Shown here in pieces: positions 1-55,954 of a stretch of 55,954 nt of DNA. The notes beneath the pieces are model-generated. The model saw only the letters and a program-made list of their open reading frames with translations. It searched no databases and was not told where the DNA came from. Within the stretch, counting starts at the first letter, position 1, and every line of letters starts with the position of its first letter. The position numbers and the translations under genes were made by a program. This stretch comes from Carpediemonas membranifera BICM (lineage: Eukaryota > Protista > Fornicata): positions 1 through 55,954 of the forward strand of contig JAHDYR010000056.1 in the NCBI GenBank assembly GCA_019828565.1, written 5' to 3'.

Positions 1-1
1 A

Positions 2-922
2 GTCCATTTGTGTTCGCGAGGAGGAAGCTTTCCATCTCCACCCCTTTGCATACATGATTATCTTCCAACCCTCCGACCTTTCGATCCTTGCCAGCTGAGC
101 CGCCAGGCGGTTGGCCCAGTCCCTGAAAGTATGTATGTGCTTCTCATACTCGATCGGCGGCCGCCCCGTCCCGACCTCCACGAAGGTGGCCGGCGGCAGC
201 CCCGTCACCATGCCGTACCTCCTCGCTTGGTCCATGCTTGCTGCCGGTATGTCCTGGTAATACAGGCCATGCCCGTGTCCAAGAATGTCCCCAGTGCTGA
301 GGTCAAAGAGTACGATCCCGCCCTCAACCGGGATGGCAGGGATCCCTGCCTTCTTGACGCCAGGGTCTGCGCACTCGAAGTCGATGGCTCCGATCACCAG
401 TCGTTTCTCCTTGTCCTTTCTAGGCATCCTCGGCGGCTGGCTGCTGACCTTGTTTGAGTCGACCTCCTCGTCCTGGTCGATTCTGTTTTGGTTGGCCCTG
501 ACCATGTCCTTGTTCACTTCCAGGAGGCTGTCGTCGAGGCTTCTTCTGCCGGGCATGGTGGCTGCTGGCGTCGTTCCTCCTTGTCCTTGACATGTTGCTC
601 CTCGTCTCCGTCGATGACCGTGCTGGCGCGGACGACTCCGGTCCAGATCGGCATGTTCGTCCCTGCTGCTGCGGACCGAGGTGGCCTTGAGCACTTCCAG
701 CCTCACCTTCCGGAACGGCGGCTCGTTGCTGGGGGCCCTCTCCCCTTCGCCCAGGATATTGGTTCTGCCCTTCAGGTAGATCCCTGACTTGTTCCATGCT
801 GCCTGCCATATGGCCGGGGCCTCCGGTGCCTGAAGCCTGAGGATGTCCCTAGCCTCCTCCATGAAGCGGCTGATGGACCATGCTGACGTGTCGCTTAGCT
901 CTAGGATGACCCTGTACTTCAT
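2..922 (-). CDS. Maelstrom-like DEDD (DnaQ-fold) nuclease, transposon-interrupted; runs off the left edge of the window
   Basis: Manually translated stop-free minus frame 922->2; it is missing from the ORF track because no stop lies in the window. It reads MKYRVILELSDTSAW...LVIGAIDFECADPG...IPVEGGIVLFDLSTGDILGHGHGLYYQDIPAASMDQARRYGMVTGLPP...KIIMYAKG. The ExoI-like D-x-E and the PxExGxVxFxLxxG block resemble MAEL domains. A probable 1-nt slip at the C-run 41-44 would give YAKGVEMESFLL. Confidence 0.6.
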   Translation of the reverse strand, partial: MKYRVILELSDTSAWSISRFMEEARDILRLQAPEAPAIWQAAWNKSGIYLKGRTNILGEGERAPSNEPPFRKVRLEVLKATSVRSSRDEHADLDRSRPRQHGHRRRRGATCQGQGGTTPAATMPGRRSLDDSLLEVNKDMVRANQNRIDQDEEVDSNKVSSQPPRMPRKDKEKRLVIGAIDFECADPGVKKAGIPAIPVEGGIVLFDLSTGDILGHGHGLYYQDIPAASMDQARRYGMVTGLPPATFVEVGTGRPPIEYEKHIHTFRDWANRLAAQLARIERSEGWKIIMYAKGWRWKASSSRTQMD

Positions 923-994
923 ACTGTCAACATCCCTAGATTATCTTTGCTAAACCCTAGATTATCTTCGACCTCAAAAAGCTAGATAATCTAC
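920..994 (+). repeat. Left terminal inverted repeat (75 bp)
   Basis: CATACTGTCAACATCCCTAGATTATCTTTGCTAAACCCTAGATTATCTTCGACCTCAAAAAGCTAGATAATCTAC; 2 mismatches to the reverse complement of 20011..20085. Confidence 0.95.
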
Positions 995-1862
995 GGTTGC
1001 AAGAAAAAATGAACTCGACGATGAGCCGGAGCTGGATCTTCAAAGTGGTATGGTAGTACTTGGCTATACCTAAGCAATACGCATGCGCAGTATCAAACTT
1101 TAAATCCTGCTAGAAAAAAGTAACATAGGGACAAATTGGAATTGAGAGTTGAGACTCAAAAAACGGGCAGGGGGGAGGAAATGGTCCATAAGTACGCCTT
1201 ATGGGTCGCTTCCTCCCCTCTGCCCCTTTTTTAATCGCAAAATCGATTTGCCGGATTTGACACATGTTTGATGTGATCAAAATGGATTTGATAGACATGA
1301 GTCCAGATCATGCAGTTGGCCATCCTGAAGCGCTAGGGCGGTCTGCAGACCGCAGCAATGCCTCTGCTGAATGCCCTTCGCCTGACGGACAGGACGCGCG
1401 TTGACTCTAAAGGACTGCATGTTTCGGCATTAAAAGAAGGTGTGGAATACAACGGAGTCATCGCCGAACCGCTCCGACCAAGTCGGTTATTAGGACATCG
1501 CGTTCAGACGCCCTCTGCAATTACCAAGTCAATAGATGGGAGTCGACCTGATCAGCACGTCATTCGGGGTCTCAGGTGACCCTATAGCTGAGCTTGGCTG
1601 GGCTCTGCTGCGGCCATGGGCCGCTAGCGCGCTGCTTGGCTCTTTTTCTCCTCGTAAGGCGGCCGTAGAGGTCTGATCTGAGCCTCGTTATAATAGTCTG
1701 CCCGAGTAGAGGCCAGCCATACCATAAATGTCCCCCAATCTCCCCCTCCCGGTCGCTCATACCTCCAAAATGGCCTATATTCCCTGTAGGAAGCTTAATA
1801 AGGGCGGATTTCCCATAAGTCGTGGCATAGAGGTGTAAACATATCCATTGACTCTGAATCTT

Positions 1863-2792
1863 TTATTTCTCCATCTGCGAGTTAAGCCAGGCCACTGCCT
1901 TTCCCGTCAAATATACCTTACGTGTGTCGTGCGCCTTCTTTGTTGCTCTTGCGGCTGAAGCATCAACAGTGGCCTGCTTCAACAAATCTCGGCAGCTAGA
2001 CTTCGGCGTCTTGGTGCCACGCCGCGTGCAGGCCCACTCTCTATCGTCCACGGACTCACCACACACAACGCATGACCCTGCGAATACGGTCGGTGGCTTC
2101 TCCTTCAGCTTCTGTCGAAGCAGATCGCACATCGCGGTCTTGACGACGCGTCGAGACAATTCATGCGTGCGCAGGGTACTAACAGGCTCAACCAACAGCT
2201 CTGTCTGAGTAGACGCCTCCTCTAGGTCTCGCACAGTCTGAGTCTCTGCATGCTCACCCTGTGGCGAAAACTGCTGGCATTTTCCCATCATCCTCGGCTT
2301 ATCAGGATCAGGACCCAGCGCAGTCATGTAAACAGGTACCTCAACCCGCTTCTCGACTATCCTGACAGGCTGGGAGTCCCTGCGGGAAGGGGCTTGCGGG
2401 TGAACTCGCGTCCTGGTCGGCCCCCCGTTCGCCTCGTTGTGCAGAGCCTCCATGAAGGCATTGAAGCCGTCATCACGGCCCACCTTCTGCGTCACAAACG
2501 ACATGACGCATGTGACCGACATCTCAAAGGATGCAAAATCGGCAGCACTGGAAACATCGCGATTGTGGCAGATTGAGTTTCGAGCTGCCAACAGCTCGCG
2601 TATATGTCTCTTATCAGCGTGGTGAAGATCAGGAACACGATGTAGGATCGCTTGCAAAAGCATAGCCGGATCCATCTCGCCACCGTCACCACGGTACCTC
2701 GCGATGTACTCCTGCAGCTTCGGAATCATCCTCAGTAGCGCTTCAAACATCATGCTGGCGTATCCTGCTGAATCCTTCACCCCAGAGCTCAT
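1863..2792 (-). CDS. Swt1-like HEPN-domain protein with C-terminal Cys cluster (transposon cargo)
   Basis: 309-aa ORF. DPAMLLQAI...RHIRELLAARNSICHN carries the HEPN R-x4-H motif; two TQT motifs; C-terminal CVVCG...C...C. Confidence 0.6.
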   Translation of the reverse strand: MSSGVKDSAGYASMMFEALLRMIPKLQEYIARYRGDGGEMDPAMLLQAILHRVPDLHHADKRHIRELLAARNSICHNRDVSSAADFASFEMSVTCVMSFVTQKVGRDDGFNAFMEALHNEANGGPTRTRVHPQAPSRRDSQPVRIVEKRVEVPVYMTALGPDPDKPRMMGKCQQFSPQGEHAETQTVRDLEEASTQTELLVEPVSTLRTHELSRRVVKTAMCDLLRQKLKEKPPTVFAGSCVVCGESVDDREWACTRRGTKTPKSSCRDLLKQATVDASAARATKKAHDTRKVYLTGKAVAWLNSQMEK

Positions 2793-3065
2793 ATCGGTTT
2801 CTTCAGAACGAAATTCTAAAGAAATGTTCGGTGGTAAGTGAGATCACTGCGCATCTAGAGACAGCAGAAACGTAACCTACAGCCCATATTGATGTGGGCT
2901 GGTCTTATCCGGATGTCCAAGGACCTTGATTCGCTCTGGGGTAGTCCCCCCATGACCGTCAGGCACGCGAACCGCATCCTGCACGAAGCGGGGATGCAGA
3001 GTCTGAAAAGACCCATCTCTCTGTCCGATCTGGATACCCCTGACGATAGATGGAATGAATGAAGC

Positions 3066-3298
3066 TGTAAACATATCCATTGACTCTGAATCTTTTATTT
3101 CTCCATCTGCGAGTTAAGCCAGGCCACTGCCTTTCCCGTCAAATATACCTTACGTGTGTCGTGCACCTTCTTTGTTGCTCTTGCGGCTGAAGCATCAACA
3201 GTGGCCTGCTTCAACAAATCTCGGCAGCTAGACTTCGGCGTCTTGGTGCCACGCCGCGTGCAGGCCCACTCTCTATCGTCCACGGACCCACCGCACAC
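3066..3298. repeat. Direct duplicate of 1834..2066 (3' end and 3' flank of the HEPN gene)
   Basis: Near-identical ~233 bp at offset 1232; explains the short ORF 3095..3307. Confidence 0.9.
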
Positions 3299-3335
3299 GG
3301 CATTCATGATTCCAAGGTCTAATTATTTACTCGAT

Positions 3336-4862
3336 TTATTCCGGCACCTCGTTGAGCAGGAAATAGTGCACTTTCAGGCGAGCATATCTCACTCTAGACA
3401 CGCTGCACTTGACCACCTTAGCCACGCCATCGCAGTCACCCACAACATCATACCACTGCCCTTCTGTGTCGCATAATGCGTACACACGCTCATATGTCTG
3501 ATAGACAGCTGTTGCCTCAAAGGGCATATCTAGCGTACAATCGTCCTCGCAAATATGGGTGCAACCAGGAGACACCCAAATCAGCCGCCAGGGAAAAACA
3601 ACACCGCCTTTACATTCAAAGGGAATGCAATCGGCGTTGCTGTGAGGCATTTCTCGCGCTGCTGGTATTCAGGCAGTAGGCCAGACTGGGCGATATGTTG
3701 GGGAACCACACCGGCGAACAGGAGTTGACTGCCGCTGAGGAAGACGTTGCAGCGACAGTCTGCCATGAGCTGGTCGACCCTGAACGGCAGCTTTTCGAAG
3801 CCCCGTATACATCTATCGCGTCCAAGTCCCAGCTTATAGTGGCGGTTGAAATCGCTGATTACCTGCTGATCGCCCGCGGAGAGGATAACTGTCCCCCTCC
3901 ATACATGATCCGATCAGGGATGAAGCCAGTGGGCACAGCGACTGGGTGGAAGACGTATCTTCTCAGATCGTCATGAACTGTGAAGCATGCACCGTTTCCA
4001 GCCATGACAGTACCGACTGGGGTGAGGATGAACCTGCGACAAGCCTGCTCCGACACATCGATCACCATCCTGTTCTTCTCCCAGGGGGCAGACTGGCCTC
4101 GAGCTCGGCGATATTAGGGCAGCTGGTGAAGGTGAGGCGGGTCGCATTCCAGTGCCAGTCCAAGCTCCATGCCCACAGACCCTTAGGTGTCCTGGTAAGA
4201 TGGCTGAAATTGCAACTGTAGACCTCGAGGGCCCTGGGCATCCTGGCTCTAATGAAGATGGCGAGGTTGTCTGGACGAAGCATGAATAGACGGCCCATGT
4301 ACATGCGGTGATGGTAGTGTGTGTTGCCATTTGAGAATTGGTAGTACTCGCCGTCCTTCTCGGCGACGTTCAGTGTGAAGAAGAACTTGCGGCAGAGGAA
4401 CCAGAGACACTTGCCCTCGGGGGCGAGAGCATTTCGGATGAGGTCCTGGAGGTCTGGGTTGGCCCCTCCACCCATAAGACACGCCCACACCGCGCCCTGG
4501 TTCAGTGTGTGCATGGCTGCCGGGAGCTCATCGCCAGGCGAGAGCTCGACGTTCATGGACAGCGGGGGTCCGTCTGCGAGGATCGAGCGGGCGTGATCTA
4601 GGAGGACTTGTGCGGTTGGTTCAAGCGGGGGGATCTTGGAGAGCGTGGCGAGGAGGGATTCGAGAGAAGGGGCGCTCGCTGGTGCAGTAGTGCTCTCTGC
4701 GTTGTGGAACGAGGGCATCTCCTCGCCAAAATGCCTGGTGTAGGCGCATTGGAGCAAGGATGGTACGTCCCCGGAGATACGGGCTGCTACAACTAGCGAG
4801 GCGCGGAATACGGAGATAAGGGCTTCTTTGATGGCTGATGGGGAGGAACTAGCACTGCTCAT
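3336..4862 (-). CDS. RCC1/BLIP-II-like beta-repeat family protein, split by about three frameshifts (cargo)
   Basis: ORFs 4062..4862, 3859..4068, 3581..3766 and 3336..3650 join into one reading through homopolymer runs (~4085, ~3895, ~3595). TRTPKGLWAW...RLTFTSCPNIAELEASLPP(W)EKNRMVIDVS...ILTPVGTVMAG is RCC1-like in style. Confidence 0.45.
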
Positions 4863-5243
4863 CGATTCCAGCGCTCAGTTCGGTGGCGACTTGTTCTCGT
4901 TCTTAAACTGCTCAATGAGAAAGGATGACAGCAGAAACGACGTCCTGGAGGACGTCCTGGTGTTGGGAGGGGGGTGTTCTTGAGCACGTGATAGTGGACG
5001 GCCTTGTTGGTGGGCGCGGCCCATGAGAAGCACCAGCGCAAGTAAAGCATTTTGCAATATATTACTTGCGTTTGCGCTGTCGTTCTCCGGGCGCACTTCC
5101 CCGGCCGCTCTTTGACACGGACATTGCCGTGGGGCCTCCTCCTCGTAGCTGTTTCCTCCCCGGGTTCTGTAAATGGTGTGTTTTGATTCATCTGTCCCTT
5201 TGTTTGTCTCGGCGTTGAACTTTGAAAGCAATAAATGGCTACG

Positions 5244-5483
5244 ATCAAGATATTATTGTCCAATGAGGCTCTTTACATCGCCTTCTAGCTCGATATTGAT
5301 GTTGTTAGTGATTTTCTAGAGTACAGCACCAGTTTCGGTAATAGGGGGACAGAAGAGCGCAAACAACTACATGGCTCCGAACTACACGCGTCTTGGCGTT
5401 GATATTGGTTATTAAATGCACTGCTGGTAGCATATTGAGGGATTTCGTCACTGTACTCGAATGCACAAGTGTGCAGTTTATGC
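5244..5483. repeat. Internal 240-bp repeat, copy 1
   Basis: Near-identical to 8514..8753; partial inverted copy at 14774..14887. Confidence 0.9.
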
Positions 5484-5564
5484 ATCTGCCGGAATCTCAT
5501 TTAAGGGAGATAACAGCGTCCTAAACAACAGGGATCTGTCAGTCATTATCAAACTTTACTTCTC

Positions 5565-6767
5565 TCACTCAGCCTCGTTGTCCCGCTTCTCCGGAGTAAC
5601 CAATTGAGCCTTCCTTGTGCCGGGACGGGTGACACCAAAGACTCGGAAGAGTAAGTCGCTCGTCTGCTCCAAACCCTGGCTTTCCTCAAGCCTCAGAATG
5701 TTGTGCCGGATCTTATCTCGGTCCTGGTCTTGAAGATGCCCGAGCTCAGCGTTCAGCCTGTTATCAAAGGCTTGGCTGAAGATGAGCACGGAATGGGCCA
5801 GGGTTAGGGGCACAGCTTGGTGACTGGCGAGCTCGCGGAACTCCTTTGGCCAGAGAATGGCGTACTTGATCATTTTGGCGTACTTACGCCGCACATTGTG
5901 GGTCTTGATGGAACTCATCTCGTGGATGCGCTTGTAGATGCCATCACAGTAGGTGTTCTTGCCAACGCGCCCAGCCAGTACATCGGCACGTAAACGTTCG
6001 GCTGCGGCGTCAAGACGGGCGACCCTACCCTCATCGTCGACGGGCATCGCTCCACGCTTCCCTGCGATCGTGTACAGCTCCAGCTGCCAAGCAATCATGA
6101 TCCGCAGCATCATCTCGCGTGTTGCACCAGACGTCATTGTCTCTAGCATGAGTTCCAGGCGGTGTTCATCCATGTAGCCAGACTGAATGACAGTAAGCGT
6201 CGTCATAGCACTGGATACTGGCGCGATAATGCCGCCATACCAAGGCTCCTCCTTGAGCACCGCGGTAACATCGAATGTCTCAAGGGTGAGATCAATCTTG
6301 GGCTTCTTCTTCTTGTCCTTCTTGCTCGCCGAAGGCTGCCCCTCACCCTCACCTGATGCTTCTTCGCCAGCCTTGCCCACACCCTCGGCCGATGCCTGTC
6401 CCTCCCTGGTGATAGAACCATCTACTTGGCAGCTCCGACGTGCGAAGCGCCTCGTAGACGGGATTGCTGCTTCTTGTACGTTCTCTGCAGCCACCACAAC
6501 ATCGCTTGTGCTCTCAAGAGGCTTTTGCTTGCGCTCTGTCAGCATCTCGACGACGTTCTCGTGAACACGGTGCTTCAGAACATCAACAACGCCTTCAGTG
6601 CGATACTTAGGCTCAATGCTGAAGTAACAAATCAATGCATGCACGATCTGGCGCTTTGATCCTTCCATCTCTTCGTCTCTTTCGTTCATTCGGAAACCGT
6701 TAAATAAACCATGGAATGGGTGGAACATGCGAGTGATCCAGACCTCAAGCGTGTCTACACACGGCAT
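5565..6767 (-). CDS. Hypothetical protein with NLS-like basic patch (cargo)
   Basis: 400-aa ATG ORF containing SKKDKKKKPK; no domain recognised. Confidence 0.7.
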   Translation of the reverse strand: MPCVDTLEVWITRMFHPFHGLFNGFRMNERDEEMEGSKRQIVHALICYFSIEPKYRTEGVVDVLKHRVHENVVEMLTERKQKPLESTSDVVVAAENVQEAAIPSTRRFARRSCQVDGSITREGQASAEGVGKAGEEASGEGEGQPSASKKDKKKKPKIDLTLETFDVTAVLKEEPWYGGIIAPVSSAMTTLTVIQSGYMDEHRLELMLETMTSGATREMMLRIMIAWQLELYTIAGKRGAMPVDDEGRVARLDAAAERLRADVLAGRVGKNTYCDGIYKRIHEMSSIKTHNVRRKYAKMIKYAILWPKEFRELASHQAVPLTLAHSVLIFSQAFDNRLNAELGHLQDQDRDKIRHNILRLEESQGLEQTSDLLFRVFGVTRPGTRKAQLVTPEKRDNEAE

Positions 6768-6834
6768 CTTGCTTCATAAATGACTGTTTATTGCCCAAAT
6801 TTTGTGTTGCGGCGTGACCGAATCGAACGAGAAC

Positions 6835-7494
6835 ATGAAGCTCACCAACAAGGCAGATACTGTGATTACGGCGGAGGAATACCAGCAATACTACTCCTCT
6901 GATGACTTTGAGTCATTTGTTGCGGCCTGTGATGAAGCAGGCATTCGTTCTGCCCACAGCACCACGTTCTCCGTCACAGTGGACAAGAATGGCTTCAACA
7001 GCGAGCTAGATCTGGCCATGGTGCCTCAGCATGCGCTTATGGGGCCGACAGTGGGCGATGGTATCCTTACCAACAAGAGCATCCCCAACGACGCAGTCAT
7101 TGGCATATACTGCGGCAAGATCATCCCCGAGCCCGAACCTGGTGCAGTGACGACCTACGTGACGAGGCTCAAGAAGCCTAACAACTTTGCTGTTGACTCG
7201 GCCGGCCTCACGTTCGGCTGTCACAAGATCAACGATGGTGCCGCTTTCTACAACGTCGTACCGGGGACGGCCTACGTTAATGTGCAGGTGGGGGACCAGA
7301 AGAAGCGTCTTCCCGTCATTCTTTACTTGGCGGATCGCGCTATTGCCAAGTTCGAGTACCTCTCGATCGAGTATGGCGAGCAGTACTGGCGTGGACGCAA
7401 GCCCATGGCCCTCTACCCCTTCTGTCTGGAGAAGATGCTTGCTGAGGCTGAGTATGAGGAGATCAACGATGTCTTAGACGCCGTTCTCTCCTAA
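6835..7494 (+). CDS. SET-domain lysine methyltransferase (cargo)
   Basis: VGDGILTNKSIPNDAVIGIYCGKII (motif I), HKINDG (RFINH-like) and ADRAIAKFEYLSIEYGEQYW (ELxxDY..YW-like); first ATG at 6835. Confidence 0.85.
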   Translation: MKLTNKADTVITAEEYQQYYSSDDFESFVAACDEAGIRSAHSTTFSVTVDKNGFNSELDLAMVPQHALMGPTVGDGILTNKSIPNDAVIGIYCGKIIPEPEPGAVTTYVTRLKKPNNFAVDSAGLTFGCHKINDGAAFYNVVPGTAYVNVQVGDQKKRLPVILYLADRAIAKFEYLSIEYGEQYWRGRKPMALYPFCLEKMLAEAEYEEINDVLDAVLS

Positions 7495-7667
7495 CCTAAA
7501 TTGAGATCCCAACAATTCATTGCTTTCAAAAGTTCAAGGGTCCTTCTACCTGGCCCATCATCACTGGGATCCTCGTGCTTGGCGCCCACATCCCCGATGT
7601 CACCCAAAAAGATCTAGAATTTTCCGAAAATCGGCTTCCGACAATTTTCATTGATCCCTGACGCTCG

Positions 7668-8513
7668 ATGGAACTGGATATTGCGTATCAACTGGTTGCT
7701 CTGAAGGAGATGAAGTCTATTGAGTCTCTTAAGATCAATTCCATCACGATTCAGAAGGAAAAGGTCCGGAAAGCTGTCATTCTTGCTTTCGCGCAGTCTC
7801 CCGCGGGTAAGAAGTGGGTAACGAGCACACTGAGGCTCTGTGCTGACCGCTACAGCGCTTCGATCCAGTACAACGTGCAGAGCATGTTGTTTGGCATGAA
7901 CTCCAACGCCACATTCAACGAGGAGGCAGCAATAGCGACTCTGCGCGTTCATGAGAGGCTCGTGACCCCGCTACACCAGTCAGTCTTCGCTAACATGGTC
8001 AGGGCCAAGCACAAGACACCGACTCTAGACGATTTCCTCGATACCGCGTGTGTCTTCCCGACTTTTACTGAGTTGGATCGCCTTGCCGCATGGGTGGGTG
8101 AGCGCAACCCCAGTGTCTGGGTCATCATGACGGAGGCTCGTATTACTGGCGTTTTAGATGGTGAGATCTATGAGCCGCTGCTTCGGGCCGTTGCTGACGA
8201 CGTTGATAGATTCACGTTCGGCAGCCCTGAAAAGTTCCTCCAGTTAACCGACACGAGCCTTGACTATGCCGTCGAGAGTGTCCAGATCAAGGACTATGCC
8301 AATCGTCGCTGCCTTGTCAAGTGGATCGGGTATCCTGTGCCTGTCACCGTTCCGCTGACCGATACGTTGCGTGAGCTGGAGGCTGGGGAAACCTCGGGGT
8401 TTGTGGGCGTGCGACGGGAGATAACCTTCTCTGGGCGGGGTCGTACAACCGGGGAAATTCAGAACAATCTTTTCAGGCGTCGGGAACCCGAGCGTGACGT
8501 TTCTGAGGAGTAA
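7668..8513 (+). CDS. Protein with C-terminal chromodomain-like region (cargo)
   Basis: DYAVESVQIKDYANRRCLVKWIGYPVPVTVP: Y...KWxGY aromatic-cage pattern. Confidence 0.6.
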   Translation: MELDIAYQLVALKEMKSIESLKINSITIQKEKVRKAVILAFAQSPAGKKWVTSTLRLCADRYSASIQYNVQSMLFGMNSNATFNEEAAIATLRVHERLVTPLHQSVFANMVRAKHKTPTLDDFLDTACVFPTFTELDRLAAWVGERNPSVWVIMTEARITGVLDGEIYEPLLRAVADDVDRFTFGSPEKFLQLTDTSLDYAVESVQIKDYANRRCLVKWIGYPVPVTVPLTDTLRELEAGETSGFVGVRREITFSGRGRTTGEIQNNLFRRREPERDVSEE

Positions 8514-8753
8514 ATCAAGATAATATTGTCCAATGAGGCTCTTTACATCGCCTTCTAGCTCGATATTGATGTTGTTAGTGATTTTCTAGAGTACAGCACC
8601 AGTTTCGGTAATAGGGGGACAGACGAGCGCAAACAACTACATGGCTCCGAACTACACGCGTCTCGGCGTTGATATTGGTTATTAAATGCACTGCTGGTAG
8701 CATATTGAGGGATTTCGTCACTGTACTCGAATGCACAAGTGTGCAGTTTATGC
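8514..8753. repeat. Internal 240-bp repeat, copy 2
   Basis: Matches 5244..5483 at offset 3270; begins right after the stop of 7668..8513. Confidence 0.9.
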
Positions 8754-8923
8754 TTTCTCGGCCAGCCGACGATATTTACCACCACAGACAGCTGCATACA
8801 GGCTGTAGACTAGACATATACAGCAGGCTGAGTAATATAGCACCATACCCCCCTACAAACCGCGAATCAACCTCAAGGTCACATAAACATAAGCGATACG
8901 GTCGGTATATCAATCCTTTACTC

Positions 8924-10800
8924 TTACTTCTTCACTGACCATCTCCTCCTCTTCAGCCCGGGAGGAACCTTGCGCAGAGTGGCGTGTCCCCTTGTCACTT
9001 CGACCGCATACTCGATTTCCCACTCGCGACACTGTTGGGCAAAACACGCCAGGGCGCTCTGGCCGTTTTCGTTGGGCTTAAACGCGACATGTGTCACCTT
9101 GCCCTCCTCAGACTTGCTAAAAACGTACATGCCGACGACTGGATCGATCTTTGGGTCAAAATCTCGGACAACATGGAGGTATGCAACGGACTTTCCAGTC
9201 ATTGAGCACCAGGCTTCAACAGCCCACTGAGTTAACCACTTCTCCTGCATGATTGGCTTACCGATGTTGCCCTCCTCCGTGACAGTGTGTACACTGCACA
9301 CTTCATGGAAAAGTTCGTCCCGGAGACCCTCCTCGGGCCGCCTGTACCCCGGAGTGGCCCGCCGGTTCATCTCTATCGCTTCCTTGTATATCTGCTCGCG
9401 GTAGTTGTCCGCCTTCGTCTCCGCTGCACACTGCTCTTCATTCGTCATCGTCTCCCAGCTCTTGAACGCATGAGGCTCCGTGACGCCCTCGATCATCATG
9501 AGGCAGTGTGTTATACAGTTGCCGTGGGGCAGGGTTTTGTATCTGACCCACTGCTTGCTCTTCTCCAGCTGATTGGCGACGTCAACTCTAAACTTGACTT
9601 CCCTGCTCCTCATCTGCTCGGAAGCTGGGTCGACGTGGTCGACCTGGACATATTCAACGTCCGACTCAGCCTCGAATGCCACCTCGTTGTCTGCCTCTTG
9701 CTCCTTATCTGCCTCACGCTTCTCCTCTGACTCTGCATTCACCTCTGACTCAGCCATCTCGTCCTCCTGCTCCTCCTCCTCTGCCTCACCCTCCTCCACT
9801 GGCTCCTCTTCCTCCTCTGACTCCTCCTCCGAGTCCTCTGGCCTGGCCTTCTCGGGCGTGATGATGAGGGCCTTGCGCTTCACAGACATGGAGGCCTCGG
9901 GCTCGTCCGTAGTGCGTCGGGGACAGGAAGTCCTGGAGACTGTGCCAGACTGTGGCGGGATGGGGCTGCATGGGAGTGATGCATCCATGGACTTGTCAGC
10001 GTCATAGGCTGCCTCTCGCTCAGCCTGCTGCTGCAGAAGGCGTCGATGCAGCGTGATGACTTCCTCACTCTTTGCCGTCAAGCTCTTCCTCAACTGCTTG
10101 ACTCTCTTCTTGTATCCTCGAACAATTTTGTGATAGTAATCGATGATAGCGCCAGTACCTGGGGGGAGCAGGGGCGTACCTTCTCCCGCGGGGGTCTCCA
10201 ACCATTCCAGGGCGATGATGTACTCTTCGAAGTACGAGCGGCAGGAGTGCTTCATGTAAGCAAGGTCTGCCTCCTTGCTGCGCACCCTGGCAACCATTGC
10301 TGTGACATGGTCGCGCACAAGCGCGTTGGTGAATGTCGCGTTGCGCCACGCCCGAACCTTGACACTCAGCGCCTCTTTTTCGATACGCGCGCCCTCATTC
10401 TCCTTGGCATACTCAGCCCTCTTGGAGTTCTTGAAGGCTGTGACAGCGGCCGACTCAAACGCCTTCATCTCCTTCTCCGTGAAGGTTGCCTCGATGTTCT
10501 CGTTCGAGGTCTTATCCTGCACCTGCTGAGACAGCAATGCCTCGAGTTCTGCCTTCTTCTCGCCCTGAATCTCGAAATATGAGCACAGGTGGTTAAAGTT
10601 GATCCCTATATAAACATTTGCACCAATTACGTACCGTTCTTGACGACTATATCGAAGATATCGTTCTCGTCGAGCAATTTGTCCCGAAGAACGGCACTCT
10701 TCGCCTTGTTTGTCTTCTTCTCCTTGAATTCGGTGATAACGGCCTCAATCACATCATCTGAGGTGCTCTCGATCCACTCGTGAAGGAATTCGAACGTCAT
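8924..10800 (-). CDS. Coiled-coil/acidic protein with C-terminal OTU-like cysteine protease domain; one 29-nt intron (10606..10634) (cargo)
   Basis: Splicing GTACGT...TATAG joins exon 10800..10635 (MTFEFL...VKN) in frame to 10605..8924, giving 615 aa. YKTLPHGNCITHCL is DGNC-like; a distal VTRGHAT supplies a His. Confidence 0.6.
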
Positions 10801-11711
10801 TCTTCTCTTCGTTATATCCCAATAATGGACATATAACAGAGATGAGAAAATTGCCAGTAACCGTAGGCAACGGGGTGTCGGAAACGTTATACCATACAAA
10901 CGGGGGATATAATCGCTCCGAAAACACCCATTATGTGGACTGAATGGCGATATAACGTATGGGGAGTGATCCGGCGAGCTTTCGGGCGGTGCAGGCTAAG
11001 ACACACCAAGTCTGTGGTGCTATAACGTACCTCGGGACGCACTGTGGAGGCCCCTAGAGTACTCGGTCATGGCATGTCAGACCAAGGGTCCCTCAAATCT
11101 GGCCCCATTCAGGATGCTCCCCCTAAATGTTCCGTTGCAAGCGTCTGACGGGCGTTCTCTGGATACCGACCAAGATGGAGGTCACGTGGATGAACGGACG
11201 ATAATTACGGTATTCTGGCCATGCCTGGTACTCTCAAATCATATATACTGATCTGTAGTTCATTTATAGTTCATATCGTATGATCATGATGGACTTTTGG
11301 TACTTGATGTTGTTTAGAGATAATTGTTGCTTTAATGATGCTCTGCGCCCGCATACTGATGTTTCTTAGTGTTGTGCACATGCCTACTACGTTAAAGCCG
11401 CCAGTATTCTTTCTATTCTTAAGTTCGCCATTTCAATCTCGTTGCGAGCATAAAGTGCACATTGTGAAAGGAAATTGGGTGGTTATATAATGGATACAGG
11501 GCAGGAAAAGGTACACGAATGCCGTCCTGAGGTTTGGCATGGGATACTGATCTCATACGTCAAAAATGGGCGGTGGTATTCGAATTTCAGAATTTCGGCA
11601 TGTCCGAATTCCGAGGCAAGCGGGTAGGGTGTACAAAACCTGGCCTGGGTCCCTACTGGAGCTAATAGATAACAGTATCACCGTGTATTCGGTTTTCAGA
11701 AATATAACTTG

Positions 11712-11909
11712 TGTTGGTATTGCAATTTCAGAATTACTTCCAGTACCGGAGATTGTCTTAGAATTTGGATGTTCATGACTACTTTAAAATTTTAAAAAGT
11801 TCCCATGAACCCACTCCAGCTCAGGATTGCGGATCTGAGCCAAGTTTAGGTCGAATCCAAGTATTTGATAATTTTGTATGTACGAAATTCTGAAATTGCA
11901 ATACCAACA
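11712..11909. repeat. Perfect 24-bp inverted repeat pair (11712..11735 / 11886..11909)
   Basis: TGTTGGTATTGCAATTTCAGAATT and its exact reverse complement, with a 150-bp spacer. Confidence 0.85.
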
Positions 11910-11922
11910 GAAAACTCGTGTT

Positions 11923-13110
11923 ATGGAGGTTCTAGCTGCAAATAACGACGATATTGTTAAGCGCTGGTCTGATAGAGGTTCAGTGAAGACGCGTAGTGTG
12001 TACAAGAAGCACCTGGAGGACGTTTTGGCCAGCATTTGCCAGGAAACAGGCGCTGAAATGCAGAAGGGCATCGAGATTGTCCGAAGCGACAACGTTACGA
12101 CTTATTTGGCGCATTATTTCGCTACAAAGACGCCTGCTATGGCTAAGAGGATCGTTTCGGCTGTTCAGTCTTTCCGGAACTTCGACTTGCCACATCCCGC
12201 GAAGCCGTTGTCCTGGAAAGAGGAGGAAGAGGTGTCGCCTGCATCAGTTGAGAGTCTCCCCAGCCCGTATGGCGCCATTGCCATTCTGCTCAACCAGACG
12301 GGCTGGGAGTATTCGTATCTCCAAGGTAATCTCCCCGATGCGATAGACCTTACCTCGTGCCCGAGCTGGATGGGCTTTGGCACGCTCAAATCGGGATTCC
12401 CGCAGGCCAGTGCTGTATCGGAGGCGCTCAAGGTTCAGGGGTTGACGGTTCGCATGCTTCGCTTGTCGCAGCGGATCAACGTGTCCACCGATAGGATGCA
12501 GTCTATCGGCACGCTAGAGCGCCGCGGCAGACCGCGGGAGAAGCCTCAGAAGGTCATTAAGGACAAGCGCATCAGCCTGACCGATGAGCAGTTCAGGCAC
12601 CAGTTGGCGTCCAGTCACTTAACGACCACGCGGCGCCCAACGATCCTCGATCTCAACCCGGAGATCCGAAGCTCTGCCGACCTGGTGCCGCCGATGCTCG
12701 ATGACTGGCTTTACAACAGGCTCAAGGCCAGAATGATCGAGCTTCACGATACTAAGAAGAAAGAGAGGCAAAGCGAGGCTGACAAGGAGGCGGAGTTCGG
12801 CTCGCCGACTCGCGAGACAGAGATGCCAGAGGGCGAGAGAGAGGGCGATACTGACGAGGAGGCGGTGTCCGACGAGCCAGCTTACCAGGCAGAGTGGATG
12901 CACTACGAGGTGCCAGCTCGCGAGGAGAGCGCCTTTGGTGAGGAGGTGGACTTATGCAAGAGTGCCGATGAGGAACCAAAGATCGACCACGACGAGCATG
13001 GCGGGGAGGTGGCGGGCAGAGATGGTGATGGGGAGATTCAAGAGAACGTGATTGATGAGGAGCGCTCAGAGAGCGATACTGCCGACAGTATCGTCTTTTC
13101 CTTCATCTGA
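11923..13110 (+). CDS. Hypothetical protein with AT-hook-like RGRP motif and acidic tail (cargo)
   Basis: ORF 11878..13110, likely start MEVLAAN at 11923 because the upstream ATG runs through the inverted repeat; ERRGRPREK; D/E-rich C terminus. Confidence 0.65.
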   Translation: MEVLAANNDDIVKRWSDRGSVKTRSVYKKHLEDVLASICQETGAEMQKGIEIVRSDNVTTYLAHYFATKTPAMAKRIVSAVQSFRNFDLPHPAKPLSWKEEEEVSPASVESLPSPYGAIAILLNQTGWEYSYLQGNLPDAIDLTSCPSWMGFGTLKSGFPQASAVSEALKVQGLTVRMLRLSQRINVSTDRMQSIGTLERRGRPREKPQKVIKDKRISLTDEQFRHQLASSHLTTTRRPTILDLNPEIRSSADLVPPMLDDWLYNRLKARMIELHDTKKKERQSEADKEAEFGSPTRETEMPEGEREGDTDEEAVSDEPAYQAEWMHYEVPAREESAFGEEVDLCKSADEEPKIDHDEHGGEVAGRDGDGEIQENVIDEERSESDTADSIVFSFI

Positions 13111-13274
13111 CATTGTAAAGAGGAAGAGTTTATGATTGGAGCATAGCGGATGTCCATAAACACCATTCATAAGCCAGTCCTGTCTTGTTTTCCACTGCTA
13201 CTTCTCTCGTTGCGACGCACAGCTAGCTGTCGCGAAATGCACTTTAAGACCAATTTTCACACAGCTACCTGTGC

Positions 13275-14570
13275 ATGGTGTTCGAGCTAGATAGCGACAA
13301 GCTGGAGCGACTTACTTCCTTACCTGGTAATAGTAGACAATATCTGCACGACTTTGAACCTGAAAAGCTGCAGGTCGTGATCAAAGTTGATGAGCATTAT
13401 GATATGGAGGTTCCCACCCTGCTAGCGCTCAAGGACAGTCCGCATGTCCTCCCTGTCGTCGATACAGGTTTTGTCGACCGTGATCCAGCCTTCATGGCTC
13501 CTTTGGTCAACTGTACCCCCTTCGCTGACATCTGCCAGGCTCACTCCAGCGTGCAGTTCCGCTATGTTTCGCATCTGCTGCAGGCAGTATGCTACATGCA
13601 TGACCACGGGGTTGTCCATTGCGATATTAAGCCAGACAACTTCCTCTTCAGCAAGACTCAGAAGGGATACCTCATTGATTTTGGGTCTGCAATGAGGAAG
13701 CCGGCTAATGGCGACGACAGGTGGGCCATACAACTGAGATTTGTATCCGAGTATCGCGGCACCCATGGATATTTGCCCCCAGAGCTGTTCTACGAGTACC
13801 TTGTCTCGCGCTCAGTGATTACTGCTGCACGCGACACCTCCAAGCTCGCGCGCATGACGGCAGGGGCTCTTTCCGTCACTTCTTATGTCGTGACACCTGC
13901 ATCGGACATTTACTCTTGCGGTGTAGTCATTTTGATGCTCTTTTACGGTCTCCCCAAGTCCCCCTTTGCCGCGAAGGTGACTGACATGGGTGCAAACATG
14001 GCGCAGATCGACAACAAGAAGAAGAAGAAGATGCTGAAGCTTGGTAGCTTGCTGAACTGGTGCCAATTCTATGGTGGGCAGTTGCAGTTGTCACCTCAGG
14101 CACAGACACATTTCAAAGATTGCCTCGAGTGTGTCAACGTGAACTCTGAGCTCCCGATTCGCGGCACCACGCCACCTACTTGTCTCAGCCTGTACGACCT
14201 GGCAATGCAGATGCTCCACTTCGACCCAACAAAGCGTCCCACTGCTGCCGAATGTCTTGACAAGCTCAAGGTCATCATGCGCGTGCATGAATGCGTCGCC
14301 AAGCCGAGTCCGCTTCTGTTAGATGATACAGAAGAGGTCACCCTGTCTGCAGCTCAGCGAAAGAGACTGACCGACTGCTGTCAGCGAGGGTTTGAGGGTC
14401 AAGTCTTCTATCGGCGCTGCATAGTGTGTGGTAGAGACCTTCATGGACGCGAGAACGTCAGCTGTGACACATGCCACAAGGGATACAGGCAGGTGAGCAC
14501 CAATAAGTGCGCAAAAGGTGTGCGCGGAAGACTGCACAGGCAGTTTATTGCGATGATTGAGCGGACGTAA
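13275..14570 (+). CDS. Ser/Thr protein kinase with C-terminal Cys cluster (cargo)
   Basis: VVIK, HCDIKPDNFL, DFG, GTHGYLPPE, SDIYSCG, DPTKRPTA; C-terminal CIVCG...CDTC. Confidence 0.9.
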   Translation: MVFELDSDKLERLTSLPGNSRQYLHDFEPEKLQVVIKVDEHYDMEVPTLLALKDSPHVLPVVDTGFVDRDPAFMAPLVNCTPFADICQAHSSVQFRYVSHLLQAVCYMHDHGVVHCDIKPDNFLFSKTQKGYLIDFGSAMRKPANGDDRWAIQLRFVSEYRGTHGYLPPELFYEYLVSRSVITAARDTSKLARMTAGALSVTSYVVTPASDIYSCGVVILMLFYGLPKSPFAAKVTDMGANMAQIDNKKKKKMLKLGSLLNWCQFYGGQLQLSPQAQTHFKDCLECVNVNSELPIRGTTPPTCLSLYDLAMQMLHFDPTKRPTAAECLDKLKVIMRVHECVAKPSPLLLDDTEEVTLSAAQRKRLTDCCQRGFEGQVFYRRCIVCGRDLHGRENVSCDTCHKGYRQVSTNKCAKGVRGRLHRQFIAMIERT

Positions 14571-14773
14571 AGAGATTGATACTTTCTGTGATGCAGGAAT
14601 GAGATCAATGCTGCTGACAGGTCTCGAGATGGCAGAGGTGCTGGAGAAGAGAGCGCAGAAAAGGCATCAGAAGTAAATGAACGAGGTAAATTCCAGTTCG
14701 CCGGAGATGATATCCTTCCTCGTACGCGGCATGTGTCTTGGGTCTTAAGTTCGCCATTTTAATCTCGTTGCGA

Positions 14774-14887
14774 GCATAAAATGCACACTTGTGCATTCGA
14801 GTACAGTGACGAAATCCCTCAATATGCTACCAGCAGTGCATTTAATAACCAATATCAACGCCGAGACGCGTGTAGTTCGGAGCCATG
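14774..14887. repeat. Internal repeat, partial inverted copy 3
   Basis: Reverse complement of 8640..8753. The adjoining 14743..14787 also matches 11417..11461. Confidence 0.85.
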
Positions 14888-15008
14888 CATTCAAATGGCT
14901 GATAATGCACTCGTCCTTATCTTAATACAACATCAACTCCTTTTCTCCGCAATGCGGATGAGAATGCCTATTCTCGTGATCTATAACTACCAATCATGTT
15001 TTCGTTCT

Positions 15009-17564
15009 TTACTCATACTTGCCGCAGATGCACACATCCAGTGAGATCTCTCCTTCCTCATGGACATCGATGTCTAACCATTGCCCGTCAAACACGAGCC
15101 CTACCTGCCTCAACACCTTCTTCCATAGACCATCCACTTGACCTTCAAACAGAGGTAACAGTTTCTGACAGTCTCCCTCGTCCAATGTTCCAGTGCCCTC
15201 GCTCCGAATACGGATCCAGTGTTTGGCGTCCTTGCAGCAGCGATGGACGCGCATTGTCTTCAGACGTATTTGGTGGGGAACGTCTGTTGACTGTCGCCCA
15301 TACGAGACGACGCCACGGAGGAATCGGTAAAACAACTCGACCTGCTCCTTCAATATCGTTCTCTCAAGGACCATCTGGTTGCGCCTTAAGTGTACTCTAC
15401 TTTCCTGATTGCCAATAAAGTCGCGCTCGAATGACTCCTCAATAATCCGGCCAAGTGGGACTCGGATTTTTGACTGAATCTCCGGCAACACAGCAACTCG
15501 CGCTAAGCCATGAAGTGTGTCGATGGAGGGAGCCTTCTTGGCTACCTTAGACGGCGGCCGGATTGGAATAGACTCCGACACGGTGCTGGTCGTGCTCAGA
15601 CACATTGTCAGTGAAAAGAGGTGAACAAGCAACGCTGTCAGTCGATGCCAGGTGATAATGTCATCTGTGGCCTCCTCGTGAGAGTAATAATGCTCTTGCA
15701 GGTAGGCAACGAGTCTGAAAAGTGGCTGAACGGGGGGAGGGAATGCCATGTAGAGACCGTTTCCAATTGACGCGATCATCTTCCTCCCCTTCACTTGCTC
15801 ATTACAGCCAGTCGTGCGACTGGGAGGTTCAAACTTAGCCAGCCTGGCGAGGTCAGCGTTTCTGGCCTTCTTGGTCTTGATTTCCTCCGGGGTAGAGTCT
15901 GGGTCGACCTCAATTGGCTTGAACATCCGACAAATGTTGTGTATCAAGGAGACGAAGTCATGACTGAGGTGCATGATCGGCGGGACAAGGAAGATTTTGC
16001 CCCTATCGAGAGTTGGGTCATCCGAGTTCTCGAATAGGCTGGGCATGATGCACTTATTCTTCTTGTTGTAGAACGACCCCCACTTCTTCTCTCTATCCAG
16101 GACTGTCTTGTCCTCAACAGACATCTTCTTCGCATACATCACGTCTGCAATCGTGTTTCGTGGGGTGAGACCGAATGGGCTCCAGGCCTTATTGTCAGCA
16201 TGTACCGAGCTGAATGGAGAGGGATAGCTGCCGCCAATCAAGGTTCCACAGACTTTTGACATCGCTGGGTGGTCTGCGATGAACATAACGCGAGTGACAC
16301 GGCACAGGAGACCGGTATTTCTCACCTCAAGTGCCTCGCGATGGGTACTCTCGACTGAGCGCTCGATGAAGTCGAAGAATTCTCCAATGCGCTTCTCTGG
16401 TCCGTTGTACTCGAGTATGCGGAAGGGTGGTGTTCCGCCTGACGGGAAGACTTTGCCGGAGACATCGATAAACCGAACCTTCACAGATGTAGTCAACCCT
16501 CGCCATCCATCGACCCAGACGAGAAGATCAAGCGGCACTGTCTGAGTCTCTTCAGCTTGAGTCTGCGCTGTCAACTGCTTGCCCACGTTCTTACGAGCAG
16601 CCCTTGACCTCTCGAGATCGATAGGCGAAGCCACCGCCTGGCGATAGTACCGCATGAGGTCAAACTCAGCGTGTTGCACATGGGAATACCTGCCGCTAGA
16701 CTGGAGACGCGGGTTGAGACCGGCTCTCTTCATCACGTCATTATGTGCAGTTCGCTTCATTGCCGATTCGTAGAAGATGCACACCGTCGTACCTCTGAGC
16801 ACTTCAGTGTTATAGTCGTCGCCGTCGAATGTAGCGTTGACTTGTTCGAGGTCTGCGTCGACGTGGGTAATCAGGTCGAGGTCATACTCGCGGTGATCCT
16901 TGTCCGTCCTCTTTGCTCGTGTCTCTTGAGTGATCGCCATGGGTATGTAGCCCTTTAGGGCCTTTTTCAAGTTCCTATGCGACTTGACAATGGTCTCAAC
17001 GTCTGCGATGTTCCGAATGCTGCACTGAAGCGACTTGACTTGGTTTGTGACCTGATTGATGTTGATAATGTCAAGGTTGAGTCTCTGTGCAAGGGCTTGC
17101 ATGATGTGAATCTCGTCATTGACTGCATTCACGCCGATCGTGATGGCCCTGAGCTCGTTGGACACCTGCAGAAGACGTTCAGTGTCAGCAATACGCTTAA
17201 GTAGACGAGCATTCTCTGCCTCGAGGCCGAAGCTATCAGAATGCAGAACATATGCACCAACGTAAAGGTGACTGGGACCAGAGCGGTGTGCCTTCTTCTC
17301 CTTTGAGATGCTAGTGGATGATGGCGCTGGGTAGAGATTGCTAGAAATAGCCTCACGCGATACAGCGCCGATATTGATTAGTTCCTGCGCGATGCGGGCT
17401 AGCTCGAGCCTTTGCTGGTGTTTGGAGGTATCAAATCCGTTAATACGGCGATCCACTGCGTCAATCGAGAGCCAGACGCTGCAAAGGATGGTATTGATGT
17501 CATCAGTGCCCTCCGGAGCATAGATAGATCCGTTAGACAGTTTCCACTTCAGTTGAAGCGCCAT
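15009..17564 (-). CDS. DDE transposase, CMC(CACTA/Chapaev)/Transib/RAG1-like, divergent
   Basis: 851 aa. LLVWVDGW (D1), VMFIADHPAMSKVCGTLIGGSYPSPF (D2, D-x-PA-x2-K-x2-G pattern), PPIMH, IIEESFER (E). It lies inside TIRs with a 3-bp TSD. Confidence 0.72.
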   Translation of the reverse strand: MALQLKWKLSNGSIYAPEGTDDINTILCSVWLSIDAVDRRINGFDTSKHQQRLELARIAQELINIGAVSREAISSNLYPAPSSTSISKEKKAHRSGPSHLYVGAYVLHSDSFGLEAENARLLKRIADTERLLQVSNELRAITIGVNAVNDEIHIMQALAQRLNLDIININQVTNQVKSLQCSIRNIADVETIVKSHRNLKKALKGYIPMAITQETRAKRTDKDHREYDLDLITHVDADLEQVNATFDGDDYNTEVLRGTTVCIFYESAMKRTAHNDVMKRAGLNPRLQSSGRYSHVQHAEFDLMRYYRQAVASPIDLERSRAARKNVGKQLTAQTQAEETQTVPLDLLVWVDGWRGLTTSVKVRFIDVSGKVFPSGGTPPFRILEYNGPEKRIGEFFDFIERSVESTHREALEVRNTGLLCRVTRVMFIADHPAMSKVCGTLIGGSYPSPFSSVHADNKAWSPFGLTPRNTIADVMYAKKMSVEDKTVLDREKKWGSFYNKKNKCIMPSLFENSDDPTLDRGKIFLVPPIMHLSHDFVSLIHNICRMFKPIEVDPDSTPEEIKTKKARNADLARLAKFEPPSRTTGCNEQVKGRKMIASIGNGLYMAFPPPVQPLFRLVAYLQEHYYSHEEATDDIITWHRLTALLVHLFSLTMCLSTTSTVSESIPIRPPSKVAKKAPSIDTLHGLARVAVLPEIQSKIRVPLGRIIEESFERDFIGNQESRVHLRRNQMVLERTILKEQVELFYRFLRGVVSYGRQSTDVPHQIRLKTMRVHRCCKDAKHWIRIRSEGTGTLDEGDCQKLLPLFEGQVDGLWKKVLRQVGLVFDGQWLDIDVHEEGEISLDVCICGKYE

Positions 17565-17629
17565 CTGTCAGTCGCTCTTTCAAGAATTCTAAAGATCCTA
17601 AAAATGCGTGACTTCGAGAAGATCATCTA

Positions 17630-18865
17630 ATGCCAGCCACGGAACTAGAGATGAAGCGTGGAAATGAAGGAACTACTCCGGACACCCGAGAGACGAACTC
17701 TCAGAAACGCAAGCCGATGGTCAGGTGGAATGACGCCGCAAAGAGCGAATGCAGGTCGGCTCTCATGATTGGTATGCTCAAGGCATTCTTTTGCATCACC
17801 GTTGATGTGTTTGGAACGGATATGACTGGTCTATCTGTCCGTAAGGTGGCGAATGCCTACAATCACATCATCTCGGTGTACTTGCAGCCCTGCCACCCTG
17901 ATCCGACATTCTTTGATGGTATCAAGTCCCTCACGGCTGTATCGCAGGGTAGGCTTGTCATTGGGCATGTTAAGGAGTGGGCAACCCAGTCTTGCCACTG
18001 CAACATCGGCATTTCTGATCAGGCTCCTTCGAGAGTGTTTCATAACCTTTCTCGGGCCCCCAACCCGGTGCGATCGGAGCTTCTGACCGCGATGAATAAG
18101 ATTTTCACGAGAGTTGGCCTGGACGTCCCCCAGAATTTTGATTCGCGTCCTCTGTCCCTTAATCTGGTGGACCTTTCGGCACCCGACATATTTACTGGTC
18201 GGACGAAGACGTTTTTCAAGACAGCAGAAATCCCCCATTCCGTGCCGCAAGTGAAGCAGGAGGTGAAGGTTGACCCCGTTCGACCCTCTGAGTCTATCTC
18301 TAAGCGTAACGTCATGCTACTCGATGACGTCCATCGCATGACACAGCGCATGTCGGAAGATCTCTCTCAGCTCAAAGAACGGCCGGTAACCGCTGATTCA
18401 GACTCTGACGATGATGGAGAGAACCTCCTTGACTTGCAGAAGAGGATGCTTGCCTTCTGTTGCGGCCATTGCCACAGCTTGGACTGGGTTGGCAATCTCA
18501 ACACGTCAAAGTTTGTCTCGTGTGGAGAGTGCGGCAGGAACTTTCATGACAATTCCGTTTGCGTGCCTGCTCGTCCGGAGAAATGTTCAAAGACTGCCAA
18601 CTGGACGAAAGAAGCCAACAGAAAGAAGTCCTCGTGGAAGTTCACATGCCAGGCTTGTGTCCAGGAGAAGACTTGTTTCGCATGCCAGAAGAACGCCTCG
18701 GTATATCATTGTCGGATGTGTGGGCACTGGTTCTGTGGTAACAAGGGCTGTATGGGCACCACTGCCGTGAAGGTCGTCATTGACGGCGTGAATATTCCCA
18801 AGATCCGTCTTTGTGACGATTGCCTTGAGAACTTCAAGTCGGTGGTTCAACAGTCGGAGCAGTAA
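17630..18865 (+). CDS. PHD-finger plus FYVE-like zinc-finger protein (cargo or transposase partner)
   Basis: CGHC...CGECGRNFHDNSVC...FTCQAC (C4HC3), then CFAC...YHCRMCGHWFCGNKGC...RLCDDC. It is head-to-head with the transposase across a 65-bp gap. Confidence 0.75.
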   Translation: MPATELEMKRGNEGTTPDTRETNSQKRKPMVRWNDAAKSECRSALMIGMLKAFFCITVDVFGTDMTGLSVRKVANAYNHIISVYLQPCHPDPTFFDGIKSLTAVSQGRLVIGHVKEWATQSCHCNIGISDQAPSRVFHNLSRAPNPVRSELLTAMNKIFTRVGLDVPQNFDSRPLSLNLVDLSAPDIFTGRTKTFFKTAEIPHSVPQVKQEVKVDPVRPSESISKRNVMLLDDVHRMTQRMSEDLSQLKERPVTADSDSDDDGENLLDLQKRMLAFCCGHCHSLDWVGNLNTSKFVSCGECGRNFHDNSVCVPARPEKCSKTANWTKEANRKKSSWKFTCQACVQEKTCFACQKNASVYHCRMCGHWFCGNKGCMGTTAVKVVIDGVNIPKIRLCDDCLENFKSVVQQSEQ

Positions 18866-19724
18866 AGATACAATTGAATCTTTTCAAACATATTTTCATG
18901 AAGATAGATCCAATGAAACTATGTACCATGAGCCCGATTGCTCAGTGATTATGTGATAATCCTGTGTGACCCAGGACAGCGTGCTCCTGGAATCAACAGG
19001 GCACAAAACACCCTGCGTATTCCGGTAGCACACCGTTCTGACTCATACGTCCGTCTCTGGTTGTCGTATACAGGTCTATTTACGTGTTTGGCGATGGCGC
19101 TCCCTTAAATCTGCTTGAACGGCGTGTCGTGGCTGTCAGTATGCTGCAAATGTCGCAGCGAGAAAGGAGTCACCAATCGCGTTCAGCTTTCTTGTTTCTC
19201 GCCTGATACTGCTCGTAATATCGTTCAAGCGTGAATCTATGAAGTAATGGGACTGAATGGCCTCTATTGCGTCAATTTCTTGCGTAATCGTTGTTGAATG
19301 GCCTAGAATAGATGTTGCAGCTGCTTCCAGCTCCTGTTGCATGCTAAATGCTGTGTTTTGGACAATTGGTCGTGTTCAGGCAGATTTTTTTCGTGCAAAG
19401 TGCAGGCTAATACGCGCCCTTAAACTGTGGGATCAGCCGCTGGGTAAATATACTGAGAAAAAACCATATAGCTGAGTTCACTGTCTTGTGCTGAATACGG
19501 TGGCGCCATTTATTTCTCTGAATCGCTAAGTTTTGTCAGCGTTGACCGCGCACGACCGGTCGTCCTTACGCGATGACACCCAGCCCATCTTGTAGGTCGG
19601 GTGGCCATACCTCGCGGCCTTGCTTGCTTTTTCTTTGACGAGCAATATTCCCTGAGTAATAGCCTCTCCTTTTCTTCCAATTCGACTCTAGCCAAGTCAA
19701 AAAACAAGAAATCGACCATATCTC

Positions 19725-19828
19725 AAAATCTAACAGGTAGATTCACTCTGAAAGTGATTATGCGCATATGTACCTCCTTTCAACTACTCACATAATCACT
19801 ATCGTAGTGAATCTACCTGTTAGATTTT
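19725..19828. other. Long hairpin/palindrome near the right end of the transposon
   Basis: Perfect 23-bp arms 19725..19747 and 19806..19828, plus inner 10-bp arms 19753..19762 and 19791..19800. Confidence 0.8.
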
Positions 19829-20010
19829 CTGTTATTGTCCATTTTATCGTTTCGTCTTAACCTGCACGGCGAAATGCTCAAACCAGGCAAGGAGTCAGAG
19901 CCAGAGCTTCTTTCCATGCTCTAAGTACATCATATGGACTCTCAAGAAGACCTTCGTTTATCTCTAAATAGCTTAAATTTAATGAATACTTCATTTCTGA
20001 GCAAGAAATT

Positions 20011-20085
20011 GTAGATTATCTAGCGTTTTGAGGTCGAAGATAATCTAGGGTTTAGCAAAGATAATCTAGGGATGTTGACAGCATG
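20011..20085 (-). repeat. Right terminal inverted repeat (75 bp)
   Basis: Reverse complement reads CATGCTGTCAACATCCCTAGATTATCTTTGC...CAAAACGCTAGATAATCTAC; followed by TSD CTT at 20086..20088. Confidence 0.95.
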
Positions 20086-20097
20086 CTTGTCAGACAT
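20086..20097 (-). other. Original first four codons (MSDK) of the Maelstrom-like gene, separated from it by the transposon
   Basis: Minus strand ATG TCT GAC AAG, preceded by A-rich AAAATTCGGAAA and an in-frame upstream stop. The AAG codon is the duplicated target. Confidence 0.75.
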
Positions 20098-20319
20098 TTT
20101 CCGAATTTTTGCTAATTTTCAGCAGCGAGACACTTGACTGTGCTCTGTTCGTGGCAAACTTGTCGTTGTTGTTGATTTTGCACGGCGCTTCTGTGCTTAT
20201 TAGTAGCACACATGAGAGTGGTCGCGAATTTGGATGCAAGAATAATCTTTGCAATTGTCCCCAAAGTTGCGTCACATTTCTCTACAAATCAAATGACCAA
20301 GAACGAGCCATCGATCTAC

Positions 20320-22821
20320 CTAAAGCCCTTTATGAAGCATATCACTAATGCCCGGGAATAGTGCCCCCACCGGAAGCCACACCCCACAACACTCTTCTAC
20401 TGCGGCCACAGCCCTCCCACACACCCCTGCAACACCCCATTCATCGTTGTAAAACCACGGGGTCGACTCCAGTCCTAGTCGAGTCATTCGAGTCATTGAC
20501 TTCGCAGGACTCGAACGTGTCCACAGGGCTTGGGCGAGGCCCGGGGCCTCAGCGATTCGCACAGTCCCAATGGCGGCTTGAACAGGGTCCAACTCAAGCC
20601 GAGCGAGACCTCTGAGTGCATTGAGCAGCCTGTTATCGGTATTAGTCGAAGGGCAAGGGATGCTGTTCGGGTCAGCACTGGTATGGAGTAAATAGAGTGC
20701 TCCGCTGACATTCGAAGTCACGACCCTACTGATCTTGGGAGGGCTGGGTAGACACGAAGCAATGAGCAATAATCCGTCTGAATGGGATTTGATCCCTTCA
20801 ATTGCCTCCTTCACCGCAGCGAAGGTCGACTCAAGTCCAACTTTGCCAAGCACAACAGACGCCAGCACCGCGAGATCCCAGAGGAAAGCCTTAACGTGCA
20901 CGCGGTCCAGCTTGCCGAGCACGTCGATGCAGACTAAAATTATAGATTTGAGCAAATCTTCTTGACCGCTTCCCGTATCAATAATGTTCTCGAGCAGACT
21001 GCCCGACTGGAGGGGAAGTCGAACCTGGCCGAGCGTACTCATCGGCTGATCGCCCAAATACTCTATAAACTGCACCGACTGCTGCAGCATGATCTGACAC
21101 AACTCTCGGGCGGGCAGGGTCTGCCATTCGAGCTGCACCGCGAGACCAAGGGCAGCAGTGCTGAGCGGCGCAGGAGAGGTCTGGATGAGCCATAAGAGCG
21201 TCTCCCGGTCTTCTTGGAGTGCGCGGAGGTCGGATAGGCTGACCCTTGACAATGAGTGATTCAAAGGGACTTGCCTTATCCTGCACCCTAGAGCGACCAA
21301 GGCGACCGTATCGTCGGCCGGGAAGGGCATTGTGGCGGTCTTCCCAGCGATGAATGCGGTCACTTCAGGCTTAGATTGGGCGGGGGCGTAGTGAATCGAG
21401 AGGAAGAGGGCCGTCAGCCTGAGTGCCGGGGTGTCTGGAATGAGTGGAATTTGATTGGCGATGATTGACTCGAGTGCTGGGCGATCGAACAGGGCGAAGT
21501 GGGTCTCAATAAATCTTACTAGAATCTGAGACACAAGATCGTCAAACTCAACCTCAGAGTTGAGCAAAAAGTGGACCAGCCCAGCCGCGTCACTCGTCTG
21601 CAGTGCCTTACACGGCCGTGACAACGCCGACATTGCGGTCAGACACTGACCCACGTCACTGACCGAGCAGACCGACTCCACTAACTCCGGCACGACTCCA
21701 CAACCAACGACGACCACGGCTGCGAGCAGACTATGCACAGCCTCGCCACCACGGTCAGCCAACGGCATGTACACCCTCAGAGCATCAAGCACAGCCTCGT
21801 CGCGGTCACCTGCAGTGTTTGCCTCGCACTGGGCTACGATGGCAGCGGTGACCCAAGGGGCGAGTGCCAGGGCCGTGTCAGGGTCTGCGAGCCGAATGAC
21901 ACCGAGTACGGCGGGGGCAGTGGCCTGGGCGACCTTCGCATGGGCTGGGTCGACCAGGCTGACTCCGTTCAGAGTCACAACGAGCTGGGGTGCGAGGGCA
22001 GCGAGGGTCGGAGCTACCTGGGGGAGGGCGGCCGGGCAGCAGGACAGGGCAAACCAGAGCTGCTCTACAGCCTCGGGAGTGGGGTCTGCCCGCGTCAGTG
22101 AGGCGATGAGTCCGGCAGCCGGGGCAGCAAGGCCGGGGATCCGGGTCAGACAGCCCGCCACCCGCACCAAGTCTGCGGCCGTAGCCGAGTCTGGCGCCTC
22201 GTGTGCCTCTACAAGCACGGCCAGAGTGGATATGGTCGCAGCGAGCAGGGGCGCATGGTGCGGCCGGGATAGGGATGCGAGGGCAGACGCCCTGGCACTC
22301 ACCCGGGACACTGCGTCCATGGGGCGGGTGAGGGGGGCTACAGGGAGTATTCTGAGGACTGCAGTGGCGATAGATGCGTCGAGCACGGTCTCGTCGAGGT
22401 CGAGAAGGGAAAGAAGGGCCGTCTGGAAGCGGCCGCTTGACATGAGGGGGGTGACGATGCTCTCGAGGTGTTCTGGGCTCATGGCGCCTAGGAGTAGCAC
22501 AGAATTCTTCGTTGAGTCTTCAGTGGAGGTGGTGATGGCCATTCTCACGATCTGGAACAGGCCGGGAAGGATTGGGAAGAAAAGAGTGAGAACAGAGGCG
22601 AGATTGTCCATCATATCGGGATTAGTTGGATAGGAAACAGCAGTGTTAACGATTTTGGCCAGATTGTTCGTTGAATCGTTCGATACGACCAAGTCTTGGC
22701 TGGATGATGTTTGACGAAGCGAAAGCAAAACACCAGGAAGGCAATCAGGCATATCTAGGTTGTCTACGATCTCTTGTATGTACTCATCGATCATTATCTT
22801 CCCAGACGTGGTTTGCTGCAT
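20320..22821 (-). CDS. Hypothetical alpha-helical (ARM/HEAT-like) protein
   Basis: Long Leu/Ala-rich ORF; first ATG at 22821; no motif recognised. Confidence 0.7.
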   Translation of the reverse strand: MQQTTSGKIMIDEYIQEIVDNLDMPDCLPGVLLSLRQTSSSQDLVVSNDSTNNLAKIVNTAVSYPTNPDMMDNLASVLTLFFPILPGLFQIVRMAITTSTEDSTKNSVLLLGAMSPEHLESIVTPLMSSGRFQTALLSLLDLDETVLDASIATAVLRILPVAPLTRPMDAVSRVSARASALASLSRPHHAPLLAATISTLAVLVEAHEAPDSATAADLVRVAGCLTRIPGLAAPAAGLIASLTRADPTPEAVEQLWFALSCCPAALPQVAPTLAALAPQLVVTLNGVSLVDPAHAKVAQATAPAVLGVIRLADPDTALALAPWVTAAIVAQCEANTAGDRDEAVLDALRVYMPLADRGGEAVHSLLAAVVVVGCGVVPELVESVCSVSDVGQCLTAMSALSRPCKALQTSDAAGLVHFLLNSEVEFDDLVSQILVRFIETHFALFDRPALESIIANQIPLIPDTPALRLTALFLSIHYAPAQSKPEVTAFIAGKTATMPFPADDTVALVALGCRIRQVPLNHSLSRVSLSDLRALQEDRETLLWLIQTSPAPLSTAALGLAVQLEWQTLPARELCQIMLQQSVQFIEYLGDQPMSTLGQVRLPLQSGSLLENIIDTGSGQEDLLKSIILVCIDVLGKLDRVHVKAFLWDLAVLASVVLGKVGLESTFAAVKEAIEGIKSHSDGLLLIASCLPSPPKISRVVTSNVSGALYLLHTSADPNSIPCPSTNTDNRLLNALRGLARLELDPVQAAIGTVRIAEAPGLAQALWTRSSPAKSMTRMTRLGLESTPWFYNDEWGVAGVCGRAVAAVEECCGVWLPVGALFPGISDMLHKGL

Positions 22822-22946
22822 CCCGTAGCTTCCGGTCTCAACTCCACCGAGTCGAAACGGCGCGGCCGCCAAAAGGTCAAAGCAAGGAAACCCCAAGGCC
22901 CCCCGCCCCAATAAGGATAATTTAACAACTATATACAGCCTCAGCC

Positions 22947-25900
22947 TCACAGCCCCCGTGGACTGGCCGGTGGCGCACCTCCAGCCGCGCTCTTCGTTCG
23001 TCTAGTCCCAGTCACGGTGCTCCTCCCGCCGAGAGAGTTGATCATCTCCGCCTTGAGAGACCTGTTCTCCCGCTCGAGTGCAGACATCCGCTGTCTCATG
23101 TCTGAGCGGCGGCCTGTGGCCTCGAGCTTGTGGCGCTGCTCGATCTGATTCATCCGCTCTTCGTAGCTATAGACCTGGCGCCTGAGATCGTCAATCTCGG
23201 CCATGGCTTCCTGCTTGACTGAGCGCTCCTCCACCAAAATCTTCTTCAGTCGCTTAATCTCGGCGTTCGCGTTCCGTAGATCAATATCCACGGCGGGCGC
23301 GGCGATCATGCTACTCTGCAGCGTGCGGATCTCCTCCTTCTGGCGCTTCAGGGTCTCCTTCAGCTTCACTACCTCCCCCGGATCTGCGACGGGGTCCTGT
23401 TTCGCCCTCGAGATTGCCATGGCCGATCTACGAGCCGTCCTACTCAGAGCAGACGATCGGGCAGCCTGTTCCGACTTCTTGCGGGATAGCTCGAGCTCAA
23501 GGTCGTTGGCGGCGATGGTGTTCTCGAGTTCGAGCATTCTCCGCCGCAAACTGGATTCCACCATCTCCGAGTTTGATTGAAGCGTCCACTTCTCGGTCTC
23601 AAGCGCCTGAACACGGTCGGTGAGTGTTGCGATTTGTTTCGAGCTGGCCTCCTGTCGCCCGTGTCTGTGGAGCGAGTGCATCGTCCGCAGCTTGCTAATG
23701 GCAGCCTCTTGCTCTCTGATGGTCACCTCAAGCTCATTGACACGCTCGTCGTAGTCGTGGATCAGTTGGGCTCGAGCCTTGGCCAAGCCCGTCATCGTGG
23801 TCGACCTGGCAATTCTCTCGAGCATCTCCTGCTTCAGGTCCTGCATGTCTTCGAGGATGGACTCATTGATTGTATTCTTGAAGTCGTTGAAGTTGTTCTT
23901 GATCAAGATGACTTCGGCGGCCTGTTTTCTCATCTGGCCATCAAGCTCAGCGGTGACACGGCGGCGGACGTCAGTCTCTGCGGTATTGAGGGCGCTCTCG
24001 AGGCGCTTGGCCTCTCTCTCAAGCTCGTTCGTCCTGAAAAGAATAGAGTAGTGCTTGGCCGCGACCAGACTGTCAGCCTGCATCTCCACGTTCTGAAGCG
24101 ACGCCTGCACGCTCTCCTCCAGCCTCCGCCGCCTGCTGACCTCCACGGCGAGCCGGTCGAGGGTGTGCCGCAAGATCGTGTGGTAAAACTGGTCGAGCTC
24201 CATCGACTGTGTGTGTGAGTCGTTGAACAAGGTCTGTGCAAGCTCATTGAGAATCCGGGCGAGCTGGGTCTCGGAGATGGCGTAGCCGGGGGCTCCCTTG
24301 GCAATGTCGATGCGGGAAAAGTGGGAGAACAGCTCCTGGACAAACTGGGTGAGTGTGTGTGAGTTCTTGATGAACCGCTCGTCCAGACCGTGGGCGGTGA
24401 GATAGTTGACTTCACCTAAAACTGCGGCTACTTCATTCTCACCTGCCTCGCTGGCAATATACTCCTCAGGCGATGGGAGACGGATAACATCCTCAGGCTT
24501 GCGTCCTTTGAGCGTGGAGTTGAGGAAGAAGAGCATCTTGGCGCGTATCTCGGTCATAGTGGCGGTCTGGCGGCGGAGGAGGGCGAGGCTGACAGCAGCC
24601 CTGGTGTGGAGGACGAGGCGGAAGAAAAGCTCGAAGGCGGGTACCGGTGTGCTTGGGAAGAGCATATCGGTGTCCTCTGGCAGGATACGGACATTGATGG
24701 CGTTCCCCTCGTCGTCCAAGTTTTCGAGTCGTTCTTCTTCCTTAAGCTGCGAAATCGTCCGTTTCTCAGCTCTGCAAACAGCAGTGACGACCTCACCGAG
24801 TTCGTGGAGGAAGTTATCAAGGATGTGGTGCTCGAAGACGGCGTTGGCGTCGACGAGTTCGGCGGCCCTTGTGGGGGCTGGCAGGCCCATGAGATCAGCG
24901 AGGAAGAAGTGGCGCAGCTGCTGAGAGCGGTGGAAGTTCTCGAGAAGCGCTAGATGCACGATAAGCGCGTTCACAGGCTGCGCGCCTTCGAAAATACCGC
25001 GGCGGGTAAACTCATCGTCGAGCACGAGTTCGCAATTAATCGAGGCGGCATGGGTCGCGGTGACGTACTTCATAGGCAGTGAGAAGATGGGCTCCGCTAT
25101 ATGTGGGAACGGATGCGTGTTAAACGTAGACAGCGCGCGAAGATCACTCCATCTGCGTGGAACTCGGAAGCCGTTAAAATGCCTGGCCTGACCGACAGAT
25201 CCGTTAAGATTGCTACTGCCGATTAGAGCGTTCGACACGACAGCGTGGAGGCTCTTATAAAGATGGGAGGTGGGTACCGGCGGGAGTGGCACCTGAGTCA
25301 TCTCACCCGTGTCCGAAAGTCTCGCCATGACAATGCGGGTGAGAGAAACAGCCGCGGGCCCTGCGTTGCTGGAGATGAGGTGGTTGAGTGTCACATTCAA
25401 CAGCAGTCTGAGTTGGTGGAAGTGCAGCTTACGGGTGGCGATTAGGAACGTCATCACCTGTGCAAAGGACGAAGAGGCGTCCACCGCGAGCTTCTCCTGG
25501 AGTGATCCGAGGGCTGAGGCCAAGTCCGACCGGATCGTGTCAGATCCCGCCGCCGAGGCACCAGCGAAACGGGCCTTGATGAGACTCGCGGCTACAATGT
25601 CATGAACAACCCTCGTGAGCAGGCAGACCGCAGAGAGCTGGACCGTGTTCTCGCCCATGGGCCGTGGGACGGTAAAGGGCGACCGGACCACATGGGTGAG
25701 CGTGGGGATGGTCCAGACGCTAGTGAGGCTGGTTTTGTTGAAAAAGAGGTCGGTGACGTCGGTAACGGTGGCCTCGACGCCGGTCAGCTCGGCTGGGCGC
25801 TCGAAGGGGATGGAATCACCGAAATCGTGGATCATGTACTCGAGATCTGTGGTGACCGACGCAATCTCCGCGCGATATGCAACATTAACCGCGAATTTGG

Positions 25901-28900
25901 AGATGATATCCGCGTAAGTGTCCACCAATCTTGTCTTGAGGGCCCTAATATGCTGCCTGTACCTCTGGTGCTTGTTATCAGACGCCGATAGCCCAGGCAC
26001 CTTCATATTCTCCCTGTATTCCTCGACAATGCTTGATCTGGCACTAGTGGCAGCGTTGATTGCTGGGATGAATGTGATCATGGCCTTCTGGATCATTGCA
26101 AAGTGCCAAGCCCGCATCGATGGGTCGTGTCTGGCTGCGATGGACATTTTCGCGAGCATGAGGGTGTCGTCGTCGGCGTCAATCGAGATGTTGCCGTCTG
26201 CGTCTGAAGCAAACTGGGTGGTAAGGAACGTCTCGTCACGGTACTTCTCGGGTGCCGCCTCGATGAGCGCCCGCTCCCTTCTGAACTCCTCTTCAACGAT
26301 GGCGTCAATGGCAAACTGGTTAGCCTTCGCCGAGGAGGTGAATAAAATCGACGTCGCCGCCTGCACTCTCGCAATAGCCTTGAGGTCGTTGACTCTGCTC
26401 AGGACCATGTCTTTGATCCCTTCCAGTGACTCTGTTGTGACTCCAGCAAATTCTTGGGCGATCTCTACAATCGCCAAGAGGTTGGGTTGAGCTCTAAAGT
26501 CCTGGACGTATTGCGATAGAACCTCTGGGGGTACGTGGATCAGGTCTTCATCACCACCAAGAACGGTGTCAGCCTCCCAGTTGAGTTGCGGCAGTGACGT
26601 AGAGGCGCGGGGCTGGCCTATGTACGCGCACTGGAGGATGTATTGGGCGCTGGCCTCCTTGGTCTCGAAGAATGAGTTCGCGATACGACAGCGGAGGACG
26701 GCAATGTTCAGAGCGTTGGTCAGCGTGTGGATCAGCGCCGGCACGGGGGCCTTGAAGTCCCAGACCGAGGCTGCACGCTGGCCGGCGATGATACTAGCTG
26801 GTTGATCCAGGGCGGCGTCGACCTTGGGAAGGGAGTAGACTGGGTTGAACACCTTGGGGGCGGTAGATGCGGCAGGACCGGTCGGTTCGGCCATGAGAAG
26901 TTGGGCGGCGTCTCTGGCGACGAGTTCAAGGGTGCATGGGTGGTCTATCAGCGCAGTATAGAGAGATTCTACGGTATACGTCTGCGGGTCGCGGTCTTGG
27001 GCGGTTCTCTCCTCAGTGAAAGAACGCCACAGGACAAGGGCTTCACGGGCAACGACGCTCATGGCAGCAACACGCGGTAGGACAGTATCTGGACCTGTAG
27101 CAGACCAGTGGGCCTTGACAAGATCTGATACAATCGACCGCAAAATCGGAATCACTTCGTGGAGCTGCTCCAGAGGTGTGTGGAAGTCCGCAATGCCCAC
27201 AGCAACACCACCGTGGGGGGCGACTGGGGGCGCGTTGAGAGGAAGCAGAGCATTGGGGACGCCGGGCTTGTCTGCATCGCGGTCGGAGATTTGCTGGAGA
27301 TAGAGCGTGTTCTTCTCAATGATAGAGGCCGAGATCTCCCGGATGAGGGCGGCGGTGACCATGAGCGAGGTCACTTGAGTCTGATACGAGTGCATGAAAG
27401 ATTCGGGGCAATCTAGAAGATCCGAATCAATCAAATCAATAATCTGTTGCATAATAGATTCGTTTGCCTTCGAGTCAATCGTATGCTCGTACAGGTCCAT
27501 GAGTGCAGACACAAGCTCGCGCTTAGCCGAGGCGAACAGGAGATGAGCCTCGTACATCTTCGTGAGGACGGCGTCGCGATCCACGCGAAGGAAGTTCTCG
27601 CCATCCTTAAGCCGCAAGTTCTCCTCCTTGTGGTAGATATGAGTCGTCGCCGTGCGCTTGATAGTCTCATCAATGTTCTTGAGCTTTTCTGTTGCCGAAG
27701 TGTAAAGGACTGACCGTCGCTTGTTGTCGAAAACGCGCAGGGTAGCCGCCTCACCGCCAGAGACGCCCGCCTTGGCGACCATGTCGCACCGGGCCGAGAT
27801 ACGGAGGCCGTCGCCGTCCTCGTTGATGATGTCCGCTAGTGCTAGGCTGAGAGCATCCGTGACGTCGCTCTTGGTCTGCTCCCGGAGGGTGTGTTCCGTC
27901 AGTGCAAATGGGGCGCCGCTAATGTCTGCCGAGATGGTCTTACGGACGGATTCTAGGGCGTTCAGGGTCCACATGAGGCCGTCTCTGAGCTGCTTCATCT
28001 TCATCGCTCTCAGGCCGTAAAGTGCGTGAAGTTTGTTCGCCGGTACATCGCAGGGGCCGAGGATGTCGCCTGATTGGGACCCGTAGGCCACTCTGGCGTG
28101 GGACACGTGCTTGTTCTGAAGCGAGGCGGCGACAGAAGTGCTTTCATGGATTGAAAGGAAGCCGATGGTCGCACCGACGAACTTGTCCATAAGAATCCCC
28201 TCGGCCTGCTCTGAAGCGTACTCCGAGGCGAGTGGGATAGACGCAGGAGGCACCTCGAGGTCCTCGCGGAAGTCCTCGAGGTAGATAGGCTCCTTGACGT
28301 TGCGCTGGGCGGCGGGGTTGGCGTGGCCGTCGACGATCGAGCTGTGAATCACCTCAAACTGGCGAACGATACCCTGAACTATCTTCCCAGCCTCGTTACA
28401 AAACTCAGCCTCATTCGTGCGTCCGTTGCGAGTCCTAGAGTTGATCCTAAAGTGCATCTTAAAGTGACCAGCAAGCTCGTTGAGCTCATCATCAAGAGCA
28501 CCCCGGTCAACAATCATCAGCGGAAGACCGTCGTCCCCAGCCTTGTCCATCACGTTAGCAACCATCCTAGGGAGCTGGATACGTCCACTGTAGCCGAGCC
28601 AGGAAAGACGGGCGATGAAATCACGGATGGCGACAGTCTGCGCATCGGCTGAAACTGTGGACCTAAGGGCAATGGCGACATCCTCCACATCCACAAAAGG
28701 CTGCGTCACTGTGCTCGCGGTGTTGTATGCGTTCACATCCAGGCCTACATGCTTCGTGTTGATGAACTCGCAGGTCTCGGCGACTCTGGCGGGAACAGGC
28801 ACGTCGCGGATGTGGGCCATGCTGTTGAGTCGGACGATGCGGCGGGCTATGCTGGTCTGTCTGTCAACCAGTGACGTCTGAGCCATTCGGAATGGGATCC

Positions 28901-29492
28901 ACACAGAGGACTTGACGCTAAAGAGAGACGTTGACTTATCTTCTTCGCGTTCACAGAACCGGGCCCAACGAAGCAATGACTTCTGGCGAAGGAGCATCAG
29001 GCGTGTGTACTCGTCGGTTAGAGTGTTGAGCACATGCGTCAGCAGTGAGGGGCCGTCAGTAATGGGCAGCGTGGAACTGGCGTTGTACTCCCGCTGAAGA
29101 ATATTGGCCCAGGCGGGGGCAAACTTGCGGGTTGGGATCTCAGTCGCCTTGTCGAGGACAGTGTTGCGAGCGTTGCGGAGCTCCTTCTCGCTGGGGACCT
29201 TGAATGAGGGATGGGCGAGGAAGGATCCGCGGTTGCCGCTGCGGAAGATGTCCTCGTGCTGGTTTTTAAGCGCTTCGCAGTCCTGAACGCAGCGCTCAAT
29301 CTGTCTTTCAAGGTTGCGATGCTCATCAGTGACGATATCAAGCTTGCGGAGCTCTGTTAGCTCCACGGTGCGCTCGGGCGCTCTACAAATCTTCTCTATC
29401 ACGCTCAGAGGAAGTGACTTCTCTGTTGCATCTGTTGCTTTCTTCTCTGGAGAGAGAGGCGACGGGTGTATGGTGCTGTCCCCTCTGTCCAT
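22947..29492 (-). CDS. Large coiled-coil protein, CCDC162/DUF4549-like
   Basis: 2181-aa ORF. N-terminal LLRQKSLLRWARFCE resembles the LRWxRFC motif of CCDC162-type proteins; long C-terminal coiled coil. Confidence 0.6.
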   Translation of the reverse strand: MDRGDSTIHPSPLSPEKKATDATEKSLPLSVIEKICRAPERTVELTELRKLDIVTDEHRNLERQIERCVQDCEALKNQHEDIFRSGNRGSFLAHPSFKVPSEKELRNARNTVLDKATEIPTRKFAPAWANILQREYNASSTLPITDGPSLLTHVLNTLTDEYTRLMLLRQKSLLRWARFCEREEDKSTSLFSVKSSVWIPFRMAQTSLVDRQTSIARRIVRLNSMAHIRDVPVPARVAETCEFINTKHVGLDVNAYNTASTVTQPFVDVEDVAIALRSTVSADAQTVAIRDFIARLSWLGYSGRIQLPRMVANVMDKAGDDGLPLMIVDRGALDDELNELAGHFKMHFRINSRTRNGRTNEAEFCNEAGKIVQGIVRQFEVIHSSIVDGHANPAAQRNVKEPIYLEDFREDLEVPPASIPLASEYASEQAEGILMDKFVGATIGFLSIHESTSVAASLQNKHVSHARVAYGSQSGDILGPCDVPANKLHALYGLRAMKMKQLRDGLMWTLNALESVRKTISADISGAPFALTEHTLREQTKSDVTDALSLALADIINEDGDGLRISARCDMVAKAGVSGGEAATLRVFDNKRRSVLYTSATEKLKNIDETIKRTATTHIYHKEENLRLKDGENFLRVDRDAVLTKMYEAHLLFASAKRELVSALMDLYEHTIDSKANESIMQQIIDLIDSDLLDCPESFMHSYQTQVTSLMVTAALIREISASIIEKNTLYLQQISDRDADKPGVPNALLPLNAPPVAPHGGVAVGIADFHTPLEQLHEVIPILRSIVSDLVKAHWSATGPDTVLPRVAAMSVVAREALVLWRSFTEERTAQDRDPQTYTVESLYTALIDHPCTLELVARDAAQLLMAEPTGPAASTAPKVFNPVYSLPKVDAALDQPASIIAGQRAASVWDFKAPVPALIHTLTNALNIAVLRCRIANSFFETKEASAQYILQCAYIGQPRASTSLPQLNWEADTVLGGDEDLIHVPPEVLSQYVQDFRAQPNLLAIVEIAQEFAGVTTESLEGIKDMVLSRVNDLKAIARVQAATSILFTSSAKANQFAIDAIVEEEFRRERALIEAAPEKYRDETFLTTQFASDADGNISIDADDDTLMLAKMSIAARHDPSMRAWHFAMIQKAMITFIPAINAATSARSSIVEEYRENMKVPGLSASDNKHQRYRQHIRALKTRLVDTYADIISKFAVNVAYRAEIASVTTDLEYMIHDFGDSIPFERPAELTGVEATVTDVTDLFFNKTSLTSVWTIPTLTHVVRSPFTVPRPMGENTVQLSAVCLLTRVVHDIVAASLIKARFAGASAAGSDTIRSDLASALGSLQEKLAVDASSSFAQVMTFLIATRKLHFHQLRLLLNVTLNHLISSNAGPAAVSLTRIVMARLSDTGEMTQVPLPPVPTSHLYKSLHAVVSNALIGSSNLNGSVGQARHFNGFRVPRRWSDLRALSTFNTHPFPHIAEPIFSLPMKYVTATHAASINCELVLDDEFTRRGIFEGAQPVNALIVHLALLENFHRSQQLRHFFLADLMGLPAPTRAAELVDANAVFEHHILDNFLHELGEVVTAVCRAEKRTISQLKEEERLENLDDEGNAINVRILPEDTDMLFPSTPVPAFELFFRLVLHTRAAVSLALLRRQTATMTEIRAKMLFFLNSTLKGRKPEDVIRLPSPEEYIASEAGENEVAAVLGEVNYLTAHGLDERFIKNSHTLTQFVQELFSHFSRIDIAKGAPGYAISETQLARILNELAQTLFNDSHTQSMELDQFYHTILRHTLDRLAVEVSRRRRLEESVQASLQNVEMQADSLVAAKHYSILFRTNELEREAKRLESALNTAETDVRRRVTAELDGQMRKQAAEVILIKNNFNDFKNTINESILEDMQDLKQEMLERIARSTTMTGLAKARAQLIHDYDERVNELEVTIREQEAAISKLRTMHSLHRHGRQEASSKQIATLTDRVQALETEKWTLQSNSEMVESSLRRRMLELENTIAANDLELELSRKKSEQAARSSALSRTARRSAMAISRAKQDPVADPGEVVKLKETLKRQKEEIRTLQSSMIAAPAVDIDLRNANAEIKRLKKILVEERSVKQEAMAEIDDLRRQVYSYEERMNQIEQRHKLEATGRRSDMRQRMSALERENRSLKAEMINSLGGRSTVTGTRRTKSAAGGAPPASPRGL

Positions 29493-29857
29493 CGAACGAA
29501 ATTTGTCGAAATACCACGCATTTTTAGGTTCACTCCGATGACCCTCGGAAAGGCCAGGTAAGTGTTCGACACTGCGTAATCATCCCAACTGCAGCTCCAG
29601 ATGTCTCAATAATAATCCTGCTCAGCACCGCGACCCATCACCATATTACTCCCGCATCAAGCCTGACTGACAGTGACTGGAGAAGCGGGGCGTCTCAAGA
29701 TACCTTACTTGCGTATATTTCCAATTGGTGTATTGGGCTACTAGCGGCAATAGTGCGGCCCCGGAGAATGCTCTCTCAGCAGTCGATTTGTGGGCCACTT
29801 CAGAGCAGATGAAACAATCCGCTTTTATCTGCTGGGAGTTTAAATGAAGGTGGTTGC

Positions 29858-30202
29858 TCACTTGGACCACTCGACGCTGTTGATGGCCTTGGCGTACTGC
29901 TTCATGCGGCGGCGTTTTGCGATGCTGAGCTTCACCTTCTTGTTTTTGACGTTCTTCTTCACGAGTTCGCCACGAGCAATCATGCTCTCCTCACGCTTCT
30001 TCAGTTTCTGAGCACGAGCTTCGCGCTTCTTCTCCTTCTCGGCGTCTTGGATTGCCTTGAGCTCATTGGCAAGTGCTTTCGCCTTCATCAAGCGTTCTTT
30101 CTCCGCCATTTTCTCCTCCCAAGTCGTAGACTTGTTGTTAGTCATGCTAGACTTCCTAGAGCGCTCTTGCTTCCAGCCACGGCCGCTCACTTCACCCGCC
30201 AT
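29858..30202 (-). CDS. CGR1: Cgr1/CCDC86-family rRNA-processing protein
   Basis: VSGRGWK...TWEEKMAEKERLMKAKALANELK; small, basic coiled coil. Confidence 0.75.
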   Translation of the reverse strand: MAGEVSGRGWKQERSRKSSMTNNKSTTWEEKMAEKERLMKAKALANELKAIQDAEKEKKREARAQKLKKREESMIARGELVKKNVKNKKVKLSIAKRRRMKQYAKAINSVEWSK

Positions 30203-30326
30203 TGTCTCCCGGTGCAGCTTAACCGCGAGACGGTTGGGGCATGAAATGGCACATATGGACAGATGGCAATGCTAGCTACTGTTGATGTTTCACCTTGCAG
30301 GGAAATAAGTGGCTTCTCAATGCTAC

Positions 30327-30575
30327 CTAACGAGCAAAGCTTGATGGAGAGCCTTCGTAAGGGGAACTGGAGTTGAGATATGGACTCAGATCATCGTGTT
30401 TGCTCGATTGGTTCCTGCTATGGCTTAATATACTTCCGCCGCGCTTCGAATATCTCACATCGTCAGCGTTCGAGGTGTCCTCTGCATATTCAGGGTTGGT
30501 CCGTTTCATAATACGCATCATCTGCTCATACTCATCGGGAGTCATTCGAATTTCAAACGTATAGCTCTCGCTCAT
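30327..30575 (-). CDS. Small hypothetical protein
   Basis: ATG ORF MSESYTFEIRMTPDEYEQMM...; protein-like composition only. Confidence 0.35.
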   Translation of the reverse strand: MSESYTFEIRMTPDEYEQMMRIMKRTNPEYAEDTSNADDVRYSKRGGSILSHSRNQSSKHDDLSPYLNSSSPYEGSPSSFAR

Positions 30576-31155
30576 GTCGTTGAGGCGCAAGAGAAATTCT
30601 GTGACATATTCTGCACCTCACGACACGACGGTTGATTCAATCAACCACTGGACACACTCGACTGGCCTGGACGCATTCATTGCTAATGCGTCCATCAGCC
30701 GTCATTAGCTCAGAGTTGGCACCGCCTTGGTGCTTTATCGTTCTGTGCAGACCTCCACCATCTTTGCGTGACATTGCCATATGAACAAAAAACTGCGAAC
30801 AGCTGTACGATAGCATAGTTCCGCTCAATGCCTGACTTGTATCACCCAGCCCTCATCCTTAGTCAACTACCGTCTGACTACCGTCTACGGACGAATCAAG
30901 GCGCCGCACTCGGACCTGGTATACCGGTAAAACGGATGGTACTGCTTCAGGATCTTGTTCTCACATCACATGACAGACCCTGTCGCGGGCCATGGCGACA
31001 TGGAAGTCCAGCCCCTCCAGTCCCTCAATCGGTGAAAGCCCACCGGGGGAGTGTGTCGCGTGTGTACTTGAAGAGTTGGCATAGATGATCTTCACTGTAT
31101 CTTTATAAGCATGGGACTAAAAAAACAGTGAACCGACGACGCCAGCCCATGCATT

Positions 31156-31830
31156 TCAAAATGTAATAATGTACAAAAGATAGACAACTCTGCGCTTCAG
31201 AATCGCCAGCAGCCGCCTCACAATCCCCACGTGCGCGTCGTCCCCGTCAGATGGGTACTCGATCTGCTCATCTCTCGAATCTGCCAGTCTCAACCCGAAA
31301 TCCAAGCGGACGAAAACCGAGTCCTCAGCGTCTAAGGAAACAGTGGAGGCACTGGGCACGTTGTCTACGTTTCCAACCCACGAGAATCCCGAGAATTTGA
31401 GCTGGTCTTCAGGTGAAATCCTGCTCTCGGCAACGGACTCCGTGAATGAAAGGGTCGAGTCGTGATGAACCGTCTCGCTCACTGAATGGGAAGACTGCTG
31501 GTCTGGCGTAACAGTGGATAAAGAAGCCATGGATTCGTCAAGCTCCTCGGTTCGGGCGGTCTGGAGCGAGGAACCGAGCGAACGGATGGAGGCTCCGTAG
31601 TCGTTAACATAATGGTGCCGTCCCTCGCGGAAAGCGTCTTTGAGGGCTTTCATATTACGTCTGGAGAGGCTAAGGCGCTTCTTTTGTCGCCTTGGCATGT
31701 CTTTCGCCGCCTTTTGGTGGTATTCAATCGTTTCACGTCCAACACTTGCAAACTCTTCTATTTGTGCTGCATCAAAGCCGGCTTTAACCATGCCTTGAAC
31801 AAAATGATCTGGATCTGGTTTCTTCGCCAT
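31156..31830 (-). CDS. Hypothetical protein
   Basis: ~224-aa ORF from MAKKPDPD; hydrophobic C terminus. Confidence 0.55.
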   Translation of the reverse strand: MAKKPDPDHFVQGMVKAGFDAAQIEEFASVGRETIEYHQKAAKDMPRRQKKRLSLSRRNMKALKDAFREGRHHYVNDYGASIRSLGSSLQTARTEELDESMASLSTVTPDQQSSHSVSETVHHDSTLSFTESVAESRISPEDQLKFSGFSWVGNVDNVPSASTVSLDAEDSVFVRLDFGLRLADSRDEQIEYPSDGDDAHVGIVRRLLAILKRRVVYLLYIITF

Positions 31831-32113
31831 CTTCACTTGTGGCTTGCTTGCCCCAATGGCACACTTTGACTCGGCCCCGAGTTCGCGTGGCAGGCCGGCC
31901 CCAGCACATGCCTAGCCACTTGTACTGGCGGGTTCGGTCAGCATCTTCCCAAAATTCATGCGCAAGGATCCAGGAAGACTTACGAAGACCACATGCAGTG
32001 TCACCCCAACGCTCTCCTGTAAAAACGGGACAACCAACACATTCACTCAAGAGCGAATAGTTTACTAGAATAATGCAAAACCGCCGCTAGCCCCAACCAA
32101 CCATCATGACTCT

Positions 32114-33619
32114 CTACCCTCTGCCGCTGAGAATACTGCCAAGAATACTCGGGTCGAAACTCACAGCAGGCGTATCCATCCGACTCCGAAGCCTCTGCCC
32201 AAGCACAATCTGATCCAAACCGACTGCGGTCGGGTCATTGTCCACGTACTGGGCATAAGTCAAGTCCTCCTCCTCCATGGGAGCAATCGATTCAAGATTA
32301 GGCGGGCTGGGTGGGGGTATGGTGGGGGCGGGCGGGGATTCGTAGCCAAGAGCATGGTGGGCGGGTCGGCTTGGTTTCGCCTTGTGTCCACCCATGCGCT
32401 CGCGTCTTCCACTAGACGCTGGGATGGACGCAATTTGAGCCATGTCGTTATTCTGCTCGCTTTCAGAGTCAGTCGAGTCATCGTTAGCCTGCACCGTGGC
32501 ACCCGCCCCAGCATATTGTAGCTCCTCGACCGTTCCAGCAAACCTGACTCTGCTGTTGCTGTGTGTCAGAGTTGCCTCTGGGTCATCCCGCGAAATCACC
32601 TGTAAGTCTTTCAGCAGATCAGACTGAGTGAATCTTCCTTTCATCATCTGCGAGGCCGGAGGTCGTCTCAGTCTGTTTTGGAAAGTTTCCCACGCCTTGC
32701 CCTTAAACGGGGGCGATGGTGGTCCGTGCTCATCATGGGGCTGGGCGAGTGCCTCTTCGATGGCGAGGGGCAGCGTGCGGTTGACTTGGACGAACTCGAC
32801 CGTGCACAAGTTCTGGAGCTCCTCGGGTGATGTGACTGATGAACTGTGGTCCTGCAGGTGGAAGGACTCCGTACACGCGGCGAGGAAGGCGATCAGTGGA
32901 ATTCTCCGTGGCTTTTTGCGCAGATTATGCGATGCGTATGGTAAATGCACAGTCCCGGGGTGAGAGACGAGGGGGGTGGGGGCGTCGGGGTCAGCATCCA
33001 CGACATCCGTCCACAACGGGGCTATGAGATCATCCAGCGTGTCTCTGAAACTGGCGGGCATCGGGGCGAGCAGAGTAGTTACGGCCGGGCGAGAGGTGGG
33101 AAACTCCAGCACAGGGACTGGAAGAAGGCGGGCACGGGCCATGTCTACGCGGTGGCATGGCATGTGGGCCACAGGACATATGTCGCTGAGCTTGGAGCGG
33201 AGAAATAGGAAGTAAAGGAGGTCTGCGGTGGTGTAACGGGCATAAAGGAAGGACGCAAAGAGCGCCGCGGCAACTGAGGTCTCGCGGTGGAGGTCTATGA
33301 CATCTAGGAACTGCTGGAGGTGGGTTTCGGTGAGAGAATCGAGGCCGAAGGCTTTCCAGAAGTGGGAAAAGACGAATGAACTAAAGGGGCGGAAGTCGGA
33401 GTCGTTGATCACCTCTTGGGCATATGCAGTCATCCGGTCGTTGTATATAGTGTCTACAATGCCTAATGCCCACTCTAACGACTTGCTGGAGGATTTGCTT
33501 CGCTTTGGACCGCCTCTCCGACCGGAATTGGGAGTTCTAACAAGTGTAGACTCTAGCTCAAATGGGAATATCAAAGAGGAAGATAATGCCGACTTCGAAC
33601 CACTTCTAGACATCGACAT
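32114..33619 (-). CDS. Hypothetical protein; N-terminal region weakly TSNAXIP1-like
   Basis: 501-aa ORF; WALGIVDTIY...FVFSHFWKAFGL...LFASFL pattern. Confidence 0.6.
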   Translation of the reverse strand: MSMSRSGSKSALSSSLIFPFELESTLVRTPNSGRRGGPKRSKSSSKSLEWALGIVDTIYNDRMTAYAQEVINDSDFRPFSSFVFSHFWKAFGLDSLTETHLQQFLDVIDLHRETSVAAALFASFLYARYTTADLLYFLFLRSKLSDICPVAHMPCHRVDMARARLLPVPVLEFPTSRPAVTTLLAPMPASFRDTLDDLIAPLWTDVVDADPDAPTPLVSHPGTVHLPYASHNLRKKPRRIPLIAFLAACTESFHLQDHSSSVTSPEELQNLCTVEFVQVNRTLPLAIEEALAQPHDEHGPPSPPFKGKAWETFQNRLRRPPASQMMKGRFTQSDLLKDLQVISRDDPEATLTHSNSRVRFAGTVEELQYAGAGATVQANDDSTDSESEQNNDMAQIASIPASSGRRERMGGHKAKPSRPAHHALGYESPPAPTIPPPSPPNLESIAPMEEEDLTYAQYVDNDPTAVGLDQIVLGQRLRSRMDTPAVSFDPSILGSILSGRG

Positions 33620-34500
33620 GGCCGAGTAAACGCAGAAACGTTCCGATTTTTCGCAGGATAGCCCCGGAAGGATCGAACAATATGTCTTATACTGCGCAAC
33701 ACTGCTCTGTCTCCCTCCTACTCACGTCTTAAGTCGGTAGGGAGATCGTCTTCTCCAGAGCTCCTGGGTGAGATCCTGGGGCGCGAGGGGCAGCATCTGC
33801 AAGGTGTCTCAGCAAGAGGGCCACCTCGCCAATGATTGTAAACGCCGGTCACGATTGGCAACAACACCTCAGTGGCGCTGGTCTCATCGTTTGTCCAAGG
33901 CCATCTTCGAGGAGCAGTCCGTGCATGGGGCAGTTGTGTGAGCCAAGACTTGTATTGTTGGGCGGGGTCATCGTTGTGGCCGGGAAAAACTGCCTTGGTC
34001 TCGATGCGGAGGTCATTGCCGCGTTGACCTCATTCGTCCTTGGAATTGAAGGAAGCAAGAACTGCGCCTAAAGAAGTCCCTTTATATTGCATAAAACAAC
34101 ACCCGTCGAGAGGGAGCAAGTACACTGTTCAACAGCGGACGAGCTCGACGGCCGTCCTGCTGCTTAGAGGCGGCGGCGGAAAAGAAGCACGTGGGGCTCG
34201 GGGTTGTGCCAAGCATAGTGCTCCCAGCCCACAGACTGCTGGATACCGAGGCCTCTCCATTCACTCTCGGAAAGAAGACTGTGTTAGTGTTTTTGGAGAC
34301 TTGGGTGCAAACCGGCCACGGGGAAGGCGACGGCGAAGCTCCTCAGGAACTATGATTTGACGGTACTCGTACGTATCATCGGCGTACTTGTCCGAATAAT
34401 AGAAGCCCTTAAAAGACATTCCCATCTTGGCAGAGATTTTCTGATCTTAACCTGCGAATTTTGGCAGAGAAGTCTGCGAGACGATTGAGAGTTACTTTAC

Positions 34501-34530
34501 TGCTTGCACTGTGCACTCTATGATACTTCA
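34501..34530 (+). repeat. 30-bp direct repeat of the Fanzor 3' end motif
   Basis: TGCTTGCACTGTGCACTCTATGATACTTCA, identical to 35458..35487. Confidence 0.9.
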
Positions 34531-34611
34531 TTACCCCTTCCCGCTCTCCCTTCCTTCTTCTTGAGAGTGATATTTCGATAGTCAGTCATCATCGTCGGGG
34601 GTCATCAATCA

Positions 34612-35442
34612 GTGCTTCTCCAGTCCTCTCGCCAAGCAACTAGCCACCCAGATGGCACTACCAGCTCCGGTGTGGTCCCGAAGTGTGGGTACACCAAGAC
34701 CCCCAGCTTCGCGTTCGATATGACTCCTGCGTCATTCAAAAGTACAAATCTAGATAGTCTACAAAACTCGATTAGGTTTGTGCTCCTCCACGAGCAGGAA
34801 ATATTCGACGCTGGGATGGTCAAGAGCTTCCGCAGAGTGCGCCTGACGAACCACATCTTGCGTCAAAAGCACTTCCACAGAGCTGGGGAGCAGCTTGCTC
34901 GCACCCTAGGATGGACTCCTCGGCGACTCCCTCGCAGTATTGCCCCTCCCCGGGCAGCCCCCACCAGGCTGGTTGTCTTCTACGGAAGCGCTAGATTCAA
35001 GACGCCCCGTCGGGTGCATCCATGCGCGCCGTATGGTCGCTTTGCTACCTTACTACCACACATCATGAGAGCTTTCAACATCACTGCTGAAGTGCGGATG
35101 ACTAACGAGTTCCGAACCTCACTCGTCTGCCCCTTCTGCCGCGCGAGGTTCCGTAGAACTCGCTACACGAGGCGCACGATGCGATGCCACAACCCGAATT
35201 GTCAAGGTGCTCCATGGTACAGACAGCAACGCCTCAATTCCGATCCTACTACCACCAATTGGCTCAATCTCTCCCACAGAGACAAGACTGCTGCACAGAA
35301 CATCTTGGATTGCGGCCTCATGACGGATGCACAGTATCAAGCCAGTGCTTTCAGAAATCCAGCCCGTCTTCCCAACTATAACCCCAATACACCAATTACG
35401 GCTAACCAGCCGCTAGTCTTCGCTTCCGGGCAAGCTAATTGA
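34612..35442 (+). pseudogene. Fanzor1/TnpB-family RuvC nuclease, 5'-truncated
   Basis: LVVFYGSARF, TNEFRTSLVCPFC (RuvC-II plus Zn finger), CHNPNC and HRDKTAAQNIL (RuvC-III). No intact RuvC-I or N-terminal lobe, and an in-frame stop at 34579. Confidence 0.85.
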
Positions 35443-35489
35443 AGTGGAGAGACGCAGTGCTTGCACTGTGCACTCTATGATACTTCAAT
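35438..35489 (+). ncRNA. Candidate omegaRNA scaffold 3' portion / element right end
   Basis: A stem-loop ATTGAAGT...CAGTGC-TT-GCACTG...ACTTCAAT overlaps the Fanzor stop codon and contains TTCAA, like IS200/IS605 right ends. Confidence 0.5.
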
Positions 35490-35672
35490 AGCGTGCCGAC
35501 ACCACGCCCAGCCACGCTCCTCAAAGACGACCCAGTGATCGTAGCCCGTTTATAGCGTGAGTATAGTGATGCTGGCCGTTTTTCACCGGCAACCGGTTCT
35601 CTCAGCAGTTGATGAGATCGGAGAATCATTTATGATGCGGGTGTGGGTGGCGGTCGATTTCCATGACATGGT

Positions 35673-35822
35673 CTACCTCAAGGACGTCTCAACGCTCTGG
35701 CACGTCTGCTCCAGCAGCCTAATCAGCGTCTCCTCCGTCTGCTGCCGGTCTTCCCTCTCCTGGGCGACGTCCGCAGTCATCCGAGTCGCCACATCCTCCA
35801 GCATCTTAAACATGGTCTGCTT
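35673..35822 (-). pseudogene. SF-assemblin/beta-giardin-like C-terminal fragment fused to retroelement sequence
   Basis: QTMFKMLEDVATRMTADVAQEREDRQQTEETLIRLLEQTCQSVETSLR* resembles the ERExxEETLLxLLExTC tail of SF-assemblin-family proteins. Confidence 0.5.
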
Positions 35823-36335
35823 GTAGCGGAGGGATTGGTCCAGACCTTCGCAAGGCAGACTCCACGCCGGTGAGGGGGCGAGGGCATGGTCGACTAGACA
35901 CCACCGCCAAGGGGCATGGTCGCCCAGGCGGAACATGGTATCCCTAGCTCCCAGGTATGCGGCGTGCCATATATCGCGGGGGTCTTTCAATCCCAGGCCA
36001 CCATCTCTAGCAGGTTGGTATACTGTATCGGTAACACCATCGAGGTGCAGGATTGAGCGTAAGAAGACTTCGAGCTCGGATTTGATGAGCTCTGGGATGC
36101 CAGGCCTGGGGCTTACGGTGCGGAACATGGTCATGAGCGTGGGGAGTGTGCACTTCTTAAGGATGTTGAAGCACACCCAGACTCCAAGCTGCGACCCTGG
36201 CTTCTCTGTAGGTGTTGTTTGTTGGCCATCCGTCCCTATTTCCCTCTCGATGTTGGTTCACATCCCTGCATGCCTGGGGCCATCCAAGTTTGTCCTGAGT
36301 CCCGTTATGAGCCTATCTCGATCAATTCCCTGATG
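35823..36335 (-). mobile_element. Non-LTR retrotransposon ORF2 remnant (RT thumb region)
   Basis: VYQPARDGGLGLKDPRDIWHAAYLGA; degraded upstream, with stops. Confidence 0.7.
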
Positions 36336-36563
36336 TTTCTCTGTCCCTTGTCCCGTCACGGGGCCTTCGAGCCGGCTCCGGTTACCCGTGGCGGGCCAAC
36401 TATGGGTTACCCTGGTGACAATCCTTACCTTCGGGCAGGGATACTTAGGAGGGGGCGCATTGGCGTGACCCCCCCTTTGGCTGCCGCCACAGCCCACCGG
36501 CAGTGCATTTCAGCTAATGCCGGACCCTGAGTGGGAGCCAGGGTTGGATTAAAAGAAAATAAA
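36336..36563 (-). other. Conserved structured segment upstream of non-LTR ORF2, copy A
   Basis: Homologous to 55026..55240(+), with conserved stems and compensatory changes. Confidence 0.7.
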
Positions 36564-36642
36564 TCACAACTATCACTATCTCCATCAAAGGGTACCACTT
36601 TACCCTGCTTAATCGGTCTCCGTTGAGCTGCCACTGTCACTG

Positions 36643-39600
36643 TGTTGGGCAATTTTAGTTATAACCATTTTTGCCCTTGATCGGGTTTCGAATAAACCTC
36701 ACTTCGTCATTAGTTCTCTTTATTTGGCCACAGTAAGCTTACTCACCGCCATGGACTATCAAACGATTTCAGCCCCTTTTCTCAACGACATTCGTTCCGA
36801 AACGGCCTTCTGCAGCTTCAACGACAAGTTCGAGGCCTATTCCGCCCAAGTTCCCGACGACAGAGCACTATCTGTCCGTATGCTCATTTCCAGCCGTGTT
36901 TTACGCCTGATCCGCCTTCGCATTGACAACTTTGACGACCTTCCAGATGAAAACGTCCTGTCGGCGATCTACTCCGCTTTATTCGCTCCCAAGAGCACTC
37001 AGGCCGTTCTGTCTAAGCTGGAAGCAACCGCCATGTCCTCCACGACGGCCAGCAACAGCGCTCTGCTCGCCTACCTCGACAGGTTCGACCGCGTCGAGGA
37101 CCTCTGTTCCACTTACCTCCCCGATGAGAAGACACTACGCCGCACTTTCATCCGCGGACTGTCCCCAGATTCACTGCGCCGCCGGGTCAAGGCCTCCGAA
37201 CCTGAGACGCTCGCCGACGCCAAGCGTGCCGCCTTCCAAGAGGTCGAGACCTTGGCTGAGGCCAAGCGCACCATCGCCGAGTTCGGTCAGCCCGAGGTCC
37301 CGCGCCCTCAGGCCACACGTCCGCCTCCGAGCTTCCACCCCACTCGTCCTCACGCTACCGCAGCGCCTGCTCCCCACTTCCCATCCAACAAACCAGACAA
37401 CCATAAGCCTGCCGGTACCCCTGCCAAGCCGCAGCCTGTCTGCCATGGATGCGGCCTCTCCGGCCACCTTAGGCCTGACTGCCCCAACAAGTCCAAGCCC
37501 GGCTTCTTCGCTACGGGCCGCCGGACGACGCCCATCTCTCTGAAGATGGCAACAAGCGGACCAGTCATGCGCCTCAGCACCAACGTACGAGCCTTCGCGC
37601 CCGTCGGCTCCCCTGCTCCCCAGAGCACCGACCGCGTCGACGCCCTGGTCGACACAGGCGCCTCCTCATCCTTCATCAGCCCAGTGCTGGCCAAGTCTCT
37701 GGGCCTGGTCATGATCCCTGATGAGCTCAAGATAAGCACGGCCAATGGCATCGCCACGTCTGCCCATCGCACGCTCCTTGACATCAAGGTCAACAGGTCT
37801 CCCCCACTCAGTCGGAGGTACTATCAGCGCCCACGTCCTCAACACCGGTGAGCCCCTCATCCTTGGGTTCGACGTGATCCAAACGTTCAACCTACTGGCT
37901 CCTCCCGCGACTGAGCCTCAGGACCTCGGCGAGGTTACACCCCTTGACGAAGATGGCCAGATCGAGCTCGATGAAAACGTCGCAGCCCTCGCTCGCGAGT
38001 TCGAAGACATCTTCGGTCCCATCCCTCGTGAGCCTGCCAAGGTTCAGCCTATGGAGATCGCCGTCACGGACGAAACTCCGACCCACGTTCCCCCTCGCCG
38101 GCTCTCCCCGGCCATGACTGAGGTCATCGATCGAGAGGTCGAGGCCCTCCTTGAGGCTGGCATCATCCGCCTATCGGAGTCGGCTTACTCCGCCCCTTGC
38201 TTCGTCGTGCCAAAGACGAACGGTGAACATAGGATGGTCGTAGACTACCGCCTCCTCAACTCAGTCAGCCGCGACTTCCGATTCCCCCTGCAGAACATTA
38301 AGTCCATCTTGTCTCGCCTGAATGGCAGCAAGTACTTCACCACGCTTGACCTGCGCAGTGGCTACCACCAGTTCCCCCTCGACGCAACAGCTGTTCCTCG
38401 GACTGCATTTGCCACGCACAACGGCCTGTACGAGTTCGTTAGAGTCCCCTTCGGTCTCAAGAACGCGCCTTCCTACTTCCAGCGAGGCATGATGCGGATC
38501 TTAGCTCCACTCTTGGGCCGCGGGGTCGAGTGCTACCTTGATGATGTCATCGTACACGCGTCTACGATCGAGGGCCACAACTCCCTTCTGCATCAGGTCT
38601 TCGAACTCGTCCGCGCCCACAACTTACGCCTGAAGCTGAGCAAGTGCGTCTTCCTCCGCACCGAGCTCGAGTTCGTCGGCCACACGGTCTGCTCACAGGG
38701 CATCAGCATCTCCAGCTGGCGCAAGGAAGCCCTCGGCTCAATGACCGTTCCGTCAAACCCCTCCGAGCTGCGAAGCTTCTGCGGTCTCGCGAACTATTAC
38801 CGTGACCATGTCGCAGATTTCGCCCGTATCATGGCTCCCCTGTACGACCTCTGCGGCTCCAAGACCGTTTTCGAGTGGGGTGAGTCCGAACAGACTGCTT
38901 GGGACACCGTCAAGCGCGCTATCGTCCAGGCACCCCTCCTATCTTTCCCAGACTACTCGAAGCCCCTGGTGATCAAGACCGACGCTTCTTCGCTCGGCTG
39001 TGGCGCTCTCCTCGCGCAGCAAGATCCCGTCTCCGGCAAGGGAGGCACCTGTCGCCTTCGTCTCGCGCCGCTTCACGATGACTGAGTCAGCTTGGGCCAC
39101 GATCGAGCAAGAAGCATATGGAATCTTCTTCGCCATCACCAAGTTCGATCCGTTCATCCGAGGCCAGTTCTTCGAGGTCCAGACCGATCATAAGAACTTG
39201 ATCTACATGTCGCGCAGTGAGACCCCGAAGGTCGTGCGCTGGAGCCTCCGTCTCCAAGAGTATGTCTTCGTGATTCATCACATCCCCGGCCTCGACAACG
39301 CGGCCGCAGATGTCCTCTCTCGCTGTCTCAAGGCTGTCACTTCCCTGTCTGACCATCATGTGGACATTGAGTCCGTGCATGGTCCCGTCGCCGGCCATAT
39401 GGGCGCCGTGACCACCATGGAGCGCCTCAAGCTCCGCGGCATCGAATGGACCAACATGCTGGATGACATCAAGGGCTTTATTGCCTCATGCCCCATCTGT
39501 CAGAAGGTCCGCGAGACAGCCAAGAAGACGACTTCTACCCTGCGTCCTACGTTCTCCTCTGACCCGTTCGTGGCCGTCTCCATCGACACTATGGGTCCCT

Positions 39601-40679
39601 TCCCGGAGGATGACTTTGGTAACAAGTTTATCATCGTCACGGTTGACAACTTCTCACGCTTTACAGAGCTAGTCGCTGTCCCTTCAACTTCCTCCGAGTC
39701 TGCCTGCCGCGCATTCATCCAGTTCGCCGGCCACTACGGATTCCCTCAGACCGTCCGCACTGATGGCGGCTCCCAGTTCACTGCCAAGCTCTTCAAGGAG
39801 ATCTTGGCCTCCCTGCACGTGGCCCACACCGTCACGCTGCCCTACCACCACCGCGCGAACGGCCTAGTCGAGAGGGTCAACCGCGAGGTGAACCGTCATC
39901 TCGTCGCCTTGACCTCTGAACTCAGACTCTCCTCCAAGTGGTCTCTGTACCTGCCCATGGTCCAACGCCTTCTTAACGCTACCACCAACTCTAGCATTGG
40001 CATGTCACCCGCTGCCCTCGTCTTCGGCACCGCCGTCAACCTCGACCGCAGCATCATCGACGTAGTGTCACAGGGAGAGGGAGAGCACCCAGACATCGTC
40101 CAAATCCAGGAGATCCTCGTTCAAGCAGCCCGCCTTAACCAGGATCAGACCTTCAACCCCGGCCCTTCAACCTCGGACGTCTTTGCCATCGGCGACCAGG
40201 TCTTAGTAACCTACCCGACGCGTCCCGACAGCAAGTTGACCCCCAAGCTCATGGGCCCCTACACCATAACTTCCCGCTCGAACGACATTTACGAGGTTAT
40301 CAATCCTGCGACTCGTCGCACCAGACCTATCACGCCACACGCCTCCGCCGCTTCGTCTCCAATGGCCTCCTCACTGACATCGAGCTCGTCGCCATGGACG
40401 AGGACTCCTACCTTGTACAAGAGATCCTGGCCCACCGTGGCGGCCCCAACAAGACCTCCTTCGAGTTTCTCATCCGCTGGGATGGCTATGGTGCCGAGGA
40501 CGACCAATGGCTTCCCTACCTCGAGGTCAGGGACCTCGAGGCTCTCGACTATTATCTCGAGTGTCACCCACTCTTCTAAGAGAGAGAAGTGTTGGGCAAT
40601 TTTAGTTATAACCATTTTTGCCCTTGATCGGGTTTCGAATAAACCTCACTTCGTCATTAGTTCTCTTTATTTGGCCACA
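36643..40679 (+). mobile_element. Ty3/Gypsy chromovirus-type LTR retrotransposon 1 (90-bp LTRs, TSD ACTG)
   Basis: Identical TG...CA LTRs at 36643..36732 and 40590..40679; ACTG at 36639..36642 and 40680..40683; PPT AAGAGAGAGAAG at 40578..40589. Confidence 0.95.
36751..40579 (+). CDS. gag-pol of element 1 (CCHC, protease, RT, RNase H, integrase, chromodomain), three apparent frameshifts
   Basis: CHGCGLSGHLRPDC; LVDTGAS; YLDD; TDAS; H..H..CPIC plus DTMG/TDGG/VERVN; YLVQEILAHR...FLIRWDGYGAEDDQWLP. Frame changes near 37800, 39040 and 40330. Confidence 0.9.
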
Positions 40680-40683
40680 ACTG

Positions 40684-40979
40684 CCATCGTCGCTCTGGTT
40701 CTCGGTTGCCATCCCCTGTTGTTGCTGCATGGTCTTCATCACCGTTGACACGATCTGGGCCACTAGCTCCATCTGGTTTAGCTGTCTCGGCTTGCGAGAC
40801 CTCTTTGTCCGAGTCCTCTTCTTGTGGCGGACTACCCTGTGCTCCTTGCCGGTACCCTGGTTTCCCTGGGTGTCAGCCGGTGCTGGGGTTGGCGTCGCCT
40901 GCTCCTACTCCCTGCTGTCCCTGGCCCTGAGTGCGAGAATCAGCTTCTTGGCTTCATCAAGTTCCTTCCTGAGTTCAGG
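40684..40979 (-). pseudogene. Degraded coiled-coil/basic ORF (possible non-LTR ORF1 end), continuing at 36638..36609 across element 1
   Basis: After removing element 1 and one TSD, it reads ...QQQGMATENQSDDGS|DSGSSTETD* in frame; one internal stop. Confidence 0.45.
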
Positions 40980-41189
40980 CTACTTCCGGCCGCGGACCTC
41001 GACGAGGAGCTCAATGTCAGCCTTGTGATGTGGCACGTCAATGTAACACATGGAGATCGGCTTCTTGAGGCAGGGGGAGAAGAGACCAGAGGTGATCTCC
41101 CCGGCAGGAGCACCGCTGGGGGTGAAGACTGGCGTGTGCTCGCGGGCGGGGCGCCCTTGATGCAGAGACCGACACGGCGGTGGGTGAGG
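40980..41189 (-). pseudogene. Glycine cleavage system T protein (aminomethyltransferase) C-terminal fragment
   Basis: DPKLL (from 45786..45772)|THRRVGLCIKGAP(fs)AREHTPVFTPSGAPAGEITSGLFSPCLKKPISMCYI...LLVEVRGRK*: GcvT C-terminal signature. Confidence 0.75.
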
Positions 41190-44100
41190 TGTGCCGGGGC
41201 GAAGAGATTGGAACATTTACATAAACTGCGGACGTGGATGCCTTATGACATCCTACCCCCCTTAAGCTTGAGCTTGTGGGACTTGAGGTAGTCACGTGCC
41301 GCAGTGACGTGGCGGAGCCCGTCAGCGGGTTCCCATGTGGGATCGTAGTCGCCCTCCCAGCAGACGAGGAGCTGCAGTGTGCCGTTGCGGCGACGGTGCT
41401 TCTCGATGCCTTGCACGACGTACGTCTGCTCGTCGGAGGCGGCGAGGTTCTTCAGGCGGCTGAGCCCCGACTTGGTGTTGAAAGGAAGGACCTGGTCTAC
41501 GTGAGCCATGAAGGGGGCGCTCTCGAAAAGGTCGACCAGCTGAAGGGTGTTGTTGTCCTTGATGGCGAGAATCTTGAACGGGCCGGCGAAGCCATGCAGC
41601 TTTGGGGTCTTCGTCCGGTTGAGCAGGACGAGGTCGCCTTCCTTGAAGCTAGTCGGCTGGCGGTCGGCGTTGGCCTTGGCGAGGCGCTTGTCTACAGTCT
41701 CGCGCTGCTTCTCGGCCGCCCTAGAGGTCAACTTGGAGAGGTGGGCTCGAAGTAAAGTGATGTAGGCTGAGGCTGAGGCAAGGGGCGAGTCATTTTCGCT
41801 CGGTCGGAGGATTCTAGCGACTGTGGAGCTGGGGTCGAGTTGGTCTCCATACAGCATGGCGTGGGGTGTGACCCCAGTGGCGCTGCAGGTGGTTGTGTTC
41901 AGCAGCAGCTGAACTACCGGAAGGAGGTCGCTCCAACGGGAGAACTTGTCGGGTGGAGGATCAAACAGCGAAGATGCTTCATGACCTCCGCGTTACGACG
42001 CTCTACCAGCCCATTCGACTGAGGGTGGTAGGGGAGGGTGAATTGCTGGGTGATGTCCGCGCTTTCGAGCAGGGCCTTGACGACGTTGCCGGTGAACTCA
42101 GGCCCGTTGTCGGACTTGATGAACAGGGGAGTCCCATGACGGGTAATCACCTGGCGCCAGAGGGCCTCTGACGCTGCATCAGCTGTGTTCTCGTCCGTCG
42201 CGGCCAACTCAGTGTAGCGAGTAAACATATCGACCATAACTGTGATGTATCTGGAGCCGACTGCGTCTGCCGGGATTGGACCAATAGTATCCACTGCGAC
42301 AGTGTGGAACGGTTTGTACACTGCTGTTGTGCGGAGCTCTGCCTCGGCGAAGTTGCGTAGGCGAGCTTTCTGGCACTCGTCACATGAGGCGATGAACTCC
42401 TCGACATCTGTTGTGCAGCCTGTCCAGGTATAGCCGTCTGCTCTCAGGCGTTCGATGGTAGCCTTGGCGCCGTGGTGTCCTCTGTGGGCGATCTGTATCA
42501 GCTCCTTTCGGAGGGGTCTGCACACGGTTGAAGTAGGGATGACGACGAGGCCGTCCTTGCGGCGAAGACCGTCGCTGTCTACGGTCAGCTTGGAGACGGT
42601 AGAGTCGTCTGTCTGGTGTTTGATGAGTGTGTCATGGTAGCGGGAGTCAGTCGTGATGGCTGCGACAGTGGGCGAGGTCGAGTGACCGCAGCGGCTCAGC
42701 GCGTCTGCGACTGCGTTCTGTAGGCCGGGAACGTGCTCGACATCGAACTTGTAGTCTGCTAATGTCAGTCTCCACCGGTTGATCTTGTCGTTCTCGGATG
42801 ACTTGGCGATCATGTAAATAAGATTACGGTGGTCGGTCCGTAGGAGGAACCTCTTCAGGCGTAGGAGGGGTGACAGGGTCGGGTGTGTAAGGCAAAAAGA
42901 CAATGGCAAATAGCTCCTGCTCACACGTGGCCCAGCGCGACTGGGTTGACGTGAATGTGTGAGAGAAGTAGGCGAGGACCTGTGTCTTATCGTCCTTTGT
43001 CTGCCATAGTACGCCGCCTGCTCCGATGTTGCTAGCGTCTGTCTCGAGCGTCCAGTCGGCGTCGGCGTCCGGATGTGCGATAAAGAGATCGTCAGTGAAC
43101 AGGGTCTTCAGGCCGTCGAAAGCGGCGTCGTGCTCCGCTGTCCATTCCCACAGACGGTCCTTTTGCAGAAGATCGTTGAGAGGTCTCATGTACTCGTGTC
43201 GTGTATGGGGAACGAATGATGCGAGGTACTGGAACTGTCCGAGGACTACGCGAAGCTCGTGGACGTTGGTGGGTGCAGGTAGATCGCGTAGGGCTTGGGT
43301 CCTGGCTGGGTCGACGTGTACTCCGGCCTGGTCGACCGTAAAGCCGACAATCTTGGCGCTGGTGGTGCCGAAGACTCCCTTCTTGGCGCTGAACTGAACG
43401 CCTGCAGCGTCCGCGCGTGTGAGCAGGTCGCGGAGAATGCGTAGGAAGGAGTCATCGTCACGGGCGTAGATGAATATGTCGTCGATGTAGGGGTTGGCGC
43501 CCTTGTACAACAGTGGGGCGAGCATGCCTTCGATCTCCCGCTGGAAGTGAGAAGGCGCGTTGCAAAGGCCGAACGGCATCCTGAGGAATTCCTCGTAGAC
43601 GCCCGGGGCGGTGAAGGCCGTCTTAGGCACGTCGTCTGGGTGCATGGCCACCTGCCAGTAGCCCGACGTCAGGTCTAGCGTCGCAAAGCGTGTGCAGCCC
43701 GACGCGAGGTTGAGGAGTTCTCGCATGTTGGGGATCGGGTGCCGGTCGGGTACTGTCCAAGAGTTGAGGCGGCCGTAGTCGATACAGAGACGGTAGGCGT
43801 CGCCCTTTGCGACCAGGACGATGGGGCTTGCGTAAGGCCCCTCAGAGGGCTGTGTGATCTCGTCCTGGCGCAGGCGCTCGACGTATGGCAACAGCCACTC
43901 CAGCTTCTTCGGGTGTAGGTTGCGCGGGCGAAGACGGATCGGAGGGGCGTTGTCGTAAAGCGGGATGCGCATAGGGGCAAACGAGCACGGCTGTTTGCTT
44001 ATGACGGGGTCGAATAGGTGATCGAACCGACGGAGGATCGAATGTAGCTCGTCGGTCTGGGCCTTGGTGGAGAGCTCGTGTATCTCACACGCGTCGGTGT

Positions 44101-45771
44101 GAAACTCGCTTGAGGAGACGGCCTCGACGGGGGCGTCGAGGTACTTGTGGAGTGGGAGGCCATCGGTGGCGTCCTCCGGGCGTGAATCCGGAAGAAGTGG
44201 GATGTGGAGGCCACTCTCGGAGAGATAACCGAGCGCGCGAAGCACGTCGCATCCAATGAGCACACGTTCAGTGGCGCGCGTCATGATGTAGAGGATGAGA
44301 TCGACGATGACGTTTCCAGATGTGCTGGGCAACGTGATCCGCGCTTGGACGTAGTGAGTGATGAGGATGGGCTCATTGGTAACGGACTGAACAGTAAATG
44401 GCTTTTCAAGCTCATGTGTGACGAGTTGGAGCGTCTTAACGGAGGTTGTGGAGATGATCGTGATTGCGGAGCCGCTATCGATCAATATCACCTGTTCTTG
44501 GTCATTCACAGCTCCCTTAACTGAGAATGCAGTTGAAGCGGCAACTTCTTCGATAAAGGCATCATCACAAGCATTGTGTGCGACTTCGACTTCGTGGACT
44601 CCTGGACGAGAGTTGATCAGCTTGGATCTGTCCCGGAGCACCATGTTCCCAGCGCGTCTCTCGTCGGGGCGAGGCTGTGGCTGCTGGGATGACTGTTGCT
44701 GCTGCTTCTGAGCAGCTGGTGCCGGCTGTGGCTGAGCCGGTTTGTTGGCCGCTTGGGGCTGGCGTTGCGGCTGAGGTGCCGGTCTGGCGTCGCGGGCCGC
44801 GGCGGGGTGGCCTTTGGTAGCCTGGGGCTGTCCGGGCGTGCTGCCGCGGTGCGGGCAATCAGCCTTCCAGTGCATGCCTCCACAGGAGCACGCGTATGGA
44901 GGAGGGCGCCGGCGCTCGCGGCGGGATCTGGTGTTGGCGTTCTGGCTATGTTTCGGGCCAGTGCTGGAGCTCGTGATGGAGCTCGTGCTGGAGGATGTGA
45001 TGGATATGTCTTGAATCACGCTTCCGAGGACTTCACGGGCGTCAATGGCGTGCAGTATGAGCTCGCGCGTGTGCACAAATAAGCTATCGATGTCCCGGGC
45101 GCCAGAGAGGTCCCACTTTTGCTGAATACGGTTGGCAAGTGAGACCGGGCGAAGGGCGGCGATAAAAGCTTTGGCGATGATCTTATCGAGTCCGCGGGTG
45201 GGGCTGGCTTTTCTCGGGGTGTCCTGCTCACTCGGCGTGCTGTCTGGCTTCTGGGTGATGACCTTGCTGAGGGCGGCCTCGTCTTCATCCACCTCGGCGG
45301 GCTCGGGCTCTGGCTTGGCGCCGAGCTCGGCGTTGAGAAGGGCATGGGCGTGGGAGCGCAGCTCCTCGGTCTCAGCCATGAGACGAGATACGGCCTCGAT
45401 CGTGGACTTGGTTCGGTCCTGCGTGAGGGCCCGGATTTCTTGGATGGTTTTCTCAAGGGTTCTCGGGAAAGAAAGAGCGGTGATTTCGGCGAGAAGTTCT
45501 GCGTCGTTGAGTGCTTCGACGTCGACGTTGCGGACAAATCGGACATGACTGACTTGATCCTCGGTGAGGCACTCGTAAGCCGTTATGACGGTTGTGGTAG
45601 GAGCATGCTTCTGCGCGAACGTGAGGGCGCGTTTGAACGCGCGAACGGACTCTCTAGAGAAGTCCGATAGTGATGGCGGAATCCAATTATTCATTTCGGA
45701 AAGTGATCACTGTGCCGGGGCGAAGAGATTGGAACATTTACATAAACTGCGGACGTGGATGCCTTATGACA
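41190..45771 (-). mobile_element. Ty3/Gypsy chromovirus-type LTR retrotransposon 2 (61-bp LTRs, TSD GAGG)
   Basis: Identical LTRs at 41190..41250 and 45711..45771; GAGG at 41186..41189 and 45772..45775; minus-strand PPT AAGGGGGGTAGGA at 41251..41263. Confidence 0.95.
41243..45694 (-). CDS. gag-pol of element 2 (Zn knuckle, protease, RT, RNase H, integrase, chromodomain), apparent frameshifts near 42880 and 41940
   Basis: CSCGGMHWKADC; LIDSGS; YIDD; TDAS; HRGHHG..CDEC, DTIG/SDNG/VERRN; YVVQGIEKHR...LLVCWEGDYDPTWEP. The stop codon lies inside the 3' LTR. Confidence 0.9.
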
Positions 45772-46130
45772 GAGGAGCTTGGGGTCGTAAATTTTGATGA
45801 CTTCAGAGATTGCTCGGGGAGATTTATCGGGAGATGGTGGAGGGCAGCCGCGCCACAGGGGACCCCAGGTCTCCCCCGGACCTGCGTGTATGCGCGGTGA
45901 CCCAACCCCAAACCTCCTCCCGACATCATCTCAGCAGACCTTCCAGAGGTGTCATCCCCTCTGACCCATGCGCACTGGGCCACCAGCGGTACCGGCCCCA
46001 AACAGGACCGGCGCCACCGTCCGTACTCTCACTCTTCGCAACCCGGTCTTCCCGCGGGACGAGCCTCCAGGCAGGCGACGAGCTTCCACGCTGCAATAAC
46101 TAGCCATGAAACATGAGCGCGGAAGACCGT

Positions 46131-46889
46131 TTACTTCTTGCCAGAGTTGGCGAGGAAGGCGGAGTGCTTCTCGAGGAGACCGACCTCAGCCTTGGTGGCG
46201 GCCCACATGTCGGGGGTCAGGTAGCAGTAGGTCTTGGACAGAGCCTGGAAGGTAGCCGAGACGAAGTTGCCGAGAGTTCTGGTGGAACCAGAAGACTGGA
46301 CGAACACATCCTGGACACCGGCAAAGGCGAGAACCTTCTTGGCGGCGGGGGCGGCAACGATGCCGGAACCGCGGGGAGCGGGGCAGAGACGGACGCGGAC
46401 GGAGCCGGCCTTGCCAGTGACCTTCATGGGGACAGTGTGAGGGCCACCGATGTTACCGAAAGAGTAACCGAGACGGATGGGAACCATGTTGATCTTGCCA
46501 ACGAGGATAGCGCCACGGATAGCGAGGGCAACCTCCTTAGCGACCTTGATGCCGAGGCCCATGTGACGGTTGTGGTCACCGACGACGACGAAGGCCTTGA
46601 AGCGAGTGCGCTGGCCGGCAGTGGTCTGCTTCTGGACAGACATGACCTTGAGGACCTCCTCGGAGAGGGGCTCGTCCTTGAAGAAGTGATCGACGATCTG
46701 GTACTCCTTGATAGGCATGGAGTGAAGGAAGATCTCCTCCAGGCTCTTGATCTTGCCCTCCTTCACGAGGCGGCCAAGCTTAGTGGCGGGAATCCACTCC
46801 TCCTTGCGGGGACCACCACGCTGGGGGCGGCGGCCACCGAAACCAGTACGGGGACGGCGTTCGTTGGAAGCGGGAGCACCAGACTGCAT
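46131..46889 (-). CDS. RPS2: 40S ribosomal protein S2 (uS5)
   Basis: [59 protein letters not shown]. Start at 46889 or 46925. Confidence 0.97.
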
Positions 46890-47105
46890 TGCTATGTCCG
46901 TATCGCTGCTAGCTGTTTTTTTCATCCAAAGTTTTTTGGCGACAGAGATAACTGTCGCGACGTCGCGCCCACGGCCCTTTCCACTGCCCCTAACGCTAGC
47001 TGTACAACATACGAGCGACCAACAACTACTCCGGAAATTTTAGCGACTGAATCATGAAAGCTCCAACTGACGGCCTCACACTTCATAACACACAACTCGG
47101 CCCAC

Positions 47106-48125
47106 TCAACGGCCAGAGAAAGAGGTACTGTACCCATTAGACAACGACATTGCGCTCAGGAACGACGAGGTTGTGTCCACGGCGGCGGGGGTGGGGCAGC
47201 AAGACATGTCAATATCCGAGAAGGCGCAGGTGTCGTGTGCCTCGGCCTGGAACTCGGGAGTCCTGGTTGCTTCTTTCAAGATCATCTTGATGCGACAGTG
47301 GCACACAAGCTCGCCGTACTTCACTGTTGCCAAATATTTCATTATTTGGTCAATATATGGAGGATATATCGCGGGCAGACTGTCTCCCCTGATCAGTGCC
47401 TCCTTCATCTTCATCACGGCCTGCTTGTCATTGACGCCAGACCAGGGCAGCGACCCGTTGAGTAATTCAAGCACTGAGAAGACCATTGACCAGTAGTCGT
47501 CCCTGGGGCTGAGCTCCTGGTTGAGGTGTGCGTTGATGCTGGCGTACTGGACGCTGCCTCTGAACCCCGGGTTCCTCCTTGGGGGGATGACTGATCCATC
47601 GTCTGCCATAAACAGCCGGGCGATGCCGAAATCAATAAGATAGAGCTGGGTTGACTGTCTACCGAACGAGAAGTTGCCCGGTTTGATGTTTCTATGGACG
47701 ATTCCTGCGTTGTGTACATCTCTGAGGCACAGTGACATGCCAAGCACGAGCTTGACGGACTCACGCAGGGTAGCGTGGTTGATGCCCTCAGAGGACTTGA
47801 ACTTGGAGTAAATGCTCTTGCCCAGGAGCTTTTGGACGACGTAGGAGTGCGAGGCCTCCTGTTTGCATGTGATTAGGCGTGGAGTTCTTTTGACGTCGTG
47901 GCCGAAGGCATGGATGAGCATCTTAGCCTCGTTCTGGGCACATGCAGCTGCAAGTTTGGTATGTCCGACTTTCAAAGCAACTGGCTTCTGCGTCTTGATA
48001 TCAAGACAAGCAAAGACTGTTCCTACGGCGCTATGCGCAAGCACTCGTTTCAAACAAAAGCGGTTATCAAAGACATCGCCGAGTTTCAGACATCCGGATG
48101 ATGGTTGGCAAGCTTCCGCGCTCAT
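47106..48125 (-). CDS. Casein kinase 1 family (TTBK-like) kinase, possibly catalytically impaired
   Basis: VALK, LLGKS, HRNIKPGNF, DFGIAR, FRGSVQYASINAH, SPRDDYWS. Confidence 0.88.
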   Translation of the reverse strand: MSAEACQPSSGCLKLGDVFDNRFCLKRVLAHSAVGTVFACLDIKTQKPVALKVGHTKLAAACAQNEAKMLIHAFGHDVKRTPRLITCKQEASHSYVVQKLLGKSIYSKFKSSEGINHATLRESVKLVLGMSLCLRDVHNAGIVHRNIKPGNFSFGRQSTQLYLIDFGIARLFMADDGSVIPPRRNPGFRGSVQYASINAHLNQELSPRDDYWSMVFSVLELLNGSLPWSGVNDKQAVMKMKEALIRGDSLPAIYPPYIDQIMKYLATVKYGELVCHCRIKMILKEATRTPEFQAEAHDTCAFSDIDMSCCPTPAAVDTTSSFLSAMSLSNGYSTSFSGR

Positions 48126-48242
48126 TCACAACTCGTGGCGATGAAATGAGGTACGATCTGATGCCCTATTTATGGTTTATTGGATGGCATGTAAATCGCT
48201 GTTAAATAGCAAGTATGAAGTGGCAGAGACAACCCAAAAACA

Positions 48243-49151
48243 CTACATAGGCCGCACGATGCCCTTGAGCTGCTCCAGAACCTGGTCCTCCACGCTCACC
48301 TCTTCCTCTGGCGGCTCGTACAGCCCAGACGCCATGTCCTGGGCTATTGAGAGGGGATCCCGGTCGGTCTCCCCCAGGAGGCCTGGTATGTACCCAATCC
48401 TCCCGTCAGCTGTCTGTATCAGCGATGCAATGGACTTATCGTCCCTGGAGCAGAGGGGGGTGAAGGCGACCAGGCTGAACTCTGCCAGCAAGTCCCGGAC
48501 GCCCTCGTTGAAGTCCCTGAACGGGCCATACGACTCTGTCCGGTTCAGCATGTCAATGCATCTCTCTGGGTCGAACCTATCGTCGTCCCGAAGGTCGTCC
48601 TCGTCGAACGAGCACAGGTCTGCCTTTGAATAGACATTGAGCCACGGAAGCTCGAAGTTCACCATGCCGCACAGGCTTGTGAGCGAGGCCGACACCAGCT
48701 TGGCCGGGTCGAGGCACTGGGAGCCGTCGACGAGGTGGACGACGCACAGCTGGAGCTTCAGTTCCTTCTCAAGGCGATGGAGGATGGCGACAAGGGAGTT
48801 GTGGACAGTGTACAGCTCGGTCTGGCCGGGGAGGTCGAAGATCAGGAAGGCGCCACCTTTGAGTTCCCGGATGGCGGCGAGGAGCGCGCCGAGATTCTTC
48901 TCAAGGTGCTCCATGCAGAAGACCATGGCGCCGTTAGGGCCAAGACCTTCATCTTCCATGACTTTCTCCATCGTAATTATGGAGCGAATGTCCCAATAGG
49001 GCTTGTAGGACACCTCAAGGTGCTCATTCGCGCTGTCGAGGTTGATTATGACTGCCGGACGCTTGATCTTGCGCATGAAGCTCACAGCTGCTGTGCAATA
49101 GACAGTTTTACCTGCTCCCGGTGGCCCAACGACAAGATGGCCATAGTTCAT
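48243..49151 (-). CDS. GPN2: GPN-loop GTPase 2
   Basis: GPPGAGKT P-loop, LGPNG, FDLPGQTELYT, ELPWLNVYSKAD. Confidence 0.88.
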   Translation of the reverse strand: MNYGHLVVGPPGAGKTVYCTAAVSFMRKIKRPAVIINLDSANEHLEVSYKPYWDIRSIITMEKVMEDEGLGPNGAMVFCMEHLEKNLGALLAAIRELKGGAFLIFDLPGQTELYTVHNSLVAILHRLEKELKLQLCVVHLVDGSQCLDPAKLVSASLTSLCGMVNFELPWLNVYSKADLCSFDEDDLRDDDRFDPERCIDMLNRTESYGPFRDFNEGVRDLLAEFSLVAFTPLCSRDDKSIASLIQTADGRIGYIPGLLGETDRDPLSIAQDMASGLYEPPEEEVSVEDQVLEQLKGIVRPM

Positions 49152-49333
49152 GAGCGACCAAATGTTGCGACATAAGCTGCACCAGACCCTCAGAGCAGAG
49201 GACGTCTGGGGCTGTAACGCACATGCACGTAGTAGACACAGGCTTTACACTGCCGCTCTTGGTCACGGTTTTCGCTTGTTAGCCTCTGCGTTCGACTTCA
49301 TCATTTTTTCTTGCAAAGAATTTCGTCGTAGAA

Positions 49334-50434
49334 ATGGAAATGAACCCCCCAGACGTTGGGGATATGCTTTCGCCGGATTCCCGGCCTATGATTTTCTCTG
49401 TACAGATGCAGGGCCTTCAGGACCTGCAGCTCAAGGACGTTAAGGTCCCGAACAACACTCCTGTGACTCATGTGAACGTCCCTCTGCACCCCCAGGCAAA
49501 TGGCGAGGACGAGGACTATGAAGACGAAGGTGAGCCTTCCACTGGCCTTGTTGAAGCCATCACTAACCAGCTCGGTTCGCTCCTCGGCAAGTCCTCGGGC
49601 TACGTTGAGTCTCTCCCCTTCACTGTCCGCCGCCGCGTTGGAGCCGTGATGAAGATTGACGCCACCGTGGTCGAACTCATGGCTGAGTTTGACGCTGAGC
49701 GTATTAAGCTCATCCAGTCTTACGAAAAGAAATACCAGCGTCTCTGGAAGAAGCGCATGAACTTCATCAGCGGTGCTGCTGAGCCTACTGGTGATGAGTG
49801 CCTGCCCGACTCTGAGGCTGCCGAGGAGGACGAGGACGAGACTGTCGGCATCCCGAACTTCTGGACCACTGTGTTCAACGAAGCTGAGGATCTGCTCATG
49901 GGTGTTGTCCACGAGCACGATGAGGACGCTCTCCAGTATCTGACGAACGTTACGAGCGAAGTTGTGCCCCCCTCAGAGGAGGACGGCGAGGGCTTCAAGA
50001 TCACCTTCTTCTGGGCTCCGAACCCCTTCTTCCACAACGCTGAGCTGGCGATTTCGTTTATTTTCAACAAGGGCGACAACTCCATGCTCCACCATGCCGT
50101 CGGCACGCCTATTGACTGGTGTGACGGCAAGAACCTCACCGTGAAGTTCATCACACGCACCCAGCGCCACGCCAAGAGCGGCAAGCAGCGAGTGATCTCC
50201 AAGAAGGTGGCCCAGGAGTCTTTCTTCACGATCTTCTCGCCGCCCACTGTTTCCCAGCTCGCAAAGGCCGAAGAGGACGAGAGCGAAGAGCTTGAGGCCC
50301 TCGAGACAGCCTTGCACACATCATACGAGGTCTGTCACACTCTCCGTCAGAAGATTATCCCCAACGCGTCCCAGTTTTTCACTGGGAGCTATGATGAGGA
50401 GTTCGACAGTGACGTCATCGAGGAGGAGGACTGA
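49334..50434 (+). CDS. NAP1: Nucleosome assembly protein (NAP1 family)
   Basis: GYVESLP, GIPNFWTTV, NPFFHN, GTPIDW..GKNLT, ESFFTIFSPP, IIPNA..FFTG, acidic tail. Confidence 0.93.
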   Translation: MEMNPPDVGDMLSPDSRPMIFSVQMQGLQDLQLKDVKVPNNTPVTHVNVPLHPQANGEDEDYEDEGEPSTGLVEAITNQLGSLLGKSSGYVESLPFTVRRRVGAVMKIDATVVELMAEFDAERIKLIQSYEKKYQRLWKKRMNFISGAAEPTGDECLPDSEAAEEDEDETVGIPNFWTTVFNEAEDLLMGVVHEHDEDALQYLTNVTSEVVPPSEEDGEGFKITFFWAPNPFFHNAELAISFIFNKGDNSMLHHAVGTPIDWCDGKNLTVKFITRTQRHAKSGKQRVISKKVAQESFFTIFSPPTVSQLAKAEEDESEELEALETALHTSYEVCHTLRQKIIPNASQFFTGSYDEEFDSDVIEEED

Positions 50435-50652
50435 AGTTAAACGGTTTATTCAACTGATCATCATTTGTTTGGGTTCGGCGACTATTACTGTGATGGACGG
50501 CAGCAACTGTGCAGAGCAACCATGGTTTGGGGCTGGGCGGAGAGGTCGGGCAGCAGACCACGGCCGGATGTGGCACTGTTCCCTAAATCTCTAAATACCA
50601 CACATGCAAGGTCTTATTCTGCACTCCCCAAAAAAAGGCAGGTCATTATTTC

Positions 50653-52287
50653 ATGGCCCGCTTTTTACCGGCCCATATTCGAAATCGTGACGATCCGGCT
50701 GTACAAGAAATGTGCAGACGGCCACCACGCCGCTGCATGTTTCTTGAAGGGGGCTTCTATCACAAGATTCCTTCTCGCGACGAAATGCTGGAGGATAATC
50801 TGAATGAGCACGACCTTCTTGGACGAGGAACATATGGACGTGTCTACAAGGCCACAATGCGGCAAGATGGTCAAGATTCCTACACCCAGGTGGCAATCAA
50901 GGTCCACATCGAGCACACCAAGGACTACCTACATGGCATACCGCCAGCAGCCATCCGGGAGATCAACAACCTCAAGCTGATGTACAACTTCCCCTGGATC
51001 ACCCAGCTTCACCGGGTTGTCAGCCGCCTGCCCATCCAGGCGTCTGGGGACCACCGCATCGTGGATCCCCTCGACGACAACCCCACGCCCATCGACGACG
51101 CCAGCTCGTTCGACCGGATGCCGTCAGAGGACGAGGAGTATCCCCCTTTCCGCGAGATATGCATGGTTTTCGCCCTGGGAGACCACTCGTTGTCTGGCAT
51201 CAACCACAATAAGAATTTCGGCGATAACGTCACTGAAAACGACCTGAAGCTTATCATGCTGCATATAGCGAAGAGCATTGAAGTCACCCACAGCTTTGGC
51301 GTCGCCCATAGGGACCTGAAGCTCGCCAACATCCTCGTCCAGGAGAACCGCTGCCAGCTCACAGACTTCGGCCTGGCCCGCCGCCTGAGGTCCCGGGACG
51401 ACAGCCCCCCGCTCACAGGCAAGGTCTGCACGCTTTGGTACCGCCCGCCCGAGTGCTTCCTCCAGACGCCATCGCCGAAGATGAGGAATAAGGTGCATAT
51501 CCGATACGACCGCAAGATTGATATATGGTCTCTGGGGTGCATGATGTTCGAACTGCTGACAGGCAAGGTTCTCTTCCCCGCGAAGCCGAAGGCCAACGAA
51601 GACGGCGAGGAGATTGCCATGCGCCTCATCTACTCGAAGATCGGCACCCCCGCCTCCACCGGCTGGGCAACCGGGCTGGACCTGCTCCGGCACAGGTACG
51701 CTAGGCCCGAGCTTGCCCCGCCCGCCCGGGAGACAGGTTTCGTGCCGCCCGTGCCCTATCATGGTGTTGCCGCATATCGCCGCAAGTAGCGTGATGATCT
51801 GACACTCGTGGCCATGCCGACGGAGGTCAGGGCCCACCCGGTCGTCCGGGAAATGCTCGACCCGAAGGCCCGGCACCCCATCAAGAGCGACGATAGTCTC
51901 TACCTCGCAGTTGACCTCATGATGTGGATGCTGGATCTCGATCCAGACCGGCGGCCCACCATACAGCAAGTCCTGGGTCACCCCTGGCTGAAGTCGACGC
52001 AGGTTAAGGAGGCCCCCAGCCCCGAGCGTTATGAGGTGGACTTCCCCCGACTTATCGGGCGAGATGCGGGACCATGTCTTGATATACAGCGCGCACGGGA
52101 GGAGGCGTTGAGGAGGAACCAGCAGTCCAGCATATCAGTGCAGGCACGACCCTTGCCGGCTACTGCGGGGGTCGTGGGCCAGGGGCGGCAGGCCTACCTC
52201 GCCCCGACCCGGAGGGGCAGAGGTGCAGGTGTGGGCAAGAGGAAGCTGCCGGATAGAGGGAGGGGGAAGCGGGGGAGGTACAATTGA
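50653..52287 (+). CDS. Cyclin-dependent kinase (CDK9/CTK1-like), interrupted by one in-frame TAG at 51787..51789
   Basis: GRGTYGRVYKA, PPAAIRE, HRDLKLANIL, DFGLAR, VCTLWYRPPE, IDIWSLGC. Subdomain XI (LDPDRRPTIQQVLGHPW) lies after the TAG in the same frame. Confidence 0.85.
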
Positions 52288-52446
52288 ACGAACGGGGGCC
52301 GGGGTAACCTGGCCGAATCTGCAGCAGGAAACCTTTACTTAGACATGGATAAATTCGTAACGCGCATGATAGACGCGCAGACTCTGATATGCCCCAACTA
52401 TTGTTATTCGCCAATAAATATTCGCATGAACACGCGCTGGCTCGGC

Positions 52447-53885
52447 GCTACAGCGACTCGTCTCGACGCGTGGTGGTTCGTCTGACTCACCCAGATCGGC
52501 CCCCCGCCGCAAGCCAACACGCGATCGCCTCCTGCCTAGCTGCGCAGCACGCAGACACTGCCCGGTGTCTGCTGTGGGGACAGCCAGAGGGCCTCGTCTC
52601 TGCCTGCAAAACGGCTGGTCGAGCGAGAGTCGCGAAGTGGGGTCGACACCCAAACCGCGAGCTGGATGCAGCCAGACGGCGCGCTCCTGGAATCAGCAGG
52701 GCGCATTACACCCTGCGTATTCCGGTAGCGCGCGGTCCTGCCGCGCCCAGATTGGGTCGACCTCAGATGTCGACACCAGACTCACGCGCCCAATCGCGGG
52801 ACGGTCAGCCATGTTTACTTAGCTCTGTGCAATGAACCCGCGCTGCTGCTGGCTCGGCGCAAGCAGCTCAGACTGGCAGCGCGCAGAGTCGACACCAGTC
52901 ACACTTCTGCTCGCGCGCCTCCCGGGCATCTGTCGCCAGTCGCGTGTGTCGTGCAATACACCTCATTATTGCGTCATATTGTACAAGTGAACTGGCTATA
53001 GCGACTCGTCTCGACGCGTGGTGGTTCGTCTGACTCACCCAGATCGGCCCCGCCGCAAGCCAACACGCGATCGCCTCCTGCCTAGCTGCGCAGCCCACAG
53101 ACACTGCCCGGTGTCTGCTGTGGGGACAGCCAGAGGGCCTCGTCTCTGCCTGCAAACGGCTGGTCGAGCGAGAGTCGCGAAGTGGGGTCGACACCCAAAC
53201 CGCGAGCTGGATGCAGCCAGACGACGCGCTCCTGGAATCAGCAGGGCGCATTACACCCTGCGTATTCCGGTAGCGCGCGGTCCTGCCGCGCCCAGATGGG
53301 GTCGACCTCAGATGTCGACACCAGACTCACGCGTCCAATCGCGGGACGGTCAGCCATGTTTACTTAGCTCTGTGCAATGAACCCGCGCTGCTGCTGGCTC
53401 GGCGCAAGCAGCTCAGACTGGCAGCGCGCAGAGTCGACACCAGTCACACTTCTGTTCGCGCGCCTCCCGGGCATCTGTCGCCAGTCGCGTGTGTCGTGCA
53501 ATACACCTCATTATTGCGTCATATTGTACAAGTGAACTGGCTATAGCGACTCGTCTCGACGCGTGGTGGTTCGTCTGACTCACCCAGATCGGCCCCCCGC
53601 CGCAAGCCAACACGCGATCGCCTCCTGCCTAGCTGCGCAGCACGCAGACACTGCCCGGTGTCTGCTGTGGGGACAGCCAGAGGGCCTCGTCTCTGCCTGC
53701 AAAACGGCTGGTCGAGCGAGAGTCGCGAAGTGGGGTCGACACCCAAACCGCGAGCTGGATGCAGCCAGACGGCGCGCTCCTGGAATCAGCAGGGCGCATT
53801 ACACCCTGCGTATTCCGGTAGCGCGCGGTCCTGCCGCGCCCAGATTGGGTCGACCTCAGATGTCGACACCAGACTCACGCGCCCA
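52447..53885. repeat. GC-rich tandem repeat, ~546-bp unit, ~2.6 copies
   Basis: AGCGACTCGTCTCGACGCGTGG recurs at 52452, 53000 and 53545; copies are nearly identical and differ mainly in homopolymer lengths. Confidence 0.95.
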
Positions 53886-55025
53886 GTCCGCCATCGAATT
53901 CAGCTAAGTCGAAAGACTATGTTCGGGGATGGATAAAAGGCCAACGGCCTGTCCCAGTAAACTGGTACAGCGCCCCCATCAGCTCAGAAGGAGCGGCCTC
54001 AGCTTCCTGTCCGCCAAACTCAAAGGTGCATTCATGGATCTCCGCCGGGCGCGAGTGGGAGCTCCACGCCCAACACAGAGACACTATAAGAGGATAATGA
54101 ACAGAGATTTAACAGAGAAAGCAGGGAAACCCACAGAGAACACCGAGAAGCCGCGACCACTTTTGGTTTTTGGCATGTTCACGGTGAAGGAGGAGTGATC
54201 AAGCAGAGGCACAGAGACCAAAGATAGCCCTCATGTAGGCACTACCTGGAGTGAAGTCAGTCCTAAAATCCCGAGACCACCCAGCGAGAAAATCAGCGTG
54301 CATTTTTGGACAGTGCGCCATTTCGCCGTAACGCAGTTTACGGCCGAACCAGAGAAAAGAAGAAAACTGAGACCCCTACACAGTTGCAGGAGCCGCACAA
54401 GGCCACGCTGACCGATTTTCAGGACGATACATTAGCCAACTTTTTTTCATGCAGGCAACGAAGAATCGCAGCAAAAGTATCAGAGAATTACAGAGAAACA
54501 AACAGTGACCGCAGATAACGAACATATTTATAGTAAGCAACCATATGACCAACATAGACCATCCGGGAAGCTTTCAGAGACAGTGCATCGACGAACATCC
54601 TGAGACCAAATGCAGATATGCCTCAAAGGTATGCAGAGACCAAAGCAAACAGCAACATACAAATACTAACAGCACCTCCAGCAGATTCAGCAGCGTGCAT
54701 GGACCACAGCGGCCACACTAGACCGACAGTTTTGCCTTTCAGAGGCTGAGACCAGACAACAACAGCACATCAAGAGCAGAGACCGAGCAGAGATCAGAGA
54801 ATACCAGGGGCAGGTGAGGGTGGCCGGGCAGTCCACGGATGAGAAGGCCCCCCCCTGCCGCCGCCGAGACACCCCAGTCAGTAGGCGGTACCTGGGGCAG
54901 TGGCATGACAGTAGCGACGAACGTGGAATGGCCATCGAGCAGGTTGCTCTCTCAAGTCTCGCAGTAAACGCAAGACTGGAACAGGAGGGAGTAAAGTAAC
55001 GTATTGCAGAGTTTCAGAGACAGTC

Positions 55026-55240
55026 TTTATTTTTCTTTTAACAAGCCCTGGCTCCCACCCAGGGCCTGGCATTAGCCTACGGGCACTGCCAGTGGGCTGT
55101 GGCGGCAGCCAAAGGGGGGGTCACTCCTAAGTATCCATGCCTGAGGGCGAATCGGTCACCAAGAAGCACGGAGGCTGGCCCGCCAAGGGTTACCAAGACC
55201 GGCATCGAGGCCCCTTGACGGGACAGTGACACAGTGAACA
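55026..55240 (+). other. Conserved structured segment upstream of non-LTR ORF2, copy B
   Basis: Homologous to the reverse complement of 36336..36563. Confidence 0.7.
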
Positions 55241-55298
55241 CTTAGCCCCTGCAGAAATTCTCAGAATTCGCAGGATAAGGATCAGAGCAGAGTACAAC

Positions 55299-55954
55299 AT
55301 GGAAACGTTCAAGATCTTAAGCCTGAACTCAGGGGCACATAGGACGAGGAAAGGACTTCACGGCATCAATAGCAACAGCAATACAAACCAAATTCAGAGA
55401 CATTGAAGCAGTCTGCATGCAAGAGACATGGAGAACAACAAACACAAGAGTCCACAACTTCATAGACTTCCAGTACGCTTTTGCAGGCAGAGAAACAGAG
55501 GAAACACTAGCAACAACGAACGAAAAGCGGAAAAGAGAGACCAGGAGCCAGCATCGCGTGAACAGACAACTGGGAGTCATAGGCGACGACCCCCAACACC
55601 TAAGTGGCAGGGAACCAGAGAAGGCATCGGCACAATCGTCAGCCCACACGCCAGAGCAACATGGGACGTCAGCATCACTGACAGCCTATCGGGAAGAGAG
55701 CAGGCAAGCATTATGAGGACAAGCAGAGACATCATGGAAATCACAGTGTTCGCATCCACCTCAGATAAAGGGAAGGTAAGGGAAGAGATCCAGAGAAGGT
55801 GCCCCCTATGCTCAAGAGAGACTGAGATCGACCTACTGTGGACGATCCTCTTGGAGAAACCAGACCAGATCAGAGAACAGAGACTCATCAGAGACTGGGC
55901 AGAGGAACAGAGGATAGGGTCAGCATCGCACATAATATGCGAATGCCCCATGGT
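55299..55954 (+). mobile_element. Internally deleted non-LTR retrotransposon ORF2 remnant (APE endonuclease N terminus plus C-terminal CCHC finger)
   Basis: METFKILSLNSG and DIEAVCMQETW (APE motifs), then RCPLC...SASHIICECP; frameshifted and lacking RT. Confidence 0.7.

Follow-up and report, generated by a model that had tools for sequence, protein, structure and literature searches.

Results

A large TIR element adjoins a minus-strand reading frame at the end of contig C57

The stretch of DNA analyzed here, hereafter the window, comprises positions 1-55954 of contig C57 (55,954 nt) of Carpediemonas membranifera BICM; further contig names (C1, C8, etc.) refer to the same assembly, which consists of 24.2 Mb in 69 contigs with 57% GC and was obtained from MinION R9.4 (1D reads) and Illumina sequencing (PMC8516963). 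Around the reading frame at its left end, the window contains the following features:

1..919, minus strand: LINE ORF1 fragment, codons 247 to about 546 of 780, with the first part of a predicted Maelstrom-type exonuclease domain (IDFE, PVEGGIV); 96-97% identity to at least 40 other copies; truncated at the contig start
918..919: target dinucleotide TT, duplicated as TSD where C8 has this junction; the right flank in the window begins with CT
920..20085, plus strand: TIR DNA transposon of 19,166 bp with several genes, collinear with the copy at C8:990539-1009737 (99.2%)
920..994, plus strand: left TIR; its terminal CAT (920-922) is an outward ATG in frame with K247 of the LINE ORF1
1863-2792, minus strand: leftmost cargo ORF, pointing toward the left element end
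13275..14570, plus strand: cargo ORF with a protein kinase domain (PF00069, E 5e-24)
15009..17564, minus strand: 851-aa ORF, probable transposase (weak language-model lead)
20011..20085, minus strand: right TIR with terminal CATG; the outward ATG opens a 10-codon frame only
20086..20319: unique right flank, downstream of the stop of an 876-aa ORF, with a chance ATG at 20095-20097, which the original prediction read as the former start codon
20320-22950, minus strand: 876-aa ORF without a Pfam match, its stop 234 nt from the element

The original prediction had described a TIR transposon at 920..20085 adjoining an ORF, and this element proved real: its TIRs measure 75 nt each and are 97% complementary. 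At least 30-40 copies of the 19-kb element are present in the genome. All 22 element ends that we examined begin with CAT(A/G)CTGTCAAC, and in the TIR comparison CAT(A/G)CTGTCAACATCC emerged as the start shared by all 22. The inserted element is unusually large, with its 19 kb and several cargo genes. Its 851-aa ORF is a probable transposase. Neither Pfam nor PDB sequence searches matched it to one; the weak resemblance to RAG1, Transposase_21 and Plavaka clusters seen by the Atlas language model (score 0.87) serves as a lead only. CA-type termini are a transposase recognition feature in CACTA, Transib and RSS ends. In the simplest view, the 5′-CAT end of the element would likewise be present because its transposase recognizes CA-type termini. 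Neither the family of the 19-kb element nor that of the LINE was described in the literature that we searched.

The adjoining reading frame is part of a multi-copy LINE

Read on the minus strand from position 922 to position 2, the frame is open for 307 codons, starts with MKYRVILEL and contains the motifs IDFE and PVEGGIVLFDL. It had been taken for a host Maelstrom-like defence gene. The genome argues otherwise: window positions 1-919 match at least 40 genomic places at 95-97% identity, and these LINE copies are dispersed, share a common 5′ boundary and are 99-100% identical to one another. Extension from the copy on C8 indicated a unit that starts 1.2 kb upstream of the junction and ends about 5-6 kb beyond it. 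In L035 (C1:587500-596500), an intact copy, ORF1 comprises 780 codons and is followed by an ORF that encodes an APE endonuclease domain (PF14529, 30.5 bits vs a cut-off of 27.4; L035:5001-6119). Three copies (C1:596189, C26:182239 and C6:737633), which diverge from the C8 sequence after the endonuclease, carry an RVT_1 domain (117 bits) about 500 nt past it. The copies at C1:587500 and on C8 are devoid of RT and have a 1077-bp tandem duplication in its place; a search for RT in pieces of the C1:587500 copy accordingly returned no match, because this copy is an RT-less variant. Thus, the many copies together with the APE endonuclease and RT downstream of ORF1 identify the repeat as a LINE with RT-less derivatives. 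By this genomic context, we assign the window ORF to ORF1 of a young multi-copy LINE, and not to a host (defence) gene.

The window fragment is identical to the C8 copy over the 180 nt adjoining the junction. Farther out, the two differ by about 3%: there are 17 substitutions, of which 13 are A/G transitions, as well as some 10 indel events; one private variant that was tested recurred in no other place in the genome, and each of three indel clusters totals a multiple of three. A rare 4-G homopolymer variant is common to the window fragment, C8 and only two other copies. Compared to intact ORF1, the fragment shows two compensated frameshift stretches, followed by an uncompensated -1 shift at AKG (the 4-G variant, as in C8), and blastx aligned it to ORF1 residues 247-540 only. 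The frame is thereby lost ahead of AKGxxME, CxxH and HCxxxD. Of the five catalytic residues and the four zinc ligands, three each lie past the contig end, the Cys/His/Asp motifs being missing in the window. As assembled, the fragment is non-functional and unable to encode the Maelstrom-type domain.

The element interrupts codon 247 of ORF1 and the original insertion is found on C8

Eight uninterrupted LINE copies (L003-L010) provide the empty site. Across it they read ...CCCTGTACTT / GCCGTCCTCTTGC (slash marking the insertion point), corresponding to ...AYEQEDG-KYRV on the gene strand, or in a longer reading ...CCCTGTACTT / GCCGTCCTCTTGCTCG, corresponding to ...V-A-Y-E-Q-E-D-G-K-Y-R-V, with ...GTACTT / GCCGTCC directly at the junction. 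These uninterrupted copies have 246 further codons upstream of KYRV, which starts at residue 247 of 780 (or at residue 205, if the start is set at M43, where the homologs P0001 and P0002 begin). We therefore place the insertion, from the alignment of empty and filled sites, in codon K247 of the 780-codon LINE ORF1, upstream of its predicted Maelstrom-type exonuclease domain.

This position conflicts with the original prediction of an insertion in codon 4 of a gene starting MSDKYRV, which the transposon end would have shortened by only two residues. Excision of the element plus one CTT does spell ATG TCT GAC AAG TAC AGG GTC, as had been stated, but the two flanks were never contiguous and the right one is unrelated, so that MSDKYRV is a chimera of unrelated flanks. 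A search of the genome that allowed up to 3 mismatches found no MSDKYRV-type empty site. Moreover, homologs start at a different Met, an outcome that had been named beforehand as refuting the prediction: upstream of KYRV, all paralogs as well as the diverged homologs P0001-P0003 continue for over 200 residues. As for the right flank (20086-21000), it occurs only once in the genome and has no relation to the LINE.

Contig C8 harbors the missing half. Its left junction is base-for-base the same as that of the window, and at the far end of its 19.2-kb element the sequence ...GTTGACAGTATG / TTGCCGTCCTC continues into the upstream half of the LINE that the window lacks (right junction, ...CAGTATG / TTGCCGTCC). 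Comparison of the C8 junctions with the eight empty sites thus defines the element as CAT...ATG and its TSD as TT (2 bp). On this evidence, we identify C8 as the site at which the original insertion is preserved intact, with both LINE halves flanking the element and TT duplicated. A matching 2-bp TSD was also seen in eight of ten further paired copies (AA, TG, TT, AA, TA, AT, GT and GA), so the 3-bp CTT duplication proposed earlier is a chance match. The window copy has TT on its left and CT on its right and is therefore without a TSD.

Tabulating the targets of other copies, as had been suggested, yielded these varied dinucleotides for the ten pairs. None of 21 other element flanks matched the LINE or the other loci to which they were compared; there is thus no sign that the element targets LINEs. 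A second junction within ORF1 was found at C54:892087/8, where an element lies in codon 522 in the opposite orientation. C35 offered a possible partner junction (2 mismatches), which was rejected as a chance TTGCCG match in non-LINE DNA.

ORF1 contains a Maelstrom-type exonuclease domain

The resemblance of IDFE and PVEGGIVLFDL to MAEL/DEDD nucleases had been noticed from the letters alone. Pfam scans did not return Maelstrom for the window fragment, the ORFs of copy L004 or the intact 780-aa ORF1 (below the PF13017 gathering threshold), PDB sequence searches found nothing for ORF1, and a word-index protein search retrieved paralogs from the C. membranifera genome only. A three-sequence profile of ORF1 residues 400-700, searched against 1.8 billion representative proteins, found 15 proteins; P0017, at the end of this list (E 4.5e-4), is itself PF13017-positive (69 bits, cut-off 22). 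The direct Pfam check hence gave no match, but the profile did reach a recognized family member.

Aligning a 12-sequence alignment (A3) with P0017 by hhalign gave 98.1% (E 1.2e-13) over 180 columns, with IDFE facing IDFE, AKGxxME facing AKGPTME, and CPYH...YHCALAD facing CKYH...YHCALAD; the A3 profile itself retrieved only noise from the PDB by sequence. An AlphaFold (AF2) model computed from A3 reached a pLDDT of 86 (the single-sequence AlphaFold model, at 40, was unusable), and its top Foldseek match was 5af0, Bombyx MAEL. In VIA-align, the model matched Bombyx MAEL over 200 residues (Z 11.9), followed by Drosophila MAEL and the Lassa NP exonuclease (Z 11.4 each), with generic DEDDh exonucleases within 1 Z unit of the MAEL matches. 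These profile and structural matches bear out the earlier reading of the two motifs.

Residues of about 418-650 of ORF1 present D-x-E (IDFE), AKGxxME, C-x2-H-x8-C and H-C-x3-D. In intact copies, the signature of the ECHC zinc site reads IDFE ... CPYHRHTAGCYHC and is conserved in homologs; the window fragment retains only its Glu. This pattern agrees with published descriptions: protist MAEL domains are reported to retain the DEDHD residues together with those specific to MAEL (Zhang et al. 2008, PMC2628886), and an ECHC zinc finger is common to Maelstrom and arenaviral ExoN (PMC7968707). Profile, motifs and model together support homology of ORF1 to Maelstrom/DEDDh nucleases, with a predicted RNase H-like DnaQ/DEDDh fold that combines the DEDDh residues with the zinc site.

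The outward ATG of the element end

The terminal CAT of the left TIR does, as originally proposed, read as ATG directly before AAG (K247) and in frame with it, giving MKYRVILEL; at the level of sequence this is correct. The same holds at the C54 junction in codon 522, where the terminal ATG is again in frame (MQLARIE...). An in-frame terminal ATG is thus present at both distinct ORF1 sites (2/2), for which the chance is about 1/9 (0.11). Every TIR has a second outward ATG, 11 nt upstream of the terminal one and out of frame. In the window, this inner ATG opens a 4-codon uORF (ATG TTG ACA GTA TGA) that overlaps the terminal ATG, and the 380 nt in which transcript starts had been proposed contain a further five ATGs. 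Over 25 element ends, the frame of the outward ATG was open for at least 100 codons in five, no better than other frames. CAT termini, and with them outward ATGs, are present at 22/22 ends, and the ATG frames of the 25 ends show no excess of long ORFs. Among the low-depth contigs of one sequencing run, which is not on record as RNA, none bridges 919/920: one of them runs along the uninterrupted LINE, and a second has its start at the TIR. The in-frame reading would be a one-in-three coincidence, and coincidence is most likely what places an ATG from the transposon end in frame here.

The window copy carries mismatched flanks

Since contig C8 retains this junction together with both halves of the LINE and the duplicated TT, the flanks of the window copy are mismatched. 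Over its whole length the window element is collinear with that of C8, and three other copies are structurally different. The leftmost 5 kb of the element show 3 substitutions to C8 vs 11-12 to each of the three other copies; over the last 2.7 kb, C8 differs by 35 substitutions and C42 by 1. This mosaic similarity argues that an exchange between copies occurred somewhere in the history of the element. We infer that the two ends of the window copy do not stem from one insertion event. Simple duplication of the C8 locus fails on the ~3% difference in the LINE beside a near-identical element, barring errors at the contig end or further exchange.

A copy of the ~19-kb TIR element adjoins a 919-bp fragment of a young multi-copy LINE, very probably in a nested arrangement. 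Its mismatched flanks could have arisen when dispersed copies of the element underwent homologous exchange (by deletion, translocation or break-induced copying), a C8-type copy having exchanged with a copy resident at the unique site, or they could reflect a mis-join or poor end of a Nanopore-based contig that begins inside a repeat. C. membranifera has been reported to be without a canonical replication-origin complex and several DNA-processing complexes (PMC8516963).

If the flanks were an assembly artefact, the first 919 bases of C57 would not lie beside this element copy in the cell: the assembler would have crossed the near-identical 19-kb repeat into reads from the C8 locus and left a poorly polished contig end. 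Several features fit such a route. The contig begins inside the LINE (window base 1 is C57:1), its junction is that of C8, its element is the same structural variant as C8's, the 4-G variant is confined to the window, C8 and two other copies, and the window copy has no TSD; moreover, the differences from C8 are rich in indels (~10 events beside 17 substitutions, 13 of them A/G transitions), include the private variant that was tested, and are thus typical of residual R9.4 Nanopore error, MinION R9.4 1D reads having been used for the assembly (PMC8516963). Nevertheless, the 180 nt at the junction and the whole element are clean, which would confine the low quality to the last 740 nt, the frame-preserving indel clusters hint at real divergence and not at random errors, and a contig that stops in a repeat would be just as likely at a real rearrangement breakpoint. 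We consider an artefact possible but doubtful. An independent second hit would instead have the same TT of ORF1 struck in two LINE copies by target preference, with later deletion of the right half in the window. The identical junction and orientation in a LINE fragment 3% different from C8's would be explained in this way, and the third junction in ORF1, on C54, indicates that LINEs are hit repeatedly. Yet target dinucleotides vary (AA, TG, TT, TA, AT, GT, GA) and share no flanking sequence by eye, none of the 21 other element flanks matches the LINE, and the same base and orientation would be met by chance about once in 10^4, which renders a second hit highly improbable.

Two further readings concern the gene and not the flanks. 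That the element sits in codon 4 of a single host Maelstrom-like gene, MSDKYRV, either knocking it out or placing it under an element-internal promoter, drew on flanks that can be joined into ATG TCT and so forth, on the existing in-frame ATG and 307-codon open frame, and on the MAEL-like nature of the ORF. It is hardly tenable any longer in the face of a flank that is LINE ORF1 in at least 40 copies, of uninterrupted copies that all run 246 codons farther upstream, of a right flank that is unique, unrelated and 234 nt past the stop codon of another ORF, of a genome devoid of an MSDKYRV allele, and of a family TSD of 2 bp instead of 3. Alternatively, an outward promoter together with the terminal ATG could express N-terminally truncated products of any ORF hit, here a truncated LINE ORF1/MAEL nuclease that might, e.g., interfere with the LINE. 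CAT termini at all 22 ends, an in-frame ATG at codons 247 and 522 of ORF1 (its two distinct junctions), and a minus-strand cargo ORF (1863-2792) that faces the left end and makes read-through transcripts conceivable are consistent with such a read-out. Set against this, two in-frame cases out of two have a chance probability of about 0.11, the ATG frame reaches 100 codons at only 5 of 25 ends with other frames as good, the terminal ATG of every TIR is preceded at 11 nt by one that is out of frame, with five others inside 380 nt, and the downstream ORF in the window is frameshifted and without most of its catalytic residues; we deem a functional read-out very unlikely. Somewhat less remote, albeit still improbable, is a combination in which real mismatched flanks and mosaicism reflect a chromosome-rearranging exchange, and CAT termini occasionally yield translatable, N-terminally truncated LINE ORF1/MAEL products. 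As a whole, the locus is very probably explained by a nested transposon arrangement with mismatched flanks and a coincidental ATG.

Discussion

What lies at the end of C57 is a nested insertion of the ordinary kind, one mobile element having entered another. Had a gene for host small-RNA defence been disabled or rewired with a donated start codon, this would have been a striking case of transposon-host conflict; one selfish element inside another is common and without consequence for a host gene. What the locus offers is, on the one hand, a clean pair of empty and filled sites through C8, which fixes the family ends (CAT...ATG) and the 2-bp TSD. On the other hand, copies with exchanged flanks matter both for assembly quality and for repeat-mediated rearrangement in the C. 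membranifera genome. The more interesting fact here is the Maelstrom-type exonuclease domain, which belongs to a LINE ORF1.

With respect to known systems, this domain is closest to MAEL (PF13017) in the protist form that retains DEDDh, which ORF1 resembles in its catalytic and zinc motifs, in profile and in the predicted model. It differs in being located inside a LINE ORF1 and not in a host HMG-MAEL protein, and in that the Pfam model gives no score; the window additionally holds only the first third of the domain, frameshifted. The arenavirus NP exonuclease provides another parallel, with Lassa NP among the best structural matches of the ORF1 model.

The element itself is reminiscent of CMC (CACTA/Mirage/Chapaev) and Transib/RAG1-like DDE transposons in its 5′-CA termini, long TIRs and subterminal repeats, short (2-bp) TSD and large putative transposase ORF, although Transib and RAG have TSDs of 5 bp as opposed to 2 bp in the C. 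membranifera element. Outward-reading transposon ends are familiar from the read-out promoters of maize Mu TIRs and the hybrid promoters of bacterial IS elements. The end of the C. membranifera transposon could in principle likewise drive or start the expression of flanking genes; unlike in Mu and IS elements, it is the ATG alone that is seen here, from the sequence, with upstream ATGs present and in-frame fusions not enriched. The closest match for the locus as a whole is the insertion of a DNA transposon in a retrotransposon combined with ectopic recombination, in which one mobile element likewise interrupts the coding region of another, and in which an intact, TSD-bearing case (C8) alongside a copy with mismatched flanks and no TSD is the classic sign of exchange.

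A second junction between the transposon and LINE ORF1

Copies of the ~19-kb terminal inverted repeat (TIR) element carry an outward-reading ATG at their ends, which at the window junction lies in frame with LINE ORF1. On contig C54, a further family member adjoins codon 522 of this ORF (QLARIERSEG) with its right end.

C54:892087/892088, within extracted locus L039 (C54:889000-896000): TIR element/LINE ORF1 junction, in the orientation opposite to that of the window junction

Here, too, the terminal ATG is in frame with LINE ORF1, and the frame that it opens runs for at least 171 codons. Because the nearest upstream left end of a TIR element, at C54:860135, has a non-LINE flank, this copy either has mismatched flanks as well or is located in a nest of elements.

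LINE variants and a neighboring repeat

Downstream of the endonuclease ORF, LINE variants devoid of reverse transcriptase (the C1:587500, C8 and C56 copies) carry a tandem duplication; in other LINE copies, reverse transcriptase is found ~500 nt past the same point. A separate 3.7-kb repeat borders the C8 LINE and has at least six further near-identical copies, full or partial (C6, C16, C26, C1, C39).

C1:593547-594941 (L035:6048-7442): 1077-bp tandem duplication
C8:985608-989325 (L011:609-4326): 3.7-kb repeat distinct from the LINE, immediately upstream of it

Internal organization and mosaicism of the TIR element

Within the window copy, the following features were mapped.

5370-5483, 8640-8754 and 14773-14887: three copies of a 114-115-nt repeat
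13275-14570: cargo ORF encoding a protein kinase domain (PF00069, E = 5e-24)
19709-19844: imperfect 54-nt inverted repeat, 85% complementary, 28-nt spacer

The internal repeats share 98-99% identity, one of the three being inverted relative to the other two, and the 54-nt inverted repeat lies close to the right end, every copy of which carries it. In a Pfam scan at E 0.01, the only match among the element's other nine large ORFs was a sub-threshold one, Big-like (16.6 bits; cut-off 27), in the ORF at 6802-7494.

Over its first 5 kb, the window element (920-20085) differs from the C8 copy (C8:990539-1009737) by three substitutions. Across the last 2.7 kb, it shows 35 substitutions relative to the C8 copy and only one relative to the C42 copy (C42:155725-175603). 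Copies of the TIR element are mosaics, a substitution pattern suggesting that gene conversion or recombination between them is frequent.

Follow-up and report, generated by a model that had tools for sequence, protein, structure and literature searches.

A self-complementary site at the primer-binding position in a protist clade of chromodomain Ty3/gypsy retrotransposons: a candidate for priming between two genomes

In two Ty3/gypsy retrotransposons of Carpediemonas membranifera, and in nearly all readable members of their clade, the primer-binding position directly after the 5′ LTR is occupied by a perfect palindrome that varies widely from copy to copy while remaining symmetric. The reading that we favour, with moderate confidence, is that the palindrome likely pairs two element RNAs and that one of them, likely after cleavage where the duplex stops, would act as primer on the other. 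Both elements lie in a window of 55,954 nt, which is the whole stretch of DNA that was analysed.

Two elements of one clade

Elements 1 and 2 are chromodomain-bearing Ty3/gypsy retrotransposons. Protease, reverse transcriptase (RT), RNase H and integrase with a chromodomain were found in both of them with Pfam, the domain order is that of Ty3/gypsy (gag-PR-RT-RH-INT), and RNase H catalytic motifs are seen in each. Both have TG...CA LTRs, a TSD and a polypurine tract (PPT), and the closest solved structure is the Ty3 RT (E 1e-78). The identical LTR pairs of 90 and 61 bp, the 4-bp TSDs and the PPTs described in the original prediction were confirmed by coordinates and sequence, as listed below.

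Element 1, layout on the + strand
36639..36642, +: left TSD, ACTG (copy at 40680-40683)
36643..36732, +: 5′ LTR, 90 bp, TG...CA (identical to 40590-40679)
36732..36743, +: palindrome AGTAAGCTTACT from the LTR's last A, at the primer-binding position
36751..37851, +: gag (capsid-like, CCHC knuckle) and start of the protease
37745..39085, +: remaining protease, reverse transcriptase and first half of RNase H, in a new frame
39027..40319, +: second half of RNase H and integrase, in a new frame
40328..40579, +: integrase C-terminus with chromodomain, in a new frame (PF00385, E 1.3e-5)
40578..40589, +: polypurine tract AAGAGAGAGAAG
40590..40679, +: 3′ LTR, 90 bp (identical to the 5′ LTR)
40680..40683, +: right TSD, ACTG

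Element 2, layout on the - strand
41186..41189, -: TSD on the 3′ side, GAGG as read on the + strand
41190..41250, -: 3′ LTR, 61 bp (identical to the 5′ LTR)
41251..41263, -: polypurine tract AAGGGGGGTAGGA
41243..41950, -: integrase C-terminus with chromodomain (PF00385, E 0.002)
41953..42903, -: second half of RNase H and integrase core
42824..45694, -: frame of gag, protease, RT and RNase H, 956 aa
45702..45711, -: palindrome AGTGATCACT from the LTR's last A, at the primer-binding position
45711..45771, -: 5′ LTR, 61 bp (identical to 41190-41250)
45772..45775, -: TSD on the 5′ side, GAGG as read on the + strand

Each element is interrupted by three frameshifts (six in all), which were absent from the original prediction. 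The element 1 chromodomain scores 25.5 bits, above the Pfam cut-off of 25.1, and that of element 2 scores 18.4 bits (E 0.002), under the cut-off; the chromodomain region was also aligned in relatives. The stop codon of the element 1 chromodomain frame (40328..40579) overlaps the PPT, and the corresponding frame of element 2 continues across the PPT into the 3′ LTR.

In RT trees built without named reference chromoviruses (Tf1/sushi, plant clades), both elements fall into a clade that separates from 21 control loci with a support of 94 and, with a support of 88, from a set of 14 named proteins of animals and plants. Few hosts of the clade can be named; they include a jakobid (P0365) besides Carpediemonas. 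L003, L005 and L032 each have a single open frame. The relatives were found by exhaustive search; word-based protein searches gave mostly distant gypsy proteins, and a protein search confined to 2859-5000 residues gave nothing useful on the clade. Scans of viral contigs returned no locus with a single RT query and one locus with a two-sequence alignment. Judged from these trees, the elements, initially presented as two divergent cases, share a clade and are thus not of independent origin; because both belong to one clade, their common layout is probably inherited and not convergent. The ultra-short LTRs, which had been taken as part of this layout, are incidental: LTRs in the clade measure 57-390 bp.

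The site after the 5′ LTR

As had been claimed, a TGG-type PBS is missing after both 5′ LTRs, and a perfect palindrome starts instead at the last A of each LTR (36732-36743 and 45702-45711). The gag ATG does lie less than 20 bp from the LTR, 18 nt past it in element 1 (position 36751) and 16 nt past it in element 2 (position 45694). The window contains 62 maximal palindromes of at least 10 nt, about 1.1e-3 per position. The chance that both elements carry one at the same set position is therefore about 1e-6, uncorrected for post-hoc choice.

Complementarity between the site and the LTR, which the original prediction had named as a check, was not found: neither LTR of either element contains a Watson-Crick complement of the primer site of 6 nt or more, and the sole perfect complement of the palindrome site in either element is the palindrome site itself. 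A polypyrimidine stretch of the Skipper type is likewise absent after the 5′ LTR of both elements. No tRNA genes were found in the window or in 31 loci, and Rfam gave no matches in the window. At the RNA level, the predicted dimer reaches -15.5 kcal/mol for the palindrome of element 1 and -13.6 kcal/mol for that of element 2, with an isolated hairpin at 0 in both.

Survey of the clade

Palindromes are present in related families too, in agreement with the original prediction. A perfect palindrome of 10-14 nt from the LTR's last A was found at 67 of the 73 readable 5′ ends, window elements included. Of the 69 related loci scored, 60 had their LTR end placed by means of the palindrome, which leaves nine loci and the two window elements as independent anchors. 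In all nine relatives with both LTR ends (L003, L005, L019, L026, L028, L032, L033, L042 and L053), the palindrome stands at the end of the repeat, a position fixed independently by the second LTR. Among 71 rows, 64 carry a perfect palindrome of at least 10 nt from the last A, or 65 once L043 is shifted by one base, against 3.6 expected from shuffles, and two additional loci both have one. The remaining ends comprise five palindromes that start one base later (a 12-mer from +1) and one copy with a single mismatch (L029); in two families (L013 and L077-L080) there is no pair at the LTR's last A. The surveyed loci were picked by clade-specific motifs and include many near-copies; the rows used for the boundary and U5 tests have 45 different LTR ends.

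The readable 5′ ends hold 42 different palindrome sequences. One of them is common to the distant loci L003 and L032 and another to element 2, L017 and L033, and strictly family-exclusive pairing codes were rejected on these grounds. The boundary of the site is sharp, since the base able to extend pairing beyond the A is G in just 7 of 45 rows. TGG occurs within 5 nt of the LTR in 1 of 71 rows, there inside the palindrome, and no conserved motif follows the palindrome in the surveyed rows. Two further readings, a splice donor (CA/GTRA) and a tRNA-Val half as primer (both window sites begin with GT), were rejected on the variation at +1, where 15 of the 35 distinct 12-mers have A and 3 have T.

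The out-of-clade control was a loose one, made up of 24 loci with both LTR ends defined in none. In five of these loci gag is preceded by a TGG site (L089, L091, L093, L094 and L098), and two have a Tf1-like complement by the test applied to the clade (10 nt in L096 and 9 nt in L104), the latter type sitting on a different branch of the tree from the clade. Chance CA-anchored palindromes were found in the non-coding parts of 6 of the 24.

Covariation within one family

In one family the LTR end is invariant and the palindrome changes solely in matched pairs, the centre included. Here 54 of 54 cells pair and five of the six pairs, both innermost pairs among them, have changed on both sides; the covariation score was reached by 0 of 500 shuffles. 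Divergence per site is 0.00 over the terminal 18 nt of the LTR, 0.48 in the palindrome core and 0.13 in the element body, and seven different palindromes follow one near-identical LTR end. The central bases of the palindrome are complementary in every case, which a hairpin loop would not require. From the comparison of copies, the conserved feature is symmetry and not sequence. Because the LTR end is fixed while the palindrome covaries, priming by a tRNA, a tRNA half or a Tf1-type primer is disfavoured, and the pattern fits two paired RNAs better than a hairpin.

Proposed mechanism and alternatives

In retroviruses, the right end of the LTR is defined by the primer site. According to the two-RNA reading, two co-packaged RNAs would form an antiparallel duplex of 10-12 bp ending at the LTR's last A, and one strand would then be cut at the duplex end or one base before it, most plausibly by the RNase H of the element, as in Tf1; Levin reportedly found in 1996 that Tf1 priming needs an RNA duplex cut by RNase H. 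The new 3′ end would be extended over the U5-R of the partner to produce minus-strand strong-stop DNA. Plus-strand strong-stop synthesis would subsequently copy part of the RNA primer, so that a change in the 3′ half would be mirrored into the 5′ half and the site would stay symmetric. We infer the cleavage and priming steps from sequence. RNAs in Ty1 and Ty3 particles are dimeric (PMC4974528). Of the different priming mode originally proposed, a site of neither tRNA nor Tf1 type is retained, with two-genome pairing as its best mechanism. It is an even call whether palindrome-paired genomes, one cut to prime the other, would amount to a fourth LTR priming route that ties dimerisation to initiation, in which primer copying re-symmetrises a freely drifting family code, and which would also explain the GalEa site discussed below.

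A snap-back in cis, whereby an RNA cut or ended after the palindrome folds its 3′ end as a small hairpin and primes its own U5, seems unlikely. Its first product would be identical to that of the two-genome model, and the leaders of both window elements fold with the palindrome at a hairpin tip (z of -0.57 and 0.44, not significant). Of 45 rows, 8 show stronger pairing between U5 and leader than shuffled sequences do (q<=0.05, where about 2 would be expected), which suggests at best a weak tendency towards a general stem. However, the stems would have just 3-4 bp, the predicted energies across the survey are 0 to -1.8 kcal/mol for the hairpin while dimers range from -6.2 to -19.3 kcal/mol (AU-only sites giving weak predicted dimers of -6 to -7 kcal/mol), and stems in the flanks are no general feature (mean z -0.39). 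In addition, no scored site other than L029 is odd-length or has a non-complementary loop, and the innermost pairs covary. If plus-strand copying makes the site symmetric again in every cycle, its centre could become complementary even though pairing does not require it, which weakens this case against the hairpin.

It is distinctly unlikely that the primer is DNA or that copying creates the symmetry as a side effect, for instance if plus-strand strong-stop DNA carrying the palindrome primed fresh RNA or if another initiation route rewrote the site symmetrically in each cycle. The palindromic tail of strong-stop DNA would complement the site, as follows from its sequence, and rapid paired change fits mechanical mirroring; yet a DNA primer does not account for how a new particle starts its first round, and it would leave a covalent DNA inverted repeat requiring resolution, and neither version has direct support.

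Similarly improbable, and slightly more so, is that the palindrome serves merely as a dimerisation or packaging signal, or as a DNA dyad for a dimeric protein, while some host RNA primes nearby. Palindromes have been proposed to mediate Ty1 dimers (PMC4974528), the MMTV PBS has overlapping palindromes that are dispensable for dimerisation (PMC8096270), and leaders of 16-18 nt offer scant room for separate signals. Against this, the palindrome fills the sole position open to a primer, neither TGG nor a conserved motif follows it, and 42 sequences, seven of them behind one near-identical LTR end, would be hard for a protein or host RNA to recognise.

Finally, ordinary priming with coincidental palindromes, by any of the primer types listed in PMC6317226, is hardly credible and appears largely refuted already by the absence of TGG at the site, by LTR complements of <6 nt in the window elements and at most 8 nt in the 69 related rows (10 and 9 nt in L096 and L104), and by 42 perfect palindromes with covariation, so many different sequences making complementarity to host tRNAs very unlikely.

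Comparison with known systems

The primers listed for LTR retrotransposons are the tRNA 3′ end, the tRNA half and the Tf1-type self-primer (PMC6317226), and a broad protist gypsy clade that very likely matches none of the three would probably be missed or misfiled by PBS-based annotation tools. A host-independent primer would also help to explain the persistence of such elements in distant hosts. The literature searched, which leaves out Repbase and most subscription journals, did not yield any description of gypsy elements with a palindromic PBS, and the Helenus paper does not mention palindromes.

Tf1/sushi elements are also chromodomain Ty3/gypsy elements that use no tRNA and are primed by their own RNA after a cut, as is proposed here (PMC4600332; bioRxiv 10.1101/2022.12.06.519325). 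In contrast, the Tf1 primer is the 5′ end of the transcript, paired in cis within a three-duplex structure (same sources), and the LTRs of the clade lack the complement of about 10 nt or more that the Tf1 type needs, its site being self-complementary. The dictyostelid Skipper is likewise a protist chromodomain gypsy element with neither a tRNA PBS nor an LTR complement, its priming being left unexplained in PMC5006619; compared by its description, it differs in having a polypyrimidine stretch instead of a palindrome. Ty1 PAL (PMC4974528) and the retroviral DIS (per PMC5445492) resemble the clade site as self-complementary RNA that pairs two genomes, but they sit beside a normal tRNA PBS, whereas the clade palindrome occupies the PBS position itself and no tRNA site accompanies it.

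The printed precedent for the feature is found in copia elements. In GalEa, a fungal Ty1/copia group, the Conserved Hairpin Site CHSeq1 is described as a palindrome directly after the 5′ LTR in elements with no PBS, and it has been proposed as a PBS replacement, with the mechanism left unexplained (Donnart et al. 2017, PMC5445492). As in the window elements, the GalEa palindrome takes in the final A of the LTR, and its site, A + CTGATCAGT, is two paired changes away from the palindrome of element 2. GalEa differs in being copia, with an order (INT before RT) absent from the gypsy elements of the window, and in having essentially two sequences (85% of families) versus 42 in this clade. In GalEa a partner sequence, CHSeq2, lies downstream in all but 5 of 44 families, and its authors read the pair as a hairpin (PMC5445492); in the window elements no CHSeq2-like partner was found, the best matches within 90 nt being 5 and 6 of 9. 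The natural covariation series of the clade reveals a conserved symmetry that the nearly invariant GalEa site could not, and it makes the question of GalEa priming simply testable. If the two-RNA reading is true, the same mechanism would explain the GalEa copia site, which would imply multiple origins or crossing between superfamilies.

Structure of the Two Elements

The two chromodomain Ty3/gypsy retrotransposons of the window have the architecture first ascribed to them, with identical LTRs, 4-bp TSDs, PPTs (AAGAGAGAGAAG in element 1 and AAGGGGGGTAGGA in element 2) and a palindrome that occupies the usual place of the tRNA primer-binding site (PBS):

36643-40679, + strand, element 1: identical 90-bp LTR pair, TSD ACTG
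41190-45771, - strand, element 2: identical 61-bp LTR pair, 4-bp TSD

The palindromes, AGTAAGCTTACT in element 1 and AGTGATCACT in element 2, both begin at the last A of the 5' LTR, and the gag ATG follows 7 nt past each of them. Maximal palindromes of at least 10 nt number 62 in the window, i.e., 1.1 × 10⁻³ per position. The proteins of both elements are those of ordinary chromodomain gypsy elements, with the domain order gag-PR-RT-RH-INT-chromodomain. Their RTs are 34% identical to each other, and an exhaustive profile search found true relatives in P0304 (60%) and P0310 (56%) for element 1, and in P0276 (65%) and P0314 (58%) for element 2; others, which include a protein of the jakobid Andalucia godoyi, stand at 43-47% RT identity.

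Each element carries three frameshifts (36751-40579; 41243-45694) despite the identity of its LTRs, either through misassembly of repeats or through damage particular to these copies. A Carpediemonas membranifera protein, P0024, is 98-100% identical to the RNase H-integrase of element 1 and shifts frame at different places, which makes this protist very likely the host and points to one or more additional copies of the family. At the frameshift places of element 1, P0024 keeps the frame in one case and loses it in another; the relatives are single-frame. Both elements display extreme compaction at their 3' ends, as the stop codon of element 1 overlaps the PPT (40577-40589) and the last frame of element 2 continues through the PPT to end within the 3' LTR (41243-41263). 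Judging by their C-termini, P0276 and P0314 may be similarly compact.

The elements lie tail to tail, 510 bp apart (40680-41189), and the related loci L003, L005, L032 and L052 also adjoin other elements of their clade; guidance of this clustering by the chromodomain is possible. Elsewhere in the window, a 240-bp direct repeat (99%; 5244-5483 / 8514-8753) surrounds three frames without Pfam matches, and a 115-bp inverted partial copy of it lies 6 kb off (14773-14887). Further repeats comprise a 545-548-bp unit repeated in tandem about three times (52447-54001), a 66-nt piece of which recurs at 18975-19040, a 236-bp direct pair (1831-2066 / 3063-3298), a 75-bp inverted pair (920-994 / 20011-20085), a hairpin with 54-bp arms (19709-19844), and a 75% identical inverted pair (36339-36563 / 55026-55234), one arm of which is directly upstream of element 1.

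Tests of Known Primer Types

No TGG follows the LTR of element 1 or element 2, in agreement with the original prediction that a TGG-type PBS is absent. Complementarity to the R region had been named there as a refutation; neither LTR holds a Watson-Crick complement of at least 6 nt to the 22 nt past the LTR, and the best with G-U pairs allowed is 6 nt. Across each whole element, the longest complement of the site is the site itself. The like test on gypsy loci outside the clade yielded complements of 10 nt in L096 (L096:125) and 9 nt in L104 (L104:205), and is thus able to detect Tf1-type sites. The complements of post-LTR sequence in these two loci lie upstream, making both candidates for Tf1-type self-priming. 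No tRNA genes were found in the window or in the 31 related loci scanned, and Rfam gave no match in the window. Tested for tRNA-end priming and for priming of the Tf1 type, both elements come out negative.

Palindromes across the Clade

An alignment of the relatives was used to fetch 87 related loci (L002-L088), of which 69 were scored. Fifteen were left out because inspection by eye showed no 5' LTR end upstream of gag on their contigs (L007, L010, L034, L036, L038, L041, L047, L048, L051, L054, L069, L076, L083, L084 and L085), together with three weak matches, L086 and L087 being outside the clade in both trees and L088 too short to place. Among the loci left out, L086 has a CA-anchored 10-nt palindrome 139 nt upstream of an ATG, with an undefined LTR; L036 (1-120) is a clade element cut off in gag by TAACCC telomeric repeats; and L007 (about 1575-1655) harbors a solo LTR that resembles the L052 family and has a 4-bp duplication on either side, within the RT gene of another element.

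A first tally took in 69 sites from 67 loci together with those of the two window elements; of these 71, 64 have a perfect even palindrome of at least 10 nt from the LTR's last A, where 3.6 would be expected by chance for any CA-anchored palindrome (dinucleotide shuffles of 400-nt regions). One more site, L043, is perfect once its LTR end, TA and not CA, is correctly placed; in five rows, which belong to two families (L013; L077-L080), a perfect 12-mer starts instead at +1, the first base past that A; and L029, of the same family as L020, is the sole imperfect site scored, with one mismatch in the 3' half. With two further perfect sites in L035 and L039, 67 of 73 readable 5' ends are perfect from the LTR's last A, in a locus set to which one search, with 382 confirmed stretches, contributed its best 80; as to whether related families lack palindromes, the answer is that they largely carry them. 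Read from that A, the perfect palindromes represent 42 distinct sequences.

Since the LTR end of most loci was located via the palindrome itself, the independent test is provided by loci with both LTR ends, and all nine (L003, L005, L019, L026, L028, L032, L033, L042 and L053) support the placement, with the LTR repeat ending 0-2 nt beyond the A. Across 45 rows with distinct LTR ends, the palindrome measures 12 nt in 35, 10 nt in nine and 14 nt in one, and G comes next in seven, which is chance level. The palindrome is a real, clade-wide feature. LTRs in the clade extend from about 57 to 390 bp, so the short LTRs that the original prediction had coupled to the palindrome are independent of it.

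FastTree analysis of RH-INT with 14 outgroup proteins placed all palindrome loci and both window elements on one side (branch support 99), and an RT tree with 21 control loci, 16 near-copy loci being left out, gave the same split (support 94); this split is partly by construction, as clade motifs guided the choice of loci. Both trees are unrooted and contain no named reference elements. Among the control loci, none with both LTR ends defined, TGG sites or Tf1-like complements occur instead. A fair reading of these trees is that one clade probably inherited one trait, rather than two independent origins.

A Proposed Primer from a Second Genome

In retroviral replication, the primer anneals directly behind the LTR and thereby sets the LTR's end. 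For a palindrome at this position, the complement is the element's own RNA. We consider priming between two genomes the most likely mode of both elements, at somewhat better than even confidence: a second copy of the element RNA would pair at the palindrome in trans. Two observations favour this route over snap-back of the same RNA in cis: self-complementarity of the palindrome extends without exception through its centre, which covaries, and the predicted energies mark isolated hairpins as unstable (0 to -1.8 kcal/mol) and dimers as stable (-6.2 to -19.3 kcal/mol).

The covariation was followed in ten leaders of one family, which bear seven palindromes after a near-identical LTR end. Pairing is kept in all 54 cells, with both-side changes in 5/6 pairs, the two innermost included. 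The covariation score is 0.78, versus 0.18 in shuffles, which ignore relatedness, and at most 0.17 with slid partners, a control that keeps it. Differences per site among seven members of the family are 0.00 in the last 18 LTR bases, 0.13 in the element body and 0.48 in the palindrome core, where every change counts twice. What is conserved is the symmetry of the palindrome, not its sequence. In the L057 family, a 14-nt hairpin-like motif is conserved 8-9 nt past the variable palindrome (e.g., L057:3265-3278) and is possibly that family's cleavage or packaging signal.

Under trans priming, an RNA 3' end would be made at the duplex end, most plausibly, on the model of Tf1, by RNase H, whose motifs are present. 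If the primer ends in the U opposite the LTR's last A, this U would later template the A in the integrase's CA and so account for the retention of the pair at that position; families starting at +1 (L013; L077-L080) presumably represent a second register. Plus-strand strong-stop DNA would copy part of the primer, mirroring changes across the centre, which would explain the fast paired drift. The same mirroring weakens the case against cis, to which we accordingly leave a small share of probability. From the original prediction, a primer site of neither the tRNA-end nor the Tf1 type is upheld, and the pairing of two genomes is the favoured mechanism; like the subsequent cleavage and priming, it is inferred.

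Relation to Known Systems

The literature covered, with most subscription journals outside it, contains no report of such a palindromic site for gypsy elements, nor of one genome priming another, and neither window palindrome occurs in the six supplementary files of PMC5445492. No palindrome figures in the available part of PMC10886601, and priming in Skipper is reported as unexplained (PMC5006619). Other papers describe Tf1-type priming (PMC4600332; bioRxiv 10.1101/2022.12.06.519325) and palindromes in dimerisation (PMC4974528; PMC8096270). The palindromic site does have a printed precedent, without a mechanism, in the fungal GalEa elements. The GalEa palindrome takes in the LTR's final A, its downstream hairpin partner is missing in 5/44 families, and the authors suspect that it replaces the PBS and state that no model fits (PMC5445492); that study is cited for bivalve TRIMs (PMC6934838). 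Inclusion of the final A is common to GalEa and the window elements, but GalEa is copia, whereas the latter are gypsy. Three primer types are listed for LTR retrotransposons in PMC6317226 (tRNA 3' end, tRNA half and Tf1-type self-primer); two-genome priming, if shown, would constitute a fourth.
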